Below are positions 1 through 64,000 of a stretch of 64,000 nt of DNA, in pieces; position 1 is the stretch's first letter, and the number at the start of each line of letters is the position of its first letter. The stretch comes from Candidatus Saccharimonadota bacterium (GTDB lineage Bacteria > Patescibacteriota > Saccharimonadia > Saccharimonadales > VXPC01), in NCBI GenBank assembly GCA_026707815.1, contig JAPOWB010000003.1:131380-195379 (forward strand). The letters run 5' to 3'. The notes below the pieces were generated by a model, which worked only from the letters and a program-made list of their open reading frames with translations, made no database searches and was not told the DNA's origin. The translations under genes and the position numbers were made by a program.

Positions 1-733
1 CAAGTAGATGTTTGGGAATTATACTTAAAGTTAAATTGGTAGCAAATGGCGAAAAACTAGCTTCCAAAGTAAAGTTCACTGTATAATCATCAATTTTATC
101 CACTCCGACTCCCTGCCAATTATCTCTTAAGGGTGACTGAGCTTCAGGATTTTGGATAGTCTCAATGGTGAAGATTAAATCATCGGCTGTAATCGGTTGA
201 CCATCATGCCATTTTAAATCTTTTTTCAAAGTTAAAGTGTATTGCTGAGTTTTATTATCGGCAGTAATTGATTGGGCTAAAATGGGGACTAACTTATTTT
301 GAAAATCATATTCAAACAAGCTGGCAAAGACCAATTCTGAAACAGCTTGATCAGGCTGAGTTGTCGCATAAATGGGATTAAAATTAGACGGACGACCAAC
401 CAGACCCTCAGTATAAGTTCCTCCTTCCGTATAATGAATCTGAGTATAAAGAGGAGTTAAAGCTCTGATTTGAAATAATGTACCAGAAATTAAAAAAGTA
501 ATAAAAACCATCCAAATAATTAAAAACAGCAACATATTGCCTGAATTAGGCAAACGACTGACCAAATAACGGTCTAGTTGTTGGCTGGTACTTAATTTTA
601 AATTTGGTTTGGTATCTAATTGATGCCAACCCCACCATCGAGACGATTTAGTCACATCTAGATGCGGAGTTTTATCATCTTCAAATTCAAATCGAGTCTC
701 CGAATTCTCGGACTGAGAATTAGCTTTAGGCAT
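1..733 (-). CDS. ABC-transporter solute-binding protein, family 5 (peptide/nickel type), N-terminal part; gene runs off the left edge
   Basis: Own translation of minus strand from ATG at 733: MPKANSQSE... An N-terminal TM/signal segment (MLLFLIIWMVFITFLISG) is followed by LVFASLFEYDFQNKLVPILAQS...TLTLKKDLKWHDGQPITADDLIFT, typical of the start of SBP family 5. Absent from the ORF track because there is no stop in the window. Confidence 0.6.
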   Translation of the reverse strand, partial: MPKANSQSENSETRFEFEDDKTPHLDVTKSSRWWGWHQLDTKPNLKLSTSQQLDRYLVSRLPNSGNMLLFLIIWMVFITFLISGTLFQIRALTPLYTQIHYTEGGTYTEGLVGRPSNFNPIYATTQPDQAVSELVFASLFEYDFQNKLVPILAQSITADNKTQQYTLTLKKDLKWHDGQPITADDLIFTIETIQNPEAQSPLRDNWQGVGVDKIDDYTVNFTLEASFSPFATNLTLSIIPKHLL

Positions 734-766
734 TTTGAAACTTTCCCCCTTTTTTCGGGTGGAGAT

Positions 767-991
767 TTAGCTAATCAATAAACCAGCCATTAAAGAAACA
801 GAGAAAATTACGACCAGTAAGATGGTAATTTGATGAATGGTTTTTTCACTGCCTCGACGGACACTACTGCCACCAGATTCACCACCACCACCTAGTCCAG
901 CTCCCAAAGTTGCCCCCCTAGTCTGCATTAAAATTAAGCTAATTAATAAGATGCCAGAAATTAAAACAATGTAATCTAAGATACTATCCAT
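767..991 (-). CDS. secG: Preprotein translocase subunit SecG
   Basis: 74 aa with two TM helices separated by a Gly-rich loop (LMQTRGATLGAGLGGGGESGGS), the characteristic SecG layout. Confidence 0.8.
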   Translation of the reverse strand: MDSILDYIVLISGILLISLILMQTRGATLGAGLGGGGESGGSSVRRGSEKTIHQITILLVVIFSVSLMAGLLIS

Positions 992-1130
992 AAAAATTAT
1001 TTATCACTATTATAGCAAAGTTTTACTCTGTGAATATAGTAGATTAATATTAAAAGACTGGCCAGATATTTTAGCGAAATTTGTGCAACAACATTGTCGA
1101 AGTTTACACAATTAACCCTTAGTCAATCAC

Positions 1131-1421
1131 CTATAAATACTTCTGCTCTATGTCTTGAGCAATTATTTTGCCATTATCCTTAGTAATGCAAATACGGGCT
1201 ACAGTAGATTCTTTGAAGGACTCACATTGAATTACTATTCTATTGTTTTCATTGTTATCTGATTTATTAGTCGTACAAGCGAAAGAACTTATGCCTAAAG
1301 CTAAAGCCCCCATAGAAAGTAAAGCTCTTTCCTTTAGCTTCTTAGATCTATCTTGTTGAAGAGTAGTGTATTCGCTATTGTGAGTAAATTTCCAAATTCC
1401 AATATAGTCTATATTATACAA
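1131..1421 (-). CDS. Small hypothetical secreted/lipoprotein-like protein
   Basis: ORF only. Internal hydrophobic signal-like stretch LLSMGALALGISSFAC. No recognisable family. Confidence 0.3.
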   Translation of the reverse strand: MYNIDYIGIWKFTHNSEYTTLQQDRSKKLKERALLSMGALALGISSFACTTNKSDNNENNRIVIQCESFKESTVARICITKDNGKIIAQDIEQKYL

Positions 1422-1542
1422 GTTTTATAAGTAATATCAAGGTTGTATAATCTGTTAAACATCTAGATTGCTAAATCCCAAAACTGTTAATTAAACAATA
1501 GTATATTGAAATTAGACTTAGTCACTTAATTAAAGTAATTTG

Positions 1543-1581
1543 AGGTATTACAAGTATGAATATGACGCTGATGGTAATGAG
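1543..1581 (+). repeat. Orphan fragment of a YD-like repeat cassette
   Basis: aggtattacaagtatgaatatgacgctgatggtaatgag matches 23205-23243 inside CDS 22557-23531 with 3 mismatches in 39 nt. It has no promoter or leader, and tracked ORF 1540-1785 continues into unrelated sequence. Confidence 0.7.
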
Positions 1582-1824
1582 AGTATAATTCACACTACGC
1601 CACTCATAAATAAAGTTTTATTATTATCTTGGATAGCATTAGCTATACAAATAATGCCAATAATCCAACCAAACAGAGATACACTAAATAGATTGACTAT
1701 GCTAACCCCTAAAAATCCAAATACAAAGCTCTTTATCGCCTCTTTTAGGATTTATCTTTATTTAAAAAATGCCAAAACTCAATAAAATCATCGTCTTTGT
1801 TCGCCATAACATTTTATAAATCAA

Positions 1825-2319
1825 TTAGTGGTAATACTTGGTATCTATTAACCTGCCATCACCATCAAACCATTCTCTTTTAATCAACTCACCATCAGCA
1901 TCCCATTCATACTGGTAATACCGACTTAAATCACCATCAGCATCATACCATTCTGACTTTATCAGATTACTATCACCATCATATTCATATTGGTGATAAC
2001 TTGCTAAACTACCATCTGCATTATAGTCCTCTCTTTTAATCTGATTACCATCAGCATCATATTCATACTTATTGGATTGCCATAACTTGCCATCAGCACC
2101 ATAGTATTCAACACTAATCAAATTACCATCAGCATCACACAAAATATATTTTATTGTATCTGTATCTTTAGGACATTCTGTTTTATCTTTGGGGGTATCA
2201 ACTGGAGCTTTATTGAGTGGTTTTACTTCATCACCACTAGTTAAAGCATAGATGGTTATGCCAATGCCAACCAGTAAGACAATGATACTGGTAAGAATAA
2301 TGATTAGCTTTTTATTCAT
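1825..2319 (-). CDS. Membrane-anchored YD-like repeat protein (13-aa Y-D-x-D-G-N/K-L-I-K-x-E periodicity)
   Basis: Likely start is MNKKLIIILTSIIVLLVGIGITIYALTS (ATG at 2319; the track starts 11 codons earlier). Leader and KDKTECPKDTD module are near-identical to CDS 22557-23531. Body is YEYDADGNQIKRE / YDADGDLSRYYQ repeats, and the C-terminus DGDGRLIDTKYYH is shared with the paralog. Confidence 0.75.
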   Translation of the reverse strand: MNKKLIIILTSIIVLLVGIGITIYALTSGDEVKPLNKAPVDTPKDKTECPKDTDTIKYILCDADGNLISVEYYGADGKLWQSNKYEYDADGNQIKREDYNADGSLASYHQYEYDGDSNLIKSEWYDADGDLSRYYQYEWDADGELIKREWFDGDGRLIDTKYYH

Positions 2320-2398
2320 TAAATATAAGTATATCTCATAATCAATTACCAAAAAACAAACCCCCTAGTTAACATAATAATAATTACATTAAGTAGGA

Positions 2399-2427
2399 TT
2401 GATTTTTATCTGTAAAAATGATATAAT
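2399..2427 (+). promoter_or_regulatory. Sigma70-type promoter with extended -10, near-leaderless, for CDS 2436-2873
   Basis: TTGATT (2399-2404), 17 nt spacer, TGaTATAAT (-10 at 2422-2427), then 8 nt to ATG 2436. The same 29-nt element recurs at 21858-21886. Confidence 0.7.
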
Positions 2428-2435
2428 GGTTTCTT

Positions 2436-2873
2436 ATGATGACAAAAAATAAAAACACTATTCAATCTCCTAAAACTAATAGAGAAAGACAATATAGTGC
2501 TGAAGGTAGTTTGAATGGTATTGAACTCTATGATACCAATGGTAATAAGAGTAAACAAAACATCTACGATACTAATGGTAATCGGATTAAATCAGAATAC
2601 TATGATGCATATGGTAAGCTGATTAAAACAGAACACTATGATGCAAATGGTAATTTAAGGGAGTATTTCAGGTCTAAATATGATACCAATGGTAATAAGG
2701 TTAAAAAAGAAAAGTATTGGGGTAGTGGTAAGAGGTATGCAACAGAACACTATGATGCAGATGGTAATTTAATGTTTTATAACAGGTATGAATATGGTGA
2801 TGATGGTGATTTGATTACACTATACAGCCATAATGGTAATCATCAGTTAGTGGATAGGATGCATTTTAATTGA
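2436..2873 (+). CDS. YD-like repeat protein without signal peptide
   Basis: Repeats YDTNGNRIKSEYYDAYGKLIKTEHYDANGNL... The N-terminus MMTKNKNTIQSPKTNRERQYSAEGSL parallels MINKNTIKFPTDNIERQYNADDNL of CDS 21898-22455. Confidence 0.75.
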   Translation: MMTKNKNTIQSPKTNRERQYSAEGSLNGIELYDTNGNKSKQNIYDTNGNRIKSEYYDAYGKLIKTEHYDANGNLREYFRSKYDTNGNKVKKEKYWGSGKRYATEHYDADGNLMFYNRYEYGDDGDLITLYSHNGNHQLVDRMHFN

Positions 2874-2876
2874 TTT

Positions 2877-3113
2877 TTATAAGGCTTTCAGCCATTCGGC
2901 TTTATAGACATCTAAAATCTTTTTAATGGCAGTTAACTCACTTGGCAACTTGCTTATAAAAAGCTCTAAATCCTCAACCTCATATAAAGTAGTATCGTCA
3001 GTTTGAGGGGCTTTTAAGATAGCTATATTGTTTTCTAAATCAATCTCAATACTTATAAAAGGCTTACCATCAACTTGGCTGACTAGTTTTAAAGGCTCTT
3101 TCTTTTTAGTCAT
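2877..3113 (-). CDS. Hypothetical protein (78 aa)
   Basis: ORF only; no motif recognised. Confidence 0.35.
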   Translation of the reverse strand: MTKKKEPLKLVSQVDGKPFISIEIDLENNIAILKAPQTDDTTLYEVEDLELFISKLPSELTAIKKILDVYKAEWLKAL

Positions 3114-3208
3114 ATTTTATCCTTAAAATCCAATGTAATGTAATTGTAGCTATTTTTAGTTTTGGAGATTAATAAGATAATATGGTAAGTAAATAGTAGG
3201 ATATTTGG

Positions 3209-4033
3209 ATGGCTAAAATTTTAACTAAAAAACGATTATTGGAACACTCGGAAACAGAAAGCTATTTTAATCATGAGAATTTAAAAATTTACCAGCAAGA
3301 TTTTCTTAAATTAAAGACTCTGAAACCTAATACGATTGATTTAATCATTACCTCACCCCCTTATAATGTCAACATTGATTATAATTCCAATCCAGATGAT
3401 TTAAGTTATGAAGATTATTTGATTTTCAGCCATGCTTGGTTAAGTAAGTGTTATGAATTAGCTAAAAATGATGGACGACTGTGTTTGAATATACCCTTGG
3501 ATAAAAACAAAAATGGTCAGAGACCTGTTTATGCCGATTTGATGAACATTATTAAGCAGATTGGTTGGTCGTATCATTCAACAATTATTTGGCATGAAAG
3601 CAATATTTCTCGTCGAACTGCTTGGGGTTCATGGTTATCAGCTTGAGCTCCTTATGTTATTGCTCCAGTAGAAGTCATCGTGGTACTTTATAAAAAGTGT
3701 TGGAAAAAACACCTGAAAGGTCAATCTGACATCAACAAATCAGAATTTATGGCTTGGACTAATGGGGTTTGGCAATTTAATGGTCAATCTAAAGCTGGAG
3801 CCGGTGGACATCCAGCTGCTTTTCCGATTGAATTACCAAAAAGATGCCTTAAGTTATTTAGCTATGTTGGAGACACTATTTTAGATCCCTTTTTAGGTAG
3901 CGGTAGCACCTTGATTGCTACTCATCTGAATAACAGACAAGGTATTGGAGCTGAAATAGATAAGCATTATTGTGATATTGCTATCCAGAGATTGCAAAAA
4001 GAAGCTAAAATTAATCAGATTGATTTATTGTAA
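3209..4033 (+). pseudogene. Beta-class N4/N6 DNA methyltransferase interrupted by one in-frame TGA (3644-3646)
   Basis: Motif IV IITSPPYNV lies in the first ORF and motif I DPFLGSGST in the second, and both ORFs share one frame (3680-3209=471). Sequence across the stop, WGSWLSA*APYVIAPVEVIVVLYKK, still looks like the conserved family core. No restriction endonuclease partner is evident. Confidence 0.75.
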
Positions 4034-4073
4034 TTGATGAGTGAAAACAGTTTATCTTGGATTCCTGTAATCT

Positions 4074-5567
4074 CTATCTTTGATTATTTAAATAATCTGT
4101 AACAATCTTAGTTTGCTGAGCATTCAAAGCCTCACTTAATTGAATTTGGTCAGCTTTTTTCAGATTGGCAACTGAACCAAACTTTCTCAATAATCTCTGG
4201 TATGTTACCTGCCCAATGCCTGGTAAATCCAATAAAGAACTCTTAAGTTGAGATTGTTTTTGAAGCTGATTATGATACCTCAGAGCCAAGCGATGAGAAG
4301 CATCTCGCAGTCTTTGGAGCAGCTTCATCAGATGAGTTGTCAAAGGAATATCTAAAGTTGTAAAGTGAGCAGAAGTTGAAATTTTAGCCTGCAGTTGATC
4401 AACATAATCCTGATTCAGAGTTAAGGTTTTGGTTTTAAATATGATTTGTTCCCTCTTTTTAGCCAAGCCAATCACTGGAATTATTAGCTGAACTTCCCCC
4501 AAAGCTTCCAAGACAGCACTAACCTGACCTTTACCACCATCAATTAAAATTAAATCTGGCTTGGCAAGTGCTAAAGTTTTTGATTCTAAACGACGTTTGA
4601 TAACATCTTTGATTTGACCAACATCATTATTGCCTTGAACTTTAGCCTTAAATCGTCGATTTAAATGAGGCTGGATAACTCCATTTATAGCAACAATCAT
4701 TGAAGCCGCCGTATCTTGACCGCTAATATGACTAATATCATAGGTTTCAATTCGATTTAAGGTTGATGTCAGATTAAAAAGTTTTTGCAAATCAGAAATT
4801 GCCTGATCAGAACCTAAATTTAATTTAGCCATATCTGAAAAAACTAAGGAGGGACGAAAATTAGCCAAAGCCATAATTTGATTCCTTAGATTTGTAGCTT
4901 TTTCATATTCCAAATTATCAGAGGCTTGATGCATTAATTTAGTTAATTTTCTCACTAAACTGGCTTGTTGCCCTTTTAAACAATCTCTCAGATTGCCTAA
5001 ATTAAGCAGAGCTTGTTTGGAGTCGAAATCATCAGTTTCAGGACCCGGGCATAAACCCAAATGATAATCCAAGCAAGCTTTTGAGGGTAATTGTTGATGT
5101 GTAGAGAATGGAAAATATTTTCTTAAATATTTTAAGACTCGCTTTAAAGTTCGTCCTTCGATAAATGGACCTAGACAATCATCAACTTCAAAATTGGGAT
5201 TGGCTCGAGTAACTAGTAAACGGGGATGATTGGTTTGAAAGCTGAAATAAGCATAAAACCAATGATTATAAGAAGGATTCCGCTGAGTGACATTATATTT
5301 AGGTTGATAACGTTTGATCATTTCAGCTTCCAAATACAAAGCTTGAAGAGGATTGTCTGTTAATGTCCAACGAATATCAGTAATCTGCTGTCGCAGATAT
5401 CTGTCTTTTAAAGTTAGAGTATTCTGATGACCAAAATATGACTTAACTCTCTGACGTAAATTCGAAGCTTTTCCGACATAGATAATCTGGTCTTTGGCAT
5501 TTAAATGATAATAAATCCCTGCTTGGGTTGGTAGTTGTTCTAATTTGGTTTTTAAATCTTGACTCAT
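4074..5567 (-). CDS. uvrC: Excinuclease ABC subunit C
   Basis: N-terminal GIY-YIG (GIYYHLNAKDQIIYVGKASNLRQRVKSYF), a UvrC central/endonuclease region and a C-terminal HhH-like tail. At 497 aa it is shorter than the typical UvrC. Confidence 0.85.
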   Translation of the reverse strand: MSQDLKTKLEQLPTQAGIYYHLNAKDQIIYVGKASNLRQRVKSYFGHQNTLTLKDRYLRQQITDIRWTLTDNPLQALYLEAEMIKRYQPKYNVTQRNPSYNHWFYAYFSFQTNHPRLLVTRANPNFEVDDCLGPFIEGRTLKRVLKYLRKYFPFSTHQQLPSKACLDYHLGLCPGPETDDFDSKQALLNLGNLRDCLKGQQASLVRKLTKLMHQASDNLEYEKATNLRNQIMALANFRPSLVFSDMAKLNLGSDQAISDLQKLFNLTSTLNRIETYDISHISGQDTAASMIVAINGVIQPHLNRRFKAKVQGNNDVGQIKDVIKRRLESKTLALAKPDLILIDGGKGQVSAVLEALGEVQLIIPVIGLAKKREQIIFKTKTLTLNQDYVDQLQAKISTSAHFTTLDIPLTTHLMKLLQRLRDASHRLALRYHNQLQKQSQLKSSLLDLPGIGQVTYQRLLRKFGSVANLKKADQIQLSEALNAQQTKIVTDYLNNQR

Positions 5568-6427
5568 TTGCGAGTGCGACTACTAACAGTCGGATTTTGA
5601 CAATGATAATATGGTTGTTTCTGGCAATTAAGGCAAACCACTAATTGACGATTGCAATCATCACAGTTAACCTGATCTGAAGTTTTATTCTGACAAACTA
5701 GGCATTGGGCAATATCTTGGGCTTTTTTTGAAAAACCCAGCTGCATTCTCCGATCAAAGACATAGCACTTACCCTGCCATAAACCCCCATCACCATAAGT
5801 TTGACCGTACTTAATAATGCCTCCCCGAAGATGATGAACTGTCTCAAACCCCTCAGATTGCATATAGGCACTCAAATATTCACATCGAACATCTCCAGTG
5901 CAATAGGTTAAAATAGGTTGATCTTTGGGTAATTTCGCCACTATTGGCTTAATATCCTTGAAAGTCTTAATCTTGGGTTTAATTAGATTATCGACTTTGA
6001 AAGATCCGATTTCAGATTCATAATAGTTACGCGCATCTAAGACTAAAGTTTGAGGATGCTCCGTTAGATATTCATGCCACTGCTTTGGACTTAAACCCTT
6101 AGATGAATTGAAAGCATTAAATTCCTTGATAGCCTCTAAAGTTACTGGCTCAGGGCGAACTTTAACGGATAGTTTGGGAAAATCAAACTCTGAGCCATCG
6201 GTTAACTTATATTCAATATCTGAAAAAATGTCTAAAGCTTTCATGGCTTTTTTATAAGCTTTTAAATTAGATAAATTTCCACCCAAAGTTCCATTGATGC
6301 CAATGCTAGAGACAATAATCCGACCCTTCAGATTCAATCTCTGGCAAAGTTCATTCTGCCAGAGTTGAATTACTTTAGGTTGATCAATGGAGCAAAATTT
6401 ATAATATAAAATAATTTTTTTCATCAT
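5564..6427 (-). CDS. trhO: Rhodanese-domain protein of the UPF0176/YceA (TrhO, tRNA U34 hydroxylase) family
   Basis: N-terminal YYKF...LKGRIIVSSIGINGTLGG, a rhodanese active-site region (LTYCTGDVRCE) and a Cys-rich C-terminal tail. Ends in TGA overlapping the uvrC start. Confidence 0.7.
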   Translation of the reverse strand: MMKKIILYYKFCSIDQPKVIQLWQNELCQRLNLKGRIIVSSIGINGTLGGNLSNLKAYKKAMKALDIFSDIEYKLTDGSEFDFPKLSVKVRPEPVTLEAIKEFNAFNSSKGLSPKQWHEYLTEHPQTLVLDARNYYESEIGSFKVDNLIKPKIKTFKDIKPIVAKLPKDQPILTYCTGDVRCEYLSAYMQSEGFETVHHLRGGIIKYGQTYGDGGLWQGKCYVFDRRMQLGFSKKAQDIAQCLVCQNKTSDQVNCDDCNRQLVVCLNCQKQPYYHCQNPTVSSRTRK

Positions 6428-6458
6428 GAAAGATTTTATCCAAGGTATTCAAAGATAG

Positions 6459-7127
6459 TTAAACAATTAAACTGCTGTAAAGCAAACCAGTCGCTAAAGG
6501 AATAGTTAAATTATCCAAGCCCTTAAAGCTGACAAATTCTAGACCAGAAACAACAGCCGCCGTGGAGACAATATGCATGCAGACAAAAACTAGGCTAGGC
6601 TTATAATCAACTGCCAAAATCCAAAATAATAAACCAGAAATAATGACAATGACAAAACTAGTGAACATCCCAGCTAAAGACTTGGTCGAACCAAAAACAT
6701 TATATTTGATTCGACCATACTTTGTGCCAATAATAGCGGCAAAACCATCAGCCAAACCTAAATTAATAACCGCCAAGGCATAGACAGTTGGATCAGGAAA
6801 CAGTAACGAAGTTAAGATGATACCGATGACGTAAGAGACTTCACCATAAGTGACTCGATTAATGCCAAAAATTGAATTGAAAATCTTGAGTTGCTGAGCG
6901 ACTAAAATAGCTAAAATTAAAAACAGACCCAAATAAGTTACTTCTAGCTGAGTTAAATTGAATCGCCAGGTCGCCATCCAAAAAGCAATCAAGATATGGG
7001 TTAATTTTCTAGAATATTCGCCAACGATTAATCGCCAATGAAATAACACCTGAACGCTTATGACAATTAAGCCAATCACTCCCAAGTACAGACAGGCAAT
7101 AGCAACATTTTCTAAACTAAAAGGCAT
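6459..7127 (-). CDS. Polytopic membrane protein, CdsA/dolichol-kinase-like (CTP-dependent) family
   Basis: About 7 TM segments and the motif GLADGFAAIIGTKYGR, resembling cytidylyltransferase family 1 / polyprenol kinases. Confidence 0.45.
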   Translation of the reverse strand: MPFSLENVAIACLYLGVIGLIVISVQVLFHWRLIVGEYSRKLTHILIAFWMATWRFNLTQLEVTYLGLFLILAILVAQQLKIFNSIFGINRVTYGEVSYVIGIILTSLLFPDPTVYALAVINLGLADGFAAIIGTKYGRIKYNVFGSTKSLAGMFTSFVIVIISGLLFWILAVDYKPSLVFVCMHIVSTAAVVSGLEFVSFKGLDNLTIPLATGLLYSSLIV

Positions 7128-7206
7128 TATCTAAGTTCTAATCAAACTGATTTATCATTTTTATTTTATAACATTCTGTTTGAGCTTCCATATTAAGACA
7201 TATTTA

Positions 7207-7215
7207 TGCTATAAT
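7207..7215 (+). promoter_or_regulatory. Extended -10 element (TGcTATAAT) 8 nt upstream of ATG 7224
   Basis: The sequence tgctataat gtctagtc ATG implies a leaderless or near-leaderless transcript. Confidence 0.5.
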
Positions 7216-7223
7216 GTCTAGTC

Positions 7224-7472
7224 ATGAGTGAGCTCTATAAAAACTTTAACGCCGAACATCAGCCATCTGATAGCTTCATGGATAAATTTCCCAATCTTGC
7301 TGATGAGGAAATTTTAGATATGGCTAATTGGTATGGCATGTTGAGTGAACATGTTAAAGCTTTGATTTGCCAATCCGAAGTCATTAATCGTCGGCAGAAC
7401 CAAGCCACTGTCAGCCTTCAGCAAGCATTTGAAATGCGCAACCAACAAGCTTTGAGTTATTTTGAAGATTAA
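7224..7472 (+). CDS. Hypothetical protein (82 aa)
   Basis: ORF with its own extended -10 promoter; no family recognised. Confidence 0.4.
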   Translation: MSELYKNFNAEHQPSDSFMDKFPNLADEEILDMANWYGMLSEHVKALICQSEVINRRQNQATVSLQQAFEMRNQQALSYFED

Positions 7473-7482
7473 CCCCCCCCCC
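7473..7482 (+). repeat. C10 homopolymer tract
   Basis: Ten consecutive C directly after the TAA stop of CDS 7224-7472, in an AT-rich genome. Confidence 0.95.
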
Positions 7483-7575
7483 TCATTTTCAGCTGAAAAA
7501 GATTTGTTGCTGGGGAGAAAACTTCAAGCAAAATTATATTGAAGGACTCTGATATACTTTAACTAAGAAGAATTT

Positions 7576-7731
7576 ATGAAGTATTTATCTATTTTATTCA
7601 CTATTTTATTAATTTGGATTTCTATCTTAATTATTGTCGCCGTCAGACCAGAAGAAACTGGTTTTGAATTATTCCTAACTGTTATTGTTTGCACTTTGGC
7701 TTTATTCTTAATCGGCTTCGTTAAAAAATAA
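7576..7731 (+). CDS. Small two-TM membrane protein (51 aa, below ORF-track cutoff)
   Basis: Own translation: MKYLSILFTILLIWISILIIVAVRPEETGFELFLTVIVCTLALFLIGFVKK*. Same hairpin-TM design as CDS 11878-12066. Confidence 0.4.
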   Translation: MKYLSILFTILLIWISILIIVAVRPEETGFELFLTVIVCTLALFLIGFVKK

Positions 7732-7757
7732 TTTTTGAAAAAACTTCTAAAAGGCTA

Positions 7758-9305
7758 ATGAGTCGAGCAGTTATCTTAAAGAAACAAAGACTAGTTGCCA
7801 TTTTTAAGCTCTTGGTTCAATCTTATTATTTAAATCGTCGAGGCAAAAAAGATGCTATGTATAATTTGCTGGGCGATGAATTGCTGAAACTCGGTGGTGT
7901 CTACATTAAGTTTCTCCAAGGGGTTATTTTGCAAAGCTGGTCAATGCAACGTTGGCGAAGCGATAATAAGTTGGATATTTTTGAAGATGTCAGAAGTCCG
8001 AAATTAAATGCTCCCAAAATTTTAAAAAATAATTTAGGAGATAAGTTTGAACGATTGACTGATTTAAGTTCTAAGCCAATAGCTATTGGCTCATTCGGTC
8101 ATGTCTACTTAGCTAAATTAAATAAGAAAGATACCGTCATAGTTAAACTGCTATCTTCAGAGATTCGGAAAACTCTGAAGTTTGATTTGAGACTTTTGAA
8201 ATTCTTCTATCATTGGCATCTCAAAGCCATTAAATTCAACAAAGGCTTAAATGTTCGAGCAATCTTCAATGACTTTAAAAAACAAACTCTCCATGAAATT
8301 GATTACATTGCTGAAGCTGAATTTGCTGATGAGCAATATCACATTTATAAAGATCATCCCAAATTAGTTATCCCAAAGACTTATTTGGAATTATGTACTG
8401 ATGAAGTCATCATTCAAGATTATGTGAAAGGTCTGTCTGTGACTAAATTGTTGAAACTCAAGGAAAAAAAATCTGATTTAGATTTGAAAGATTATGTTAA
8501 AAAAGAGTTTCAAAGCGACTTAGTTAAACAACTTCAGATTTTAGCTTTCGAAATTCTTTGGGCAACATTTCATCAACCATCTGTGATGGGTGATCCCCAT
8601 CCTGGTAATGTTATTATCATGGATAACAATCAGATCGGCTTGATTGATTTCGGTATCAAAGCTCAAAGTTCTAAATACCCAGTTGCTTACTTAAAATTTA
8701 TTAAGGCATATAATCAATTGGATGAGAAAAATTTTAATTTAGAGGAATTCTTTGTTGCTAGTTTACAGTTTTTCGGACGAGATTTATATCTTGCCTTAGA
8801 TAAGCTTGGCAAACTGGTTCCCTCCAATGAAAAAACAGCTACTAATTTTAATCAAGAATTAGCTCGGATTATGCAAAGAGCTTTTGAGGCTGAATTTTCC
8901 AAAAAAGATATTAGCCATTTAATTAGTAGCCCCAAAGCTTTGGTAATTTTTGATCGTCTAGCTAATAAGAATAATCGTTTTGGTTTCAAGCTGACTGTCA
9001 GCGACAGTGAGATGCTCAGAACTTTGGTGACTTTAACTGGACTGATTGATCTGCTGAATTTATATTCAGAAGTCATGACACCAACTTATTTGAAGGTCAT
9101 CCGAAAAGTTGAAACAGAATATCCTGATTTAAAATCCTTAAACGAAACTGAGATTAGTTATAGCCAAGCTTTTAATATTGCCTTTGTCTGGCTAGAAAGA
9201 GTGGCTTCCCATGACCCAAGCTTATTCCAGGGCATGATGCAAAAACTCAGACAGCGTTCAAAAATTTTACAAAAAGAAATTAAGCAAGAAATTGCTGATA
9301 GTTAA
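7758..9305 (+). CDS. ABC1/UbiB-family atypical protein kinase
   Basis: GGVYIKFLQ..., IAIGSFGHVYLAKL, EVIIQDYVKG, GDPHPGNVII and IGLIDFG follow the ABC1/AarF kinase-like motif order. Confidence 0.75.
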   Translation: MSRAVILKKQRLVAIFKLLVQSYYLNRRGKKDAMYNLLGDELLKLGGVYIKFLQGVILQSWSMQRWRSDNKLDIFEDVRSPKLNAPKILKNNLGDKFERLTDLSSKPIAIGSFGHVYLAKLNKKDTVIVKLLSSEIRKTLKFDLRLLKFFYHWHLKAIKFNKGLNVRAIFNDFKKQTLHEIDYIAEAEFADEQYHIYKDHPKLVIPKTYLELCTDEVIIQDYVKGLSVTKLLKLKEKKSDLDLKDYVKKEFQSDLVKQLQILAFEILWATFHQPSVMGDPHPGNVIIMDNNQIGLIDFGIKAQSSKYPVAYLKFIKAYNQLDEKNFNLEEFFVASLQFFGRDLYLALDKLGKLVPSNEKTATNFNQELARIMQRAFEAEFSKKDISHLISSPKALVIFDRLANKNNRFGFKLTVSDSEMLRTLVTLTGLIDLLNLYSEVMTPTYLKVIRKVETEYPDLKSLNETEISYSQAFNIAFVWLERVASHDPSLFQGMMQKLRQRSKILQKEIKQEIADS

Positions 9306-9404
9306 ACTGCTACAAATCAAAAGATACAAAAAAACTCTCTCTGCTCTCTTACGAGATTTTACAAATGCTGCCTGCGAAATGGATGAAAAGTTAACCCTCT
9401 ATCC

Positions 9405-11705
9405 TTAGATCTTATTCTTCTTTCTGCGATTAGAAGAAACTGCAATAATTCCGATAATCACGGCAATAATAATGACCGTCATAATCACCCCAGTCATATC
9501 ATTATCATCATCTGTGGGCTTGGCTTCCTTATCCTCATTATTAGTAGATGAAGCGACTGCATCAGTTTCATCGATAATAATATTAGTGCCTTGATAGGAA
9601 ATTTTACCAGTAGCAGGATCAGTCACTCGAACACAAATACCATTCACAATCTCGCTAGCATTAATTACTCCTGAAGAATCTGCTTGGATTGGAGTAGCAT
9701 TTTCAAAAACTCCCTGATTACAGGGGATATCAGCATTGTTATGGGGGATGTATTCAAAATTTGACAGATCACTGCCATCAGATGAATTACCAAAAACTAA
9801 AAATTGATTTTCTTCAGCGTCGTAACTAACAGTTACCGTTGTTCCTAAATCAGAAGCTTGAGAATTAGTTGGCTGAATTGCAGTCTCACTTGGATTTGAA
9901 TCAACGCTCTCAACTTGAGAATTAGGGACGACTACTTCAGTAGTTGTTTCTTCTTCCTCATTGCTGGGAGCATCATCAATGTCGGCTGGTTGAGTTACCT
10001 CTCTATCATCACCATCAGTTGGGGTAGTCACTGGTGGAGTAGTTGGGGTCACATAGTTTAATTGAGCAATCTGAGATCTTTCATTGCCTCTATTGTCAGT
10101 GGCTTTGATGCAAATCCATCGACCATGTTCGGCTGATGTAGCAGTAATACTCACTTCAGCATCATTGTTTTTGTTATTGTAATTCTCTTTAAGAGAACAC
10201 TGATCATTTTGACTTGAAGCAAACTTCCAATCAACTGATTTAACTCCAGCAGTATCTTCAGCAGTAATCATCAGAGTGCTGCCTGAGACTTTCAAAGTCA
10301 TAGTTGGACTGGCACTATCTTCTACATATTCAATCCAAGCAGATGAAATCATGTTTTCACTATCACCTTCGTTACCTGATCCTTGCCAGCTAGTTATTGC
10401 TTCGCCCCTGTGATTGATACGCTCTACCAGTGTACCCACAAAACAGTATCTACTTCCGATATTTGCTTTGGATAAATCTATTTTCTGATTGTCAATAACT
10501 TTGACGCTTGTAATATCATTGGGATTTTTCTCCATGAACTCATAACAAGTATCATTGCCGGGATCCATTTCTGTCATATAAGCTCTCCATACTACTGGTG
10601 GTGATTCGAAAGCATCAAAGATGTCCAGTTTGCCGGGAATAGTTTTAACTATTAAAGTTTTATCATCTTCATAGGAAATACTTGTCTCGGGAGTTGGGTT
10701 TAAGATTACAGCATCATTAATCTCTATCGCTTCTGTCAAGATATTTTGTACACCTGCAGAAGAGTCATCCAAATCATTACTTAAATCTATTGAATTACCA
10801 AATTTATCTCTAATCATAAAATTGCTACCACCAATATAGTTCATACTAGCTGACCTCTCTAGCGAGTGGAAAAAGTTCGATATATCAAAGCGATATGTTG
10901 AAAAAGTAAGAGTTTGACCACGAGCTAATACTTGGTTGGCTGACAGCGTTGTTGGAAAACTTAAGTCCACATCAAGTTCAAGCACATAAGCCAAATTCTT
11001 TCTTAGAGTCCCTGGTTCAACCTTATTTTCTATATGAATACTAGGCATAAAACTGCGATCACTGTATCTCGCCGTTGTGCGGACTACAATTTCAACTTCT
11101 TCATCAAATTCAATTGAAAAACTAAATCTATCCCCAATATCGGTATAATCATATTTACCACTGATATCAACTTTCTGTTTGTTTTTCAATTTGGGTGGAG
11201 TTAAATCTATTCTAGTATCACTAACTAAGTAAACTGGATCGTAAAGAAGAGCAATCTCGGAAGTATCTCTATTATCCCTATAGACTGCTTCAAAACAAGC
11301 ATATTTATCACTAAAATCTAGAGTTGACTGATTGTCTGTTGTATCAGCATCAATAGTCATCGGTTGAGTAGTTCTTCTGCTAACATTGACTCCAGAGGCA
11401 ATATCAGTAGCATCTGATGCTATGGCATCTTCATCACAATCATCCCTCTCATCAACGGCAGCCACTTTAACGGTGGCTACCCTATGTTCGAGAGGAGATC
11501 TAATTTTAGCCACCAAGATGTTGCCAGTGCCTCTCGAAATATCTTGGATGGAACCACTAGGATGAGCATCGTCGTCGTGAGCTTTGACTAAATTGAGGGG
11601 GGGGGTAATCCCAGAAACGATTAATAGACCAACCAACCCTAGCAGAATAGATGACAAGACCGCCCGCTTTTTATTTACTAAATTTAATATATTTTTTTCA
11701 CGCAT
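9405..11705 (-). CDS. Surface protein with N-terminal signal/anchor, two-cysteine W...C...C modules, acidic Thr/Pro stalk and C-terminal TM anchor
   Basis: N-terminal hydrophobic LSSILLGLVGLLIVSG and C-terminal VIMTVIIIAVIIGIIAVSSNRRKKNKI. Modules such as VDWKFASSQNDQCSL...HGRWICIKATDNRGNE and FEYIPHNNADIPCNQ...NGICVRVTDPATG resemble the repeats of CDS 27709-31815. Confidence 0.8.
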   Translation of the reverse strand: MREKNILNLVNKKRAVLSSILLGLVGLLIVSGITPPLNLVKAHDDDAHPSGSIQDISRGTGNILVAKIRSPLEHRVATVKVAAVDERDDCDEDAIASDATDIASGVNVSRRTTQPMTIDADTTDNQSTLDFSDKYACFEAVYRDNRDTSEIALLYDPVYLVSDTRIDLTPPKLKNKQKVDISGKYDYTDIGDRFSFSIEFDEEVEIVVRTTARYSDRSFMPSIHIENKVEPGTLRKNLAYVLELDVDLSFPTTLSANQVLARGQTLTFSTYRFDISNFFHSLERSASMNYIGGSNFMIRDKFGNSIDLSNDLDDSSAGVQNILTEAIEINDAVILNPTPETSISYEDDKTLIVKTIPGKLDIFDAFESPPVVWRAYMTEMDPGNDTCYEFMEKNPNDITSVKVIDNQKIDLSKANIGSRYCFVGTLVERINHRGEAITSWQGSGNEGDSENMISSAWIEYVEDSASPTMTLKVSGSTLMITAEDTAGVKSVDWKFASSQNDQCSLKENYNNKNNDAEVSITATSAEHGRWICIKATDNRGNERSQIAQLNYVTPTTPPVTTPTDGDDREVTQPADIDDAPSNEEEETTTEVVVPNSQVESVDSNPSETAIQPTNSQASDLGTTVTVSYDAEENQFLVFGNSSDGSDLSNFEYIPHNNADIPCNQGVFENATPIQADSSGVINASEIVNGICVRVTDPATGKISYQGTNIIIDETDAVASSTNNEDKEAKPTDDDNDMTGVIMTVIIIAVIIGIIAVSSNRRKKNKI
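11597..11605 (-). repeat. C9 (coding-strand) homopolymer inside the 5' end of CDS 9405-11705
   Basis: att acc ccc ccc ctc encodes ITPPL, just after the signal/anchor segment. Confidence 0.95.
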
Positions 11706-11743
11706 ACTGAAAACATATTAGCACAATCTTGCAAGATTCTAAT

Positions 11744-11753
11744 CCCCCCCCCC
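11744..11753 (-). repeat. G10 (gene-strand) homopolymer 39 nt upstream of the start of CDS 9405-11705
   Basis: Ten consecutive C on the plus strand. On the gene strand the tract abuts a weak -35 (ATTAGA), then 17 nt, TAATAT, 9 nt and ATG. Confidence 0.9.
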
Positions 11754-11877
11754 TTCTCTCTTAATAGACTATACATTTTGTATTAATTTTATTAATTAAT
11801 TTGCTTACAAAGGATTGTTTAATTTGGCTGGGATTGTTATATAATTGGATTATATAAATTGAGAATGTAAGCATTCT

Positions 11878-12066
11878 ATGTTGAGAGATTTTTTACTATT
11901 TATAAAATATCCATACACTGCTGGGATTATTGCCATTATTTGGTTGGGGTCAGCTTGTTTTTTGGCTTTATCCGATAATATTGATTTAATTCAAGTTGTC
12001 ATCGTTGATCTTTTAACAACTGTTATTATTGCTATTTTTGGCTTCAAAGATAAAAAAGAAATCTAA
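11878..12066 (+). CDS. Small two-TM membrane protein (62 aa)
   Basis: Two hydrophobic helices (AGIIAIIWLGSACFLAL and LLTTVIIAIFGF); no known family. Confidence 0.4.
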   Translation: MLRDFLLFIKYPYTAGIIAIIWLGSACFLALSDNIDLIQVVIVDLLTTVIIAIFGFKDKKEI

Positions 12067-12115
12067 GTTTAAGTCAATTAGCACTTTAAAGAATATTCCA
12101 AAGCTTACAAGCCTA

Positions 12116-12280
12116 GGACTGCCCTCTTTACCATCAAGAGATAAACCAACCTCTGAGAGAACACTACAAGCACTAGTTAATGGATTCCTTGAGAATCTAG
12201 GTATCTTAGGTAAATCTGCCCACACATTCCGTCATTTGGCCATCATGAAGCTGGCTAAGACTAAAGATGCAGCCTTAGAT
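12116..12280 (+). pseudogene. Tyrosine-recombinase (phage integrase) catalytic-domain remnant
   Basis: The central part of tracked ORF 12029-12427 reads SERTLQALVNGFLENLGILGKSAHTFRHLAIMKLAKTKDA. The HxFRH box parallels LYRLVKSLLKELNIDKDIHSFRHFFVTQLIDNG at 21392-21625. No N-terminal domain and no catalytic Tyr region. Confidence 0.5.
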
Positions 12281-12363
12281 AATTGTAGTTATGTGCAACC
12301 TTCTTGGTCGGCTTTTTGCTGCAAGCTGACAGAAAAAATAGCATTAAAATTTATGAATAAAAA

Positions 12364-13869
12364 CTACTTAGCATATTCAATAGCTCGGGTCTCCCGAATA
12401 ACTGTCACCTTAATTGTCCCCGGATAATTCATCATTGACTCAATTTTCAAAGCAATATCTCGAGCTACTTGAAGACTTTGCAGATCATCTAGGTCGCTGG
12501 GTTTAACAAATACCCTCATTTCGCGTCCAGCTGAAATAGCATAAGATTTTTCAATACCCTTGAAACTGTTGGCAATATTTTCTAAAGTTTTCATCCTTTC
12601 AACAAAGTTTTCAGCTGAAATATTGCGAGCTCCCGGTCGGGCAGCTGAAACAGCATCAACAACTCGAATAACTAGAGCTTCAATAGTTGTCGCTTCAATG
12701 TCGTCATGGTGAGCTTCAGCAGCATGAGCCACCTTTTCATCAACGCCATATTTACGCAGCATTTCACCACTTAGATGATGGTGCTTGCCTTCCATTTTGT
12801 GAGTCAGAGCTTTGCCTAAATCATGAACTAAAGCGGCATATTTACAAATGGCTGTATCGGCTCCAATTTGTTCAGATAAAACCCCAGCTAAATGAGCCAT
12901 TTCAACCGAATGTTTTAAAACATTCTGACCATAGCTAGTTCGAAACTTCAGCTCACCCAAAAGCTGCAAAATAGTCGGTGGAATACCAATAACTCCAATC
13001 TCTCGAGCCGCAGTTTCAGCTGCTTGAACAACTTCTTTTTGGACTTGCTTTTGAGCTTTTTCTAAAAGCTCTTCAATTCGAGCCGGATGAATCCGACCGT
13101 CCTTAATTAACATCTCCAATGTCTGACGAGCAACTTCTCGTCTTACAGGATCAAAGCAACTCAAGACAATAACTCCGGGAGAATCATCAACCAATATGTC
13201 AACCCCCGTTATTTTCTGCAAAGTTTGAATATTACGCCCCTCTTTACCAATAATTCGACCTTTGATATCTTCTGAATCAATCTTGACAGTTGTAATAGTT
13301 CTTTCAGCCGTTGTCTCAGAAGCTAATCTCTCCATGGCGGAAATTAAAATAGCCCGAGCATTGTCTTCAGCTTCAGCCTTAGCCTCAGTTTGAAGTTTAG
13401 CAATCAAGTCTTTTAAATCAGCTTGGGTGTTTTTTTCGACCATCTGATAAAGCTTATCAGCTGCTTCTTTTTTAGTCAGTTTGGCAATCTTTGCCAACTT
13501 TTCCTCTTGTTGCTGACGAATCTCATAGATTTTATCTTTGGCTTGATTTAAATCCTCAACTTCCTGTCGATGACTTTCTTGACTTTGATCAAATTTTTCT
13601 TGTTTGTCATCAAGTTTTTTTTCTCGGGCTTCTAAACGATCTGAAAATTGATTGAGTTCTTGACGACGCTTATCAATATCTGATTGAGCTTTGTCTAGAT
13701 TTGATTGAGCTTCGCTACGAGCTTCTTTGAGAATTTTGTCAGCTTGCTGACGGGTTTTTTCTAGTTGTTTTTGGTGATCTGCTTGACGAGTTTTATTTTT
13801 AAATTGAGTTAAACCGAAGCCTGTACCGGCTCCAATAATAATGGCTACGATTATCCAAAGTATTGGCAT
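12364..13869 (-). CDS. rny: Ribonuclease Y
   Basis: N-terminal TM helix, long coiled-coil, KH domain (IKGRIIGKEGRNIQ) and HD domain (HSVEMAHLAG...VHDLGK). Confidence 0.9.
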   Translation of the reverse strand: MPILWIIVAIIIGAGTGFGLTQFKNKTRQADHQKQLEKTRQQADKILKEARSEAQSNLDKAQSDIDKRRQELNQFSDRLEAREKKLDDKQEKFDQSQESHRQEVEDLNQAKDKIYEIRQQQEEKLAKIAKLTKKEAADKLYQMVEKNTQADLKDLIAKLQTEAKAEAEDNARAILISAMERLASETTAERTITTVKIDSEDIKGRIIGKEGRNIQTLQKITGVDILVDDSPGVIVLSCFDPVRREVARQTLEMLIKDGRIHPARIEELLEKAQKQVQKEVVQAAETAAREIGVIGIPPTILQLLGELKFRTSYGQNVLKHSVEMAHLAGVLSEQIGADTAICKYAALVHDLGKALTHKMEGKHHHLSGEMLRKYGVDEKVAHAAEAHHDDIEATTIEALVIRVVDAVSAARPGARNISAENFVERMKTLENIANSFKGIEKSYAISAGREMRVFVKPSDLDDLQSLQVARDIALKIESMMNYPGTIKVTVIRETRAIEYAK

Positions 13870-14195
13870 ATCTTAAACCTCCTTTAAAGGTGTCTCCTAT
13901 GATTAAAATTTATAAATTTTTAAATCTTTTAAAAAGATTAAGGCTTTTAACTTTAAGCTTAATTATGCAAGACTAGAGACAGTATTGAAACTGATATCTT
14001 GTAATAAATTAACAATTCATATTTATTATTAAACTAATAACTTGAAAAGGATAAACTCAGCTTTTTACCAGTCAAAGTTTTAACGGTCACTTAAAGTATG
14101 TCTCAGACTAATCAGGTATATACAGTCTAATCGCCTAGTTTTCATTGTAACATAGTTTTAGTACTGAATAAATATATTGTTTTTGGGTAGAGAGA

Positions 14196-14606
14196 TTACT
14201 TCTTGGGCTTAGTAATTGTTGGCAAGCGACCATAAAAAGGTTTAATAATTTTAAAATTTTGACCTTGTCTTAAGGCTTTAAAACATTGTTCTTGCCAAGT
14301 CTTGGTTTGAGCGTTAGTAATCGGAATCTGTAAGCTATATGCCAAAGTATTGGCGATAACATGAGTAACTCTCAAATCAGTAAAGCCAGCTGGACCAGCA
14401 AAAACCCCCAAACCCCTCAAATCAGATAAAGCCAGGTTATTAGATTTCAAAAAGATAACAATTTGTTTTAGGAGAGTTTCAGCTAAATCTTGATTAGTCG
14501 TCCAGATTAATTGATCAACTATCTTAAAGTTGGCTGAAGTAGAAATAAGATAAAGACCGGCTTGATACTGGGGATTGCTTTCAATAAATAAATACATAAT
14601 CTTCAA
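14196..14606 (-). CDS. tsaB: tRNA t6A biosynthesis protein TsaB-like (short form)
   Basis: GVFAGPAGFTDLRVTHVIANTLAYSLQIPI matches the TsaB/YeaZ GPGSFTGLR core. Sits downstream of tsaE. Start may be ATG at 14597. Confidence 0.6.
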   Translation of the reverse strand: MKIMYLFIESNPQYQAGLYLISTSANFKIVDQLIWTTNQDLAETLLKQIVIFLKSNNLALSDLRGLGVFAGPAGFTDLRVTHVIANTLAYSLQIPITNAQTKTWQEQCFKALRQGQNFKIIKPFYGRLPTITKPKK

Positions 14607-15076
14607 GCAACAGCTAGGTATTTTAAAGATGGGGGGATAGTCATATGCAGATCTCTTTGATTGGGGTCATTGCCTTGCCACCGAGGTTTAATGTTAATAA
14701 CCAGTCTTTTATTGGGCAATACATTTTTAACAATCCTAGACCATTCAACGATAACTAAAGCTTTGGGATTGGCTAAAGCTTCAGCTAATTCATATTGGCA
14801 GACTCCTGGCTCTTCTAATCGATAAAAATCAAAATGATGAATATTAAAATCAGGGCAACGATAAATATTTTCAATTGTAAAAGATGGACTGCAGACTGGA
14901 TCTTGACTTTTGAGAAATTTAGCTAAGAAACGAACGAAAGTCGTTTTGCCTCCACCTAAGTCACTGATTAATTCAAGGGTTTCCGAACCTTGTAACTGAT
15001 TAGCTAGATTTTTAGTAAAATCCTCTAAATCTTGGAGATTGCTAATGTGATGATTAACTTGGATGTGAGACGCCAT
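14603..15076 (-). CDS. tsaE: tRNA t6A biosynthesis ATPase TsaE
   Basis: Walker A-like LISDLGGGKTTFVRFL, SPSFTI and HFDFYRL motifs. TGA stop. Confidence 0.8.
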   Translation of the reverse strand: MASHIQVNHHISNLQDLEDFTKNLANQLQGSETLELISDLGGGKTTFVRFLAKFLKSQDPVCSPSFTIENIYRCPDFNIHHFDFYRLEEPGVCQYELAEALANPKALVIVEWSRIVKNVLPNKRLVINIKPRWQGNDPNQRDLHMTIPPSLKYLAVA

Positions 15077-15156
15077 ACTTTTATTGCCTAACTTTGCAAA
15101 CTAAGATTTATCATATAAATTATATTATCAATGACCACTTAAATTAAAAATAAGGA

Positions 15157-15687
15157 ATGCTCTACCTAGCTAATCAATTTTTGCAATGCCAAGTCATCAG
15201 TTTGGAAACTCTCAAAATAATTGGACATATTAATGGTATTTTAGTTGATCCTTATCGGTTTGAAGTGGCTGGTTTTTGGATTCAGCCTTATACTAAAAAT
15301 TATAAGCATTGGCCTGTTTTACTCAGACAAAGCATGCGTCAATTTGACGATCAAAAAGTCTATGTTAATAGCATTCACGAATTAAATTCACCTCTTGATT
15401 TACCAAAATTAAAGCAAATCTTGGAAGAAGATTATCAAATTCCGGATAAAAAAATTATTTCCACCGATCAAAAAACTTTAGGAATTGCCGAAAATTTCAG
15501 TTTTCATTCCGAAAGCTTTAAAATCATGCACGTTATTATGAAGCCCCCAATTCATCGCAGATTATCCAAATCTCGGCAACAATTTGAACGTCGTCAAATT
15601 GAAAAAATTACTCCGAAAATCATCGAAGTCAATATTAATCCCAAAAAACAAAGACTTCAATCTATTCCAACTAAATTAATCTCTTAA
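15157..15687 (+). CDS. Hypothetical protein, possibly PRC-barrel-like N-terminus
   Basis: ORF only, with weak resemblance (VISLETLKIIGHINGILVDP). Confidence 0.3.
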   Translation: MLYLANQFLQCQVISLETLKIIGHINGILVDPYRFEVAGFWIQPYTKNYKHWPVLLRQSMRQFDDQKVYVNSIHELNSPLDLPKLKQILEEDYQIPDKKIISTDQKTLGIAENFSFHSESFKIMHVIMKPPIHRRLSKSRQQFERRQIEKITPKIIEVNINPKKQRLQSIPTKLIS

Positions 15688-15700
15688 ACTAAATAAATTT

Positions 15701-16753
15701 TTATTGCTGCTGATCCTTAGTCCTTAAGGTCTCTTCCAAGGCATCTAAGACTTTGGTTTGTTCTTGCAAAAATTCTTTGGCAGCTTCTCGACCTTGGGCA
15801 ATTTTATCACCCTGATAGGTGTACCAAGAGCCAGATTTCTCAACTAAGTGATTTTCAACAGCTAAATCTAAGATATCTCCAGCTCGACTAATGCCTTCGT
15901 TATACATAATATCGAATTCTGCCCATCGGAATGGGGGGGCGACCTTGTTTTTAACGACTTTAACCTTAACTCGATTGCCAATGATATTATCACTTAATTT
16001 AATTTGTCCAATCCGACGAATATCCATCCGAATACTCGAATAAAATTTCAAAGCATTACCTCCAGTCGTCGTTTCAGGACTGCCAAAGAAAACCCCTATT
16101 TTCATCCTCAGCTGATTAATGAAGATAACTGTTGCTCGAGATTTGGAAACAATACCAGTTAATTTTCTCAGAGCCTTAGACATCAAGCGAGCCTGAAGAC
16201 CAACCTGCATATCCTCCATATTGCCCTCAATTTCTTCTTTGGGAGTTAAAGCAGCTACTGAGTCAACAATAACTAAATCAACGGCTCCGGAGCCGACTAA
16301 AGTTTCAACAATGCCTAGGGCTTGTTGACCATGATCAGGTTGACTGAGAATTAAATCAGAAGTTTTGACTCCAATACGTTCGGCATAAGCTGGATCTAGG
16401 GCATGTTCGGCATCAACAAAAGCGGTTGTTTTACCAAGTTTCTGAGCTTCGGCAATAATATGTAAAGTCAAAGTTGTTTTACCAGAACTCTCAGGACCAT
16501 AGATCTCGACAATTCGTCCATAGGGTATGCCTCCACCTAAGGCTAAATCTAGACTTAAAGCTCCAGTCTTGATACTTTCAACTGCTCCAGCTTTAGATGC
16601 CCCCAACTGCATAATACTACCCTTACCATAAAGTTTTTCAATCTTCTCTAAGACTGCTTTCACCTCAGGCTTTGAGGTGCTAGTATCACTTTCAGAAATT
16701 TTGGCAATCTTAGTTTTGGGCTTGGGCTTTGAAGATGTAGGCTTAGTCGGCAT
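15701..16753 (-). CDS. recA: Recombinase RecA
   Basis: [15 protein letters not shown] Walker [19 protein letters not shown] and [11 protein letters not shown]. Confidence 0.95.
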
Positions 16754-16919
16754 GATAATAACGTTATATATCCAGTATACATGACTCCTAAATCTAAACC
16801 TAAGAGATTAGTTTAAACCGCAAACCTCTGATTCCCTTGTTGACAAAACTGCTTATTGTAATTATTATGAAAGATTAGATATAGTAATACAAAGATAAAA
16901 AGGAGTTAATTTTAAAAAA

Positions 16920-17651
16920 ATGATTAAGTCAATCAAATTCATCAATCAATCCACTAAGACTTTTAGGCGTGTTCTGAGCATTGCTTTAGTGGTCGCCCTC
17001 GGTTGGTTTGCCTTCAATATAATTAGCCAAACAGCTCATTCGGAGACAGCCCCAACTATAGGGATTAATGTCTCACAAGAAGATTTAAGTTTAGATGAAA
17101 CTGAAACTACAGGGACTTTAACTTTAGTAGCAAGACCTCAATCCGATCAAACTTTAAGTGCCTCTTCTTTGGAATGGAGACGAACCAGTCCAGTTGCTAG
17201 TGGGGATGACAGTACAACAACTGTTAACTGTCAAAACGCTTTTAATGAAGATAGCAATATCGATACAATAGATACTCAAGTTGAAGTAGAAAATGGTCAA
17301 TCCGTCTACAAATTTGAAATCGCAGATATTGATGTCAAGTGGGGGCATAAATTCTGTTTAAGAGTTGAAGATGCTGAGAAGAATATCTATGGGGGAGCGG
17401 AAATCACTCTTGTAAAAACTGCTGACTCCAATTCAAATCCTCCTGCTACACCACCACAACCAGCTGGTGAAACTGAAAGTGATAGCACTGGCGGAGAACC
17501 ACAGGAAGAAGAAGCTGAACCAGCATTACCTGAAACTGGTTTAACTACTACTGAATATAGTGTTCTATTATTTACAGCTATTAGCAGTTCTTTGGCTTGC
17601 TTATTGATTTGGAATGCGATTCGATCTAGTGGTCGACATCTCCAAAACTAA
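16920..17651 (+). CDS. LPXTG (sortase)-anchored surface protein carrying one two-cysteine W...C...C module
   Basis: N-terminal signal/TM. Module is LEWRRTSPVASGDDSTTTVNCQ...WGHKFCLRVEDAEKN, followed by an acidic Pro-rich stalk. C-terminal sorting signal is LPETG plus hydrophobic stretch plus RSSGRHLQN. Confidence 0.8.
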   Translation: MIKSIKFINQSTKTFRRVLSIALVVALGWFAFNIISQTAHSETAPTIGINVSQEDLSLDETETTGTLTLVARPQSDQTLSASSLEWRRTSPVASGDDSTTTVNCQNAFNEDSNIDTIDTQVEVENGQSVYKFEIADIDVKWGHKFCLRVEDAEKNIYGGAEITLVKTADSNSNPPATPPQPAGETESDSTGGEPQEEEAEPALPETGLTTTEYSVLLFTAISSSLACLLIWNAIRSSGRHLQN

Positions 17652-17921
17652 AGTAAAGCAATTGTAAGAGAATTTTAAATTCTTATCTTCTCTAAAGAGA
17701 AAGGAATTCTATTCATGCAGGATTTTAGGGAATCAATTTCTGTTTGTTTGATTTTAAAGATTAGATTTACTATACTGTAGAGGATTGTTTTACATATCAT
17801 ATTTTTATTTTTGATGATTTACCTGAAGTCTTTGAAGTCCGACTTGAAAGATTGTTGTCTCTCTTTTTGTTGTTGTGATGTTTGTTGTTTTACTAACACA
17901 CAATCTTAATCCAAAGAAATT

Positions 17922-18536
17922 ATGTTTAATAAAGTTAGAAAGATTGCTCAACAAAGCGGTTTTACCGGCATTGAGTTATTGATGGTCTTAGTAATTGTCA
18001 TTATTGTGGCAGTTTTGGTCACCAATAATATTCAACAAGCTAATGCTAAAGCCCGAGACTTGGAAAGACGGAGCGATATCAATGCTATTCATGATGCCTT
18101 GGAAGATTATTGGCATCTCAATGAAGCTTATCCCGGTGATTTGAATGGTGTTAGCATTGATGAAGCCAATACACTCGATCCTAGTGGTAATTCCATTATT
18201 GCCAACCCAGCTGAAGCTTCAACGCATAAGCCTGTCAGCAGTTACGCTGTTGATCAGCCTCAAAATGAATATACCTATGCTCCCTATAATTGTGAAATCA
18301 GCCAAATTGATCATGTAGCTGATGATCAACAAGAAACTGAAATTGAAGAAGACCCTATAGATATTATTGTCGATGGTTGTCAACAATACGTCTTATATAG
18401 TTGGCTAGAAGTTGCTGAAGAAAATGCAACTACTTATGAGAGAACTAATAGCCATAATCTCCAAATTGTTTTAGAGGAAGAATCTCCAAGTGATCAGTCT
18501 GAAGACGTAATTGAAGAAAACGAAAATAGCTTATAA
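17922..18536 (+). CDS. Type IV pilin-like protein (prepilin N-terminal cleavage/methylation domain)
   Basis: MFNKVRKIAQQSG|FTGIELLMVLVIVIIVAVLV has Gly at -1, Glu at +5 and a hydrophobic helix. The C-terminus is acidic. Confidence 0.8.
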   Translation: MFNKVRKIAQQSGFTGIELLMVLVIVIIVAVLVTNNIQQANAKARDLERRSDINAIHDALEDYWHLNEAYPGDLNGVSIDEANTLDPSGNSIIANPAEASTHKPVSSYAVDQPQNEYTYAPYNCEISQIDHVADDQQETEIEEDPIDIIVDGCQQYVLYSWLEVAEENATTYERTNSHNLQIVLEEESPSDQSEDVIEENENSL

Positions 18537-18615
18537 TCTTTTGTCGTATCTCTATCTTCAATTAAAGCCCTCTGTCTCATTAGCGGAAATTGTCGTTGCT
18601 TGCTAATTGCTAAAA

Positions 18616-19266
18616 TTAATCAACGACAATATTATAGTCTCGAGTAAATTGCATGCGAGTTTGCATTAGGATTTTAATAAAATATTCAGGATTTGGGCAG
18701 TATATAAAGACAAAATTCGCCTGTTCACCAGAAGTTTCGATAGTGAGAGTTCCATAGTTTAATAAATGAGCAAAAAATCCAGATCGGATGACTGTTACAT
18801 CCTCTATATCAACTAAATTTAAAGTGGAAATCTTGGTTGAGAATAAGGCTGTTCTTTGTCGTTGACAAACTTCTAATTGATTGATGATTAGCTGGTTATC
18901 GGTATAAATCTTGTGGATGACCACAAAGATAGCCAGCAAGATAAAGATAGCCAGCAAGATACCCAAAAAAGATAGATCGGACAAAGTGCGGTCAGTAACC
19001 GTCATTAAGGTTAAAATTACGAATAGACTGAGTCCTAAAAGACAGACAGCATAAATAACAACTAGACCAAACCAATGTCTCTTAACGACTATGATTTGTT
19101 GATTGTCTGGTTGGGGTGATTTTAATTTTGAATGAGTTGAGGGATTTAGGGGCTTAGTTTGTTTGGTTGAGGTTTTCTGGGATTGGGACAGATTAGTAGC
19201 TTTAGCTCTGGTCTTGGATTGAGTTTTAGAACTTGATTTGGGTGCTTTAGACTGGGCTTTAGCCAT
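18616..19266 (-). CDS. Membrane protein with bacterial PH domain (bPH_2/YdbT-like)
   Basis: A basic disordered N-terminus, then KRHWFGLVV with two TM helices, then IEDVTVIRSGFFAHLLNYGTLTIETSG, typical of DUF304/bPH_2. Confidence 0.6.
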   Translation of the reverse strand: MAKAQSKAPKSSSKTQSKTRAKATNLSQSQKTSTKQTKPLNPSTHSKLKSPQPDNQQIIVVKRHWFGLVVIYAVCLLGLSLFVILTLMTVTDRTLSDLSFLGILLAIFILLAIFVVIHKIYTDNQLIINQLEVCQRQRTALFSTKISTLNLVDIEDVTVIRSGFFAHLLNYGTLTIETSGEQANFVFIYCPNPEYFIKILMQTRMQFTRDYNIVVD

Positions 19267-19384
19267 TGTATTTAAATTTTAGCCTATATATTCAATTATA
19301 TGTCAAAGACATAGATTTCTTTAAAAGATTCACTTAGTGCTGGTTGTTAGACAGCATATCTTTTTGATCCAAAAAGGCCCTTGC

Positions 19385-19900
19385 CTATTTTTTAGAAACC
19401 ACAGCTTGATAAGACTTAATGCTATGAGTTAAAGCGACGGCCAAACCGTCGGCATGATTATCATTTTTGATTTTATCGGGCAAATTCAAGGCCTTTTGGA
19501 CTTCGGTTTTAATTTGAGCTTTAGTAGCTCGACCATAACCAGTCATAGTTAATTTAACTTGCAAAGGCGTATATTCAACAATCTCTAAATTCTTTTGCTG
19601 GCAAGCTAGCATTAAGACTCCCTGAGCTTGAGCAACCTGAATCCCAGAAGTAATGTTTTTAAAAAAGAATAATTTCTCCATGCTAATAATTTCTGGTTGA
19701 AATTCATCAATAATCTCCAATAGTCGCTGATGAATAATAGCCAGTCGTCGAGAAATAACATCATCCTTAGAGGTGCTGATAATACCTCCAGCCAAACATT
19801 GATGGTCTTGCCCATCACTTGAAATCATGCCCCAACCGACAGTTTCTAGTCCTGGATCGATGCCTAAAATTTTTAAAGAAACGGGTTTAGTCTTAACCAT
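19385..19900 (-). CDS. ruvC: Holliday junction resolvase RuvC
   Basis: ILGIDPGLETVGWG start, an EKLFFFKN region and C-terminal DGLAVALTH. Confidence 0.85.
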   Translation of the reverse strand: MVKTKPVSLKILGIDPGLETVGWGMISSDGQDHQCLAGGIISTSKDDVISRRLAIIHQRLLEIIDEFQPEIISMEKLFFFKNITSGIQVAQAQGVLMLACQQKNLEIVEYTPLQVKLTMTGYGRATKAQIKTEVQKALNLPDKIKNDNHADGLAVALTHSIKSYQAVVSKK

Positions 19901-20603
19901 CTGCTAAATTAGTATATATATTTAAAGAGTCAGGTAGATCTTCTAAAACTGCCAGCAGTTTATTCAATTTGAGTTTTAATAAATCATCAATCTCAAGAGT
20001 AGTTTTTGGTTTATAAGTCAGACCAGCATGTTCAATTTGAATATTTTGATCTTTGATAGCTTCAACTAGGCGATGGAAATCTTTGACTGGACAAAGAAGA
20101 CTGTAGGTTCGATTATCAATTTCAGAAATATCTTCAACTCCCAACTCCAAAAACTGAAGCATTTGATCATCATCTAAATCAGTGACTATAATTTCACCGA
20201 GATGCTGAAAATTAAAAATAACTGAGCCGACATCAGCGATACTGCCCCCATACTTGCTTAAACTAGCTTTAATTTCTGGATAAGTACGTTTGCGATTATT
20301 GGTCGCACACTGGATTAATAAAGCGACTCCGCCATGAGCATAAGCCTCATAAACAATCTCTTCTAAAGCTTCAGCTGATTTATCAGCTACTCGTTTAACA
20401 GCTCTATCAATAGTCGATTGAGGCATATTAAAAGATCTAGCCGTCTCAATGGCTAGAGCTAAACTTGTGTTGGTTGAAGGATCTGTGCCTTGCCGAGCGG
20501 CAATGGCAATTTGATTACCCAACTTAGTGAAAACTGTCCCTCTCTTAGCATCATTGCTAGCTTTATCTCGCTTAATTTTTGCCCACTTACTGTGTCCAGC
20601 CAT
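19893..20603 (-). CDS. yebC: YebC/PmpR-family DNA-binding regulator
   Basis: MAGHSKWAKIKRDKASNDAKRG is the signature N-terminus. Confidence 0.9.
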   Translation of the reverse strand: MAGHSKWAKIKRDKASNDAKRGTVFTKLGNQIAIAARQGTDPSTNTSLALAIETARSFNMPQSTIDRAVKRVADKSAEALEEIVYEAYAHGGVALLIQCATNNRKRTYPEIKASLSKYGGSIADVGSVIFNFQHLGEIIVTDLDDDQMLQFLELGVEDISEIDNRTYSLLCPVKDFHRLVEAIKDQNIQIEHAGLTYKPKTTLEIDDLLKLKLNKLLAVLEDLPDSLNIYTNLADG

Positions 20604-20678
20604 GTCTTTTAATTGTAACTTATAATCTTCATTTTAGTCTTTGATTAAAATTGATTACTCGCTCTTTTAGAGAGTAGA

Positions 20679-21275
20679 CTAGGTAATATTAAAAGCTAAA
20701 CCAGATTGATTTAAATCTAAATTGGTTAAATTAGCTAGAATAACTCCGAAAGCTAAAATATCGGCTAAATAAACTTGCTGGAATTTAGTATAGTTTTGAT
20801 GTTCTATAGCTTCTGCTAAACGACCGTTTAATTTAATAAGATGTAAGGTATGATGTCTTAATTGCTGACTGGCTGACCAATTCATAACCTGCTGGTGAAA
20901 TAAATAATCATGCAAAGCCTGAGCTTGTTGAATTTCATGCCAGTTGGTAGTCTGTTCTATATGAAAAGAAGGGCTTGATTGATGATTTGAAATTTTAGAT
21001 GTATTAGAGGATCTTGATTCCAATTCTGACAGCCTATTGGCATAAGCTTGTTTTAAATCAACTTGCCAATAATCTGCCATATCCCCAGCTAAAGATATTA
21101 AGTTCTGAGCAACAATTTGCGCTTGGTCAAACTGTAGCTCTTGGTTATTAGCATGTATATTGTCTGCAATGAAAAGATCAACTAAACTAATAGTCTCAAC
21201 CAACAAACGTCGCCCAAATACTTCAACTCGGACTAAACTTAATTCAGGGGTATGTGACTCGTACATTTGAAACAA
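20679..21275 (-). CDS. Hypothetical protein (198 aa)
   Basis: ORF only; helical, no motif confidently recognised. Confidence 0.35.
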   Translation of the reverse strand: MFQMYESHTPELSLVRVEVFGRRLLVETISLVDLFIADNIHANNQELQFDQAQIVAQNLISLAGDMADYWQVDLKQAYANRLSELESRSSNTSKISNHQSSPSFHIEQTTNWHEIQQAQALHDYLFHQQVMNWSASQQLRHHTLHLIKLNGRLAEAIEHQNYTKFQQVYLADILAFGVILANLTNLDLNQSGLAFNIT

Positions 21276-21295
21276 TTATATCATTGGCTTAATGA

Positions 21296-21625
21296 GTTGA
21301 AATTATTGCAGAGGCCATCGGAATTAAATCACATTTTTCATGTAATGATACTATCTTTACCTCAAACTCTAATAATTCAGCTAGAGAGAGATTGACAGGG
21401 CGAAGTCTGTATAGATTAGTCAAATCTCTTTTAAAAGAGCTGAATATAGATAAAGATATTCATAGTTTCAGACATTTTTTTGTTACCCAATTAATAGACA
21501 ATGGTTTTGAAATTATGCAGACAATGAAACTATCAAGGCATAAATCTTTACCGATGATGCAGGTTTATTATGATGAAAGGCAAAGCCTTGAATTTACTGA
21601 TGAAATGTTAAATAGTTTGAGATAG
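21296..21625 (+). pseudogene. C-terminal fragment of a tyrosine recombinase/integrase
   Basis: The open frame from 21296 has no plausible N-terminal domain. It reads LTGRSLYRLVKSLLKELNIDKDIHSFRHFFVTQLIDNGFEIMQTMKLSRHKSLPMMQVYYD, giving HxxR, a second His and a catalytic Tyr context. Confidence 0.7.
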
Positions 21626-21675
21626 AAATTAGTATGAGTGATATCCCTAAACAATGCTAAGAGATTTATGCTGGA

Positions 21676-21861
21676 GTGGTTAGCTTGATGTCTAATTACA
21701 AGCAATACCTTACCCAAGCCGAAGCAGATGCCTTTTTAAAATCAGTTGATGTCAATAGAGATAAACACATATCCCTTGCAGTAAAGAGTAAGCAAGGTTT
21801 AGATGCTATTACGAGTATTGCTTTAGGGGTTACTGGGTTATGTGGGGGGGGGCAGTATTGA
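21676..21861 (+). CDS. Hypothetical protein (61 aa) ending in a G9 tract
   Basis: ORF only. The last codons tgt ggg ggg ggg cag tat tga contain the homopolymer. Confidence 0.3.
   Translation: MVSLMSNYKQYLTQAEADAFLKSVDVNRDKHISLAVKSKQGLDAITSIALGVTGLCGGGQY
21844..21852 (+). repeat. G9 homopolymer tract 5 nt upstream of the -35 of the cassette promoter
   Basis: tgtGGGGGGGGGcagtaTTGATT. Confidence 0.95.
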
Positions 21862-21886
21862 TTTTTATCTGTAAAAATGATATAAT
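21858..21886 (+). promoter_or_regulatory. Sigma70-type promoter with extended -10 for CDS 21898-22455 (copy of 2399-2427)
   Basis: TTGATT, identical 17-nt spacer tttatctgtaaaaatga and TATAAT, then 11 nt to ATG 21898. Confidence 0.7.
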
Positions 21887-21897
21887 AACTTCTTATA

Positions 21898-22455
21898 ATG
21901 ATAAATAAAAATACTATTAAATTTCCTACAGATAATATAGAAAGACAATATAATGCTGATGATAATTTAGAAAGACATACCTATATTCGTATGATGGTAA
22001 AAAATAAATTAAACAACACCCTTAAATTTTCTAGAAATAATATAGAAAGACACTATGATGCTCTTGGTAATTTAAAAGGATATACCAGCTATGAATATAA
22101 TGATGATGATAGGTTAAAGTCGTATACCGAGGTTAAATGTGATGCTAATGGTAATCCGATTAAACAAGAACGATATGATGCTGATGGTCATTTAAAAGGA
22201 TATACCAACTATGAATATAATCGTGATGGTAGGTTAAAGTCGTATACCAAGTTTGAATGTGATGGTAATCTGATTACAAAAGAATACTATTATGCTAATG
22301 GTGAGAGGTTGAACAAAGAATACAAAGAATACTATGATACTGATGGTAGGTTAAAGTTCTATTTTAGGTATGAATATAATGGTGATGGTGATTTGATTGC
22401 AAAAGACAGCTATACTGGTGATGGTGATTTAGTAAATACCACGTATTACCACTAA
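21898..22455 (+). CDS. YD-like repeat protein without signal peptide
   Basis: Repeats YDALGNLKGYTSYEYNDDDRLKSY, CDANGNPIKQERYDADGHLKGY... and a C-terminus DGDLVNTTYYH. Confidence 0.75.
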   Translation: MINKNTIKFPTDNIERQYNADDNLERHTYIRMMVKNKLNNTLKFSRNNIERHYDALGNLKGYTSYEYNDDDRLKSYTEVKCDANGNPIKQERYDADGHLKGYTNYEYNRDGRLKSYTKFECDGNLITKEYYYANGERLNKEYKEYYDTDGRLKFYFRYEYNGDGDLIAKDSYTGDGDLVNTTYYH

Positions 22456-22493
22456 TTGATTTTTACCCCATAAAAAGTATATAACCCTAATAA

Positions 22494-22525
22494 CCCCCCC
22501 CCTTAATTAGGGGGTTTTGTTTTTT
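22494..22525 (+). terminator. Intrinsic terminator-like hairpin whose 5' arm is a C9 tract
   Basis: CCCCCCCCC-TTAATTA-GGGGG followed by TTTTGTTTTTT. Lies between the two cassette genes. Confidence 0.65.
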
Positions 22526-22556
22526 GGTAATTGATTATGAGATATACTTATAATCA

Positions 22557-23531
22557 ATGAATAAAAAGCTAATCATTATTCTTGCCAGCATCATTGTCTT
22601 ACTGGTTGGGATAGGTATAACCATCTATGCTTTAACTAGTGATGATGAAGTAAAAATAGTAAAATCTGATGATACTACAAACAATACGCCAGATACAGAT
22701 AAAGAAGCTCAAACTAGTAAGCCAGTTGATACTACTAAAGAAGTAAAGCCAGTTGATAAAGCTCCAGCTGATGCCCCCAAAGATAAAACAGAATGTCCTA
22801 AAGATACAGATTACAGAAAACATACTTGTGATACTGGTGGCAATGTGATTAAATCAGAAATCTATGATGATGGTAAGTTAGGGGGGTATGTTCAGTTTGA
22901 ATACAATGCTAATGGTAAGTTGATTAAACAAGATGTTTATGATACTGATGGTAATTTGGCTTGGACTGAACACTATGATGTAGATGGTAATTTGATTGAA
23001 ACTATCTCACATAAAGATAAAACAGAATGCCCTAAAGATACAGATATCAAAAAATATATTTGTGATGCTGATGGTAATGTGATTAAAAGAGAACACTATG
23101 ATGTTGATGGTAAGTTAAAGTGGTATTACAAATATGAATATGATGCTGACGGCAATGTGATTAAAAGAGAATGGCATAATTATAATGCTGATGGTAAGTT
23201 AAGGGGGTATTACAAATATGAATATGATGCTGATGGTAATGAGATTAAATATGAACACTATGATACTGATGGTAATTTAAGGGGATATAATAAGTCTGAA
23301 TATGATGCTGATGGTAATAGAGTTAAATTTGAATACTATGGTGCTGATGGTAATCTTATTCAGCAAGACCACTATGATGCTGATGGTAATGTGATTAAAA
23401 GAGAAAACTATGACGCTGATGGTAATTCAAAGGGATATGAGAAGTATGAATATGATGCTGATGGTAATCAGATTAAATCAGAATGGTTTGATGGTGATGG
23501 TAAGTTGATAAATACTAGGTATTACCACTAA
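22557..23531 (+). CDS. Membrane-anchored YD-like repeat protein with internal module duplication
   Basis: The leader MNKKLIIILASIIVLLVGIGITIYALTS matches CDS 1825-2319. The KDKTECPKDTD..C.. module occurs twice (nt ~22781 and ~23013). Long run of YEYDADGNxIKxE / YDxDGKLxGYYK repeats, ending DGDGKLINTRYYH. Confidence 0.8.
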   Translation: MNKKLIIILASIIVLLVGIGITIYALTSDDEVKIVKSDDTTNNTPDTDKEAQTSKPVDTTKEVKPVDKAPADAPKDKTECPKDTDYRKHTCDTGGNVIKSEIYDDGKLGGYVQFEYNANGKLIKQDVYDTDGNLAWTEHYDVDGNLIETISHKDKTECPKDTDIKKYICDADGNVIKREHYDVDGKLKWYYKYEYDADGNVIKREWHNYNADGKLRGYYKYEYDADGNEIKYEHYDTDGNLRGYNKSEYDADGNRVKFEYYGADGNLIQQDHYDADGNVIKRENYDADGNSKGYEKYEYDADGNQIKSEWFDGDGKLINTRYYH

Positions 23532-23559
23532 TTGATTTTTAACCTATAAAAATATATAA

Positions 23560-23590
23560 CCCCCTTTTTTTAATTAGGGGTTTTTATTCT
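23560..23590 (+). terminator. Intrinsic terminator-like hairpin
   Basis: CCCCCTTTTTTTAATTAGGGG followed by TTTTTATT, homologous to the 22494-22525 element. Confidence 0.5.
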
Positions 23591-23663
23591 GATTATTTAA
23601 AAGGATTAAAAGGCGATTTACTAATTAAATTATCTAATAAAGTGGAAGAATCTATTCTAAATT

Positions 23664-23739
23664 TGGTGGGTCGTCTGGGACTCGAACCCAGGGCACACGG
23701 GTTAAAAGCCCGTTGCTCTACCAGCTGAGCTAACGACCC
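23664..23739 (-). tRNA. tRNA-Lys (anticodon UUU), CCA encoded
   Basis: Reverse complement gggtcgttagctcagctggtagagcaacgggcttttaacccgtgtgccctgggttcgagtcccagacgacccacca folds as a cloverleaf: 7-bp acceptor, D arm gctc/gagc, anticodon stem acggg/cccgt with loop cuUUUaa, T arm ctggg/cccag. Confidence 0.95.
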
Positions 23740-23816
23740 TGATTAGACAAACTTATTATACGATAATAGTTAAAATTTTTTGGGATTAGAGATTCTTTCA
23801 TCAATGGAACTTTTTT

Positions 23817-24875
23817 TTAAACATTTTTAAAATCTTTTAAAAGTTGCTTCTGTTGAGAATTAAGCTTCTTAGGAATTTCGACAATGATTTGAACAATATG
23901 TGAGCCTCGCCCTTTGCCTCTAAGATGAGGAACTCCCCTATTTTCCAGTTTAAAATCTGTACCAGATTGAGTTCCAGCTGGAATTTTTAGCTTAATAGCT
24001 TCGTCATCTATAGTCTGAACTTCAATAGTATCTCCTAGGGCTGCTTGGATCATATCTATGACTTGTTCGCTTAAAATTAAATCTCCTTCTCTAGTAAAAT
24101 GTTTATCTGGACGAACTGTAATGACTGCATACAAATCCCCTGCCACTCCTTGGCGATTCTTTTCACCCTGACCTCTCAGCCTGATAGTTGCTCCATCTTC
24201 AATACCAGCCGGTATAAGTAAGTTAACCACTTTATTTTGCTGAGAAACTCCTTGACCTTGGCAGTCTCGACAAGGCGTTTTAATATCACTACCAATACCT
24301 TGACAATCTGAACAAGTGACTGCTTGCTGAATATTGCCCAGCATGGTCTTCATGATACGAACTCTTTGACCGCTTCCCCGACAAGTTTCACAAGTCTCAA
24401 CTTTAGTATTGGGTTCAGCTCTTTGTCCATGACAATGATGACAGATATCATTGATGGATAAAGAAATCTCCTTTTCTATACCAAAAACAGCTTCTTTAAA
24501 ATCTAGTTCAATAACCACTTCAATATCTCGGCCTGATTTTGGGGCTTGACTCCGTCCCATGCCCCCAAAAAAACTAAAAATATCACCTAAGCCACCTTCA
24601 CCGAAGTTAAAGCTAAAGCCTTGATCGGGATCAAAGCCAGCTTGATTAAAACCAGCTTGACCACCTAAACCAGCTTGACCGAATTGATCATAACGTTGAC
24701 GTTTGTCTGGATTGCTTAAAACCTCATAAGCTTCATTAATTTCCTTGAATTTAACTTCGTCGCCGCCTTGATCGGGATGATGCTTAACAGCTTGCCGTCG
24801 GAAAGCCTTTTTGATTTCATCAACTGAAGCATCTTTCTTGACTCCTAAAATATTGTAATAATTCTTCTCGGACAT
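23817..24875 (-). CDS. dnaJ: Chaperone DnaJ
   Basis: J domain (YYNILGV...HPDQ), G/F-rich linker and four CxxCxGxG zinc-finger repeats. Confidence 0.95.
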   Translation of the reverse strand: MSEKNYYNILGVKKDASVDEIKKAFRRQAVKHHPDQGGDEVKFKEINEAYEVLSNPDKRQRYDQFGQAGLGGQAGFNQAGFDPDQGFSFNFGEGGLGDIFSFFGGMGRSQAPKSGRDIEVVIELDFKEAVFGIEKEISLSINDICHHCHGQRAEPNTKVETCETCRGSGQRVRIMKTMLGNIQQAVTCSDCQGIGSDIKTPCRDCQGQGVSQQNKVVNLLIPAGIEDGATIRLRGQGEKNRQGVAGDLYAVITVRPDKHFTREGDLILSEQVIDMIQAALGDTIEVQTIDDEAIKLKIPAGTQSGTDFKLENRGVPHLRGKGRGSHIVQIIVEIPKKLNSQQKQLLKDFKNV

Positions 24876-25042
24876 CTAATCTAACATTTAAATACGCATA
24901 TTTTCTTTCAAAAAGAAAGAGGTTGGCATCTGCTCTTGCCCCTTAGGGCGATTTTAAAAAATCAAGAGTTGAGCCTCTTTATTTTATTGCATGAAAGACC
25001 ACCAAATCTCTTTTATTTTAGCAGAGTTTCCGTGAGCGATAA

Positions 25043-27010
25043 TTATTTTTTATCTTCTTCGACAATTTCACCCTCGACAGCTTCGGTCTCCCTCTTTTTA
25101 CCCTTAGATTGTTTGGCAGATGACGAAGATTTTTTATCAGTAGTCTTATCTTTGTCGGCAGTAGCTTGATCATCCTTAGTTGCTTCAGCAATTTTAGTCA
25201 ACATTGGCATGATAGCCTCAGATAAAGTCTTAGTTGCCTGCTCTAAGTCATCAGCTGATGCTTTGTCGTTGTTGGCAGTTTCTTTAGCAATTTCAATGGC
25301 TTTTTGGAAAGCTTCTTGATCAGCTTGATCAATGTTCTTCTTAAAGCCATCTTCTTTAATCATCGATTCAGCTTGGTACAAGCTGGAATCTAGCTGGTTG
25401 CGAGCTTCTGAAGTAGCTCGTTTACGTTTATCTTCGTCAGCATGAATTTCAGCATCTTTTTGAGCTTTGGTAATATCCTCTTTAGAAAGATTACCGGAAT
25501 CAGAAATAGTAATGCTTTGCTCTTTGCCGGAAGTTTTATCTTTGGCTGAGACATTCAAAATACCGTTAGCATCAATACTAAAAGTGACTTCTATTTGAGG
25601 TGTTCCACGAGGAGCTGGAGCAATACCAGTCAATTGAAAGACACCTAATTTTTTGTTATCAGCTGACATTTCTCTTTCCCCTTGTAAAACCACGATTTCA
25701 ACTGCTGGCTGATTGTCAGCCGCCGTAGAAAAAATCTCATTCTTGGTGGTTGGAATAGTGCTATTGCGATCTATTAAGTTGGTTTTAATACCTCCCATGG
25801 TTTCAATGCCTAAACTCAAAGGCGTGACATCTAAAAGTAAAACATCTCGAACATCGCCACCCAAAACTCCACCTTGAATAGCAGCTCCTAGAGCGACTAC
25901 CTCGTCGGGATTAACTCCCTTGAGAGGTTCTTTGCCAAAAATATCAGCAACTTTCTTTTGAACAGATGGCATACGAGTCATACCACCAACTAAGATGATG
26001 GCATCGATATCGGAAGCTTTAAAACCAGCATCCTTTAAGGCTTGTTGACAAGGCTGAGTGGTTCGATCGACTAAGTCGGCTACTAATTCTTCCAATTTAG
26101 CTCGAGTCAATTTGTATTCAAAGTGAACAGCCCCACTATCATCAGCTGTTAGAAATGGTAGAGTAACATCAATCGAAGAAGCAGTTGAAAGCTCAATTTT
26201 AGCCTTTTCAGCTTCGTCTCTCAATCTCTGCAAAGCCGCCTTGTCTTTAGTTAGATCAATACCCTTCTCCTTTTTGAAGACTTCTAGTAAATGATTGACA
26301 ATCTCCCGATCAAAGTCAGCTCCACCTAAATGAGTATCACCATTGGTGCTTTTAACTTCAAAAACTCCTTCACCAAGCTCAAGAATTGAAACATCAAAAG
26401 TTCCTCCACCAAGATCATAAACGGCAATTTTTTCATCCGTTTTTTTAGATTTTTCCAAGCCATAAGCTAAAGCGGCGGCAGTCGGCTCATTAATAATTCT
26501 TTTAACTTCCAGACCAGCAATTTTACCGGCATCTTTGGTAGCTTGACGTTGGGAATCATCAAAATATGCTGGAACGGTAATAACTGCTTCATTGATGGCT
26601 TCCCCCAAGAAAGCTTCAGCATCAGCCTTTAATTTAGATAAGATCATGGCGGAAATTTCTTCTGGAGAATATTTCTTCTCACCCATAGCAACTTGAATAC
26701 CTGAACCACTTTTAGAAATTTCGTAAGGCATAATATCAAGATCTTTTTGGACTTCCTTATCTTCAAACTTTCGCCCAATCAAACGCTTAACCTCATAGAT
26801 GGTATTCTTGGGATTGGTCACTGATTGCCGTCGAGCAATCGTTCCAACTAAACGCTCTTCTTTGTTGTTTTCTTTAGCTTTACGAACAGCAACTACGCTT
26901 GGAGTAGTTCTAGCTCCCTCTGTGTTAGCAATAATCTCAGCCTGACCTGATTGCATAATTGCCATAGCTGAATTGGTCGTTCCAAGATCAATGCCTAGTA
27001 TTTTACCCAT
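25043..27010 (-). CDS. dnaK: Chaperone DnaK (Hsp70)
   Basis: [25 protein letters not shown] and so on, with an acidic/lysine-rich C-terminal tail. Confidence 0.97.
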
Positions 27011-27064
27011 AATTTTCTCCTTTTTCTTAATAAACTAATATAATTACTTTGTAAAATTCTTAAA

Positions 27065-27091
27065 TTAGCACTCAATAATTATGACTGCCAA
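27065..27091 (-). promoter_or_regulatory. CIRCE-like inverted repeat (HrcA operator) just upstream of dnaK
   Basis: TTAGCACTC-aataattat-GACTGCCAA versus consensus TTAGCACTC-N9-GAGTGCTAA (9/9 and 7/9). Confidence 0.7.
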
Positions 27092-27095
27092 TTTA

Positions 27096-27124
27096 AGTAT
27101 AGCATACTATTTTGGCACTCGCAA
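27096..27124 (-). promoter_or_regulatory. Putative dnaK promoter between the two CIRCE copies
   Basis: On the gene strand: TTGCGA, 17 nt, TATACT. The -35 overlaps CIRCE copy 2 and the -10 lies 4 nt upstream of CIRCE copy 1. Confidence 0.5.
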
Positions 27125-27138
27125 TATTAAAGTGCCAT
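27112..27138 (-). promoter_or_regulatory. Second, more degenerate CIRCE-like inverted repeat abutting the grpE stop
   Basis: TTGGCACTC-gcaatatta-AAGTGCCAT. The core GGCACT/AGTGCC pairs perfectly. Confidence 0.55.
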
Positions 27139-27139
27139 T

Positions 27140-27607
27140 TTATTCAGAAACTTTAACTTGGGCAACTCGGAGAACTTGGTCTTTATATTTATACCCTTTC
27201 AGAACTTCTTCAACAACCATGCCTGATGACTTCTTGCTATCTTTGATCATAGCCACAGCTTCCATAGTTTGAGCATCAAAAACCTGTCCCAAGGCTTCTA
27301 TGGGCTGTAAATCTAGTCGCTTAAAATAAGCTTGGAGTTGTTGCTGAATCTTCAAAACTCCCTCAACCCAAGCATTGGATTGAATTTCCTCTGGGACAAA
27401 ACTGAAAGCCCTTTGAAGATTGTCAAAAACTGCCAGTAAATCATGTAAAATATTTTCTTCAGCTAATCTAATTTCTTGAAGTCTGTTTTGATTTAATCTT
27501 TGACGCAAATTAATAGCATCAGCTCTTTCCTGCTTAAGAGCGGATGTTAATTCTTCTACTCTTTTCAATAAGACCTGTTTGGTCTCTTTTTTCTGTTGCT
27601 TATCCAT
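27140..27607 (-). CDS. grpE: Nucleotide exchange factor GrpE
   Basis: Coiled-coil N-terminus and a C-terminal beta domain (FDAQTMEAVAMI...VLKGYKYKDQVLRVAQVKV). Gene order is grpE-dnaK-dnaJ. Confidence 0.9.
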   Translation of the reverse strand: MDKQQKKETKQVLLKRVEELTSALKQERADAINLRQRLNQNRLQEIRLAEENILHDLLAVFDNLQRAFSFVPEEIQSNAWVEGVLKIQQQLQAYFKRLDLQPIEALGQVFDAQTMEAVAMIKDSKKSSGMVVEEVLKGYKYKDQVLRVAQVKVSE

Positions 27608-27708
27608 TACCTAAATCTCATATATATATTATTCTTATGCACAAAAAGCCCACCCCCTTAAAACTTTACTCTATATAACAGAGTTTTTAAAGTTTTAATA
27701 CCTTTTAT

Positions 27709-30700
27709 TTACACATAGTCTAAATCAGAAGAAGAGTCATGATCATCTAATCCACCATTGGAAGAATCATTTCTATGATGCTTCTTGCTCAAAGCTAGAA
27801 AGATTAAAGTCACAATCAAAAGAGCAACTAAAGCCCCTCCAATAATCAAGATTAGATCTTGGTTATCTGTCTCTTCCTCATCAGCTGGAGTTGACTCAGT
27901 TGTTTCAGCCTCATCGGTTGGTTTTTCTTCAGATGACGGTTGAGTTGACTCAGGCTGGGCAGCCTTATCCAAACTGACCGTTAAAGATTCATAAGTGTAA
28001 TTCCCCTTGGCATCAGCGACTCTGAAACAGTAAACTGCTCCGCTTGAGGCTTGATTGAGATTCACTTCGTTGCCTGATTTGACTAGACTGCTATTTCTGA
28101 AAGCTCTATAATCGCAAGCTTGATTATCTTTCAAAACAACATATTGCCAATTTTTAACATCTTCATCAGAAGTTGCCATGATGGTTTCAGCAGTTTGCTT
28201 GACCGTCACTTGAGGAGCTTTGGTATCAATGCCAGTCACAAAAATCTTAGCATGACCAACAATACCATTGTCAGCTACAACCTTGAAACAATACCAATAA
28301 CCATTACTACTCTCGTTTAGAATCAGCTTGTGGGCTGATTTGGAAGCTTCTGAGAATTCTAGCTGATTATCTGGGCTACAATCTATGTCAGTTCTTGATC
28401 TAAGCCACTGCCAAGTGTTGTTGTCAACATTATCAGCTGAGGCGGTCAAAGTAGTATTTCTTAGAGTCAGGCTAATAACTGGAGCTTCAAGATTAATCTC
28501 ATTTAAAACTATCCCCTTATAACCATAGTTACCATGTTTATCAGCTACTCGGAAACAATAATAAATGAAATCGCTATCATGGGTGGTCACATCAAAAGAT
28601 ATTTCAGATGATTCAACTTGGTTAAGCTTATCAAAAGTTAAATCTTCTCCTTGGCAATCTAGCTGCGTCTTGCTGTAAAAGTAACCCCAAGTTGTCACAT
28701 CTAAATCATCATCTGTACTCTCAATGGTTAGTAAAATATTATTCTGAGTAATCTTAATCGTTGGAGCTTGACGATCAATTCTGATTTTACTGTAAGTAGT
28801 TAGCCCTCGCTGGTTTGAAACCTTGAAACATAGCCAGTGATAAGCTGAGCCAAGATTCTTTACTTGTAAGTTAAGCTCTAGCGAATTATTGTGGTTTTTA
28901 ACAAACTGCAGGTTGCTATTGGGGCCACAATATGGCTCAGTCAGAGATAAAGCCCAAGCCCAAGTTGAGTAATTGACATTAGCTGAAGTTGAGCGAGCAA
29001 TAATCCTGCCCGCTGGAGTTTCGAGAGTGATGACTGGTGAACTTTGATCATCAACTTTACCAACGCTATAAAGAGCATAAATATAATTACCAGCATAATC
29101 AGCAACCTTGAAACATAACCAGTGATTATTATCTACTTCTCTTAATAACAATTGCCTATTAGCCGGCAAGCGAGTAATTAAAGAATTAGAATAAGTCTGA
29201 CAATCAACGCTTTGACTAAATTTAGCATACTGCCAAGTATCGTGATCAACATCTGTGGACGAAGAATTAATGGTTAAGATATTAGCTGTATCGTTGAACT
29301 TAAAGCCAATCACAGGAGTCGATAAATCATAGCGGTATTTGGCGTACCCATAATTGCGAGCATTACCAGCTTGGCTTGAAGTATCAGCTACTCGGAAGCA
29401 ATAGTAAGCTCCGTGTTGTGCATCAGAAATATTGCTAATAACAATCTTCTGAGTTGAAGATGTCAACAAATTAGTATTTACATCTGTATAAGTGACTTTA
29501 GAACAATCACCGGGATCAGAGCTGAAGGTTGCCCAAGCCCAACTGTAGCCATCAACATCATCGGCGGTTGTACTAACCTCGATGACTCGAGCTTGAGATT
29601 TTTGGATAACTTTCAGAGCCGGTGGATTATCAATAGTAGTAATTTGGTTGCTTTTAGCATAGCCGTAGTTACCGGCTTTGTCAGCCACTCGGAAACAGTA
29701 ATATCTGTCACTATCGCTTTCACTGAGAGTTACTGTATTGTTCTGGCTATTAGCCCGATTAAAGCTTAAATCTTTATCACAGTCAAAATCATCATTGACT
29801 TGACTGCGAGCATACTGCCAAGAATTGACATTAATGTCTGTTGCCTTAGTAGTAGCTGTTAATGTTGAGCCTTTTTGCCCAACTTCAACTACAGGGGCTG
29901 TAGCATCAAAGGTTTTGATACGAATTTTACCGTAACCGAAGAAATCAAGATTGTTTAAAACTCGGAAGCAAAACCAATAATTAATATCATCTTCAACTAA
30001 ATTCAAAGTCTGATCGTCAAAGCTTCGCCAAGTCAAATTGGGAGCAACAGTTCTACAATTAGATGGCTGGTTGGTTCGAGACACTCGAGCATAACGCCAA
30101 GAATCTTTATCAATAGCCACATTATTGCTGACTTGAACTGTCAAGACAGATCCTTTTTGAGTCATACTAATAGTTGGTGTGGCAGTATTCAAAGAAGTAA
30201 CATGATAAGCATCGCTATAACCAACATTGCCGTATTGATCCTCAACTTTAAAGCAAAAGTAATCATTGACATCATTGCTATCTAGTCTAATTTGAGAGCC
30301 TCGATTAACAGTTAAATCTTCAAAAGTATCCTCATCGCATTCCAAATCATCTTCATCTTCAACCCATCGCCAAGTGCTACTTTGAGGTCGATCTTTGCTA
30401 GAGGAGGTAGCCCACAATAAATTATTGGTTTGACGCAATTTAATTGTCGGAGCAACAACGTCAATTTTGATAGATTTATAAGCATAATTACCAACTAAAC
30501 TATCAGCCACTCTCAAGCATAGCCATTGATCCTCAACGTCTTCGTCAGCTCCAGTATCAGTCAAATCAATAATAGTATAGCTTCGTTTAGTCGTGGAACG
30601 ATTTTCAAGCGTCAGACCAACAGAAGACCATCCAGTCAATTGAGAATGACAATCATCATCTGTCTCAATCACATATTGCCAAGAATTTCCATCAACTTCA

Positions 30701-31815
30701 ACCGCATCATAAGCATTGGCTTTGACAGTTAAACGGGATTGTTGAAGACCACTTAAAGTGGGCGGATTGTTGATGGTGGTAGCACTGACATGGGAATAAG
30801 CGTAATGACCAACATTATCAGCTACTCGGAAACAATAAGTCCGACCTGCAGTTGACTGAGTTAGGGTAATAACTGCTCTATCTCGACTAATAACCGCACC
30901 TTTGAAAGTATCCAAGTCTTTGAAACTAGTGTATCGACTATTACATTTAGAAGCTGAAATAGTCGCATACTGCCAAGAATCTAAATTAATATTGGCATTA
31001 CTATCAGGTTGACTATCATTATTGTCATCTTGGAAGACTGAAACTGTTAATATGGCATTATTTTGGTTAACGCTTAATTGTGGTGAGCGAGTATCAACTT
31101 GAAAACCAGCTGTATTATAGCCCACATTACCCTGATCATCAGTCAGCTTAAAGCAGTAGTATTTACCGTGATTACCATCACTGAGAGGCATAATCAGAGT
31201 TTTGGTTGTAGCGACATTTTGCTCAGTAAAAGATCCTGACTCAGCACTACAATCACTAACAGCTGTATCAGAGATAAGAACTTCCCAAGTGGCGATTTGA
31301 CTAATATCATCAGCTGTTGCCACTAAGTTATTGGCTTGTTGCTTGACGGCGACTACTGGAGCTTGTTGATCAATAGTGAACAAAGCGTAGTACTCTTTAG
31401 TGCTAGCATCGTTATTCGGGCGTTGATACAAAACCTTCAAACAATAATATGAATGTCCAACCCCAAGAGTAGCAGTGAAAGTCGCTTGATTAGCAACATT
31501 ATCCCAATCAGCTAATCTTGTCGTTCCAAAGCCTTGAGCAGAACAAGACTGATTGTTGACCACTTGGCTATAGTGGATATGTGTCTCAGCCTGGGAATTG
31601 GTAAAATATTTGACTTCGTAACCTTCAGGGGCTTCTACAGTAGCAGTCACCTCTGCATTTGTTCTAGAAAATGTAACCGTCGGAGCAACCGCTTGGACTA
31701 ATAACCACCCCAAATAAATAGATGAAATAAGCACAATAGAAGCTAGAAAAACTAAATAGCTAACCCATATAGTTTTTCGAGTTCGTGGCTGAGCAAGATT
31801 ATTCACTTGATTCAA
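27709..31815 (-). CDS. Giant surface protein: N-terminal signal/anchor, 13 tandem ~95-aa two-cysteine repeats, acidic stalk, C-terminal TM anchor and acidic cytoplasmic tail
   Basis: Repeat consensus is APxIxVxQxxNxLTATxxDxDVDxxSWQYAxxxxxxDCxxxxxF...(25-35 aa)...YYCFRVADKAGNYGY. C-terminal TM is LILIIGGALVALLIVTLIFLAL. Likely true start is GTG 31806, 9 nt after AAGGAG (31816-31821), rather than the tracked TTG 31815. Confidence 0.85.
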   Translation of the reverse strand: MNQVNNLAQPRTRKTIWVSYLVFLASIVLISSIYLGWLLVQAVAPTVTFSRTNAEVTATVEAPEGYEVKYFTNSQAETHIHYSQVVNNQSCSAQGFGTTRLADWDNVANQATFTATLGVGHSYYCLKVLYQRPNNDASTKEYYALFTIDQQAPVVAVKQQANNLVATADDISQIATWEVLISDTAVSDCSAESGSFTEQNVATTKTLIMPLSDGNHGKYYCFKLTDDQGNVGYNTAGFQVDTRSPQLSVNQNNAILTVSVFQDDNNDSQPDSNANINLDSWQYATISASKCNSRYTSFKDLDTFKGAVISRDRAVITLTQSTAGRTYCFRVADNVGHYAYSHVSATTINNPPTLSGLQQSRLTVKANAYDAVEVDGNSWQYVIETDDDCHSQLTGWSSVGLTLENRSTTKRSYTIIDLTDTGADEDVEDQWLCLRVADSLVGNYAYKSIKIDVVAPTIKLRQTNNLLWATSSSKDRPQSSTWRWVEDEDDLECDEDTFEDLTVNRGSQIRLDSNDVNDYFCFKVEDQYGNVGYSDAYHVTSLNTATPTISMTQKGSVLTVQVSNNVAIDKDSWRYARVSRTNQPSNCRTVAPNLTWRSFDDQTLNLVEDDINYWFCFRVLNNLDFFGYGKIRIKTFDATAPVVEVGQKGSTLTATTKATDINVNSWQYARSQVNDDFDCDKDLSFNRANSQNNTVTLSESDSDRYYCFRVADKAGNYGYAKSNQITTIDNPPALKVIQKSQARVIEVSTTADDVDGYSWAWATFSSDPGDCSKVTYTDVNTNLLTSSTQKIVISNISDAQHGAYYCFRVADTSSQAGNARNYGYAKYRYDLSTPVIGFKFNDTANILTINSSSTDVDHDTWQYAKFSQSVDCQTYSNSLITRLPANRQLLLREVDNNHWLCFKVADYAGNYIYALYSVGKVDDQSSPVITLETPAGRIIARSTSANVNYSTWAWALSLTEPYCGPNSNLQFVKNHNNSLELNLQVKNLGSAYHWLCFKVSNQRGLTTYSKIRIDRQAPTIKITQNNILLTIESTDDDLDVTTWGYFYSKTQLDCQGEDLTFDKLNQVESSEISFDVTTHDSDFIYYCFRVADKHGNYGYKGIVLNEINLEAPVISLTLRNTTLTASADNVDNNTWQWLRSRTDIDCSPDNQLEFSEASKSAHKLILNESSNGYWYCFKVVADNGIVGHAKIFVTGIDTKAPQVTVKQTAETIMATSDEDVKNWQYVVLKDNQACDYRAFRNSSLVKSGNEVNLNQASSGAVYCFRVADAKGNYTYESLTVSLDKAAQPESTQPSSEEKPTDEAETTESTPADEEETDNQDLILIIGGALVALLIVTLIFLALSKKHHRNDSSNGGLDDHDSSSDLDYV

Positions 31816-32041
31816 CTCCTTAAAAATTTCTCAAAAATAAAAATATAAATATAAAAGATTAAATCTCAATTCAGAAATCCCCAAAAAAATATAATTTCTT
31901 GAGGGAGTTTTTAGATTAAGACCTCAATCTAGTAGTTCAAACTTTACAATATTTTATACAATAAAGCAAGTCTTTAAGCTAGGGCTAGCCAACTGAAAAA
32001 CCTTGACTTCTTGATCAGAAATGACTTAAAAACAAACTCTA

Positions 32042-32470
32042 CTACTGGGAGGATTGCCACAAATCTTGGTAATTTTGTCGTTGATCAGCAACCCAAGCTT
32101 TCTTTAAATCATCTGAATCTTGAAATTTATCGTCGCCCTCTTGTTCCATCAGCTCTAAGGCTGAGTAATAGTCTGGTCTTTCGATTAAATGAGCATAGGC
32201 AATCCGCCCAGAAGTTACATAATCATCATTATGGACAGTCGTCGGCTGACCATATTCTGTACCATGCTCCATTTCTTCTTTGATACCTTGTATGAATTGA
32301 CCCAGATCAACAATTGACCAATCAACTCCAATCTCATCACCGATATCCTTAGCCCTCTTCAAAGTCAGGCCAGGCCATTTCTTGGTATAGTCTCGAGTGT
32401 AGAAATGCTTGGTTAACTGAGAATGCTGGGGGCTATCTGGTTTATATGTAGTTTTCTGAGAATCCGACAT
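32042..32470 (-). CDS. Conserved hypothetical protein (142 aa)
   Basis: Motifs EEMEHGTEYG...RIAYAHLIERPDYYSALELME are reminiscent of a small phage/CPR-associated DUF family. Assignment uncertain. Confidence 0.4.
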   Translation of the reverse strand: MSDSQKTTYKPDSPQHSQLTKHFYTRDYTKKWPGLTLKRAKDIGDEIGVDWSIVDLGQFIQGIKEEMEHGTEYGQPTTVHNDDYVTSGRIAYAHLIERPDYYSALELMEQEGDDKFQDSDDLKKAWVADQRQNYQDLWQSSQ

Positions 32471-32644
32471 GACAAATTATTATTTATATACTCCTTATAA
32501 TTGCAATTTTGAAATTTATTCCTAAATATAAAAAACTTAAATGTTTCACTTTTAAAAGTTTAACATAATTAAACTATCTTTTAAAAGACTGAAAAAATAC
32601 AAACAACAATAAAAAGACTCTGCCTAGAAAATGTTTTTAAAATC

Positions 32645-33562
32645 CTATTTAGCTTTTTGAAAACGAGTTAAAAGATAAATAGTTATTCCTATAGCAATAA
32701 CAATTAAACCGACTAACCACCAGTTAGCTGAATCTCCGTTATCAGTTGCTCCCCCATCATCTTGAGTAGCTTCAGTTTGAGGTACTTGATAAACTTCAGA
32801 CAATTGACCAGAATCCCCAATCGAAGCTATGAAACAAAGCCTTAATCCAGTCATGGATTCAGATAAAGGTAAATAAGCTCGCCCACTATCCAAAACTGGC
32901 ATGGTATTAAAAGTTAGTTCTTCAGATTCCAAATTGCCACAATCTTCGTTGGCAACAACAGTAGCATATTGAAAATTGGTTGCTGAAACTTCCTCGGAAT
33001 TAGCAACGACATGAACTTGAGATGGGATTAAGCTATTCACTTCAAGAGGAGTAGTAAAGTAGAATCTTAAATCAGCTTCCGAATCTATTTGAGGCTCAAA
33101 ACTATTCTGGATCTTATAAGCTTGGGGGTTATTTTGGAGTTGATCGCCTATCTGAATCGGTAAATTGATGCAATAAACATAATCATTAGTCAGCTTTTGG
33201 GTGATTGGAATATTTAAAGAAGCTTTGGTTACTTGATCCCCAGCAGATTTATCAATTGAGGCTTCAATTTCTAAAGCTCTAGCTTTTAGCCTGTTCCAGC
33301 TCAGCTCATTACACTGGAAGTCTGGAATGTTCTCAGGACCAAGATAACTAATTATTAATTTATCCTCGTCATTTTTTAGCAGATGAGCTTCATCTGAAAT
33401 GACAGTTGTATCAATCTGGATTGACAAACCATCAGACGTCTCTTCAACCATAACTGAATCTTGAGCTAAAGCAATAAGCGGCTGATAAACCCAAACAATG
33501 CCTAAAATTAAAGCAATTAAAATACCCAACAACCCACTAATTAAAAATTTAGTCTTAATCAT
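32645..33562 (-). CDS. Surface protein with N-terminal signal, two degenerate two-cysteine modules and C-terminal TM anchor
   Basis: Probable start is MIKTKFLISGLLGILIALILG (ATG 33562; the track starts 19 codons earlier). Modules are FQCNELSWNRL...YVYCINLP and NFQYATVVANEDCGN...GLRLCFIASIGDSG. C-terminal anchor is WWLVGLIVIAIGITIYLLTRFQKAK. Confidence 0.7.
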   Translation of the reverse strand: MIKTKFLISGLLGILIALILGIVWVYQPLIALAQDSVMVEETSDGLSIQIDTTVISDEAHLLKNDEDKLIISYLGPENIPDFQCNELSWNRLKARALEIEASIDKSAGDQVTKASLNIPITQKLTNDYVYCINLPIQIGDQLQNNPQAYKIQNSFEPQIDSEADLRFYFTTPLEVNSLIPSQVHVVANSEEVSATNFQYATVVANEDCGNLESEELTFNTMPVLDSGRAYLPLSESMTGLRLCFIASIGDSGQLSEVYQVPQTEATQDDGGATDNGDSANWWLVGLIVIAIGITIYLLTRFQKAK

Positions 33563-33697
33563 AAATCTAATATATCCTCTTGTTTGAAATAATATTGTTT
33601 TTATAACAAAGTATAACAAAATTTACAAACAAAGCTGTCTTTGCAGATACAATGTAACGTATTGCTTCTCTCATCGACTGACCTTAAATTCCTCTTA

Positions 33698-34180
33698 CTA
33701 TAAATCTGTAGAAGGATTAGTAAGTTCAAGTTCGCCGATACTTTTCTCATATTCTTGTCTAACTTCTTCTAAAATCTCATCCTGTTGTTGTTCGAAAATT
33801 TTATACTTCTCTTCTTCTAAGATAAAGAGTCCAAGAATTAGGAGTATCACATATAGAGTGCCTGAAACTATAGCTATAATCCAACCAGCTTTTGCCAAAT
33901 TATTTTTCCGATTTGATGATTTAGCTTGAGAATAAGCAATCAAAGACAAAATCAAACCAGCCAGCCATAAAAGACTGGTGATAAATGCCATCCAAAATAG
34001 TAGGATGCTAACTAAAACTAATATAAAGCCTGCTATACCTAAGCCCGACCCCTGATTCTGTGACTGAGGTACATTGGCTGGAAATTGATTGTTATTAGGT
34101 GACAAATTCTGCTGAGGAGGGATATTACTCGGAGATGTATTACTGGGATTCGAATTGTCAGATGTATTGCTAGGATTCAT
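33698..34180 (-). CDS. Membrane protein with Pro/Asn/Gln-rich N-terminus (DUF4190-like TM core)
   Basis: Low-complexity N-terminus, then 3-4 TM helices (GLGIAGFILVLVSILLFW...). Confidence 0.45.
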   Translation of the reverse strand: MNPSNTSDNSNPSNTSPSNIPPQQNLSPNNNQFPANVPQSQNQGSGLGIAGFILVLVSILLFWMAFITSLLWLAGLILSLIAYSQAKSSNRKNNLAKAGWIIAIVSGTLYVILLILGLFILEEEKYKIFEQQQDEILEEVRQEYEKSIGELELTNPSTDL

Positions 34181-34210
34181 AACTCTAATTCCTATTGACT
34201 ATAGTCTACA

Positions 34211-34393
34211 CTAGTTGTCTCGTTTTTCAAAGGTCTCAGTTTTCCGAGCTTTTAAGCGATCATATATAACCCAGCATAAACCAACGATACTGACAACAGC
34301 TACCAAGACATAGAAAACCAAAATTCCAATTGATATAACTACTTCCCAACCAGAAACTTCAGTGGCTTGATCAGTTTGAGCTAATAGAATCAT
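34211..34393 (-). CDS. Small membrane protein (60 aa)
   Basis: Single TM (VVISIGILVFYVLVAVVSIVGLCWVIY). Tightly packed between neighbours. Confidence 0.4.
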   Translation of the reverse strand: MILLAQTDQATEVSGWEVVISIGILVFYVLVAVVSIVGLCWVIYDRLKARKTETFEKRDN

Positions 34394-34395
34394 AA

Positions 34396-34716
34396 TTACT
34401 TGGGAGTTAATTTGACGGCTGTGCCATAAACAAAAATTTCTGAAGCTCCCTGAGTAATAGTTGAAGTTGAAAAACCAATCCCTAAGATTGCATCAGCTCC
34501 CAACCTTTTGGCATCTTGAATCATTCTCTGCAAGGCTTCTTCTCGGGCATGAGCTTGCAGCTGAGTATACTCGCCCAATTCTCCACCGACTAAATTTCTT
34601 AAATTAGCAATAAAATCTCGACCAAAATTACGAGCCCGAACTGTACTGCCTCTAACAATACCCAAATCTTGAATAATATTATATCCAGCAACTGTTAACA
34701 GAGTACTTAGTAACAT
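34396..34716 (-). CDS. ybjQ: YbjQ/UPF0145 family protein
   Basis: GIVRGSTVRARNFGRDFIANLRNLVGGE...EALQRMIQDAKRLGADAILGIGF...GTAVKL matches the family pattern. Confidence 0.8.
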   Translation of the reverse strand: MLLSTLLTVAGYNIIQDLGIVRGSTVRARNFGRDFIANLRNLVGGELGEYTQLQAHAREEALQRMIQDAKRLGADAILGIGFSTSTITQGASEIFVYGTAVKLTPK

Positions 34717-34810
34717 GTTTTAATTGTATGTAAATGCTAATCTAAATTCAATAACTATCTATAGTAGAATATGTACAATTAATAATAATTGAAAAACTTA
34801 TCGCAGAGCT

Positions 34811-35500
34811 ATGTCACAAACTGGAGTTTACAGTAATAAACAGATTTTAAAGGCTATTGAAGCTAAACAAATTGTTATACACCCTTTTAATCCCAAGCAT
34901 TTAGCGGGTAGCAGTGTTGATGTTACTTTGGGTGATTTTTACTATCGCACAGAACATAACACTGCTTCTAATTTTTATAATCCCTTCGACAAATCAGAAG
35001 TTGAAAAATATTTTTCAGGACCTCATCAAGCTCAAACCCATGATATCTGGGCTCAAGAATCCGGGCGACAATTATTTGTCAATGTTCCAGCCCAGCAACC
35101 AATTATTGTCGTAAAACCCGGCGAGAGAATTCTAGCCCATACCCACGAATTCATTGGTATTAAACCACCAGGAACTTCAACTATGCAGGCTCGTAGTACT
35201 TGGGGTAGAAATGGCATTACTGTCTGTTTGGATGCCGGCTGGGGAGATCCAGGCTACATTAATCGCTGGACAATGGAAGTTTATAATCTGAATCAACATC
35301 ACAGTGTCGTTTTGCCAGTTGGCGAGAGAATTGCCCAAATTGTGTTTTATCATACTGGGGAAGTTGATTCAGACTACGGCAGTTTATCGGGTAAATATCA
35401 AGCTTCGTCTGATATTGAAACTCTAATCAAGACTTGGCAACCCTCTCAAATGTTGCCGAAAGCCTACCATGATAAAAGAATGCCATCTTTAGAGCTTTAG
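34811..35500 (+). CDS. dcd: dCTP deaminase family protein
   Basis: ILKAIEAKQIVIHPF...AGSSVDVTLG, ARSTWGRNGI and DAGWGDPGY..WTMEVYN follow the Dcd/dUTPase-fold motifs. Confidence 0.8.
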   Translation: MSQTGVYSNKQILKAIEAKQIVIHPFNPKHLAGSSVDVTLGDFYYRTEHNTASNFYNPFDKSEVEKYFSGPHQAQTHDIWAQESGRQLFVNVPAQQPIIVVKPGERILAHTHEFIGIKPPGTSTMQARSTWGRNGITVCLDAGWGDPGYINRWTMEVYNLNQHHSVVLPVGERIAQIVFYHTGEVDSDYGSLSGKYQASSDIETLIKTWQPSQMLPKAYHDKRMPSLEL

Positions 35501-35563
35501 ATTAATTACAGATTTGAGCAAATCTCTTATGCTTGGCAAAATTAAAATAGTCTGACAAAATTA

Positions 35564-36274
35564 TTGTCAATTATGCAGGAGAAATTTCTTTCCAAATCAG
35601 AAAACAAAGGTAGCTTTTTGGTTATCGAAGGCAGTGATGGTTGTGGCAAAGCCACACAAACGGAACTTTTAGTGAAACATCTAACCGACTTAGGTTGGCA
35701 AATAGAAAAATTAGAATTTCCCAGATATGATAATTCGAGCAGTTTTTTTATTCAAAAATACTTATCGGGACAATATGGTGATTTGGAAGATATTAATCCC
35801 AAAACGGCTAGTCTATTTTTCGCTCTAGACAGATATGATGCCAAAGAGCAAATAAATCAAGCCTTAAATGACGGTAAAATCATTATTAGCGATCGCTTTG
35901 TCGCTTCAAATTTAGCTCATCAGGGAGCTAAAATTGAGGATTTAAATCAAAGAACAGAGTTCTTTCAGTGGATTTATGCTCTCGAATTCGATATTTTACA
36001 CATTCCTCGTCCTGATTTAAATTTAATTCTAAATATCCCAACAGAAATCTCTCAGAAACTCTTAAAACAACAAATCGAAAGACGAAGCTTGGACATCCAT
36101 GAAGAGAATTTAAATCAACAAATTCAATCCAGACAAATCTATCATCAGCTTTGCCAAGATTTTAGTGATCAATTCATTGAAATTAACTGCCTCAATCATA
36201 ATCAACAGCTCTTAAGTATTGAACAAATTCAAAGTCAAATTCAATCAATCGTAAATTTTCACCTCAAATCTTAA
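35564..36274 (+). CDS. tmk: Thymidylate (dTMP) kinase
   Basis: P-loop FLVIEGSDGCGKATQ and a DRF/DRY-like ISDRFVASNLAHQ. Start may be ATG 35573. Confidence 0.8.
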   Translation: MSIMQEKFLSKSENKGSFLVIEGSDGCGKATQTELLVKHLTDLGWQIEKLEFPRYDNSSSFFIQKYLSGQYGDLEDINPKTASLFFALDRYDAKEQINQALNDGKIIISDRFVASNLAHQGAKIEDLNQRTEFFQWIYALEFDILHIPRPDLNLILNIPTEISQKLLKQQIERRSLDIHEENLNQQIQSRQIYHQLCQDFSDQFIEINCLNHNQQLLSIEQIQSQIQSIVNFHLKS

Positions 36275-36369
36275 TAAAGAGCATTCAACCATACCCCTCA
36301 TGGTTGCATATTGTGCGTATATTAATTGATAATTACAGAAATTAATTAAATTTAAGGAGACTCAAACAT

Positions 36370-38271
36370 ATGGTAAAAAAAGAGACTTTAGCCAGTGATT
36401 CAAAAGTTGAAAATTGTGAAAATTTGACTGATTCAAATCAGCTTGAAAGCATTCTGTCTTTACTAGAATGGATTGTCAAAAATGATGCCAATCCTGAATC
36501 CTTGGAGATGATTCAAAAAACGATTGAAGATAAATTCTCAGAGATTGATGATATTGCTCAATATTCTGATAGATTAAATCAACTAAGAAACCAAATATCT
36601 GATTTATCCCAACCAAACTCTGTCGGTGATTTAGTAGAAACTAATCCTGAAACTAAAATTAAGTCCATCACTCCAGCTGGGATTGATTATTTAAAGCCAA
36701 TTGTCACTAATAGTGATAGTAATGTTTATGCCTTTAAAGATTCGTACAGTCCAATCACTATTGCTGCCAGTATGGCAAGATTAAGTCGACGAGGTGATGA
36801 TTTGAGGATTACTTTATTGGAGGAATTTAGTGATTCTGAATTGGCTAAAGATGAATCCTTGCTTAAAAGAGTTATATCGGCTTACGGCGATGATTCTGTC
36901 CAACAATTAGCTGGACAACATGTCGTCGTTGAGGGCGCTAGCAATTTACTGACCAAAAAATTAGAATGGGGTCGTCTAGCTAGTTATTTAGAACAATCAA
37001 CCCGTTATATTTTCTTTGACCAAAAAGATCAATCGGGAGCATATAAATATGTCACTCCACCGGAAGTCTTAAAAGACGATCGACTAGCTGATTTTTATCA
37101 AAACGTCTGTGATAGATTATTCGTTAATTATTCTGAATTAGTCCGAGCTTTGACTGATTACAGCCGAACTGTTAATCCCAGACCTCAAGACAGAGGCGAG
37201 GTTATTGCTTGGCAGAATGCGACTAGAGCAGCTGCTTGTGATGTAGCTCGCAATATTTTGCCGGTTGCTACTAAATCAACAGTTGGTATTTTTGCTTCAG
37301 GACAAGCTTTAGAATACTTAATTATGAGACTCTTGAGCGATGACCTAGCCGAAGCCCAGCAAACAGGTCAAGCTATCTTAAATGAAAGCCGTCAAACCAT
37401 GGGAGTCTTTTTGGAAAGAGCTGATTTACCTGATCGAGGTGGAGCTTATTCCATGTATCAAGCTCAAACTCGGCAATCTCTCCGCAAAATTATTAAAGAG
37501 TATCCAGAACTGCAACCAGCTTCCGATGTCTCGGAAGAAGAAAAATCTGAGATTATTCATCCATTCGCTGAATTAATGAATTACAACTACCCCAATGAAT
37601 TAGATTTAGTTGCTGATATGCTTTATGATCAGACTCATCTTTCATTAGAGGATTTAAGGACACTCATTGATCAGTGGACGGTTGGAGCAAAATTAGAAGT
37701 TTTCCAAGCCTATATTGGCGACCGACTCAATCGTCGACATAAACCAGGTCGAGCCTTGGAAAAGATTCATTATGAATGGGATATTGTCTCAGATTATGGC
37801 ATCTTCCGAGACTTACAACGACATCGTATGATCGAAGATTTAACTTGGCAAACTCTAACTCCTCAAACCGTATCCTTTGAAAACTATCCAATCCCTGATC
37901 TCGTTGACAAAACTAACTTTCAAAGCTTATGGCAGCAATCATTTCAGCTGTCTGAACGCCTATTCAATGTCCTGCTAGAAGAAACCAGCGATCAGGTGGC
38001 TCAGTATGCCACTCTCTTGGGACATTACATGCGCTGGAAAATGAGTTATAACGCTCGCCAAGCCTTTCATATTCATGAATTAAGAACTACACCTCAGGGA
38101 CATCCTAGTTATCGACGATTGGTTAATCAAATGCATGAACAAATTAGCAAAATACATCCTCTCATAGGAGAAGCTATGAAATTCGTTAATCAAGATGAAG
38201 ATCCAGCCCTAGCTCGTTTAGCTGCTGAACGTTATCAGCAATATAAACTAAATCAGTTAACCAATAACTAA
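36370..38271 (+). CDS. Tandem-domain ThyX-like (FAD-dependent thymidylate synthase family) protein, 633 aa
   Basis: First half has LEWGRLASYLEQSTRY: the S..E.S.RY part of the ThyX motif is kept but RHR is replaced by WGR. Second half has DLQRHRMIED: RHR is kept but the serine part is lost. Genomic context is dcd-tmk. Confidence 0.6.
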   Translation: MVKKETLASDSKVENCENLTDSNQLESILSLLEWIVKNDANPESLEMIQKTIEDKFSEIDDIAQYSDRLNQLRNQISDLSQPNSVGDLVETNPETKIKSITPAGIDYLKPIVTNSDSNVYAFKDSYSPITIAASMARLSRRGDDLRITLLEEFSDSELAKDESLLKRVISAYGDDSVQQLAGQHVVVEGASNLLTKKLEWGRLASYLEQSTRYIFFDQKDQSGAYKYVTPPEVLKDDRLADFYQNVCDRLFVNYSELVRALTDYSRTVNPRPQDRGEVIAWQNATRAAACDVARNILPVATKSTVGIFASGQALEYLIMRLLSDDLAEAQQTGQAILNESRQTMGVFLERADLPDRGGAYSMYQAQTRQSLRKIIKEYPELQPASDVSEEEKSEIIHPFAELMNYNYPNELDLVADMLYDQTHLSLEDLRTLIDQWTVGAKLEVFQAYIGDRLNRRHKPGRALEKIHYEWDIVSDYGIFRDLQRHRMIEDLTWQTLTPQTVSFENYPIPDLVDKTNFQSLWQQSFQLSERLFNVLLEETSDQVAQYATLLGHYMRWKMSYNARQAFHIHELRTTPQGHPSYRRLVNQMHEQISKIHPLIGEAMKFVNQDEDPALARLAAERYQQYKLNQLTNN

Positions 38272-38338
38272 TTCCCTTTCTCTCTGTATGTGAGAAATTA
38301 TTTTCTTAGCGCCTACTTCTGAATAAAGAAAGCTGAAA

Positions 38339-38587
38339 CTAGAAAAACAAAACAGCTTCGACAGATTGTTGAGGCACGAAATATATTGCCGATTGGTAAT
38401 GATCCCCCTGGAGATAGACTCCATTTGAACTGACAAAAATAATTCTCTTAATTAAAGGCAACTGCTGAAATTTGAAATAAGCAATTTGTCCGACTTGGAA
38501 TTGGTTAGTTTTTCGCAAAACAACTAATTGCTTATTCTTCAAAGTTGGATACATGCTCTGACCCCGAATTTTACGAATTAAAAACAT
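38339..38587 (-). CDS. sodX: S26-type signal-peptidase-like protease, probable Ni-SOD maturation protease
   Basis: IRGQSMYPTLKNKQLVV...LIKRII gives the Ser/Lys dyad context. Lies immediately downstream of sodN. Confidence 0.65.
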   Translation of the reverse strand: MFLIRKIRGQSMYPTLKNKQLVVLRKTNQFQVGQIAYFKFQQLPLIKRIIFVSSNGVYLQGDHYQSAIYFVPQQSVEAVLFF

Positions 38588-38684
38588 GACACAAGTTATT
38601 TTAAGGAATACCTAAAGCATTAATTCACAAGTATTAGGAATTGAAGCCTTGAGACAAATTAACATCATGCCTAAAGAGAGTTGT

Positions 38685-39056
38685 TCAGGCTGCCTCTTTA
38701 AAGATTTTATCCAAAGCTTCAATTTGATTAATAAAATCTTCAACGATTTTAATATCAGCATTTTGCTTAATTAGGCTGCATTGCTGAGCCATAATATAAA
38801 GCTGATTATGTAACTGGGGATTAGCTTGGTAATGATGAGCTTTGAAATAATCGCTCCAAAGTATATAGATTTGTTGTTTGCAAATCTGAGTATGCTCTTC
38901 TTTAAGCATAATCAGACGAATATATTGAGCTTCTGAGGGAGTTAAATCTAGTAGTTTTTTAGCTAATTTCAAGCAAGTCAGAGCTGAATTTTTTAAAGTA
39001 TCTGTTTCATAATGTCCACATGGACCATCGCAATGGGCATCAACTATTTTAAACAT
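38685..39056 (-). CDS. sodN: Nickel superoxide dismutase precursor
   Basis: MFKIVDA|HCDGPCGHY is the Ni-hook HCxxPCGxY behind a short leader. LWSDYFK and LDKIF are conserved as in Streptomyces SodN. Confidence 0.85.
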   Translation of the reverse strand: MFKIVDAHCDGPCGHYETDTLKNSALTCLKLAKKLLDLTPSEAQYIRLIMLKEEHTQICKQQIYILWSDYFKAHHYQANPQLHNQLYIMAQQCSLIKQNADIKIVEDFINQIEALDKIFKEAA

Positions 39057-39078
39057 AAACTCATTTTATATCTTAAAC

Positions 39079-39741
39079 TTAAAATTTACGAGTTTGTTGT
39101 TTTCGCCAAGCTTCAATTTGACTATGATGTCCAGTCAATAAAACTGGGGGTACACTGAGATCTCTGAAAATCTCGGGCTTGGTATACTGGGGATATTCAA
39201 TCTGATTATCAGAGGTAACAAAACTCTCATTTTCAATACTTGATGGACTAGCTAAAACTCCATCCAATAAGCGAACAACACTGTCAACAACTAACAAGCT
39301 TGGTAATTCTGAACCAGTCAAGATATATTGACCGATGGAAATCTGTTCATCAACCCAAGCCACAATTCTCTCATCATAACCTTCATATCTACCCCCAATT
39401 AAAATTAAATCTGAATCAGATTGAGCCAAGTCAAAAGCTTTGGCTTGTTTAAAAAGTTTGCCTCTGGGAGTTAATAAAATAACTTTTGTCGGATTGACGG
39501 TTTTCTGCTTAATAAATTCAAGAACTGCAACCAAGGGTTCAACTCTTAAAATCATGCCCCCACCTCCGCCATAAGGAGTATCGTCAACTTGTCGTCGTTT
39601 GCCTAAACCAAACTGCCTTAAATCGATAACATTAAATTGCACTATGCCAGCCAGCTGAGCCTTGGCTAGCATGCCAATTCTTAAATAACTTTCAATGGCT
39701 TGAGGAAAAAGACTGACAATACTAATTTGTCTCATGATCAA
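39079..39741 (-). CDS. trmD: tRNA (guanine37-N1)-methyltransferase TrmD
   Basis: VSLFPQ..., DDTPYGGGGGM, LIGGRYEGYDER and SIGQYILTGSELP. Start probably ATG 39735. Confidence 0.9.
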   Translation of the reverse strand: MIMRQISIVSLFPQAIESYLRIGMLAKAQLAGIVQFNVIDLRQFGLGKRRQVDDTPYGGGGGMILRVEPLVAVLEFIKQKTVNPTKVILLTPRGKLFKQAKAFDLAQSDSDLILIGGRYEGYDERIVAWVDEQISIGQYILTGSELPSLLVVDSVVRLLDGVLASPSSIENESFVTSDNQIEYPQYTKPEIFRDLSVPPVLLTGHHSQIEAWRKQQTRKF

Positions 39742-40202
39742 AGATCAAGATCATTTAAATCATCTAGCTCTTTTTGGGTTTGCTTCAATAAAGAATCGCT
39801 TGATGCAGGCTTGTCTGATTCTGCTGGGGTATCTTGAGCAAATTCATTGACAATCTCCTCTTCGTCGGAAGAATCAGCTTCTTGAGAAGCTGGTGAATTT
39901 TCGACTTCATCAACGGCTGGTTTCTCTGCATTTCTTGGTGAATAAGATTCTTCTCGGCTGCTATTCTCATCCGCAATCCTCAAATTATAATGAGCTTCGT
40001 TTTTGCTACCCAAAGCTCTAAGGAGAGTTCTCAAGCTCTGAGCCGTTGAACCTTTACGTCCAATCACTCGACCTAAATCCTCCGAAGCAACATGCAAAGT
40101 TAATAAAACACCCCTCTCATCTATAGTCCGCTCAACTTTGACTTCATCGGGCTTATTAACTAGGGCAGAAATAATATATTTAACAAATTCTTGATCTATC
40201 AT
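39738..40202 (-). CDS. KH-domain RNA-binding protein (KhpA/YlqC-like) with acidic C-terminal extension
   Basis: LGRVIGRKGSTAQSLRTLLRALG is the KH GxxG core. Gene order is rpsP-KH-trmD. TGA stop. Confidence 0.8.
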   Translation of the reverse strand: MIDQEFVKYIISALVNKPDEVKVERTIDERGVLLTLHVASEDLGRVIGRKGSTAQSLRTLLRALGSKNEAHYNLRIADENSSREESYSPRNAEKPAVDEVENSPASQEADSSDEEEIVNEFAQDTPAESDKPASSDSLLKQTQKELDDLNDLDL

Positions 40203-40297
40203 ACCTTATCCTTCTCTTGAGATATATTCTAAATTTTCAAACTTCTAAAAAAGAAAACTACTCTATATAGTAGCAAAAAACATAAGAATTATTAAAA

Positions 40298-40825
40298 TTA
40301 TTTTGGCTTTTTATCTGTTGTTGCAGCTGTATCATCGGTAGAATCATCTGCTTGAGCTGTTTGTAGTTGAGCTTCTGAGTCAGATTCTGAAGTTTGGCTT
40401 GCTTCAGAAGTTGATTGATTGTCATTGACAACAGTAGCAGTCTGATCATCAGCCTTAGTATCTTTAGTAATTGTCTGAGATTCATCTGAGTTAGCTTTTG
40501 ATGCAGTCTCAGATGATTGATTGCGGCGAAGTTTATCAGGATATTTGATTTTGGATTGTTTAATCGCTGGTTTCTTTACCCATTTAGGTAAATCTATCTT
40601 TTGGCTGGTTAAAAAATAAACCACTCTTTGAGAGGGTTGCGCTCCATGCTTTAAATAATGCTCAACTTTAGCTAAATCAATGCCATGCTCTTTAGTGTGA
40701 GGATTATAAAAACCTAAATTGGCAATAACTTTGCCTGAGGTTGGTGTACGACGAGAATCTTGAACTACCATCCGAAACTGGGCATGCTTTTTCCGACCTG
40801 TTCTTTGTAATCTAATGCTAACCAT
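40298..40825 (-). CDS. rpsP: 30S ribosomal protein bS16 with long low-complexity C-terminal extension
   Basis: MVSIRLQRTGRKKHAQFRMVVQDSRRTPTSGKVIANLGFYNP. Confidence 0.9.
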   Translation of the reverse strand: MVSIRLQRTGRKKHAQFRMVVQDSRRTPTSGKVIANLGFYNPHTKEHGIDLAKVEHYLKHGAQPSQRVVYFLTSQKIDLPKWVKKPAIKQSKIKYPDKLRRNQSSETASKANSDESQTITKDTKADDQTATVVNDNQSTSEASQTSESDSEAQLQTAQADDSTDDTAATTDKKPK

Positions 40826-40977
40826 AATTGCCCAATATATAAAATTGACGCTGAAAAGTCATTCTAGCTAGCTTTAATAAATTTGTCAAAAATCCAAAAA
40901 CTCCCTTCAAAACAATCTGCCATATAATTTGCTATAATCTATATAAAATGGTATAAAAGTAGGAATTTATAGAAGCA

Positions 40978-41511
40978 ATGTCTAAATTTGAATCATTTAC
41001 CCCCCCCCGCCACCGCGATCTTATAGTTGATATCACTGAAAGATTGGATCAGCCAAATAATTGTATCAATGGTAATTTTGAGATTAATAAAAATTATCAG
41101 CCAGAAACAACTAAGATTTCTGAAGCCACCAAAACTCAACCAGAAATTGTAGAGATTATCCCTTCCCCGACTATCGTTGATTGCAATCATTTGCCAAAAA
41201 TGAAAGTCAGGCTGAAAAACAGAAAAATTGCTGTTGTCAGTAAAAAACCAACCCCCATTAAAAAAGACTGGCATCAAGATGCTGCTTGTCGGGGTTTAAT
41301 TGATTTATTCTATAAGGAATATCCAACTAAAGAAGATACAACTAAAGTGAAAGACTTGTGCTGTCGTTGCCCAGTCGTTTCTTCCTGTTTAGAAACTGGG
41401 TTGACTGCTAATCGGGGAATCCCAGAAAAATTTGGAATTTGGGCTGGTTTCAACTCAAGAGAACTCTCGAAAATTCATCGAGCCCGGCAGGCAGATAGAA
41501 AATTCAGCTAA
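40978..41511 (+). CDS. WhiB-like (Wbl) Fe-S transcription factor with ~95-aa N-terminal extension
   Basis: WHQDAACRG...(x)...LCCRCPVVSSCLETGL...FGIWAGFNSRE gives four Cys in C-Xn-C-X2-C-X5-C spacing plus the G[IV]WGG-like turn. Confidence 0.75.
   Translation: MSKFESFTPPRHRDLIVDITERLDQPNNCINGNFEINKNYQPETTKISEATKTQPEIVEIIPSPTIVDCNHLPKMKVRLKNRKIAVVSKKPTPIKKDWHQDAACRGLIDLFYKEYPTKEDTTKVKDLCCRCPVVSSCLETGLTANRGIPEKFGIWAGFNSRELSKIHRARQADRKFS
41000..41008 (+). repeat. C9 homopolymer in codons 8-11 of the WhiB-like gene
   Basis: ttt acc ccc ccc cgc (FTPPR). Confidence 0.95.
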
Positions 41512-41520
41512 GTTTTTTTG

Positions 41521-42237
41521 CTATAAGGATACTGGCTTGATATTCAATTTATCTAAGGCAACTTGGGCGGCTTTTTGGGCAGCTGCTTGTTTAGAATAGC
41601 CCTGCCCTTTACCACATAATTTATCTTCAACATAAACGCCGACTAGAAAAGTCTTATTATGATCGGGTCCATCTTCATTTAAAATCCTGTAAATTGGAGT
41701 CTGATTCTGGGTCATCTGAATATGCTCCTGAAACCGAGTTTTAGCATCAATCCAAGTACCTTCTTCTAAAATAGCTGGTAGCAAACTAATGATATATTCT
41801 TGAATAAAATTGTCAGCTGCTTGATAACCTTGATCCAAATAAATTGCCCCGATAACAGCTTCAAAAACATTGGCTAAAATCTGTTCTTGAGCCCGTTGAC
41901 TGCTTTTACGCTCTCCTTTAGAAACTCTCAGATAATCTAAAAAATGGAGCTTGCGGGCAACTGCAGCTAGACTTTCAGTTCTAACTAAAGAAGCTCTCCA
42001 GTTGGTCAAAATACCCTCTGGATGCTGGTAATTACGATATAGATAATCAGTGACAATAATTTCTAAAACTGCGTCGCCAAGAAATTCTAATCTCTCATTA
42101 TTTTCCAAACTCGAACGCTTATGTTCATTAAGATAAGAACAATGAGTAAAGGCTGTCTTTAAAAGATTGACATCCTTAAAGCCGATGCCAATTATTTTTT
42201 GAGATAAATCCTGATATGTTTGAGAATCCAAATTCAT
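41521..42237 (-). CDS. rnc: Ribonuclease III
   Basis: NERLEFLGDAVLE signature plus a C-terminal dsRBD (GPDHNKTF...GYSKQAAAQKAA). Confidence 0.95.
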   Translation of the reverse strand: MNLDSQTYQDLSQKIIGIGFKDVNLLKTAFTHCSYLNEHKRSSLENNERLEFLGDAVLEIIVTDYLYRNYQHPEGILTNWRASLVRTESLAAVARKLHFLDYLRVSKGERKSSQRAQEQILANVFEAVIGAIYLDQGYQAADNFIQEYIISLLPAILEEGTWIDAKTRFQEHIQMTQNQTPIYRILNEDGPDHNKTFLVGVYVEDKLCGKGQGYSKQAAAQKAAQVALDKLNIKPVSL

Positions 42238-42243
42238 TATTAA

Positions 42244-42720
42244 CTAAATTTGAGCCCGTCGAATCATTTTATAAGCCATCGTTAAGATATCAATCTCGGC
42301 TGGGGATTTCAAAGACTGGCAAGCTTGTTCAAAGGTTAGCCAAGCTACTTGAGGAGATTGGTTGTTTAAAGTTTCATATTTTAAAATTCTAACCAAAGCA
42401 AATTGATAAGTCTGAGGTTGACTGGTTTGTTCCTTATCACTGCTGACAGTCACATGATAAGTTCCAGGTAAAATCTTAGCTTCAATATTTAAGCCAAATT
42501 TAGTTAACCGCTGGGTAAAATCTGACTGATTGGCTACCAATTCATGATAACCAGTCAATAAACTTCGACGGTTTTTCAGGCACAAAAAATATAAAACTCC
42601 TTGAGATAAATAATAAGCCACCAGCCCTTGAGTGTGATTAAGGCTAGTTAAAGTTTGAGATTTTTTAAACTTGAAAATTGACCAAAATTTATTCATCTTG
42701 TTTTTATGTCGCTCCTTCAA
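42244..42720 (-). CDS. Hypothetical protein (158 aa)
   Basis: ORF only. Overlaps the nusB 3' end by 17 nt. Confidence 0.35.
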
Positions 42721-43174
42721 CTGACTTGGGATTATCTTTTAGTATTTTATCAGCTTCTGAGCTTTGACGAAAAACGGATCCTAGCACTCCGTTGACAAAC
42801 TTAGAAGAGTTATCTCCTCCATAGTGTTTAGCTAATTCAACAGCTTCATTGATAGCAACTTTGGCTGGAACATCTGATTGTCTATAACAGAGTTCATATA
42901 TGCCAAGCTGTAAAATACTCCGATCAATGAGAGGCAAATCTTCCAAAGGCCTTTGATCAGCTAAAGGTCGAATCTTATCATCAAGCTTTGTCATATGACT
43001 AACTACACCATGAACTAAATCAACAGTAAATTGTGGATCTGTTAAATCTTTGGCTCGATGTTGAAGGTGTCTTTTCAAAATTTGGTCTAAGATGTCTTTC
43101 TTGTCTGCATGAAAAGCATATTCATAAAGTACTTGAAGGGCAACAATGCGACCTAGATGACGGCTAGAAGCCAT
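42704..43174 (-). CDS. nusB: Transcription antitermination factor NusB
   Basis: [14 protein letters not shown]..., [13 protein letters not shown] and [24 protein letters not shown]. Confidence 0.9.
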
Positions 43175-43388
43175 AATTAATTCTCTTTATATTAACTATT
43201 ATGGCAATGATACTAGTTTCAGATATAATCTTCAATTCTTTTTCATCCGTAGCTCATTTCCCGCACGGATAATTCGACTCTCTTAGTTTGCACCCTTTAC
43301 ATTTATAAATAGTCGATCCATCTGACAAAGATTATAGCAACCACCTTAATAGACTCTGCAATTCCCCTTTAAAAGTATTGACTAGTTT

Positions 43389-43622
43389 TTAACTAGAAGG
43401 TCTAACTGGCTTTTTAGGGGTCACAGCTTTAGTTTTAGGAGAACTCTTAGTCAATTTAGTTGTGGACTCAGCTTTTAAAACGGCTTTATGTTTACGAAGC
43501 TGTCTAGGTGTCCAAACTAAAACGGGGCTAATCCTATTAACCGAACGCCTTAATTTGGCATGCAAATGTGATCGACGATGACCAGTCTTGCTTCTTGTAT
43601 TACGTTTCTTGGGGACAGCCAT
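43389..43622 (-). CDS. rpmF: 50S ribosomal protein bL32 with basic C-terminal extension
   Basis: MAVPKKRNTRSKTGHRRSH. Confidence 0.9.
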   Translation of the reverse strand: MAVPKKRNTRSKTGHRRSHLHAKLRRSVNRISPVLVWTPRQLRKHKAVLKAESTTKLTKSSPKTKAVTPKKPVRPSS

Positions 43623-43731
43623 AATAATTAAACTTTCTGAAATTATATAGATTCAGAAACTTAATAGCAATAATTTGATAAAAAATATAAAAGATTATAT
43701 AATATACGACATAACATTAATTTTATAGACT

Positions 43732-44121
43732 ATGAATCAATCTCACAATCCCTCTAAACGCCCAATTCTTTATGATTGGAGCAAGGAAGAAGATTTCGTG
43801 GAAGTCAATAAACAGGACTCCCCTTCAAAAAACGACCCAAAAAAATCGATTGATGATTCCAATGTCATCCCCATCAATCGAGAGCAGGCAGAAATTATAC
43901 AATTACCGAATTCTCATCCGTCCATTAATGATGATCAACCCATGAAGATGTTAGCTAAAGCTAATCAAAATAGTGTTTTGGAATTCTTGCCTGTCGATGA
44001 AAGTTTACTTGAAATTGATAGAAAGGATAGATTGAGGCGACGTCTCAAATTCCAAACTAGATTAGCTGGGGGTACCTTAGCAGTCTGGGCTACTTATCAA
44101 ACTCTGGGAACAATAAATTAA
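43732..44121 (+). CDS. Hypothetical protein with C-terminal TM segment
   Basis: ORF only. C-terminal LAGGTLAVWATYQTLG. Confidence 0.35.
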   Translation: MNQSHNPSKRPILYDWSKEEDFVEVNKQDSPSKNDPKKSIDDSNVIPINREQAEIIQLPNSHPSINDDQPMKMLAKANQNSVLEFLPVDESLLEIDRKDRLRRRLKFQTRLAGGTLAVWATYQTLGTIN

Positions 44122-44162
44122 GCTTAGAGCTTTAAATAATTTTTTTCAGATATACCACAATA

Positions 44163-46652
44163 TTAGTCGTAATCAACGACAAAATTAATAATCTTCTGAG
44201 GAATATAAATTGCTTTAATGATTTGACCTTGATATAAATATTTAGCTAGATTATTAACCTGCTGGGCTTGGCTTAAGACTTCTGCTTCAGAAGCTTGGGG
44301 GTTAATATCTAGTTGACCTCGCAATTTACCATTGATCTGAATGGGGATCTTAATAGTTTGCACTTTTAAATATTGCTCATCTAAGCTTGGCCAATGATTG
44401 AGGTGAACCTGATCGCTATGACCCAACTTTTGCCAAAGCTCAGAAGCAAAATGGGGCGTAAAAGGAGCTAACATCATCGTTAAAGCCTCTAAGCTTAACT
44501 GCCAAGCTTGGTTTTGAAATTTATCTTCTTGGCTGAATTTGTACAAGTGATTGACTAAAGTCATTAAACTGGCAACAGCTGTATTATATTTTAAAGCTTG
44601 GATATCTTTTGTAACTTTATCTAGGACTTGGTGAGTAGCTCTCATAATCTCTAAATTCAATTGAGAATCCAGCTGAACATACTTGTGTTTTAGATAATCC
44701 GAGACTAAAACCCAGACTCGATTTAAAAATTTATAAGCTCCAGCTACACCACTATCTTGCCAAATGGTCTCCAAATCAGGTGGAGCAGCTAAACATAAAT
44801 ACAGTCTCAAAGCGTCAGCTCCATAGCCTTGATTGATAACTTCTAGAGGATCTATGCCATTACCTTTTGATTTACTAAAATTTTGTCCATCGGAGGCTAA
44901 AATTTTGCCATGGAGATACATCCTTTGAAAAGGCTCTGGAGTAGCCACCAAACCCTGATCATAAAAAAATCTGGTGAAAAATCGAGCATAAATTAAGTGA
45001 GCTGTGGCATGGTCAGCTCCATTATAAAAATCTACCGGCAACCAAGTTTTGGCTAAATCAACATCCCAAGCTTGATTGTCATCATGGGGAGATAAGTAAC
45101 GAAACTGATACCAAGATGAACAAACATAGCCATCCATAGTATCTGTTTCACGCTGAGCAATCTGATGGCATTTAGGGCAAGTTGTTTGCAGCCAATCAGT
45201 GGCTTTAGTCAATGGACTACGACCATCCCCAGAAGGCGTATAATCATCAATTTCAGGCAAAACAACCGGTAAATCTGCTTCAGGAACTGGCACTGCCCCA
45301 CAATCTTGACAAAAAACAATCGGAATCGGAGCACCCCAATAACGTTGACGACTAATCAGCCAATCTCTGAGCTTGAAATTAACTTTTTCAGTAATAACTT
45401 TTCGTTTTTTTAGCCATTTAAACAAATCTTGCCGAGCTTGTGCCATTGTTAAACCATTGAAATCATCTTGAGAAACTAATTTATGCTGATCAAGATTGGC
45501 TGACATATCTTTATAAGCAATGAATTCTTGGCTTTGAGTGACATAGATAACTGGTAGTTTGTGGAGTTGAGCAAATTCCAAATCTCGCTCATCTGCTCCT
45601 GGAACAGCCATAATGGATCCAGTCCCATAAGAACCCAAAACATAGTCAGCAATCCAAATTGGTATTTGAGTCTGAGTAACTGGATTAATAGCTTGCCAAC
45701 CCTTGATGGCAATACCCGTTTTCTCCAAGGCTTTCTGACGATCAACTTCAGTCTTGGTCTGAGCTAATTTAATATATTTTTTAATTTGGATCTTGTTAGT
45801 CGCTGTTTTGATTAAAGTTTCAATCAAGGGATGTTCAGGAGCTAAAACCATAAAAGTTGCTCCATGAATTGTTTCCAAAGCCGTCGTAAAAACTGTTAAT
45901 TTTTCTTTTTGCTTATCATTGATTAGCTGAAAATCAATCTCGAAACCTTCGGATCGACCAATATAATTTTTTTGAGCTAATTTAACCCAATCAGTCCAAT
46001 TCAAACCATCAGTCGCCTTTAAAATCTCTGAGGCATAATTTGTAATTTTCAAAAACCATTGCTTCAAAGATTTTCTGCTAATGAGGGGATCAGAAGGATT
46101 ATCGTGTCGCCAGCAGCGTCCACCGATGACTTGTTCATCAGCTAAAACTGTTTTACACTGATCACACCACCACTGGGAACTCTCTTTCTGATAAGCTAAA
46201 CCAGCTTCATATAATTGCAAAAAACACCATTGAGTCCAGCGATAATAATCTGCTTGAGAAGTATCTATAACCTTTGACCAATCAAAGCTGAAACCCAAAG
46301 CTTGGTATTGTTGACTGAAATTGGCAATAGCTTTATCAGTAGTGATGCGAGGAGCAATGCCAGTTTTCAAAGCATAATTTTCAGCTGGCAGACCAAAGGA
46401 ATCAAAGCCGACTGGAGAATAAACTGCCCAGCCCTTTTGGCGATAAAATCTCAACAAAACATCTGGAATTGTGAAATTCTTAACATGACCGACATGAATA
46501 CCCTCTCCAGAGGGATAATTGAACATACCAAAACCATAAAACTTGGGTCGCTTTTTAGAAACAGCAGTTTTCAGATCAATCTCACAAATCTTTTGATCTT
46601 GCCAAATCTTCTGCCATTTTGGTTCAACCTCTAGGGGTTTATAGTGATTCAT
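44163..46652 (-). CDS. leuS: Leucyl-tRNA synthetase
   Basis: HVGHVKNF (HIGH), a class Ia editing-domain insertion, FSKSKGN (KMSKS) and a C-terminal tRNA-binding domain. Confidence 0.95.
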   Translation of the reverse strand: MNHYKPLEVEPKWQKIWQDQKICEIDLKTAVSKKRPKFYGFGMFNYPSGEGIHVGHVKNFTIPDVLLRFYRQKGWAVYSPVGFDSFGLPAENYALKTGIAPRITTDKAIANFSQQYQALGFSFDWSKVIDTSQADYYRWTQWCFLQLYEAGLAYQKESSQWWCDQCKTVLADEQVIGGRCWRHDNPSDPLISRKSLKQWFLKITNYASEILKATDGLNWTDWVKLAQKNYIGRSEGFEIDFQLINDKQKEKLTVFTTALETIHGATFMVLAPEHPLIETLIKTATNKIQIKKYIKLAQTKTEVDRQKALEKTGIAIKGWQAINPVTQTQIPIWIADYVLGSYGTGSIMAVPGADERDLEFAQLHKLPVIYVTQSQEFIAYKDMSANLDQHKLVSQDDFNGLTMAQARQDLFKWLKKRKVITEKVNFKLRDWLISRQRYWGAPIPIVFCQDCGAVPVPEADLPVVLPEIDDYTPSGDGRSPLTKATDWLQTTCPKCHQIAQRETDTMDGYVCSSWYQFRYLSPHDDNQAWDVDLAKTWLPVDFYNGADHATAHLIYARFFTRFFYDQGLVATPEPFQRMYLHGKILASDGQNFSKSKGNGIDPLEVINQGYGADALRLYLCLAAPPDLETIWQDSGVAGAYKFLNRVWVLVSDYLKHKYVQLDSQLNLEIMRATHQVLDKVTKDIQALKYNTAVASLMTLVNHLYKFSQEDKFQNQAWQLSLEALTMMLAPFTPHFASELWQKLGHSDQVHLNHWPSLDEQYLKVQTIKIPIQINGKLRGQLDINPQASEAEVLSQAQQVNNLAKYLYQGQIIKAIYIPQKIINFVVDYD

Positions 46653-46735
46653 CTGTTTTTAAAAAGTTTTTATACATTTAAGATTATCATAAATTCTTTG
46701 AAGTCATCGTGAGTCTTCTTATCTGATGACTTATA

Positions 46736-47401
46736 ATGATTGGCATGATGCGTTATCATGAACTCAGAGATTCCCAAGGCATAGGTCTAGAAATTATTAA
46801 TAATTTTGCTAATCAGGCAGAAGTGAAGGCAGTTACCAAAGAAGCTAATGATCCGACTAAAGTTGACTGGCTTGATGCCCATGAAACTTATCAAAACCAA
46901 CGGGGTTTGACTATTATTCAAAATCATTTCACCTTTGCCTTAAAACTTAGTGCCGGCAATCAAGCTTGGCTGGACAAGCTCCCAGCTACGGCTGACTTAA
47001 AAAAGCGTGTTCAACAATACATTCAAAATCTGGCGGATGTTTTTCCTTCATTAGCCAATTGGCGAGCTGATGAATTGTCCTTTCATTTGTATGATAATCC
47101 AGACATTGGTCTGAGTTTTCATCGTGACAATCTGAGATTTATCGGGCTAATAGCCATTATAGCTATTGATGGTGAGTGTGATTTAGTTGTCAGGCATCAA
47201 AAACAAGATTATGACTTTAAAGTTGTTCCCGGTGATCTGTGTTTACTCAGAGCAACTGGTCTGATTAATACCGAAACTGAACTTCGACCTGAACACAGTG
47301 TCCAAAATTTAAAATCTCCAACTCGACTATCAATGATGCTCAGAGCCAACAATCGTCCAACTGAGACTATCCCTGGTTTTAAATTCAATAATTGGCCATA
47401 A
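46736..47401 (+). CDS. Hypothetical protein, possibly Fe(II)/2-oxoglutarate-dioxygenase-like
   Basis: A weak HxD...H pattern only (SFHRDN ... PEHSV). Confidence 0.3.
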   Translation: MIGMMRYHELRDSQGIGLEIINNFANQAEVKAVTKEANDPTKVDWLDAHETYQNQRGLTIIQNHFTFALKLSAGNQAWLDKLPATADLKKRVQQYIQNLADVFPSLANWRADELSFHLYDNPDIGLSFHRDNLRFIGLIAIIAIDGECDLVVRHQKQDYDFKVVPGDLCLLRATGLINTETELRPEHSVQNLKSPTRLSMMLRANNRPTETIPGFKFNNWP

Positions 47402-47409
47402 AGTGAAAT

Positions 47410-48156
47410 TTAAAGCAATGAAGTGTGACCGTCTATATCATGAACTCTCAAATATTTAGCCCCAGCTTTAGCAGCGATTTGTCCTGCTGAGAGATTAACA
47501 TCTAAACCAAGACGATTAGGACCTAAAAATCTTTTTCTCGAATAGCCAATCATCACATCATATTCAGTCATATGCTGAGCGAATTCTAATAATTTCCAAT
47601 TAAGTTGTTTAGTTTTGCCAAAGCCGATCCCGGGATCAACAATAATATTATTCTTTTTAATTCCAGCAGTAGCTAACTGTTTAATAGTTTGGTCGAGCTC
47701 TTTAATTACCTGATTCATGGAATCTATCAATTGACCTTGATGAGCTGCTTGAATATCTCGGCTAATCTTTGGCAAATGACTGACAATAATTTGACTGCCT
47801 GTTCGAACAGCTATTTCTAGCATTTTGGGATTGCGAAACCCAGTCACATCATTAATAGTGAATTGTTTTAAGTATCGACTAATCCAATCAATAGTTTCAG
47901 GATGATAACTATCAATGGAAAGATTCCAATTAAAGTCTGCGATCAACCTAATAAAATCAGACAATCTTTCAACTTCAGTCCGCCAATTTAGGGCTTGAGC
48001 TTGAGGTCTAGTGCTTTCTGCCCCGATATCAACCATAAAGGCTCCCTGGTTAAACATCTTAGATGCATATTCTATAGCCTTGGCGGGAGAACTGTACTTT
48101 CCACCATCACTAAAGCTATCTGGGGTTATATTTAAGATTCCAACAAGTTTAACCAT
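47410..48156 (-). CDS. folP: Dihydropteroate synthase
   Basis: GILNITPDSFSDGG, DIGAESTRP and DPGIGFGK. Confidence 0.9.
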   Translation of the reverse strand: MVKLVGILNITPDSFSDGGKYSSPAKAIEYASKMFNQGAFMVDIGAESTRPQAQALNWRTEVERLSDFIRLIADFNWNLSIDSYHPETIDWISRYLKQFTINDVTGFRNPKMLEIAVRTGSQIIVSHLPKISRDIQAAHQGQLIDSMNQVIKELDQTIKQLATAGIKKNNIIVDPGIGFGKTKQLNWKLLEFAQHMTEYDVMIGYSRKRFLGPNRLGLDVNLSAGQIAAKAGAKYLRVHDIDGHTSLL

Positions 48157-48401
48157 CAGTTTTTTTTATTTCAACAACATATGAAATTCAAAAGATATTT
48201 TAATCTAGATTTAATTATTTTACTGGATTTATTGCTTTCAGCTTGAAATGAACTTTTAACCAATCCATTGCAACGTTTTCTAGCATTGTAGTTTTTGAAA
48301 AAATCTGGCAAAAGCAATAATCAAATCTAATTTCCTCTGTTGTACTCCTTTAGTTGATCATGCTTTTACAGTATGGATATGGTAAGATTAAAATATAAAA
48401 A

Positions 48402-48902
48402 ATGGTTGGGAAAATGAATTCAAATTTAAGCAAGTATAAGTTAGCTATTTTATATTTTATCCAAAATTGCAATAATGTTTATTTGGGTGAAGTCAAGTTA
48501 AATAAGTTGCTTTATTATTTAGATTTTCTATCTTATCGTGATTATAATAAATCAGTCACTAAAGAGACATACATTAAAAATCATTTTGGACCCACTCCCC
48601 AAAATATCACCACAGAACTTCAAGAATTAATTCAGGATGAGTATATAACTAAGAAGAAAGAAGACCATAGAGACTCACATAAAACGAGTTTTAATTTACA
48701 AAACAAAGCCAACAAGATTGATTATGGTAATCTTTTTTCAAAAGATGAAGTGGTATTATTGAAAAAAATCTGCGAGACATTTAAAAATTGGAATACCTCC
48801 ATGATTGTAGACCAAACTCATCTGGAAGCTCCTTGGTTCTATTCTGATTTTGGGCAAAAGATTGATTTCGAATTATCAAAAAGCATAGATATTATTAGTT
48901 AA
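48402..48902 (+). CDS. Panacea-domain (DUF4065/SocA-like) putative antitoxin
   Basis: LGEVKLNKLLYYLDFLSYRDYNKSVTKETYIKNHFGPTPQNI matches the KLQKLLYY...Y..GPV core of the family. Confidence 0.65.
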   Translation: MVGKMNSNLSKYKLAILYFIQNCNNVYLGEVKLNKLLYYLDFLSYRDYNKSVTKETYIKNHFGPTPQNITTELQELIQDEYITKKKEDHRDSHKTSFNLQNKANKIDYGNLFSKDEVVLLKKICETFKNWNTSMIVDQTHLEAPWFYSDFGQKIDFELSKSIDIIS

Positions 48903-49025
48903 GTAAAAACATATTGAGAATGTCTGCGCCAGATGAATACGTAAAAAATGTATTGCTGTACAGTGACACTTATCTCAAGAAATTAAAAAAAAGACCAAGA
49001 CTTATTAAAGCGTACAGACGAATTA

Positions 49026-49319
49026 ATGTCTAGTTTGAATTTTACCACTGGGACTAATTCTGCAAAGATTATTCATAGATCTTCCGATCCCTTTAAGTAT
49101 GAGATTTGGTATATAAGAATACCGAGTAAACAAAAAGGTAAAAGTGGAGGATTCAGATTGGTATGTATCAGGGATATAAGCAGAAGCGAGGTTTTGTTGT
49201 GGGATATTGAAAGCAGAAAAGAATTGACCAAACCCAAAAACCAACGCTGGACTCAAGATGCAAAAGATATAATAGTGGCAGATTTGTATAATGTGAGTGC
49301 ATTAAGTGATTTAATATAG
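49026..49319 (+). CDS. RelE/ParE-superfamily toxin, HigB-2-like
   Basis: IPSKQKGKSGGFRLVCIRDISRSEVLLWDIESRKELT parallels the KGKGKRGGSRIIYYF...LLTIYGKNE core of HigB-2-type toxins. A 37-codon ORF (48920-49033) in another frame may be its displaced N-terminus. Confidence 0.5.
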   Translation: MSSLNFTTGTNSAKIIHRSSDPFKYEIWYIRIPSKQKGKSGGFRLVCIRDISRSEVLLWDIESRKELTKPKNQRWTQDAKDIIVADLYNVSALSDLI

Positions 49320-49469
49320 AGGATTTAAACTGCCTATCACATCAGATAATTTCTAAACTTGAATCCAAGATTTTAAATGTTGATAATTTTTAGAAAAACT
49401 TTTTTATTAGAATCTGCCTGATGATTCCGATAAGGCGTTTTAAAAGGATTTCAGCTCTTAATCGCGCGA

Positions 49470-50438
49470 CTAACTGTCATAGGCCTCTTTGGCATAGGCG
49501 ACAGACCGGGGCATGAGTTGGCACCTGCCGATGTTATGGTCTTCATCCTCAACTACCGTTTGCCGGCATCTCTGCCGGTGCTCCGGGGACAACGAACCGA
49601 TGAACGCCCCTATGGCGCGATAATCCGACACGCTGCTGCGTTCGGCTGTCATAACCTTGACGGAGGCTGATTTTTCTTCCATTATTCTTCTTAAGGTCTC
49701 GATTGCGACCGGTCGGGCGCCGACCGAGGCGACCAGATTGCACAGAAACAGACCGGGATTGCTTTTGATAAAACTGTCGGCCTTTTCGACACCGAGTTCC
49801 GAGAATTCCCGTTCGAAGGCTTCGAAATCCCGGCTACAAGGGTTATGCTTAATCTCCTCGAAATAACGCTTCCTGCCTATCAGGCTGTCGATGACGACGT
49901 AGCCGAGTTGCATGCCGAGAGTCCAACGTTTCTTTACGGCCGGGAGGTCTATGCTGAACACGTTGCCAACTCGATCCTCGGGATCCTGTTCGGTCATTTT
50001 CAGAGAGAGCAAGGCACCGTGCGAAATGCCGAAATAGTCGATTTGGTCTTCTGGTTGCAAGGTTTTCTGGACTGCTTCGGTCATCGGTCTGGCCTGGCTG
50101 TCTACCCGGCGACGGACGCAGAGATCGTAAGTCTGTCTGAATCCGTGGGGCGAACTCAGACCGTGTCCCGGCATGTCAAGCATCAGGATTGGGCGATGAA
50201 GCTCGGCCAGATGGATGCCCTCCCAAGCGCGCTCGACGGTTGTCAGATCGCTTAGAAAACCGCCGACTGCCACTACGGGGCATTCTTCGCCGATGAGATG
50301 CCTGTTCAGCAACGTGTAGCCGATTTGGTCCGAGGGCGAAACGTCGACCGTCCTTATTTCGCACACTTCTCTGATAAGCCGTTCATCCGGAGATTTTTCG
50401 GCATAGGGACTGCGGGGAACGGATTCGAATCTATTCAT
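49470..50438 (-). CDS. Alpha/beta-hydrolase; GC-rich foreign gene
   Basis: Nucleophile elbow FGISHGA (GxSxG), candidate acid SVSD and His in EDEDHNIG. GC is visibly well above 50% against AT-rich flanks, and multiple spurious overlapping ORFs in the track are typical of GC-rich DNA. Confidence 0.75.
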   Translation of the reverse strand: MNRFESVPRSPYAEKSPDERLIREVCEIRTVDVSPSDQIGYTLLNRHLIGEECPVVAVGGFLSDLTTVERAWEGIHLAELHRPILMLDMPGHGLSSPHGFRQTYDLCVRRRVDSQARPMTEAVQKTLQPEDQIDYFGISHGALLSLKMTEQDPEDRVGNVFSIDLPAVKKRWTLGMQLGYVVIDSLIGRKRYFEEIKHNPCSRDFEAFEREFSELGVEKADSFIKSNPGLFLCNLVASVGARPVAIETLRRIMEEKSASVKVMTAERSSVSDYRAIGAFIGSLSPEHRQRCRQTVVEDEDHNIGRCQLMPRSVAYAKEAYDS

Positions 50439-50537
50439 TTTTTTCTAGCCCTTTGTCTTTCACAAACTGAGGTATATATGACAGAAAATTTATTTTATTA
50501 TAACATAAAAGCTATACTCTAACAAGCCTCCCAAGGC

Positions 50538-50565
50538 TTGATAAATTATCAAAAAATGATATAAA
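50538..50565 (+). promoter_or_regulatory. Promoter with extended -10, leaderless, for CDS 50573-51154
   Basis: TTGATA, 16 nt, TGaTATAAA, then 7 nt to ATG. Confidence 0.55.
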
Positions 50566-50572
50566 AGCTATT

Positions 50573-51154
50573 ATGCCAAATTGTGAATACCTAAGCGAAG
50601 CACCTTTTGATTTAGATAATTATTTCAAGGATTATGCTTATTTTGATGACCATCTAAAACTGGTCAACAGCTTGAGAATAATTATTGAGGATTATGAAAA
50701 TAATAACTTATATTTAGCTGGATTGAAGGGATACCAATGGTTTTATCCCAAGCTTTATAAAAAAACTTTAGGATCACTAACAGATTATCATCAAGCTTTA
50801 ATAGAGCTTGATAGACAAAAATTACTCTCATATTCAGACCCCAAAGCGGCTTCTAGGGTATCGCTACCCGAAAAATACCAATCTCTATCAATTGGAGTTC
50901 ATTCAGCCTCAATAATGATTCACAATCTGATACTAGAATTAATTCCAGATTCTACCCTATCTAAATTACCTAAACCTAGACATGTTATAACTATTAGCCA
51001 ATTAATTAACCAAGCTTGTGTCAATAAATTGCGCTACTATAGCAAAAACAGAGAGATTAATAATCGATATCTTGACCAGCAAAATATTGATGTTGATTGC
51101 ATATATAAATTTAGTCTTGAAACTTTTGCTGAAAAACTTTTGAAGACCAGTTAA
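50573..51154 (+). CDS. Hypothetical protein, tandem paralog 1 (193 aa)
   Basis: Shares with CDS 51216-51803: LTDYHQALIELD/LQDYHRALTTLD, GVHSASIMIHN/GVLSASILIYD, LINQACVNKLRYY/LNQICSSKLQEY and IYKFSLETFAEKL/IYQFCLDNFADYL. Confidence 0.6.
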   Translation: MPNCEYLSEAPFDLDNYFKDYAYFDDHLKLVNSLRIIIEDYENNNLYLAGLKGYQWFYPKLYKKTLGSLTDYHQALIELDRQKLLSYSDPKAASRVSLPEKYQSLSIGVHSASIMIHNLILELIPDSTLSKLPKPRHVITISQLINQACVNKLRYYSKNREINNRYLDQQNIDVDCIYKFSLETFAEKLLKTS

Positions 51155-51198
51155 ATATTCATGTCCAATAGCCTAATAGTAGATAAATTTATTGAATA

Positions 51199-51207
51199 TG
51201 ATATAAA
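51199..51207 (+). promoter_or_regulatory. Extended -10 (TGaTATAAA) 8 nt upstream of ATG 51216
   Basis: atatgatataaa taatctat ATG. Confidence 0.5.
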
Positions 51208-51215
51208 TAATCTAT

Positions 51216-51803
51216 ATGAGGTTTAGCTGGGATAAAATCAATCAAGACGATTCAGACTTGGAAAAATTCAACCTGAATGAATCTATTAATGATCCAGACA
51301 ATGTAGTTTTACCTTTAATTTTACAATTACTAGGCAACAAACTCAGGCGACAAGAAACGACAAAGATTCAACAAATTCACACTAAACTAGCTTACTTCAA
51401 TTTTACCAAGCATAATCGACTTATAAGTCCTCTGTTGCAAGACTATCATAGAGCCTTAACTACTTTAGATGCCAACTGGATGCTCATCTATAGGCCTAAT
51501 AAACGACATCCTGATACGCCGAAGCAACAGTTAGTCCAAGGGGTTTTATCGGCTTCAATTCTAATTTATGATGTATTCTCTGTATTTGAGAAAAACAGCT
51601 TGATTCCCTACAATCCGATAGATTCTGAAATTTTGGCTGATATAGCCACTACTTTAAATCAAATTTGCAGTTCAAAATTACAAGAATATAATGCTCAAAA
51701 TCGCATAGACGATTCCTATTTGAATGAAGCAGTTATCAATTCTGACAACATTTATCAATTCTGCCTTGATAATTTCGCCGACTATCTCAAAGACAAATTA
51801 TAA
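51216..51803 (+). CDS. Hypothetical protein, tandem paralog 2 (195 aa)
   Basis: See paralog 1; collinear similarity over the C-terminal ~130 aa. Confidence 0.6.
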   Translation: MRFSWDKINQDDSDLEKFNLNESINDPDNVVLPLILQLLGNKLRRQETTKIQQIHTKLAYFNFTKHNRLISPLLQDYHRALTTLDANWMLIYRPNKRHPDTPKQQLVQGVLSASILIYDVFSVFEKNSLIPYNPIDSEILADIATTLNQICSSKLQEYNAQNRIDDSYLNEAVINSDNIYQFCLDNFADYLKDKL

Positions 51804-51818
51804 TAATTCCCATCTTTC

Positions 51819-52874
51819 TCATAAATGCCGTCGTCGGTGACGAAGCGTTTCAAAGAGTTTAATTAATACATAAGCTCCTTTTTTAACTGGTAGATCATGG
51901 GTGGGAACATAGACCCGCTCAATGACTCCAAAACTTCTTTTGAATTGACTCAGACCAAAATAGCGATGTTTAACTTGATCGACACCGACAATACCCCAAA
52001 AATTATATGATTGTAAATTTCGCTTTTTGGCTTCAGCAATCGCTTCTAGGTGTAATAAAGGAGCCGATGAATATTGATGACCTAATTCGGTACTCACCCC
52101 CCAATAATAACTGGCTTCTTGACCGCAGAAAAACATCATATTGGCGGCTAAAAGTTGTCCGTCTCTGAAAGCCATATAAATTAAAACTTGATTATCTTTA
52201 ACATATGTTTCAAACTGCCGAATAATTCTCGCCTTAGAAAAGGGCTTATAGTTTTTCATTAGAGCATGTTCTTGGTGAACTTGGGCAAATATATCAGCAT
52301 CTTTTTTAGAGTCAGAAATTTTAATCTCAATTTTGTCATCGCGGCGAGCCTTATTAATTTTCCGCTTCAGACTAGGACTCATGTTCTTTCTCAAGGTTTG
52401 ATCATCTAGGCTTAAGTCTAAAAATCCAGTCACTTCAACTGCTAAATGCATTGGAGCTTTAGTGAAACCAACCGCCTCTAAAGCTTGTCTAATCTTTGGA
52501 TTATCTTCAATTATTGGTCGAATACGAACGAAATGGCATTTATGTTTTTGAGCTATTTTCTTCGCATCGCTAACAAAACTTTTAATTATTCGTTGGTTTG
52601 ACCAATCCAATAATGGACCACTGGTAATAGCTAAAAAAGAATAAGCTTTAGCAATCTCTAAAACGGCAATATAGCCAGCTGTTAGCTGACCCTTAGAGTC
52701 AACATAAACTCGGACATGAACTGTCTGTCCGAGCTTCTGATGGCAAATCCCCCAATTAAAGTTATTTGTTAAATTAATTTCTAGCTGGGGGTTATCTTGA
52801 AGAAATTTTTGCCAAATTGGTTTGGATTCAATGGTTTGCCAACCAGTTTTAAGGCGTATTTTCGATTGAGGCAT
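51819..52874 (-). CDS. FemAB-family peptidoglycan interpeptide-bridge aminoacyltransferase
   Basis: About 350 aa. YYWGVSTELGHQYSSAPLLHLEAIAEAKKRNLQSYNFWGI matches the FemAB C-terminal GNAT-like core. Confidence 0.65.
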   Translation of the reverse strand: MPQSKIRLKTGWQTIESKPIWQKFLQDNPQLEINLTNNFNWGICHQKLGQTVHVRVYVDSKGQLTAGYIAVLEIAKAYSFLAITSGPLLDWSNQRIIKSFVSDAKKIAQKHKCHFVRIRPIIEDNPKIRQALEAVGFTKAPMHLAVEVTGFLDLSLDDQTLRKNMSPSLKRKINKARRDDKIEIKISDSKKDADIFAQVHQEHALMKNYKPFSKARIIRQFETYVKDNQVLIYMAFRDGQLLAANMMFFCGQEASYYWGVSTELGHQYSSAPLLHLEAIAEAKKRNLQSYNFWGIVGVDQVKHRYFGLSQFKRSFGVIERVYVPTHDLPVKKGAYVLIKLFETLRHRRRHL

Positions 52875-52987
52875 AATTTTTGTTGCTATATTAATTACTT
52901 TTTAACTTAAAAATGAAGTAATTAAAACGGTGAATTTATTACATCTGTAGTATAACACAATCAGCGATTGGCTCTTTTTGCTGAAAT

Positions 52988-53713
52988 TTAAATCTTTGAC
53001 AAAACTTTCAGCAAACTGGCAACTAGAATTTGAGGTTGATGAATATAAGGGGCATGCCCAATATCTTTAAGAATTTCTGTAGTTCGAATCTCGGGTAATT
53101 TCTGTTTAAAAACTTTCATCATCCAAATCGGGGTGACTCTATCTGTTTGCCCCCAAATTAAACTAATCGGAGTTTTGATGTCAGCCAATCGTTTAGCTAA
53201 GACTCGATCTGAAGTTAATAAATGATGGAGAGTCTTCTTCATATTTTTCGGAGCTTGGGCATAATCACTGCTCCGGATTAGTCGGTGAGCTAATTTTTGA
53301 CAAAGAGGAATATTTTTAAGAGGTTTAAATATTTTGGCTAAGATTAGAATTATAAAATTTCTCAAACGCCGAGAAATCTTTGGTTGAATACCAGCACTAT
53401 TGAGTAAAATTAAATGCTTTAAATGATTGGGGTATTGATAGCAATAATTCAAGGCAATTCGCCCACCATTAGAATGACCTAAAACAACTGGATTCATATC
53501 CCCCCTTAATTCCTTTCTCAACCAAGCCACATAATTTTGAATAGTCCAAACTCTCTGGCTAGGTTTGGTCAATCCAGGTACATAGAGAAATTGAACTTTA
53601 ATCTTATGTTCTCGCAATAAATCCAGAGTTTTTTGCCAATAATCTGCTCGATATGTCCAGCCATGAATGATATATAGAGTCGACAAATGAGGATTAGCTT
53701 TCTTTTGAGGCAT
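52988..53713 (-). CDS. Alpha/beta-hydrolase
   Basis: YIIHGW..., nucleophile elbow LGHSNGG and a C-terminal GHAPY His. Confidence 0.7.
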   Translation of the reverse strand: MPQKKANPHLSTLYIIHGWTYRADYWQKTLDLLREHKIKVQFLYVPGLTKPSQRVWTIQNYVAWLRKELRGDMNPVVLGHSNGGRIALNYCYQYPNHLKHLILLNSAGIQPKISRRLRNFIILILAKIFKPLKNIPLCQKLAHRLIRSSDYAQAPKNMKKTLHHLLTSDRVLAKRLADIKTPISLIWGQTDRVTPIWMMKVFKQKLPEIRTTEILKDIGHAPYIHQPQILVASLLKVLSKI

Positions 53714-53716
53714 GAT

Positions 53717-54988
53717 TTAAATCTTAATTTTACGATACCTGAGATCTTCTGGTAGATTCAACAAGTCTTGATCTTTGGGATTTAAAAGCAAGGCTTTGAC
53801 TAAGAGATTTAAATAGCCAGCCCCTTTAAACAAAATTAATTCACCACCCTTTATTTCAGATTTAATTTGACTGACAAATTCGTGGTTTAATTCATTCTGC
53901 CAAATAATATCTGGTCTTTGTTTAATCAGAAAATCATAAGCATATTTTTTAATCCGTCGACCAATTAAAAAGATTCGATCAGGTTTAGTATCTAAAATTT
54001 GTTGAGCTAATTTTAAATGGGCTTCCTCAGCCCATTGACCCTGTTCAATGATATCGCCAACAACCACCCATTTTGGTTGATGATTCAAGGCTGAAAACAG
54101 ATCAAAAATAGCTTCAATTCCACCAATTTGAGCATTAAAAGTACTATCTAATAAATAGCTTCCTTTAATGCCTTTGAGGAGATTGTTGCGTGATGGTGGA
54201 AAATGGCATTGAGAGAAATCTGTCTTTAATTTCAGATTATATTCAGAGACTACAGCCATCATTAAAGCTAAGCTAGATGATAGCACTTTAGGCAGTGGTT
54301 GGGCAAAGACTAAGTTAACTCCTTTAAAAATAAAAGCTGTTTTATCCAAGCTCAACTGATAATCAATCAGATCAACTCCCACCCAATCAATCGGAGTCAG
54401 GACTTTACTGAGAGCATCTCTCATATCTGAACTATCTTTTAGAGCAAAAATCTTTTGGGAAGCTTGACGGACTAATTTAGCCAACTGTCCAACATAAACT
54501 TCGTATGAAGTCTGATTAAGCTTTTTAGCTTGAGTATCAAAAAATTCTAAATGGGCTTGAGAAACATTGACCCAAATGGCTGTCTCGGGCTTTAACCAAA
54601 ATTTAAAAAATTTAGTTGAATACATATCATAAATATCGTATTCCAATAAATAAATGGATTGGGATTTAGTAGGTGTAATTAAAGATTTTAAGGGGGCATA
54701 GAAAATTAAAAGACCCCACCGCCAACGCTTACCCAGATGTGGTCGAGGTAAATTCAATAAATCGCAAGCAATACCAATTTTACTATTGGCCCGATAAGAG
54801 TGATAAGCTTGGGATTTACCGAACTGAAATTGCAGCAAATAAGTCATGGTAGTTTTGCCAACTGAACCAGTGATTAGGATTATTCTAGGCTTCCAACGAT
54901 ACAAATATAATTTTGACCATAAACAAAAATAAGGATCCAAAATATTACCAGTGAATTTAACTTTGAATTGAGATAAAAATGACTTCAT
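53717..54988 (-). CDS. Mur-ligase-family protein (MurF-like or unassigned specificity)
   Basis: P-loop IILITGSVGKTT, central and C-terminal Mur ligase layout, 423 aa. Confidence 0.6.
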   Translation of the reverse strand: MKSFLSQFKVKFTGNILDPYFCLWSKLYLYRWKPRIILITGSVGKTTMTYLLQFQFGKSQAYHSYRANSKIGIACDLLNLPRPHLGKRWRWGLLIFYAPLKSLITPTKSQSIYLLEYDIYDMYSTKFFKFWLKPETAIWVNVSQAHLEFFDTQAKKLNQTSYEVYVGQLAKLVRQASQKIFALKDSSDMRDALSKVLTPIDWVGVDLIDYQLSLDKTAFIFKGVNLVFAQPLPKVLSSSLALMMAVVSEYNLKLKTDFSQCHFPPSRNNLLKGIKGSYLLDSTFNAQIGGIEAIFDLFSALNHQPKWVVVGDIIEQGQWAEEAHLKLAQQILDTKPDRIFLIGRRIKKYAYDFLIKQRPDIIWQNELNHEFVSQIKSEIKGGELILFKGAGYLNLLVKALLLNPKDQDLLNLPEDLRYRKIKI

Positions 54989-56106
54989 GCCGGAATATTT
55001 TCTCGTTTAATAGCTTCGAAAGTTGGTTCAGAAATTGGCAATCTTTGATCATAATTATAAAGAGTAGTTTTAACAGTCAAGCCTAAATCTCCTAATCGCA
55101 ACAAGGTATTAATAACATTGGAATGTCTGGGAATCAGAATAAAATCATTGTAATCAGCTAATTGCAAATAATAGTTAACAAAAGGGATTGCATAATCATA
55201 TCTAATTTCAGTAATTCTCCGAGCATAAACATCAACAACAACTGTATAGATCGTATCTTGGTGAGTCAGTAGTTGAGCCTGTTGTTCGGGACTAAGTTGA
55301 TTATGATATTTTTGATCTTCTGCCTGAATATGTAAATCAGCATACTCAATTAAGGCTTGACCAAATTTGGCATAATCTAGCTTGAATTGATACTCATAAA
55401 ATAATTTGTTGTTTTTATGAAAAACTTTAGTTTTATCAAAATCAATTTTATAAGCAGATTTCAGTAAATCCATTAACTTTTGCCGAGCTTTAGCATCAAA
55501 GTTGCCATGCAAAAAACCATCCGTTGACAGCAAGGTCATCAGATAAAGTTGGAGATTGTCGGTCTGGGTTAGCTGTAAATCAGTTGGTTTGTACCATTTC
55601 TGACCATAAGCTCCCGGCTGATTGGAATTATTTATGAAATTCAAATAATCTTCCAAGATTGGCTGGGTTAAAATATGGTGTTTAAAGTAAATATCTTGGT
55701 CAAAATTCCGTAAATACTGCCAGAGCCATTCTTGATTGGGGGGTTGATCCAAATTTAAATTCTTATAAATATTGACCTGCTGGTAATTAATATAATAATC
55801 GACTAAATCCTGATGATAGATAAGGCTTTGTTGTTGAAAATCAGCTTCAGCGGAAGATCTAAAATTCAATTGGGTCTGAGCATTGAGCAAGGTTAAATCA
55901 GCGGAAGGCAGAATTATTTCAGTGGTTGTTGCCAAAGAATTAGTCTGTAAATTGCGTTCAACTGTTTGCCAAAAGACTGCTTCAGCTGGGGGTTTTCGCC
56001 AAGTTAACCAAGTAATATATGCGCAAACTAGGATGACTAGTAAGCTTAAGATAATTTTAGCCGTTAAAGACAGACTCCTGATTTTGTTGTTAAGAACTTT
56101 GATCAT
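54985..56106 (-). CDS. N-terminally anchored extracytoplasmic hypothetical protein (373 aa)
   Basis: TM segment AKIILSLLVILVCAYITWLTW, then a Tyr/Gln/Asp-rich domain. Weak similarity to the C-terminal domain of CDS 57761-59767. Confidence 0.5.
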   Translation of the reverse strand: MIKVLNNKIRSLSLTAKIILSLLVILVCAYITWLTWRKPPAEAVFWQTVERNLQTNSLATTTEIILPSADLTLLNAQTQLNFRSSAEADFQQQSLIYHQDLVDYYINYQQVNIYKNLNLDQPPNQEWLWQYLRNFDQDIYFKHHILTQPILEDYLNFINNSNQPGAYGQKWYKPTDLQLTQTDNLQLYLMTLLSTDGFLHGNFDAKARQKLMDLLKSAYKIDFDKTKVFHKNNKLFYEYQFKLDYAKFGQALIEYADLHIQAEDQKYHNQLSPEQQAQLLTHQDTIYTVVVDVYARRITEIRYDYAIPFVNYYLQLADYNDFILIPRHSNVINTLLRLGDLGLTVKTTLYNYDQRLPISEPTFEAIKRENIPA

Positions 56107-56169
56107 CTAGTTTTGATTATATCTTACCAGTGAATATTGGTGGAATCTGTCTAACCTGAGATAAAAGTT

Positions 56170-56218
56170 AAACAAAAAATCCTTCCACACTTTTTGATGC
56201 CATGGCATTTGTGGAAGG
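56170..56218 (-). terminator. Strong intrinsic terminator oriented on the minus strand, not attached to any tracked ORF
   Basis: CCTTCCACA (56181-89) pairs with TGTGGAAGG (56210-18), enclosing the perfect palindrome ATGCCATGGCAT. On the minus strand it is followed by ATTTTTTGTTT. Confidence 0.6.
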
Positions 56219-56369
56219 TAAACTGGTTGACTACTTTTGGTCAACAAGCGTCTTTTATAGTCGCATCTTAATAATGTTCTTAAAACAATTCTTAGATACT
56301 ACTTTCATAGTAGCATATAATAATCTTAGTAAAGATTGAAACAAGGCAAGTGACACAAAAGTAAATATT

Positions 56370-57221
56370 ATGGATTGGCTGAAAGATTTTGCAAATTTTG
56401 ACAATGAGATTTTTGTCAGCTTATTAAAGGTCTTAATTATTATTTTAGTCTTGGTAATTATTAATCATTTCGGCAGAAGATTAATTACTAAAATTGTCAG
56501 AGAGGCAATCTCACCTGATAAATTCTCTTCAGCTCAAGCTGAAAAGAAACGAGAAGACACTCTGATCTCCATCTTTGGCACAATTATCAAAACTGGGCTT
56601 TGGATCTTCGGTCCAATGTTAATTTTGGCACAGTTAGGGGTTAATATTGGTCCTCTAATCGCTGGGGCATCAATAGCTGGTATTGCCATTGGCTTTGGTG
56701 CTCAAAAAATTGTCCAAGACTTTGTTAGTGGGATTTTGATTATTTTAGAAAATCAATATCGCATTGGCGATGTAATTACTATTGCTAATACGACTGGAAC
56801 AGTCGAAAAAATCACTATCAGGCAGACTATTATTCGGGATTTAGAGGGTAAACGACACTATATTTCAAATGGACAAATAGACATTTCATCCAATCACACT
56901 ATTGATTATGCGAACTTAGTTTTGAATATGGATATTTCTTATGATGCTGACATTGATCAAGTTCAAGCGGTCATCAATCAAGTTGGTCAAGAATTGGCTA
57001 AAGCACCTCAGTTAAAAGACCGAATTTTAAAGGCTCCTGAATTTATTCGCATTCAAGAATTTGGAGCTCATTCAGTAGTTGTTAGAATTATGGGGCAAGT
57101 AAAACCTGGTCAACAATGGTCTATAGCTGGAGAACTCAGATTGAAACTTAAGAAAGCCTTTGACGAAGCTGGTATTGAAATTCCCTATCAACAATTAGTC
57201 ATTCACAACAAAAAGGCTTAA
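56370..57221 (+). CDS. mscS: Small-conductance mechanosensitive channel (MscS family)
   Basis: Three N-terminal TMs and the pore helix/beta-domain motif FGAQKIVQDFVSGILIILENQYRIGDVI. Confidence 0.85.
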   Translation: MDWLKDFANFDNEIFVSLLKVLIIILVLVIINHFGRRLITKIVREAISPDKFSSAQAEKKREDTLISIFGTIIKTGLWIFGPMLILAQLGVNIGPLIAGASIAGIAIGFGAQKIVQDFVSGILIILENQYRIGDVITIANTTGTVEKITIRQTIIRDLEGKRHYISNGQIDISSNHTIDYANLVLNMDISYDADIDQVQAVINQVGQELAKAPQLKDRILKAPEFIRIQEFGAHSVVVRIMGQVKPGQQWSIAGELRLKLKKAFDEAGIEIPYQQLVIHNKKA

Positions 57222-57587
57222 TTATCCTTTAAGCCAGAAATAAAATACCCAACCAGCGATTGCAGCAATAATTAGGCTAACAATAGCTATCAGCAAAAAA
57301 ATGCCACTAATAAATTGACCCTTACCTCCTAAATCAGCTTGGGGTTTAAGTTGGGAAATTGATTGGGGCGGTTTTTGAGTAGTGTCTGAAGTATTGACAT
57401 CAGATCTATCAATCAAAATTGGGGTAGCCCTCGGAGGCGGTGGAGGGCTTGAAAATGGTTGATTAGCTGGAGGTAAAGGGGGTGATTGAGGGGGTTGCCG
57501 AGAATCTGAAACTGGATTTGATTGAGAATTCATAAGATTTAAATATTGATATATTCTATTAGGTATTATAACTTGACTTATGGGCAA
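57222..57587 (-). CDS. Proline-rich small protein with C-terminal TM anchor
   Basis: PPQSPPLPPANQPFSSPPPPPR, then FISGIFLLIAIVSLIIAAIAGWVFYFWL. Confidence 0.4.
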   Translation of the reverse strand: MPISQVIIPNRIYQYLNLMNSQSNPVSDSRQPPQSPPLPPANQPFSSPPPPPRATPILIDRSDVNTSDTTQKPPQSISQLKPQADLGGKGQFISGIFLLIAIVSLIIAAIAGWVFYFWLKG

Positions 57588-57670
57588 TTACGCAAGTAAT
57601 CATGGCTGATAACTAATCAGTATAGGTATTACCCAAATTGCTTCCACCGAAGGATATTTATCCCATGTTT

Positions 57671-57747
57671 GGGGTTATAGCTCAGCTGGTTAGAGCGCTT
57701 GCATGGCATGCAAGAGGTCTGGGGTTCAAATCCCCATAACTCCACCA
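57671..57747 (+). tRNA. tRNA-Ala (anticodon GGC), CCA encoded
   Basis: ggggttatagctcagctggttagagcgcttgcatGGCatgcaagaggtctggggttcaaatccccataactccacca has a G3:U70 identity pair, anticodon stem cttgc/gcaag and T arm tgggg/cccca. Confidence 0.95.
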
Positions 57748-57760
57748 TTATCTTAAAAAC

Positions 57761-59767
57761 CTAATTGCGATTGAAAAATTCTGACTCGTAATCTAAAACT
57801 TGCTGATAATACTCTCGAATATCTAAGGGATCTTGAATGTGTCTTTGATCAAAGGTTTGATCATCATAATTATCATAATCCAACCGAAGGTGAAAATTCT
57901 GATTATCTTCTGAATGATGAACTAAAGTAATCGGCAAATTAGTATGTTTATCAAAAGTCACTTGAAAATTATTGGGCAGAGGAAATTCATCTGATTGCAT
58001 TTTAGATAATCGCTGATAATAATTCGGCAGAGGTTTTTGCAAAATCTCCTGATAAATCTGTGTATATAACTCATACAATTTTTGGTAATCAATAGCTAGG
58101 TTACATCTCACCTCTGAAGTAGTAATAAATTGACAAGAATCCTCATCCAGCTCATAAGCCGAAGTAGTTTGAAGCAAACTTTGGAGCTGTTTGTAATTTT
58201 GAGAAGTGGTAATATTAAAGCTTGGTAGCAATATTATGTATTGATGAGCTGAATAATGTCTTAAGAAATTAATAACATAGTTAAGAATTTGGCTATTTTG
58301 ATTAAAATCTAAATCTGATTGTTGTTGCAGCTTCAATAGAGCTTCCAAGTCACTCCAGCGCTGAGAAAAGTCAGTACTTAATTCTAGGCGTTGTTTATCT
58401 ATAACTAAAGAGTTCAATTTGAAATAAGCTTTACCATCAGGCTGATAAATTGTTGAAATATTAATGATTAGATTGCTTCTTTGACCATCATCTTGAATAC
58501 TGATAATGTCAAATTTGAATTGAGTTTCAAGATAAGGTACGTCTCCTTGAGGCGGATATTGGATCTTTAAGTTATTATCAATAGTGGCTGATGCCTTAGC
58601 TAAATTAGAAGCTGAATTGGAGTTGGGGATAATCGATTGAATATTCTCCTGCCGTAGATCAACTTGAAGATTGTGATTATCAACTTGCAAGAGATTAACT
58701 AACACATCGTTGAGTTGCTGAGAATGATTAGAGCTTTGACTTTGCAACAAGCCTTGAAAACGAGGCCAAGCTAGATAAATGACTAAACCTATCGTTCCAA
58801 TAACCAATAAAGCAGTCAGAAAACTATAAATTATAAAACTTCTTCTTAACTTAGGCTTAGGTACAGTCTGGTCAGAAACTGGGAAAGTCTTCTCAGCTAA
58901 AGCTCCTACAACATCAGAAACTGCTGGGGCTGAACTGGGCGCTAAATTAAAACTATCAACTGGAGCTAATTGTCCCGCCTGCATGACTGATGTATCGAGA
59001 GGCGGTAGACTTTCGAGATTAAAGTTAGACAAAGTAGAATTCGAAGCTTTAGGTATCGGAGGCGGAGGTATACTCCCAGATAAGAGTTTAGATTGAGGCT
59101 TTGATTGCTTGATTTGAGGATTCTTCGAAAAATTATCAGGCAATGGTGTAGCTACTGATTGGTTAGCACTATATGTGGTTTCTGTGTCGGAATTATGAGG
59201 TTTGGAATTCTTAAAATTGATTGATGGCGATAAATGATTATCGGTATTTAAACTTTGTTGACTGAGTATATTTTTTGTTCGTTGATTAGTTGAAAAATCA
59301 GGATCAATTGGAATAGATTTTTGAGTTGATGATTTAAATGGCGTGCTAAGTGGTGGATGTGACATCGTTTTAGACTGACCACTAGCATTAACTTGGACTT
59401 CATCGAGTTGGTGTTCATCTTCGGTTTGTTCTTTATTATTAGCAGTTTTACCGATAGTTATGGCATTCTCTTTTAAATCTTTTTCTGATATATGCCTAGA
59501 GCGGACTTTAGGTTTGGTGGTTGAAGCTGTTTGTTCTTCAGCAGTCTGGCTAACATCAATTTTAGGCTGAATAATTTTTTTGGTTGGTTTGAGAGGAATT
59601 TCCCAAATAGCCGAGGCATGAAAAGGTTTCTCAATTATTTGCGAAGAAGTTGAACTCTTTGGAGTTTGATCAACGCTAGTTAACTTCAACTTACTAGCTG
59701 GTGATTGAACATGAATAATTTCACCCGGCTGAAGTTCATGAATAGTCTTGTTAGTAGTTCGATTCAT
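57761..59767 (-). CDS. Bitopic hypothetical protein: Ser/Thr/Pro/Gln-rich cytoplasmic N-half, one TM, extracytoplasmic C-domain (668 aa)
   Basis: TM FIIYSFLTALLVIGTIGLVIYLAW near aa 310-335. No catalytic motif recognised. Confidence 0.5.
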   Translation of the reverse strand: MNRTTNKTIHELQPGEIIHVQSPASKLKLTSVDQTPKSSTSSQIIEKPFHASAIWEIPLKPTKKIIQPKIDVSQTAEEQTASTTKPKVRSRHISEKDLKENAITIGKTANNKEQTEDEHQLDEVQVNASGQSKTMSHPPLSTPFKSSTQKSIPIDPDFSTNQRTKNILSQQSLNTDNHLSPSINFKNSKPHNSDTETTYSANQSVATPLPDNFSKNPQIKQSKPQSKLLSGSIPPPPIPKASNSTLSNFNLESLPPLDTSVMQAGQLAPVDSFNLAPSSAPAVSDVVGALAEKTFPVSDQTVPKPKLRRSFIIYSFLTALLVIGTIGLVIYLAWPRFQGLLQSQSSNHSQQLNDVLVNLLQVDNHNLQVDLRQENIQSIIPNSNSASNLAKASATIDNNLKIQYPPQGDVPYLETQFKFDIISIQDDGQRSNLIINISTIYQPDGKAYFKLNSLVIDKQRLELSTDFSQRWSDLEALLKLQQQSDLDFNQNSQILNYVINFLRHYSAHQYIILLPSFNITTSQNYKQLQSLLQTTSAYELDEDSCQFITTSEVRCNLAIDYQKLYELYTQIYQEILQKPLPNYYQRLSKMQSDEFPLPNNFQVTFDKHTNLPITLVHHSEDNQNFHLRLDYDNYDDQTFDQRHIQDPLDIREYYQQVLDYESEFFNRN

Positions 59768-59863
59768 GACTTTGATAATCCAGCTATGAATTCCCCCTTA
59801 AATATTTTGATAATTTTTAATTTTAATTAATTACTTGCTACTAATTATAACAACAAATTAACT

Positions 59864-62763
<2,900 letters not shown>

Positions 62764-62851
62764 GGGTTTTTGCCAAACGAAAGACTTATAAGTTAACTCA
62801 GCTTTAATGCGAGATTTTAACTTGGAATTATTGGGGGTTTTGGAGGCAAAA

Positions 62852-63730
62852 TTAATAACCAGATCTCCCTAAAGCCTCAATTTGTTTGATGCGATCATCA
62901 ATCGGAGGATGAGAAGCGAATAATTTGGAGAAAAATGAAAATTTATTGGGATTAGATAAAAACAAATGTGATGACATTGTGCTGCTCTTTTTCAACGCAG
63001 ATCCCTCTGAAGCAATCTTCCGAAGTGCCGAGGCTAAACCTTCAGGATATTTAGTAATTTGAACTGAAGTGGCATCGGCTAAATACTCTCTTTGCCGAGA
63101 AATGGCAAATCGGATACAAACAGCAATAATTAGACCAACAACAGCCATGGCAAACAAGATTAAGATGAGTAGACCGTTATTGCCTCGCCTACTGCTGGAA
63201 GAACTAAAGCTCATAACTCTGACTAAATCTAGAAAAAACAAAAATGCCAACATGAAAACAAAAGCCAAAGTATTGACTTGAGTATCTTTGTTGACAATAT
63301 GTCCGAATTCATGAGCAATCACACCTTCTAGTTCCTTATCATCCAGTTTTTCTAATAAGCCTGTGGTCACACCAATGATATAATTTTTAGGCTTTGATCC
63401 AGCTGTGAAAGCATTTAAGGCTGGATCAGAAATAATATAAGCTTTGGGTGTAGCTATGCCAAGCCTTATAGCTGTGTTTTCAACCGCTAAATATAAACTG
63501 CGATGGGCATTGCGATTAGCTGGAATAGCTTTATGGAGTCTAATAAAACTTTTTAAAGCTCGGAAATAACGGAATAATATGTAAAGAATTAAAACTCCGA
63601 AAGTAATACTTGGGAAAACCCAATCATCTGTGAAGAGGAAAATGACAACTGGTATTAATAACATGTACAGACCAACGACAGCAAAAAGGGCGAATGTTTT
63701 TCTCCGATTGCTAGCTAATTGAGCTTCCAT
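62852..63730 (-). CDS. htpX: Zinc metalloprotease HtpX (M48 family)
   Basis: HEFGH (VIAHEFGHIVNKD), four TM segments and a C-terminal SHPPIDDRI. Confidence 0.9.
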   Translation of the reverse strand: MEAQLASNRRKTFALFAVVGLYMLLIPVVIFLFTDDWVFPSITFGVLILYILFRYFRALKSFIRLHKAIPANRNAHRSLYLAVENTAIRLGIATPKAYIISDPALNAFTAGSKPKNYIIGVTTGLLEKLDDKELEGVIAHEFGHIVNKDTQVNTLAFVFMLAFLFFLDLVRVMSFSSSSSRRGNNGLLILILFAMAVVGLIIAVCIRFAISRQREYLADATSVQITKYPEGLASALRKIASEGSALKKSSTMSSHLFLSNPNKFSFFSKLFASHPPIDDRIKQIEALGRSGY

Positions 63731-63776
63731 GGATCAATCTTCAAAATTAACGAGAAAAGAGACTACTCTTTAAAAA

Positions 63777-64000
63777 TTAAAATTTAACTTGAGGATTAGC
63801 CGCTTCAGCTGGGGAAATATCAAAGTAGTCTCCTTGAGCTTTGAAGCTAAACAGACCGGCCACCATATTACTGGGGAAAGTTTGTAAGGCATCAAAATAA
63901 ATCCTCAAAGTATCATTATAAAATCTCCTAGCAGCTTGAATCTTGTCTTCTGTGTCCGTTAAATCTCTTTGCAATTCAACAAAGTTGGTTGAAGCTTTCA
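63777..64000 (-). CDS. lemA: LemA-family protein, C-terminal part (gene continues beyond the right edge)
   Basis: ARRFYNDTLRIYFDALQTFPSNMVAGLFSFKAQGDYF is the conserved LemA C-terminus. lemA-htpX pairing is common. Confidence 0.8.
   Translation of the reverse strand, partial: KASTNFVELQRDLTDTEDKIQAARRFYNDTLRIYFDALQTFPSNMVAGLFSFKAQGDYFDISPAEAANPQVKF

Follow-up and report, generated by a model that had tools for sequence, protein, structure and literature searches.

An unannotated surface-protein gene of Candidatus Saccharibacteria (TM7/Patescibacteria) appears to be a simple-sequence-repeat contingency locus, in which a poly-C tract near the 5' end of the coding sequence would serve as a translational switch and a poly-G tract upstream of the gene as a transcriptional modulator; we put the probability of this reading at roughly 0.78. 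The switch at the C tract is well supported as a prediction from the comparison of near-identical genomes, and from the position of the upstream tract and its length differences we infer that it affects transcription. Dual phase control of this kind had been proposed in an earlier note on the same DNA; its translational part (natural alleles and reading frames) and the length variation upstream have stood, but the promoter geometry on which its transcriptional part was built has not. Like other CPR bacteria, Saccharibacteria are attached to bacterial hosts and have tiny genomes with few regulators, and their means of surface variation are largely obscure. A search of the literature found no report of such on/off switching by repeats in their phylum; the mechanism is well known in pathogens.

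The gene and its predicted product

The features discussed below lie in one 64-kb stretch of DNA, called the window here, and their positions are given in Table 1. The 766-aa protein is identical to NCBI MCY4088672.1, which comes from a Candidatus Saccharibacteria MAG and is listed as a "hypothetical protein". No family match was found for it in a profile search of Pfam, NCBIfam and PDB, a scan of species-representative genomes with the protein as query gave zero homologs, scans of JGI metagenomes for the gene (with a variable-gap DNA pattern and with the family alignment) also gave zero, and no Rfam elements were seen around the locus.

Hydropathy identifies only two hydrophobic segments, one in the signal peptide (whose cleavage site is deduced from sequence alone) and one at the C-terminus that is followed by the basic tail NRRKKNKI. 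A sortase-anchored adhesin of the Gram-positive type is ruled out because no LPXTG precedes the C-terminal hydrophobic segment; no LPXTG-like motif is present in the 766 aa, and the anchor is a plain transmembrane helix with its basic tail. The AF2 model of the whole protein is all-beta, and its Foldseek matches are strings of FnIII/Ig domains; because its mean pLDDT of 55 is weak, we use it for that statement alone. We thus predict a type-I surface protein with a cleavable signal peptide, several beta-sandwich domains resembling Ig/FnIII, a stalk that is acidic and rich in Thr/Pro, and a C-terminal membrane anchor, and the earlier description of the product as "adhesin-like" fits this secreted, membrane-anchored, beta-sandwich make-up (hydropathy, family alignment, AF2 and Foldseek).

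Table 1. Features of the surface-protein locus (positions in the window)
Feature	Position	Strand	Remarks
Surface-protein CDS	9405..11705	(-)	ORF and translation; 766 aa, secreted, C-terminally membrane-anchored
C-terminal transmembrane anchor	9435..9497	(-)	Residues ~737-757; hydrophobic segment ~738-760; AF2 helix 737-762; kept in family
Mosaic cassette (~330 nt)	10019..10347	(-)	Ig-like domain, residues ~453-560; near-identical to paralog P0002
Signal-peptide coding region	11577..11705	(-)	Residues 1-43, MREKN...LNLVKA with predicted cleavage before HDDD; hydrophobic core ~13-33
C9 tract	11597..11605	(-)	CDS nt 101-109, codons 34-37 (T-P-P-L); 729 codons after
P1, extended -10 TGcTAATAT	11715..11723	(-)	9 nt before ATG; candidate leaderless-type; kept in all strains
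P2, alternative distal promoter-like site TTAAGA-17-TAGAAT	11736..11764	(-)	Consensus scan, 9/12 matches; G tract within spacer
G10 tract	11744..11753	(-)	Last G at -39 from ATG; candidate transcriptional modulator

The C tract in the coding sequence

The C tract was said to encode T-P-P-L with roughly 730 codons depending on it, and the count in Table 1 agrees. Shifting the frame in silico gives the consequence of each length as follows: C6, C9 and C12 preserve the full-length frame (a change of 3 nt in either direction restores the product), and C7, C8, C10 and C11 all run into a stop after 38-49 aa (C8 after 38 aa and C10 after 49 aa), in keeping with the frameshift that had been foreseen for a length change in this tract.

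Do such lengths occur in nature? The comparison set is the window and eight further assemblies, all of one species and 99-100% identical in nt; eight of the nine cover the coding tract. By consensus calls, all of which come from short-read metagenome assemblies in which homopolymers of 8-10 nt are error-prone, six of these eight carry the in-frame C9 (the window, L001, L089, L084, L086 and L087), one carries C8 (L083, GCA_026706615.1) and one carries C10 (L099, GCA_026708245.1). The gene is therefore whole in some assemblies and frameshifted in others because its coding run is 8, 9 or 10 nt long. Comparison of near-identical genomes had been named beforehand as the way to examine the proposed frameshift switch, and these natural alleles bear it out. 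The two OFF alleles deviate in opposite directions (-1 and +1, respectively) and stand in different strain backgrounds, and the C8 assembly L083 and the C9 assembly L084 differ by a single C in 9,585 nt, the rest being identical. The 702-codon frame downstream of the tract is still open in both OFF alleles (L083 and L099), and further disabling mutations are absent. Both tracts are kept in the close orthologs (~99% nt identity), and the only relatives without them, paralogs and remote homologs, are 30-42% identical.

In the family alignment the T-P-P encoded by the tract is a three-residue (9-nt) insertion in the c-region of the signal peptide that is missing from P0002, P0003, P0004 and P0011; it directly precedes a conserved small-x-small motif, which is followed by HD/DD. 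A tract would be tolerated at this position because proline is tolerated in the c-region and the residues would be removed from the mature protein.

The public records of the OFF alleles deserve a separate remark. Annotation pipelines gave them as 702-aa proteins that start at an internal GTG, and phase-variable genes in MAGs can therefore be mis-annotated silently.

The G tract upstream of the gene

The G10 tract sits in a divergent intergenic region, with an ORF for a 62-aa membrane protein (11878-12066, (+) strand) opposite. The arrangement described earlier was found on the (-) strand: G10 at 11753-11744, ATTAGA at 11743-11738, 17 nt, TAATAT at 11720-11715, 9 nt and the ATG at 11705. The claim that the tract thereby abuts a -35 element did not hold up, since ATTAGA (or TTAGAA) has just 3 of the 6 consensus bases, a promoter scan did not return this hexamer pair, and a 10-nt insertion in strains 2 and 3 moves the hexamer to 27 nt from TAATAT. 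The tract length does differ among strains. It is G10 in strain 1 (the window, L001, L089 and L085), G9 in strain 2 (L083, L084, L086 and L087) and T+G10 in strain 3 (L099), and inside strains 1 and 2 it is invariant (4/4 assemblies each), which gives no sign of rapid switching at this tract.

Two other promoter candidates are present (Table 1). The spacer of P2, within which the G tract lies, is 17 nt in strain 1, 16 nt in strain 2 and 18 nt in strain 3. P1 lies 21 nt downstream of P2 and may be the main promoter. The homologs L002 and L098 have TTGACA-16-TATTAT-7-ATG with TATTAT at the same position as the P1 -10, and in the window many genes lack a Shine-Dalgarno sequence and show a hexamer resembling a -10 at 5-11 nt before the ATG. 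The palindrome AATCTTGCAAGATT between ATTAGA and TAATAT was considered as an operator and rejected; it is unique in the window and broken in strains 2 and 3, and near-matches to it number 14 in the window versus 11.4 expected.

Other long G/C tracts

A 9-mer G/C pattern has 8 matches in the window, which make up 6 tracts, versus 0.04 expected from dinucleotide shuffles, none of which (0/100) reaches 8 matches. The lengths of G/C runs in the window are bimodal (seven of 6 nt, one of 7 nt, none of 8 nt and six of 9-10 nt), and all six long tracts lie outside deep coding sequence, which we define as that beyond the first 120 nt of a CDS and which makes up 73% of the window (P ~4e-4). No other classes of simple sequence repeat were seen in the window. 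With uninterrupted runs of 10 and 9 nt, the two tracts of the surface-protein gene exceed the ~8 G/C taken as sufficient for hypermutability. Five nucleotides separate the G9 at 21844-21852 from a clear leaderless-type promoter downstream of it, TTGATT-17-TGATATAAT, and another locus of the species has a G10 immediately before TATATAAT of a GmrSD gene. To date, long tracts have turned up at genes for the Ig-like surface protein (with its two tracts), a pair of YD/RHS-repeat proteins, a transcription factor of the WhiB family and a GmrSD type IV restriction enzyme. Among the few strain-1 assemblies compared, the other four tracts (including those at 21844, 22494 and 41000) had no length variation. 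The ORFs at 7576-7731 and 11878-12066, which both have two transmembrane segments and are both preceded by a C10 on the (+) strand, were considered as paralogs with a shared tract promoter and rejected, since neither their proteins nor the DNA upstream of them are similar.

Runs of at least 8 G/C are absent from 79 of 80 other Saccharibacteria loci (1.22 Mb), and runs of at least 7 are absent from 113 kb of other Saccharibacteria loci with GC below 42%. The loci of the source species and two low-GC homolog loci each carry a long G/C run, a distribution that marks such tracts as lineage-specific.

A variable patch shared with a paralog

Over 14.3 kb the window and L001 differ at 15 positions, and 15/15 of these differences fall within one 98-nt patch of the gene. 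This patch (10119-10216, aa 497-508) is dimorphic, with SSQNDQCSLKEN versus LHKDDQCSVRED, and the window's version is identical to the matching stretch of paralog P0002. Outside the cassette in Table 1, P0002 is 36-42% identical to the surface protein; it shares the same 208-kb and 243-kb contigs with the surface-protein gene. NCBI calls of the paralog as a short 775/776-aa protein were considered as a sign of a second frameshift switch and rejected: in L100 (strain 3) the 5' DNA is identical to that of the 807-aa allele, and the short call therefore reflects only the choice of start codon in the one case checked.

Alternative explanations

Are the length differences in the coding tract real, and are they reversible? 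They could be sequencing or assembly artefacts, with the tracts fixed at G10/C9 (or G9/C9) and expression constitutive. The short-read consensus calls (above) and the fact that only two of the eight assemblies depart from C9 favour this, and L083 and L084 may come from one sample, even from the same reads, so their one-C difference could reflect assemblers and not populations. We nevertheless consider it improbable, since the two deviant calls, one shorter and one longer than C9, belong to MAGs that were deposited separately and represent different strains, the same tracts are found unchanged in as many as four independent assemblies, and artefacts account neither for six tracts of 9-10 nt where 0.04 matches are expected nor for their placement, all at 5' ends or intergenic. 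Alternatively, the frameshifted alleles could be pseudogenes on a one-way path to loss. Reduced symbiont genomes accumulate homopolymer frameshifts, and the tract is out of frame in 2 of 3 NCBI MAGs; against decay stand the intact 702 codons of both OFF alleles, the single base that separates the C8 from the C9 allele across 9.6 kb, and the location of the tract at a dispensable signal-peptide position, as is typical of selected switches, and we judge it quite improbable. A reversible switch at the C tract is the reading we prefer.

For the upstream tract the competing view carries more weight. The G tract could be a neutral hitch-hiker or could act elsewhere, for example on the divergent 62-aa ORF with which it shares its intergenic region, and the coding tract alone would then govern the surface protein. 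Extended -10 promoters need no -35 element, and P1 could work as such; the hexamer first proposed as the -35 is weak, and in strains 2 and 3 an extra 10 nt shift it out of place. In opposition to this, the TTAAGA...TAGAAT spacer holds to 16-18 nt across three strains, and the sister tracts next to the TGATATAAT and TATATAAT promoters indicate that promoter-proximal placement recurs, so we regard the hitch-hiker view as unlikely, though a serious contender, and retain a putative transcriptional role for the G tract. Finally, the hypervariable patch could be the work of a diversity-generating retroelement (DGR) instead of repeats and recombination. DGRs are common among CPR bacteria, and the confinement of all differences to one short patch would suit one, but no template repeat or second copy of the variable region was found in the 64-kb window, no reverse transcriptase was found among the scanned subset of ORFs, and the substitutions are not adenine-specific. 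The patch has the sequence of a paralog that the same genome carries, and gene conversion is therefore favoured; we consider a DGR highly improbable.

Proposed mechanism and implications

We propose that the locus works as follows: slipped-strand mispairing at replication would alter the length of the poly-C tract, so that cells with C9 (or C6 or C12) would make and export the protein, and in cells with C8 or C10 translation would end after 38-49 residues and leave the cell without it. The poly-G tract would most likely tune transcription, either by changing the 16-18-nt spacer of a sigma-70-type promoter, TTAAGA-N-TAGAAT, or by shifting upstream DNA against the proximal extended -10, leaderless-type promoter in the fashion of the sabA rheostat. 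The outcome in a population would be uneven display of the surface protein among cells, which might plausibly benefit an episymbiont in attachment, in host range or in evading recognition by phage or host.

The presence of ON and OFF alleles in public MAGs suggests the same bet-hedging trick as in Campylobacter, Helicobacter and Neisseria, and points to a protein family so far without annotation as probably involved where the symbiont meets its host or phages. We see about an even chance that this low-GC lineage of Saccharibacteria has a poly-G/C "phasome" that evolved across its whole genome; going by the literature searched, no SSR contingency system would have been described in Patescibacteria/CPR before it. 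If so, a phase-variable WhiB tract could switch a whole regulon, much as a phasevarion does, and the phasome together with gene conversion among surface paralogs would amount to bet-hedging on attachment, host range and phage defence by an ultrasmall episymbiont with few regulators.

Comparison with known systems

The closest known system is H. pylori sabA, in which one adhesin is under dual repeat control, by a T-tract adjoining the -35 and by a CT repeat early in the coding sequence (PMC4081817). The two share a pair of independent repeats in one surface or adhesin gene, one near the promoter (here a candidate promoter) that tunes transcription in sabA and may do so here, and one a 5' coding ON/OFF frameshift, as well as tract lengths that vary by strain and a small genome with few regulators. 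They differ in that both repeats here are G/C homopolymers (poly-T and a CT dinucleotide in sabA), the host is a Patescibacteria episymbiont and not a proteobacterial pathogen, and the product is an unrelated C-terminally anchored Ig-like string and not an outer-membrane protein; the candidate promoter here is of the extended -10, leaderless type, and any effect of its tract on transcription is putative.

In Neisseria porA and opc and in Mycoplasma hyorhinis vlp a homopolymer lies in the -35/-10 spacer. If P2 is in use the present locus is alike, in that tract length sets a spacer of 16, 17 or 18 nt and would thereby set promoter strength, but P2 is a candidate, and the extended -10 promoter P1, 21 nt farther downstream, may be the main one. 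In Neisseria opa, CTCTT repeats lie within the signal-peptide coding region, and the switch repeat is similarly placed here; because of this placement, in-frame length variants leave the mature protein unaltered in opa and would do so here. The opa repeat is a pentanucleotide in the gene for an outer-membrane protein, whereas ours is a homopolymer in the gene for a protein anchored in a single membrane.

Campylobacter also uses G/C tracts (PMC8355987). Campylobacter jejuni (PMC8355987, PMC8437040) resembles the present case in having discrete G/C tracts of ~8-11 nt in a low-GC genome, within genes as well as between them, with bimodal run lengths and concentrated in surface-structure genes. 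The phylum and lifestyle are different, and the tract set here adds a WhiB-family regulator and, at another locus of the species, a restriction gene of the GmrSD type.

The two tracts and the reading frame of the surface-protein gene

On the gene strand, the G10 tract is followed by ATTAGA, 17 nt, TAATAT, 9 nt and the ATG (11705). The positions and spacings of this tract and of the C9 tract inside the gene, together with its T-P-P-L coding, were re-read from the window and are as the earlier note had them. That note also proposed a frameshift switch in the coding tract, which the reading frames bear out: when the C tract is set in silico to 7, 8, 10 or 11 nt, translation stops after 38-49 codons, and C6, C9 or C12 keeps the frame.

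The G/C tracts of the window are not due to chance. At 36% G+C, it contains seven G or C runs of 6 nt, one of 7 nt, none of 8 nt and six of 9-10 nt, and a 9-mer G/C pattern matches eight times (in the six tracts) versus 0.04 expected from dinucleotide-preserving shuffles of the window, none of which reached eight. All six tracts are intergenic or fall no more than 110 nt into a CDS, and deep coding sequence (73% of the window) is free of them (P about 4e-4). Other simple-repeat classes are absent from the window.

Coordinates of tracts, genes and related features (window positions unless a retrieved locus is named)
Feature	Position	Strand	Description
Surface-protein gene	9405-11705	-	ORF, 766 aa
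Upstream G10	11753-11744	-
Coding C9	11605-11597	-	CDS nt 101-109; T34-P-P-L37
Scan-listed promoter	11764-11736	-	TTAAGA-17-TAGAAT; G tract within spacer
Paralog-like cassette	10019-10347	-	~330 nt
Dimorphic patch	10119-10216		98 nt, in cassette
Gene pair	1825-2873		Paralogous to the YD/RHS gene pair listed below; shares its promoter sequences; no tracts
C10	7473-7482	+	Directly after stop of 82-aa ORF (7224-7472); 94 nt upstream of 51-aa two-TM ORF
G9	21844-21852	+	5 nt upstream of TTGATT-17-TGATATAAT-11-ATG of YD/RHS-repeat protein gene (21898-22455)
C9	22494-22502	+	Between that gene and second YD/RHS/DUF2963 gene (22557-23531)
1368-aa protein gene	27709-31815	-	No family match
C9	41000-41008	+	Codons 8-11 (T-P-P-R) of CDS 40978-41511 (177 aa)
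OFF allele, L083	8364-10472		MCY3804346.1, 702 aa
OFF allele, L099	5001-7109		MCY4010467.1, 702 aa
G10, L002	3630-3639		Directly upstream of TATATAAT; 19 nt before GmrSD gene start
A9G8, L098	7087-7103		56 nt before OLD-like nuclease gene
G10, L097	5488-5497		Intergenic
G10, L003	8577-8586		In contig's last 85 nt
G9, L003	8645-8653		In contig's last 85 nt

Natural length variants

Natural tract-length variants are the key result of this analysis. Independent assemblies of this species were retrieved from ENA, Logan and NCBI by exact-protein look-ups of neighbouring genes and cluster members; they form three strains with about 99% nucleotide identity between strains.

Tract lengths (consensus calls of short-read assemblies) and state of the gene (ON, frame intact; OFF, frame broken by C-tract length)
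Assembly	Strain	Upstream tract	10-nt insert AAAGATAAAA	CDS tract	State
Window, L001, L089	1	G10	no	C9	ON
L085	1	G10	no	contig stops before tract
L084, L086, L087	2	G9	yes	C9	ON
L083 (GCA_026706615.1)	2	G9	yes	C8	OFF
L099 (GCA_026708245.1)	3	T+G10	yes	C10	OFF

Between L083 and L084, which possibly come from one sample, one C in the coding tract is the sole difference over 9,585 nt. The OFF alleles are a -1 and a +1 change in different strain backgrounds with no other damage, and the 702 codons downstream are still open in both; a reversible switch is expected to produce such alleles, and gene decay is not. We consider the translational switch well supported, and put the probability that the gene is genuinely phase-variable at about 0.8. 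Both OFF alleles are annotated from an internal GTG, which conceals the frameshift and leaves the deposited proteins without a signal peptide.

The gene also contains a cassette nearly identical to paralog P0002/P0025; otherwise the two genes share 36-42% identity, and two assemblies place both on one contig. A patch of this cassette is dimorphic (the paralog version SSQNDQCSLKEN in the window and strain 3; LHKDDQCSVRED in L001, L089, L090 and strain 2) and is the only difference seen in strain 1 over 14 kb. The patch probably arose by segmental gene conversion between the surface-protein paralogs, with a small residual probability left to a collapsed assembler bubble.

The upstream tract and the promoter

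The earlier note took ATTAGA, beside the G tract, as the -35. We do not retain this assignment: ATTAGA, like TTAGAA at 16 nt, agrees with the -35 consensus at 3/6 positions, is not listed by a consensus promoter scan, and is put 27 nt from TAATAT by the 10-nt insertion in strains 2 and 3. Three observations make a leaderless-type promoter plausible at the proximal site: the conserved element is an extended -10 (TGcTAATAT, 9 nt from the ATG); TTGACA-16-TATTAT-7-ATG occupies the equivalent position in the L002 and L098 homologs; and many window genes lack a Shine-Dalgarno sequence and carry a -10-like hexamer 5-11 nt ahead of the ATG. TGnTATAAT-like extended -10 elements lie 5-11 nt before the ATG at, for example, gene starts 2436, 21898, 50573, 51216 and 54985, and AAGGAG is confined to a few window genes (RNase Y, DnaK, ThyX-like and others); the pattern suggests that leaderless mRNAs are widespread in this genome.

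The scan does list, at 9/12 matches, a candidate promoter whose spacer holds the G tract; spacer length is 17 nt for strain 1, 16 nt for strain 2 and 18 nt for strain 3. The transcriptional role proposed for this tract is plausible, with roughly even odds, in a geometry other than that first described. Sister promoters that bear tracts (the G9 at 21844 and the G10 before the GmrSD gene) make such a role credible.

The protein

The protein is identical to NCBI MCY4088672.1 ('hypothetical protein', locus tag OXF49_00885, Candidatus Saccharibacteria MAG) and has no Pfam, NCBIfam or PDB-sequence family match. Only three full-length relatives (P0002, P0003 and P0004) were found among 1.84 billion representative proteins searched; a shared ~100-aa domain also occurs in other large proteins. 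In all four proteins, a predicted signal peptide can be read from the basic N-terminus, the hydrophobic core and a small-x-small motif with HD/DD after it, and the C-terminal end consists of Thr/Pro/Asp/Glu-rich linkers and then a TM helix with a basic tail; no LPXTG motif was found in the target protein. Its AF2 model is all-beta but weak (pLDDT 55; about 80 for domain 460-550), and Foldseek matches from this weak model are FnIII/Ig domain strings and the Aureispira grappling-hook protein. The FnIII/Ig strings and the shared anchored architecture make the putative label 'adhesin-like surface protein' reasonable but unproven.

In the family alignment, T-P-P is a 3-residue insertion found only in this gene, within the predicted signal-peptide c-region directly before VKA|HDDD. 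In-frame tract-length variants would thus be predicted to leave the mature protein unchanged, and other contingency genes likewise have the switch where in-frame variants spare the mature protein. The 1368-aa protein carries no tract and is probably another anchored surface protein; its C-terminal segment (acidic stalk and TM anchor) is weakly EssA-like, and the same weak match is present at the C-terminus of P0002.

Other tracts and their distribution

The G9 upstream of the first YD/RHS gene also lies 3 codons ahead of the stop of a small upstream ORF, and a paralogous promoter at 2436 has no tract. The C9 downstream of that gene lies within a hairpin (CCCCC-TTAATTA-GGGGG) with a T-run after it. 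The C10 is followed by a perfect palindrome, TTTTCAGCTGAAAA, and is broken up in strains 2 and 3 (CCCCTCCCCC). CDS 40978-41511 encodes a WhiB-family transcription factor (Pfam Whib, 1.5e-11); +/-1 changes of its tract give early stops, and L092, the only other assembly spanning this tract, also has C9. Phase variation of a WhiB-family regulator could turn an entire regulon on or off, in the manner of a phasevarion. The GmrSD type IV restriction gene has its G10 in the same species (L002 and L100), identical in two strains, and the A9G8 and the intergenic G10 are in the related low-GC homolog loci L098 and L097. The tract-controlled set may include defence genes.

RNase Y, encoded immediately upstream of the surface-protein gene, matches only Candidatus Saccharibacteria/Saccharimonadales MAGs (best 77% and 69% identity). 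Among the 80 further Saccharibacteria loci retrieved (1.22 Mb), G/C runs of at least 8 nt are present only in L003, the closest other Saccharibacteria MAG (GC 58%); lying at a contig end, these look more like a poly-G read artefact than genuine tracts. The seven loci in this set with GC below 42% (113 kb) contain no G/C run of at least 7 nt. Since such runs are nearly absent from other Saccharibacteria loci, the tract habit is specific to this lineage.

Comparison with known systems

Full-text literature searches on Saccharibacteria, Patescibacteria and CPR turned up no account of SSR switching in these bacteria; a TM7x paper raises phase variation by analogy only, and the subject of a Gracilibacteria paper is a 9-mer repeat array. 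The mechanism is known elsewhere and we found no description of it for this phylum; the gene is therefore a new case within a known class, of moderate to high interest for CPR biology, the mechanism itself being ordinary. G/C tracts of similar length in a low-GC genome are described for Campylobacter (PMC8355987). The closest known system is Helicobacter pylori sabA, where a T-tract next to the -35 acts as a rheostat and ON/OFF switching comes from a CT repeat in the 5' part of the CDS (PMC4081817).

Follow-up and report, generated by a model that had tools for sequence, protein, structure and literature searches.

The Wbl (WhiB-like) gene analyzed here occupies positions 40978–41511 on the plus strand of a 64,000-nucleotide stretch of DNA (hereafter, the window; GC content 36.1%), between rpsP and rnc. 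On one side, it is flanked by the core genes thyX, sodN, trmD, a gene for a KH protein and rpsP, and on the opposite side, by rnc, nusB, an rpmF-like gene and leuS, with dnaK, dnaJ, ligA, uvrC, recA and rny located further off in the window; no phage genes are found near it. The rpsP-Wbl-rnc-nusB context was detected in 9 contigs, the longest of which spans 243 kb. The features of the locus, all on the plus strand, are the following, with the basis of each assignment in parentheses:

40930–40938, plus strand: extended −10-like element TGCTATAAT, candidate promoter, about 40 nt 5' of the ATG (sequence reading)
40978–41511, plus strand: Wbl gene, long form, ATG start, TAA stop, 177 aa with C9
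40988–40990, plus strand: TTG in the +1 frame, in-frame start with C7 or C10 (proteins P0002, P0004 and P0006; contigs L002–L006)
41000–41008, plus strand: poly-C tract, C9, codons 8–11 (sequence; C7 and C10 in other contigs)
41009–41193, plus strand: orphan N-terminal extension after the tract, aa 11–72 (codon usage, structure model, homology search)
41044–41046, plus strand: in-frame TTG (L23), hypothetical tract-independent start, 155-aa product (sequence reading)
41194–41244, plus strand: beta-hairpin before the Wbl domain, aa 73–89, strands 74–78 and 83–88 (structure model, relatives)
41200–41202, plus strand: in-frame ATG (M75, in KMKVRL), candidate short-form start, 103 aa (sequence reading)
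41269–41463, plus strand: Wbl domain, aa 98–162 (Pfam, PDB search, alignment, structure model)
41287–41289, 41359–41361, 41368–41370 and 41386–41388, plus strand: cluster ligands C104, C128, C131 and C137, respectively (sequence alignment)
41434–41448, plus strand: GIWAG turn, G153-I-W155-A-G157 (alignment, structure model)
41464–41508, plus strand: C-terminal basic helix (helix 160–176), to aa 177, ending ...KIHRARQADRKFS (structure model)

By HMM match, sequence motifs and predicted fold, the product of this ORF is a genuine Wbl protein. In a Pfam profile search, the Whib family (PF02467) matched aa 98–162 with an E-value of 1.5e-11 and a score of 45.1 bits, compared to the gathering score of 23.6, and the match covers positions 1–61 of the 65 positions of the profile; no NCBIfam model matched the 177-aa protein. 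An identical protein is on record as MCY4088705.1, under the name [quoted passage not shown]. The defining features of Wbl proteins are four cluster-ligating cysteines, a Gly-rich beta-turn and an aromatic patch, AP1–4, which in WhiB1 consists of W3, F17, F18 and W60 and binds region 4 of sigma-A (PMC13013590). The protein analyzed here contains the cysteine pattern C104-X23-C128-X2-C131-X5-C137, the sequence GIWAGF at aa 153–158 and, at the sequence level, an aromatic patch formed by W98 (AP1) and F111/Y112 (AP2–3), plus W155, with W98 located 6 residues N-terminal to the first cysteine, as in WhiB1. In an alignment of 66 Wbl sequences (the query and 65 other matches), W98, C104, C128, C131, C137 and G153 are invariant, and F111, W155 and G157 are conserved in at least 90% of the sequences. 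A sequence search of the PDB retrieved Streptomyces WhiB (8dy9_H, E=2e-5), WhiB3 and WhiB1, with the cysteines of all three aligned to those of the query; the identity to the solved Wbls is 23–29%, and at the best PDB E-values of 2e-5 to 1e-3, the query cannot be assigned to any of the subfamilies WhiB1–7. The AF2 model has pLDDT values of 88–95 over approximately aa 70–177, and in the Foldseek comparison, the best matches were 6onu_G (WhiB1 in complex with sigma-A region 4) and 8cwt (WhiB3), with a target-normalised TM-score of 0.75; the top 7 PDB matches, all of them WhiB1 or WhiB3, had target-normalised TM-scores of 0.65–0.76 and a probability of 1.00. The initial annotation was correct in all its coordinates and features for 40978–41511, including the family assignment, the cysteine pattern and the turn. 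By analogy with the characterized family members, the protein would be expected to hold a [4Fe-4S] cluster on the four cysteines and to dock, via the aromatic patch, on the His-Pro pair in region 4 of the primary sigma factor. The rpoD gene is absent from the window, with no region 4.2 motif detected in the 64 kb.

As recently as 2026, the Wbl family was described as exclusive to Actinobacteria and actinophages (PMC13013590), and whiB is used as a marker for calling phages actinophages (bioRxiv 10.1101/2023.05.30.542503). Going by MAG record names, the gene described here falls outside this distribution: the NCBI records of three MAGs, one with the identical protein and two with variants of it, name the host Candidatus Saccharibacteria, which is not an actinobacterium. 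The sample names ROBB21 and SHAF22 suggest sponge metagenomes as the source. A full-text literature search found no report of a Wbl protein in Saccharibacteria, Patescibacteria or CPR. From 34 long ORFs of the window, we derived a codon-usage log-odds score; its values per codon were 0.24 in the Wbl domain and 0.275 in aa 11–74, compared to 0.355 ± 0.135 for in-frame windows of the other genes and an average of −1.0 for off-frame windows. Given this codon usage and the core-gene context, the Wbl gene is a native gene of an AT-rich genome rather than a stray actinobacterial or phage fragment; this tiny genome is that of a member of Saccharibacteria, probably one associated with marine sponges, with the phylum taken from the record names.

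The relatives of this protein are distant. A HMMER scan of 1.84 billion representative proteins yielded 2022 matches at E≤1e-3, all to the Wbl domain, and none with E<1e-30 except for the query itself. The nearest relative is a 142-aa protein (P0009) with 32–38% identity, depending on the alignment; it is encoded in another contig with 36% GC, where its neighbors are msrB and a gene for a class I aminoacyl-tRNA synthetase (probably, leuS), in a locus that contains no G/C run of at least 7 nt and no poly-C tract. Two proteins contain multiple Wbl domains, namely, P0008 with four (contig with 50% GC) and P0010 with three, and both share with the query a short beta-like segment ahead of the domain. 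Among phages, 104 records matched at E≤1e-3, from Mycobacterium, Gordonia or Streptomyces phages, all with at most 38% identity; over the domain alone, the identity of the query to actinophage and actinobacterial Wbls does not exceed about 54%. Word-indexed protein searches returned only the query's own cluster, P0009 and four weak matches, and no named relative from Saccharibacteria or other CPR bacteria. The GTDB species-representative genomes, searched with the Wbl alignment and the adjacent RNase III, contained no match, so that the species is outside this collection. In the JGI metagenomes, there was no match to the exact 25-nt flank, and the protein alignment identified only one contig, L025, with an ordinary Wbl and 64% GC; IMG/VR contained two ordinary Wbls with 28–36% identity, in contigs with 50% and 65% GC. 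Because no close relatives were found, any transfer from Actinobacteria or their phages must date far back, in a lineage of which very few members have been sampled.

For residues 1–70, in the N-terminal extension, no credible homologue was detected among the 1.84 billion representative proteins, and accordingly, the description of the N-terminus as unrelated is upheld for about 70 aa. The only candidate, a 4108-aa protein (P0007), was rejected, being a single weak match of 37 aa with 35% identity that was multiplied by 11 identical repeats. Nevertheless, aa 11–74 score as coding in the Wbl frame, where the codon log-odds is 0.275 (the two remaining frames score −0.35 and −1.43), and where there is no stop over 64 codons vs 2 and 10 stops in the other plus-strand frames. 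In the AF2 model, pLDDT is below 50 for aa 9–37, and a confidently predicted structure sets in at about aa 73, adjoining Met75, with the relatives aligning from about aa 58–73 onward; the beta-hairpin at approximately aa 73–89 is common to the few closest relatives. A 103-aa product starting from M75 would contain everything that is conserved. The short form starting from an internal Met that was proposed initially is in line with these boundaries of the fold and the alignment, and M75 itself is a candidate start. Neither the 155-aa (L23) nor the 103-aa (M75) product, in any of four haplotypes, is present among 15 billion called proteins.

The poly-C tract lies near the very beginning of the long form, whose first codons are atg tct aaa ttt gaa tca ttt acc ccc ccc cgc. 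We compared the tract among nine near-identical contigs in which its flanks are identical (9/9) and found three alleles in the assembly consensus sequences, namely, C7 in two contigs, C9 in four and C10 in three:

C9 (window, L001, L007, L008): in-frame start ATG 40978, 177 aa
C7 (L002, L003): in-frame start TTG 40988 (+1 frame), 173 aa
C10 (L004, L005, L006): in-frame start TTG 40988 (+1 frame), 174 aa

At the protein level, the 90% identity cluster of six members contains two types of N-termini, MSKFESFTPPRH (177 aa) and MNHLPP(P)RH (173/174 aa), because the tract differs in length in the DNA, with C7 yielding MNHLPPRH... and C10 yielding MNHLPPPRH.... Each allele recurs across independent samples and assemblers: C7 was found in Logan SRR10996932 and in ENA ERZ27276918, C10 in three ENA assemblies, and C9 in four contigs. 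In the comparison of L004 with L007, C10 vs C9 is the sole difference over 6.5 kb, and L002 and L008 differ at 4 positions in 3.5 kb, all within 20 nt of the tract. Thus, the tract is hypermutable, as expected of the slippage tract that had been proposed from the C9 run alone, and the case of an invariant tract is dismissed; the relative P0009 has no such tract. There are also contig pairs, possibly two assemblies of one sample, that differ at the tracts, which is only suggestive of mixed tract lengths within one population.

The length of the tract determines which upstream start codon is in frame with the Wbl domain. The TTG at 40988 is located ten bases downstream of the ATG and is in frame with C7 and C10. 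For C8 and C11, our reading of the sequence identified no ATG, GTG or TTG upstream in the Wbl frame, and the frames opened by the ATG and the TTG stop after 15 and 13 codons, respectively. The original proposal that any ±1 change would abolish the full-length protein therefore holds for C8 and C11, which lose the long form, but not for C10 (and C7), which would be rescued by the TTG at 40988. There are no C8 or C11 alleles among the ten contigs on record, and a look-up via the neighboring gene returned the same contigs again, with no new tract alleles. Every contig thus keeps an upstream start, so that the OFF state is predicted rather than seen; given that only about 3–4 independent length changes are sampled, the absence of C8 and C11 is statistically uninformative.

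Upstream of the gene, the element TGCTATAAT is conserved in every contig that reaches 40930–40938 and might be the promoter of the Wbl gene, in which case the tract would fall about 55–60 nt into the transcript. A scan with consensus promoters reported no plus-strand promoter upstream of the Wbl gene because a match to the −35 element is lacking. None of the candidate starts of the Wbl gene is preceded by a good Shine-Dalgarno sequence. Most genes in the window lack one, and many have a TATAAT-like box just 5' of the ATG; therefore, the choice of the start cannot be judged from ribosome-binding sites. An explanation of the tract by RNA structure was rejected, given that the fold around it is not significant (z=0.27), with no frameshift-stimulating structure downstream, and no Rfam family matches there.

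The Wbl tract is not the only one of its kind. The 64-kb window contains six G/C runs of 9–10 nt, a single run of 7 nt and seven of 6 nt, and runs of 8 nt are lacking, so that the distribution of run lengths is bimodal. For runs of at least 9 nt, the iid expectation is 0.02 and the first-order Markov expectation 0.04, compared to 6 observed; thus, runs of 9–10 nt are about 150–300 times over-represented whereas runs of 7–8 nt are almost absent. The longest A/T run in the window is 8 nt. Besides the Wbl tract, the long runs are:

7473–7482, no strand assigned: C10 that immediately follows the stop codon of an 82-aa ORF, about 95 nt 5' of an ORF for a 51-aa membrane protein
11597–11605, minus strand: C9 (coding strand) in the gene for a 766-aa surface protein (ORF 9405–11705), near codons 34–37
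11744–11753, no strand assigned: C10 on plus (G10 on minus), 39 nt 5' of the start of the surface-protein gene
21844–21852, no strand assigned: G9, 46 nt 5' of an RHS-repeat-like ORF (21898–22455)
22494–22502, no strand assigned: C9 that separates two RHS-repeat ORFs and supplies the 5' arm of a hairpin resembling a terminator (sequence reading)

The 766-aa surface protein has a hydrophobic segment at its N-terminus and a membrane anchor at its C-terminus, with the tract encoding part of ..GITPPLN.... Two contigs that cover this region, L011 with C8 (gene called as 702 aa) and L013 with C9 (766 aa), are otherwise the same over 8.5 kb. The tract at 11744–11753 is G10 or G9 depending on the haplotype. 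The hairpin at 22494 consists of C9-TTAATTA-GGGGG followed by a T-run. The 185-aa RHS-like ORF has no record among called proteins. A 57-aa ORF (21688–21861) that ends at the G9 tract was considered as an N-terminal fragment of an integrase, for which Pfam gives no support; a 77-aa fragment neighboring this ORF is integrase-like. In tsaE and recA, the C6/C7 runs have a constant length across the contigs, and one of these runs is broken by a synonymous T in some strains. Overall, the pattern of the G/C tracts, chiefly within or next to surface-protein genes, matches that of classical contingency loci. We found no paper on such loci in Saccharibacteria or CPR.

On balance, we favor, with a modest degree of confidence, the interpretation of the Wbl tract as a contingency locus that grades Wbl expression; as the tract changes in length between otherwise identical strains, this expression is probably switched at random. 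Under this mechanism, slipped-strand mispairing at replication would change the length of the tract and move the Wbl frame among three states. With C9 (or C6/C12), the frame would be that of the 5'-proximal ATG 40978, and high expression of the long form is predicted. With C7 or C10, the gene would be in frame only with TTG 40988, resulting in a lower predicted expression and a slightly different N-terminus; initiation of the long form is expected to be weaker because the ATG opens a 17-codon out-of-frame dead-end ORF that overlaps the TTG. With C8 or C11, there would be no upstream start, and the long form would be lost, leaving, at most, a core form initiated at TTG 41044 or ATG 41200. The tract could then serve as a dial that sets the amount or the isoform of the regulator in a stochastic, heritable and reversible manner, and it would be one of a set of contingency loci formed by G/C tracts across the genome, the others of which lie within or next to surface-protein genes. 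Points against this interpretation are the lack of C8 and C11 alleles, the lack of a good Shine-Dalgarno sequence at every candidate start, although most genes in the window share this trait, and the tract-less relative P0009.

A real, if unlikely, alternative is that the tract is hypermutable but near-neutral, in a genome that generates or tolerates G/C runs. If translation started downstream, at TTG 41044 or ATG 41200, or if the ATG and the TTG were equally efficient, the tract would lie in a 5' leader or in a dispensable disordered tail and would be nearly neutral. Several observations are compatible with this possibility: the conserved fold begins only at about aa 73, aa 9–37 have pLDDT values below 50, and the relatives align only from about aa 58–73 onward. 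Furthermore, 5 of the 9 contigs are outside the ATG frame, which is easier to accommodate if the first residues are unimportant, and both substitutions in codons 11–22 are non-synonymous, with the caveat that the extension as a whole contains 3 non-synonymous and 3 synonymous substitutions, too few for an informative dN/dS. At least one other tract, that at 22494, resembles a part of a terminator rather than a switch. However, aa 11–74 score as coding in the Wbl frame and are free of stops over 64 codons of a 36% GC genome, and an upstream in-frame start is retained in all alleles observed. Moreover, the tract in the surface-protein gene is unambiguously intragenic and has a C8 frameshift allele, and the strong excess of 9–10-nt runs combined with the paucity of 7–8-nt runs favors selection over drift.

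It is, in our assessment, quite improbable that the C run causes slippage during transcription or frameshifting of ribosomes that restores the frame for a fraction of the transcripts, so that all DNA alleles yield a mixture of products and the tract length in the DNA is of little consequence. Long homopolymers are known to cause slippage of RNA polymerase, which is best documented for A/T runs; C runs of 9–10 nt are less documented in this respect, no frameshift-stimulating structure was found downstream of the tract, and in any case, such slippage would make the switch leaky without removing it. The least probable explanation, that the differences in length are sequencing or assembly errors or that the contig is mis-binned actinobacterial or actinophage DNA, draws on the error-prone nature of homopolymers, on the possibility that L004/L007 and L011/L013 are each two assemblies of one sample, and on a phylum label that comes from NCBI record names alone, but conflicts with the recurrence of the alleles in independent samples and assemblers (C7 in two contigs, C10 in three, C9 in four), with the stable length of the C6/C7 runs in housekeeping genes, with the 36% GC, the core genes (rpsP, trmD, rnc, nusB, leuS, dnaK, ligA) and the matching codon usage of the Wbl gene, with a contig of up to 243 kb and three MAGs bearing the same label, and with the limited identity of actinophage and actinobacterial Wbls over the domain.

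A native Wbl in Saccharibacteria breaks the rule that this family is restricted to Actinobacteria and actinophages, and raises the question of which sigma factor is its partner. In addition, judging from the dense set of length-polymorphic G/C tracts, an uncultivated symbiont of ultra-small size seems to rely on classical contingency loci for its surface proteins and, possibly, for a regulator. Cultivated Saccharibacteria are obligate epibionts of Actinobacteria. Among these cultivated forms, TM7x is an example of an epibiont (PMC12369343). Very tentatively, one could envisage that an epibiont of the CPR obtained its Wbl in the distant past from the actinobacterial world on which it lives and put it under a poly-C switch along with its surface proteins, such that subpopulations would differ stochastically in a Wbl regulon coupled to host-attachment antigens. 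On this reading, the protein would be the first Wbl beyond Actinobacteria and actinophages, and the tracts would be the first case of SSR phase variation described for the Candidate Phyla Radiation. The Wbl protein with its orphan N-terminal tail may even act on the sigma-A of the host rather than on the symbiont's own sigma factor.

The locus combines two known kinds of elements, a Wbl regulator and an SSR contingency locus, in an unexpected phylum, with a predicted effect on expression. Streptomyces WhiB (8dy9_H) and WhiB1 (6ono/6onu) and WhiB3 (8cwr/8cwt) of M. tuberculosis share with the query the four-cysteine motif, the Gly-rich turn between helices 3 and 4 (GIWAG in the query, GVWGG in the actinobacterial Wbls), the W/F-F(Y)/W aromatic patch and, as far as the structure model goes, the four-helix fold with the basic C-terminal helix. 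Unlike these proteins, the query comes from a host labelled Saccharibacteria, has a 5' poly-C tract, and contains an N-terminal addition of about 95 aa, which consists of an orphan region of about 70 aa and the beta-hairpin. The WhiB-family factors of actinophages are small, stand-alone, horizontally moving Wbl domains, similar to the domain of the query; in contrast, the query is less than 40% identical to them and is encoded among core genes.

With respect to the tract, the closest parallels are found among known phase-variable genes. Phase-variable regulators include the C-run of Bordetella pertussis bvgS, Campylobacter jejuni flgR/flgS and the Mod phasevarions; thus, a phase-variable global regulator is unusual, as stated initially, but has precedents. 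As in bvgS and flgR/flgS, a homopolymer of G/C or A/T lies inside a regulator gene, where changes in its length shift the frame and would render the regulon stochastic. Those genes belong to two-component systems of Proteobacteria and Campylobacterota, whereas the query is a CPR Wbl in which a start is kept in two of the three frames. In lic1A of Haemophilus influenzae, the repeats are located downstream of alternative start codons in different frames, resulting in strong, weak or no expression, and the Wbl tract likewise comes just after two start codons in two frames. The differences are that the repeat in lic1A is a CAAT tetranucleotide in an LPS gene whereas that in the Wbl gene is a mononucleotide run of C, with a TTG as the second start, and that the graded expression of the latter is a prediction. 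Finally, host-associated bacteria with small genomes, Campylobacter, Helicobacter and Neisseria among them, carry poly-G/C contingency loci. The window resembles these genomes in that an AT-rich sequence contains many G/C runs of at least 8 nt that are polymorphic in length between clonal relatives and mainly located at the 5' ends or in the promoters of surface-protein genes, and differs from them in that some of its tracts are intergenic, including one within a terminator-like hairpin.

The window contains six G/C homopolymers of 9-10 nt, compared with the 0.02-0.04 expected in 64 kb at a genomic GC content of 36%, and the lengths of its G/C runs are bimodal, with a single run of 7 and none of 8. 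These observations suggest a genome-wide contingency-locus system in this Saccharibacteria MAG. The tracts and the genes considered with them are:

7473-7482, 11597-11605, 11744-11753, 21844-21852, 22494-22502 and 41000-41008: G/C homopolymers of 9-10 nt
9405-11705 (-): gene of a 766-aa protein with a hydrophobic segment at its N-terminus and a membrane anchor at its C-terminus
7576-7731 (+) and 11878-12066 (+): small hydrophobic ORFs of 51 and 62 aa, each with a C10 tract ~95-125 nt upstream
1825-2352 (-), 21898-22455 (+) and 22557-23531 (+): genes of three small proteins with RHS/YD repeats (and DUF2963)
21392-21625 (+): C-terminal fragment of a tyrosine recombinase, 77 aa (Phage_integrase, E=2.8e-8)
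21688-21861 (+): 57-aa ORF just downstream of the recombinase fragment, terminating directly past the G9 tract

In the gene of the 766-aa surface protein, which matched no Pfam family, a C9 tract occupies approximately codons 34-37. Two contigs covering this gene, L011 and L013, differ over 8.5 kb only in this tract, which is C8 in the former (5773-5780) and C9 in the latter (5773-5781), and with the C8 allele the gene is called as 702 aa. The 51- and 62-aa hydrophobic ORFs, also without a match in Pfam, may be further targets of the adjacent C10 tracts.

Two of the three small RHS/YD-repeat genes are flanked by G/C tracts, and one of the three proteins has an N-terminal membrane anchor. The recombinase fragment and the 57-aa ORF, for which no match was found in Pfam, adjoin the tract-flanked RHS-like genes and may represent a decayed mobile element.

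At the gene of the WhiB-like (Wbl) regulator, the contigs L002 and L008, 3.5 kb each, show four differences, every one of them within 20 nt of the tract (window ~41000-41022), namely, C7 versus C9 together with the substitutions R13C and L15F. Such clustering at the repeat is indicative of either hypermutation confined to this site or a small patch of recombination.

Several other features of the window were recorded:

27709-31815 (-) and 57761-59767 (-): two large ORFs (1368 and 668 aa), neither matching a Pfam family
36370-38271 (+): ThyX (Thy1), 633 aa, two matched stretches, about two- to threefold the normal length
38339-39056 (-): adjoining nickel superoxide dismutase (Sod_Ni, E=3e-27) and small S24/S26-type peptidase
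40298-40825 (-): ribosomal protein S16 with a low-complexity, acidic/polar C-terminal tail of ~90 aa
43389-43622 (-): L32-like protein, 77 aa, with a basic tail

Throughout the window, GGAG-type Shine-Dalgarno sequences are rare ahead of ORF starts, and many genes (e.g., 21898, 22557, 50573, 51216 and 56106) have a TATAAT-like box only 2-12 nt 5' of the ATG, which suggests that leaderless or Shine-Dalgarno-independent initiation is frequent.

Among the relatives of the Wbl protein, P0008 (L010, 5001-6443, a metagenomic contig of 50% GC) and P0010 combine four and three Wbl-like domains, respectively, on a single polypeptide, with degenerate domains lacking the GxWxG turn interleaved with canonical ones, an architecture that is unusual for the Wbl family. 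The superoxide dismutase/peptidase pair lies 2 kb from the Wbl gene. Since such pairs are typical of Streptomyces and of marine bacteria, this one may be another actinobacterial-type trait.
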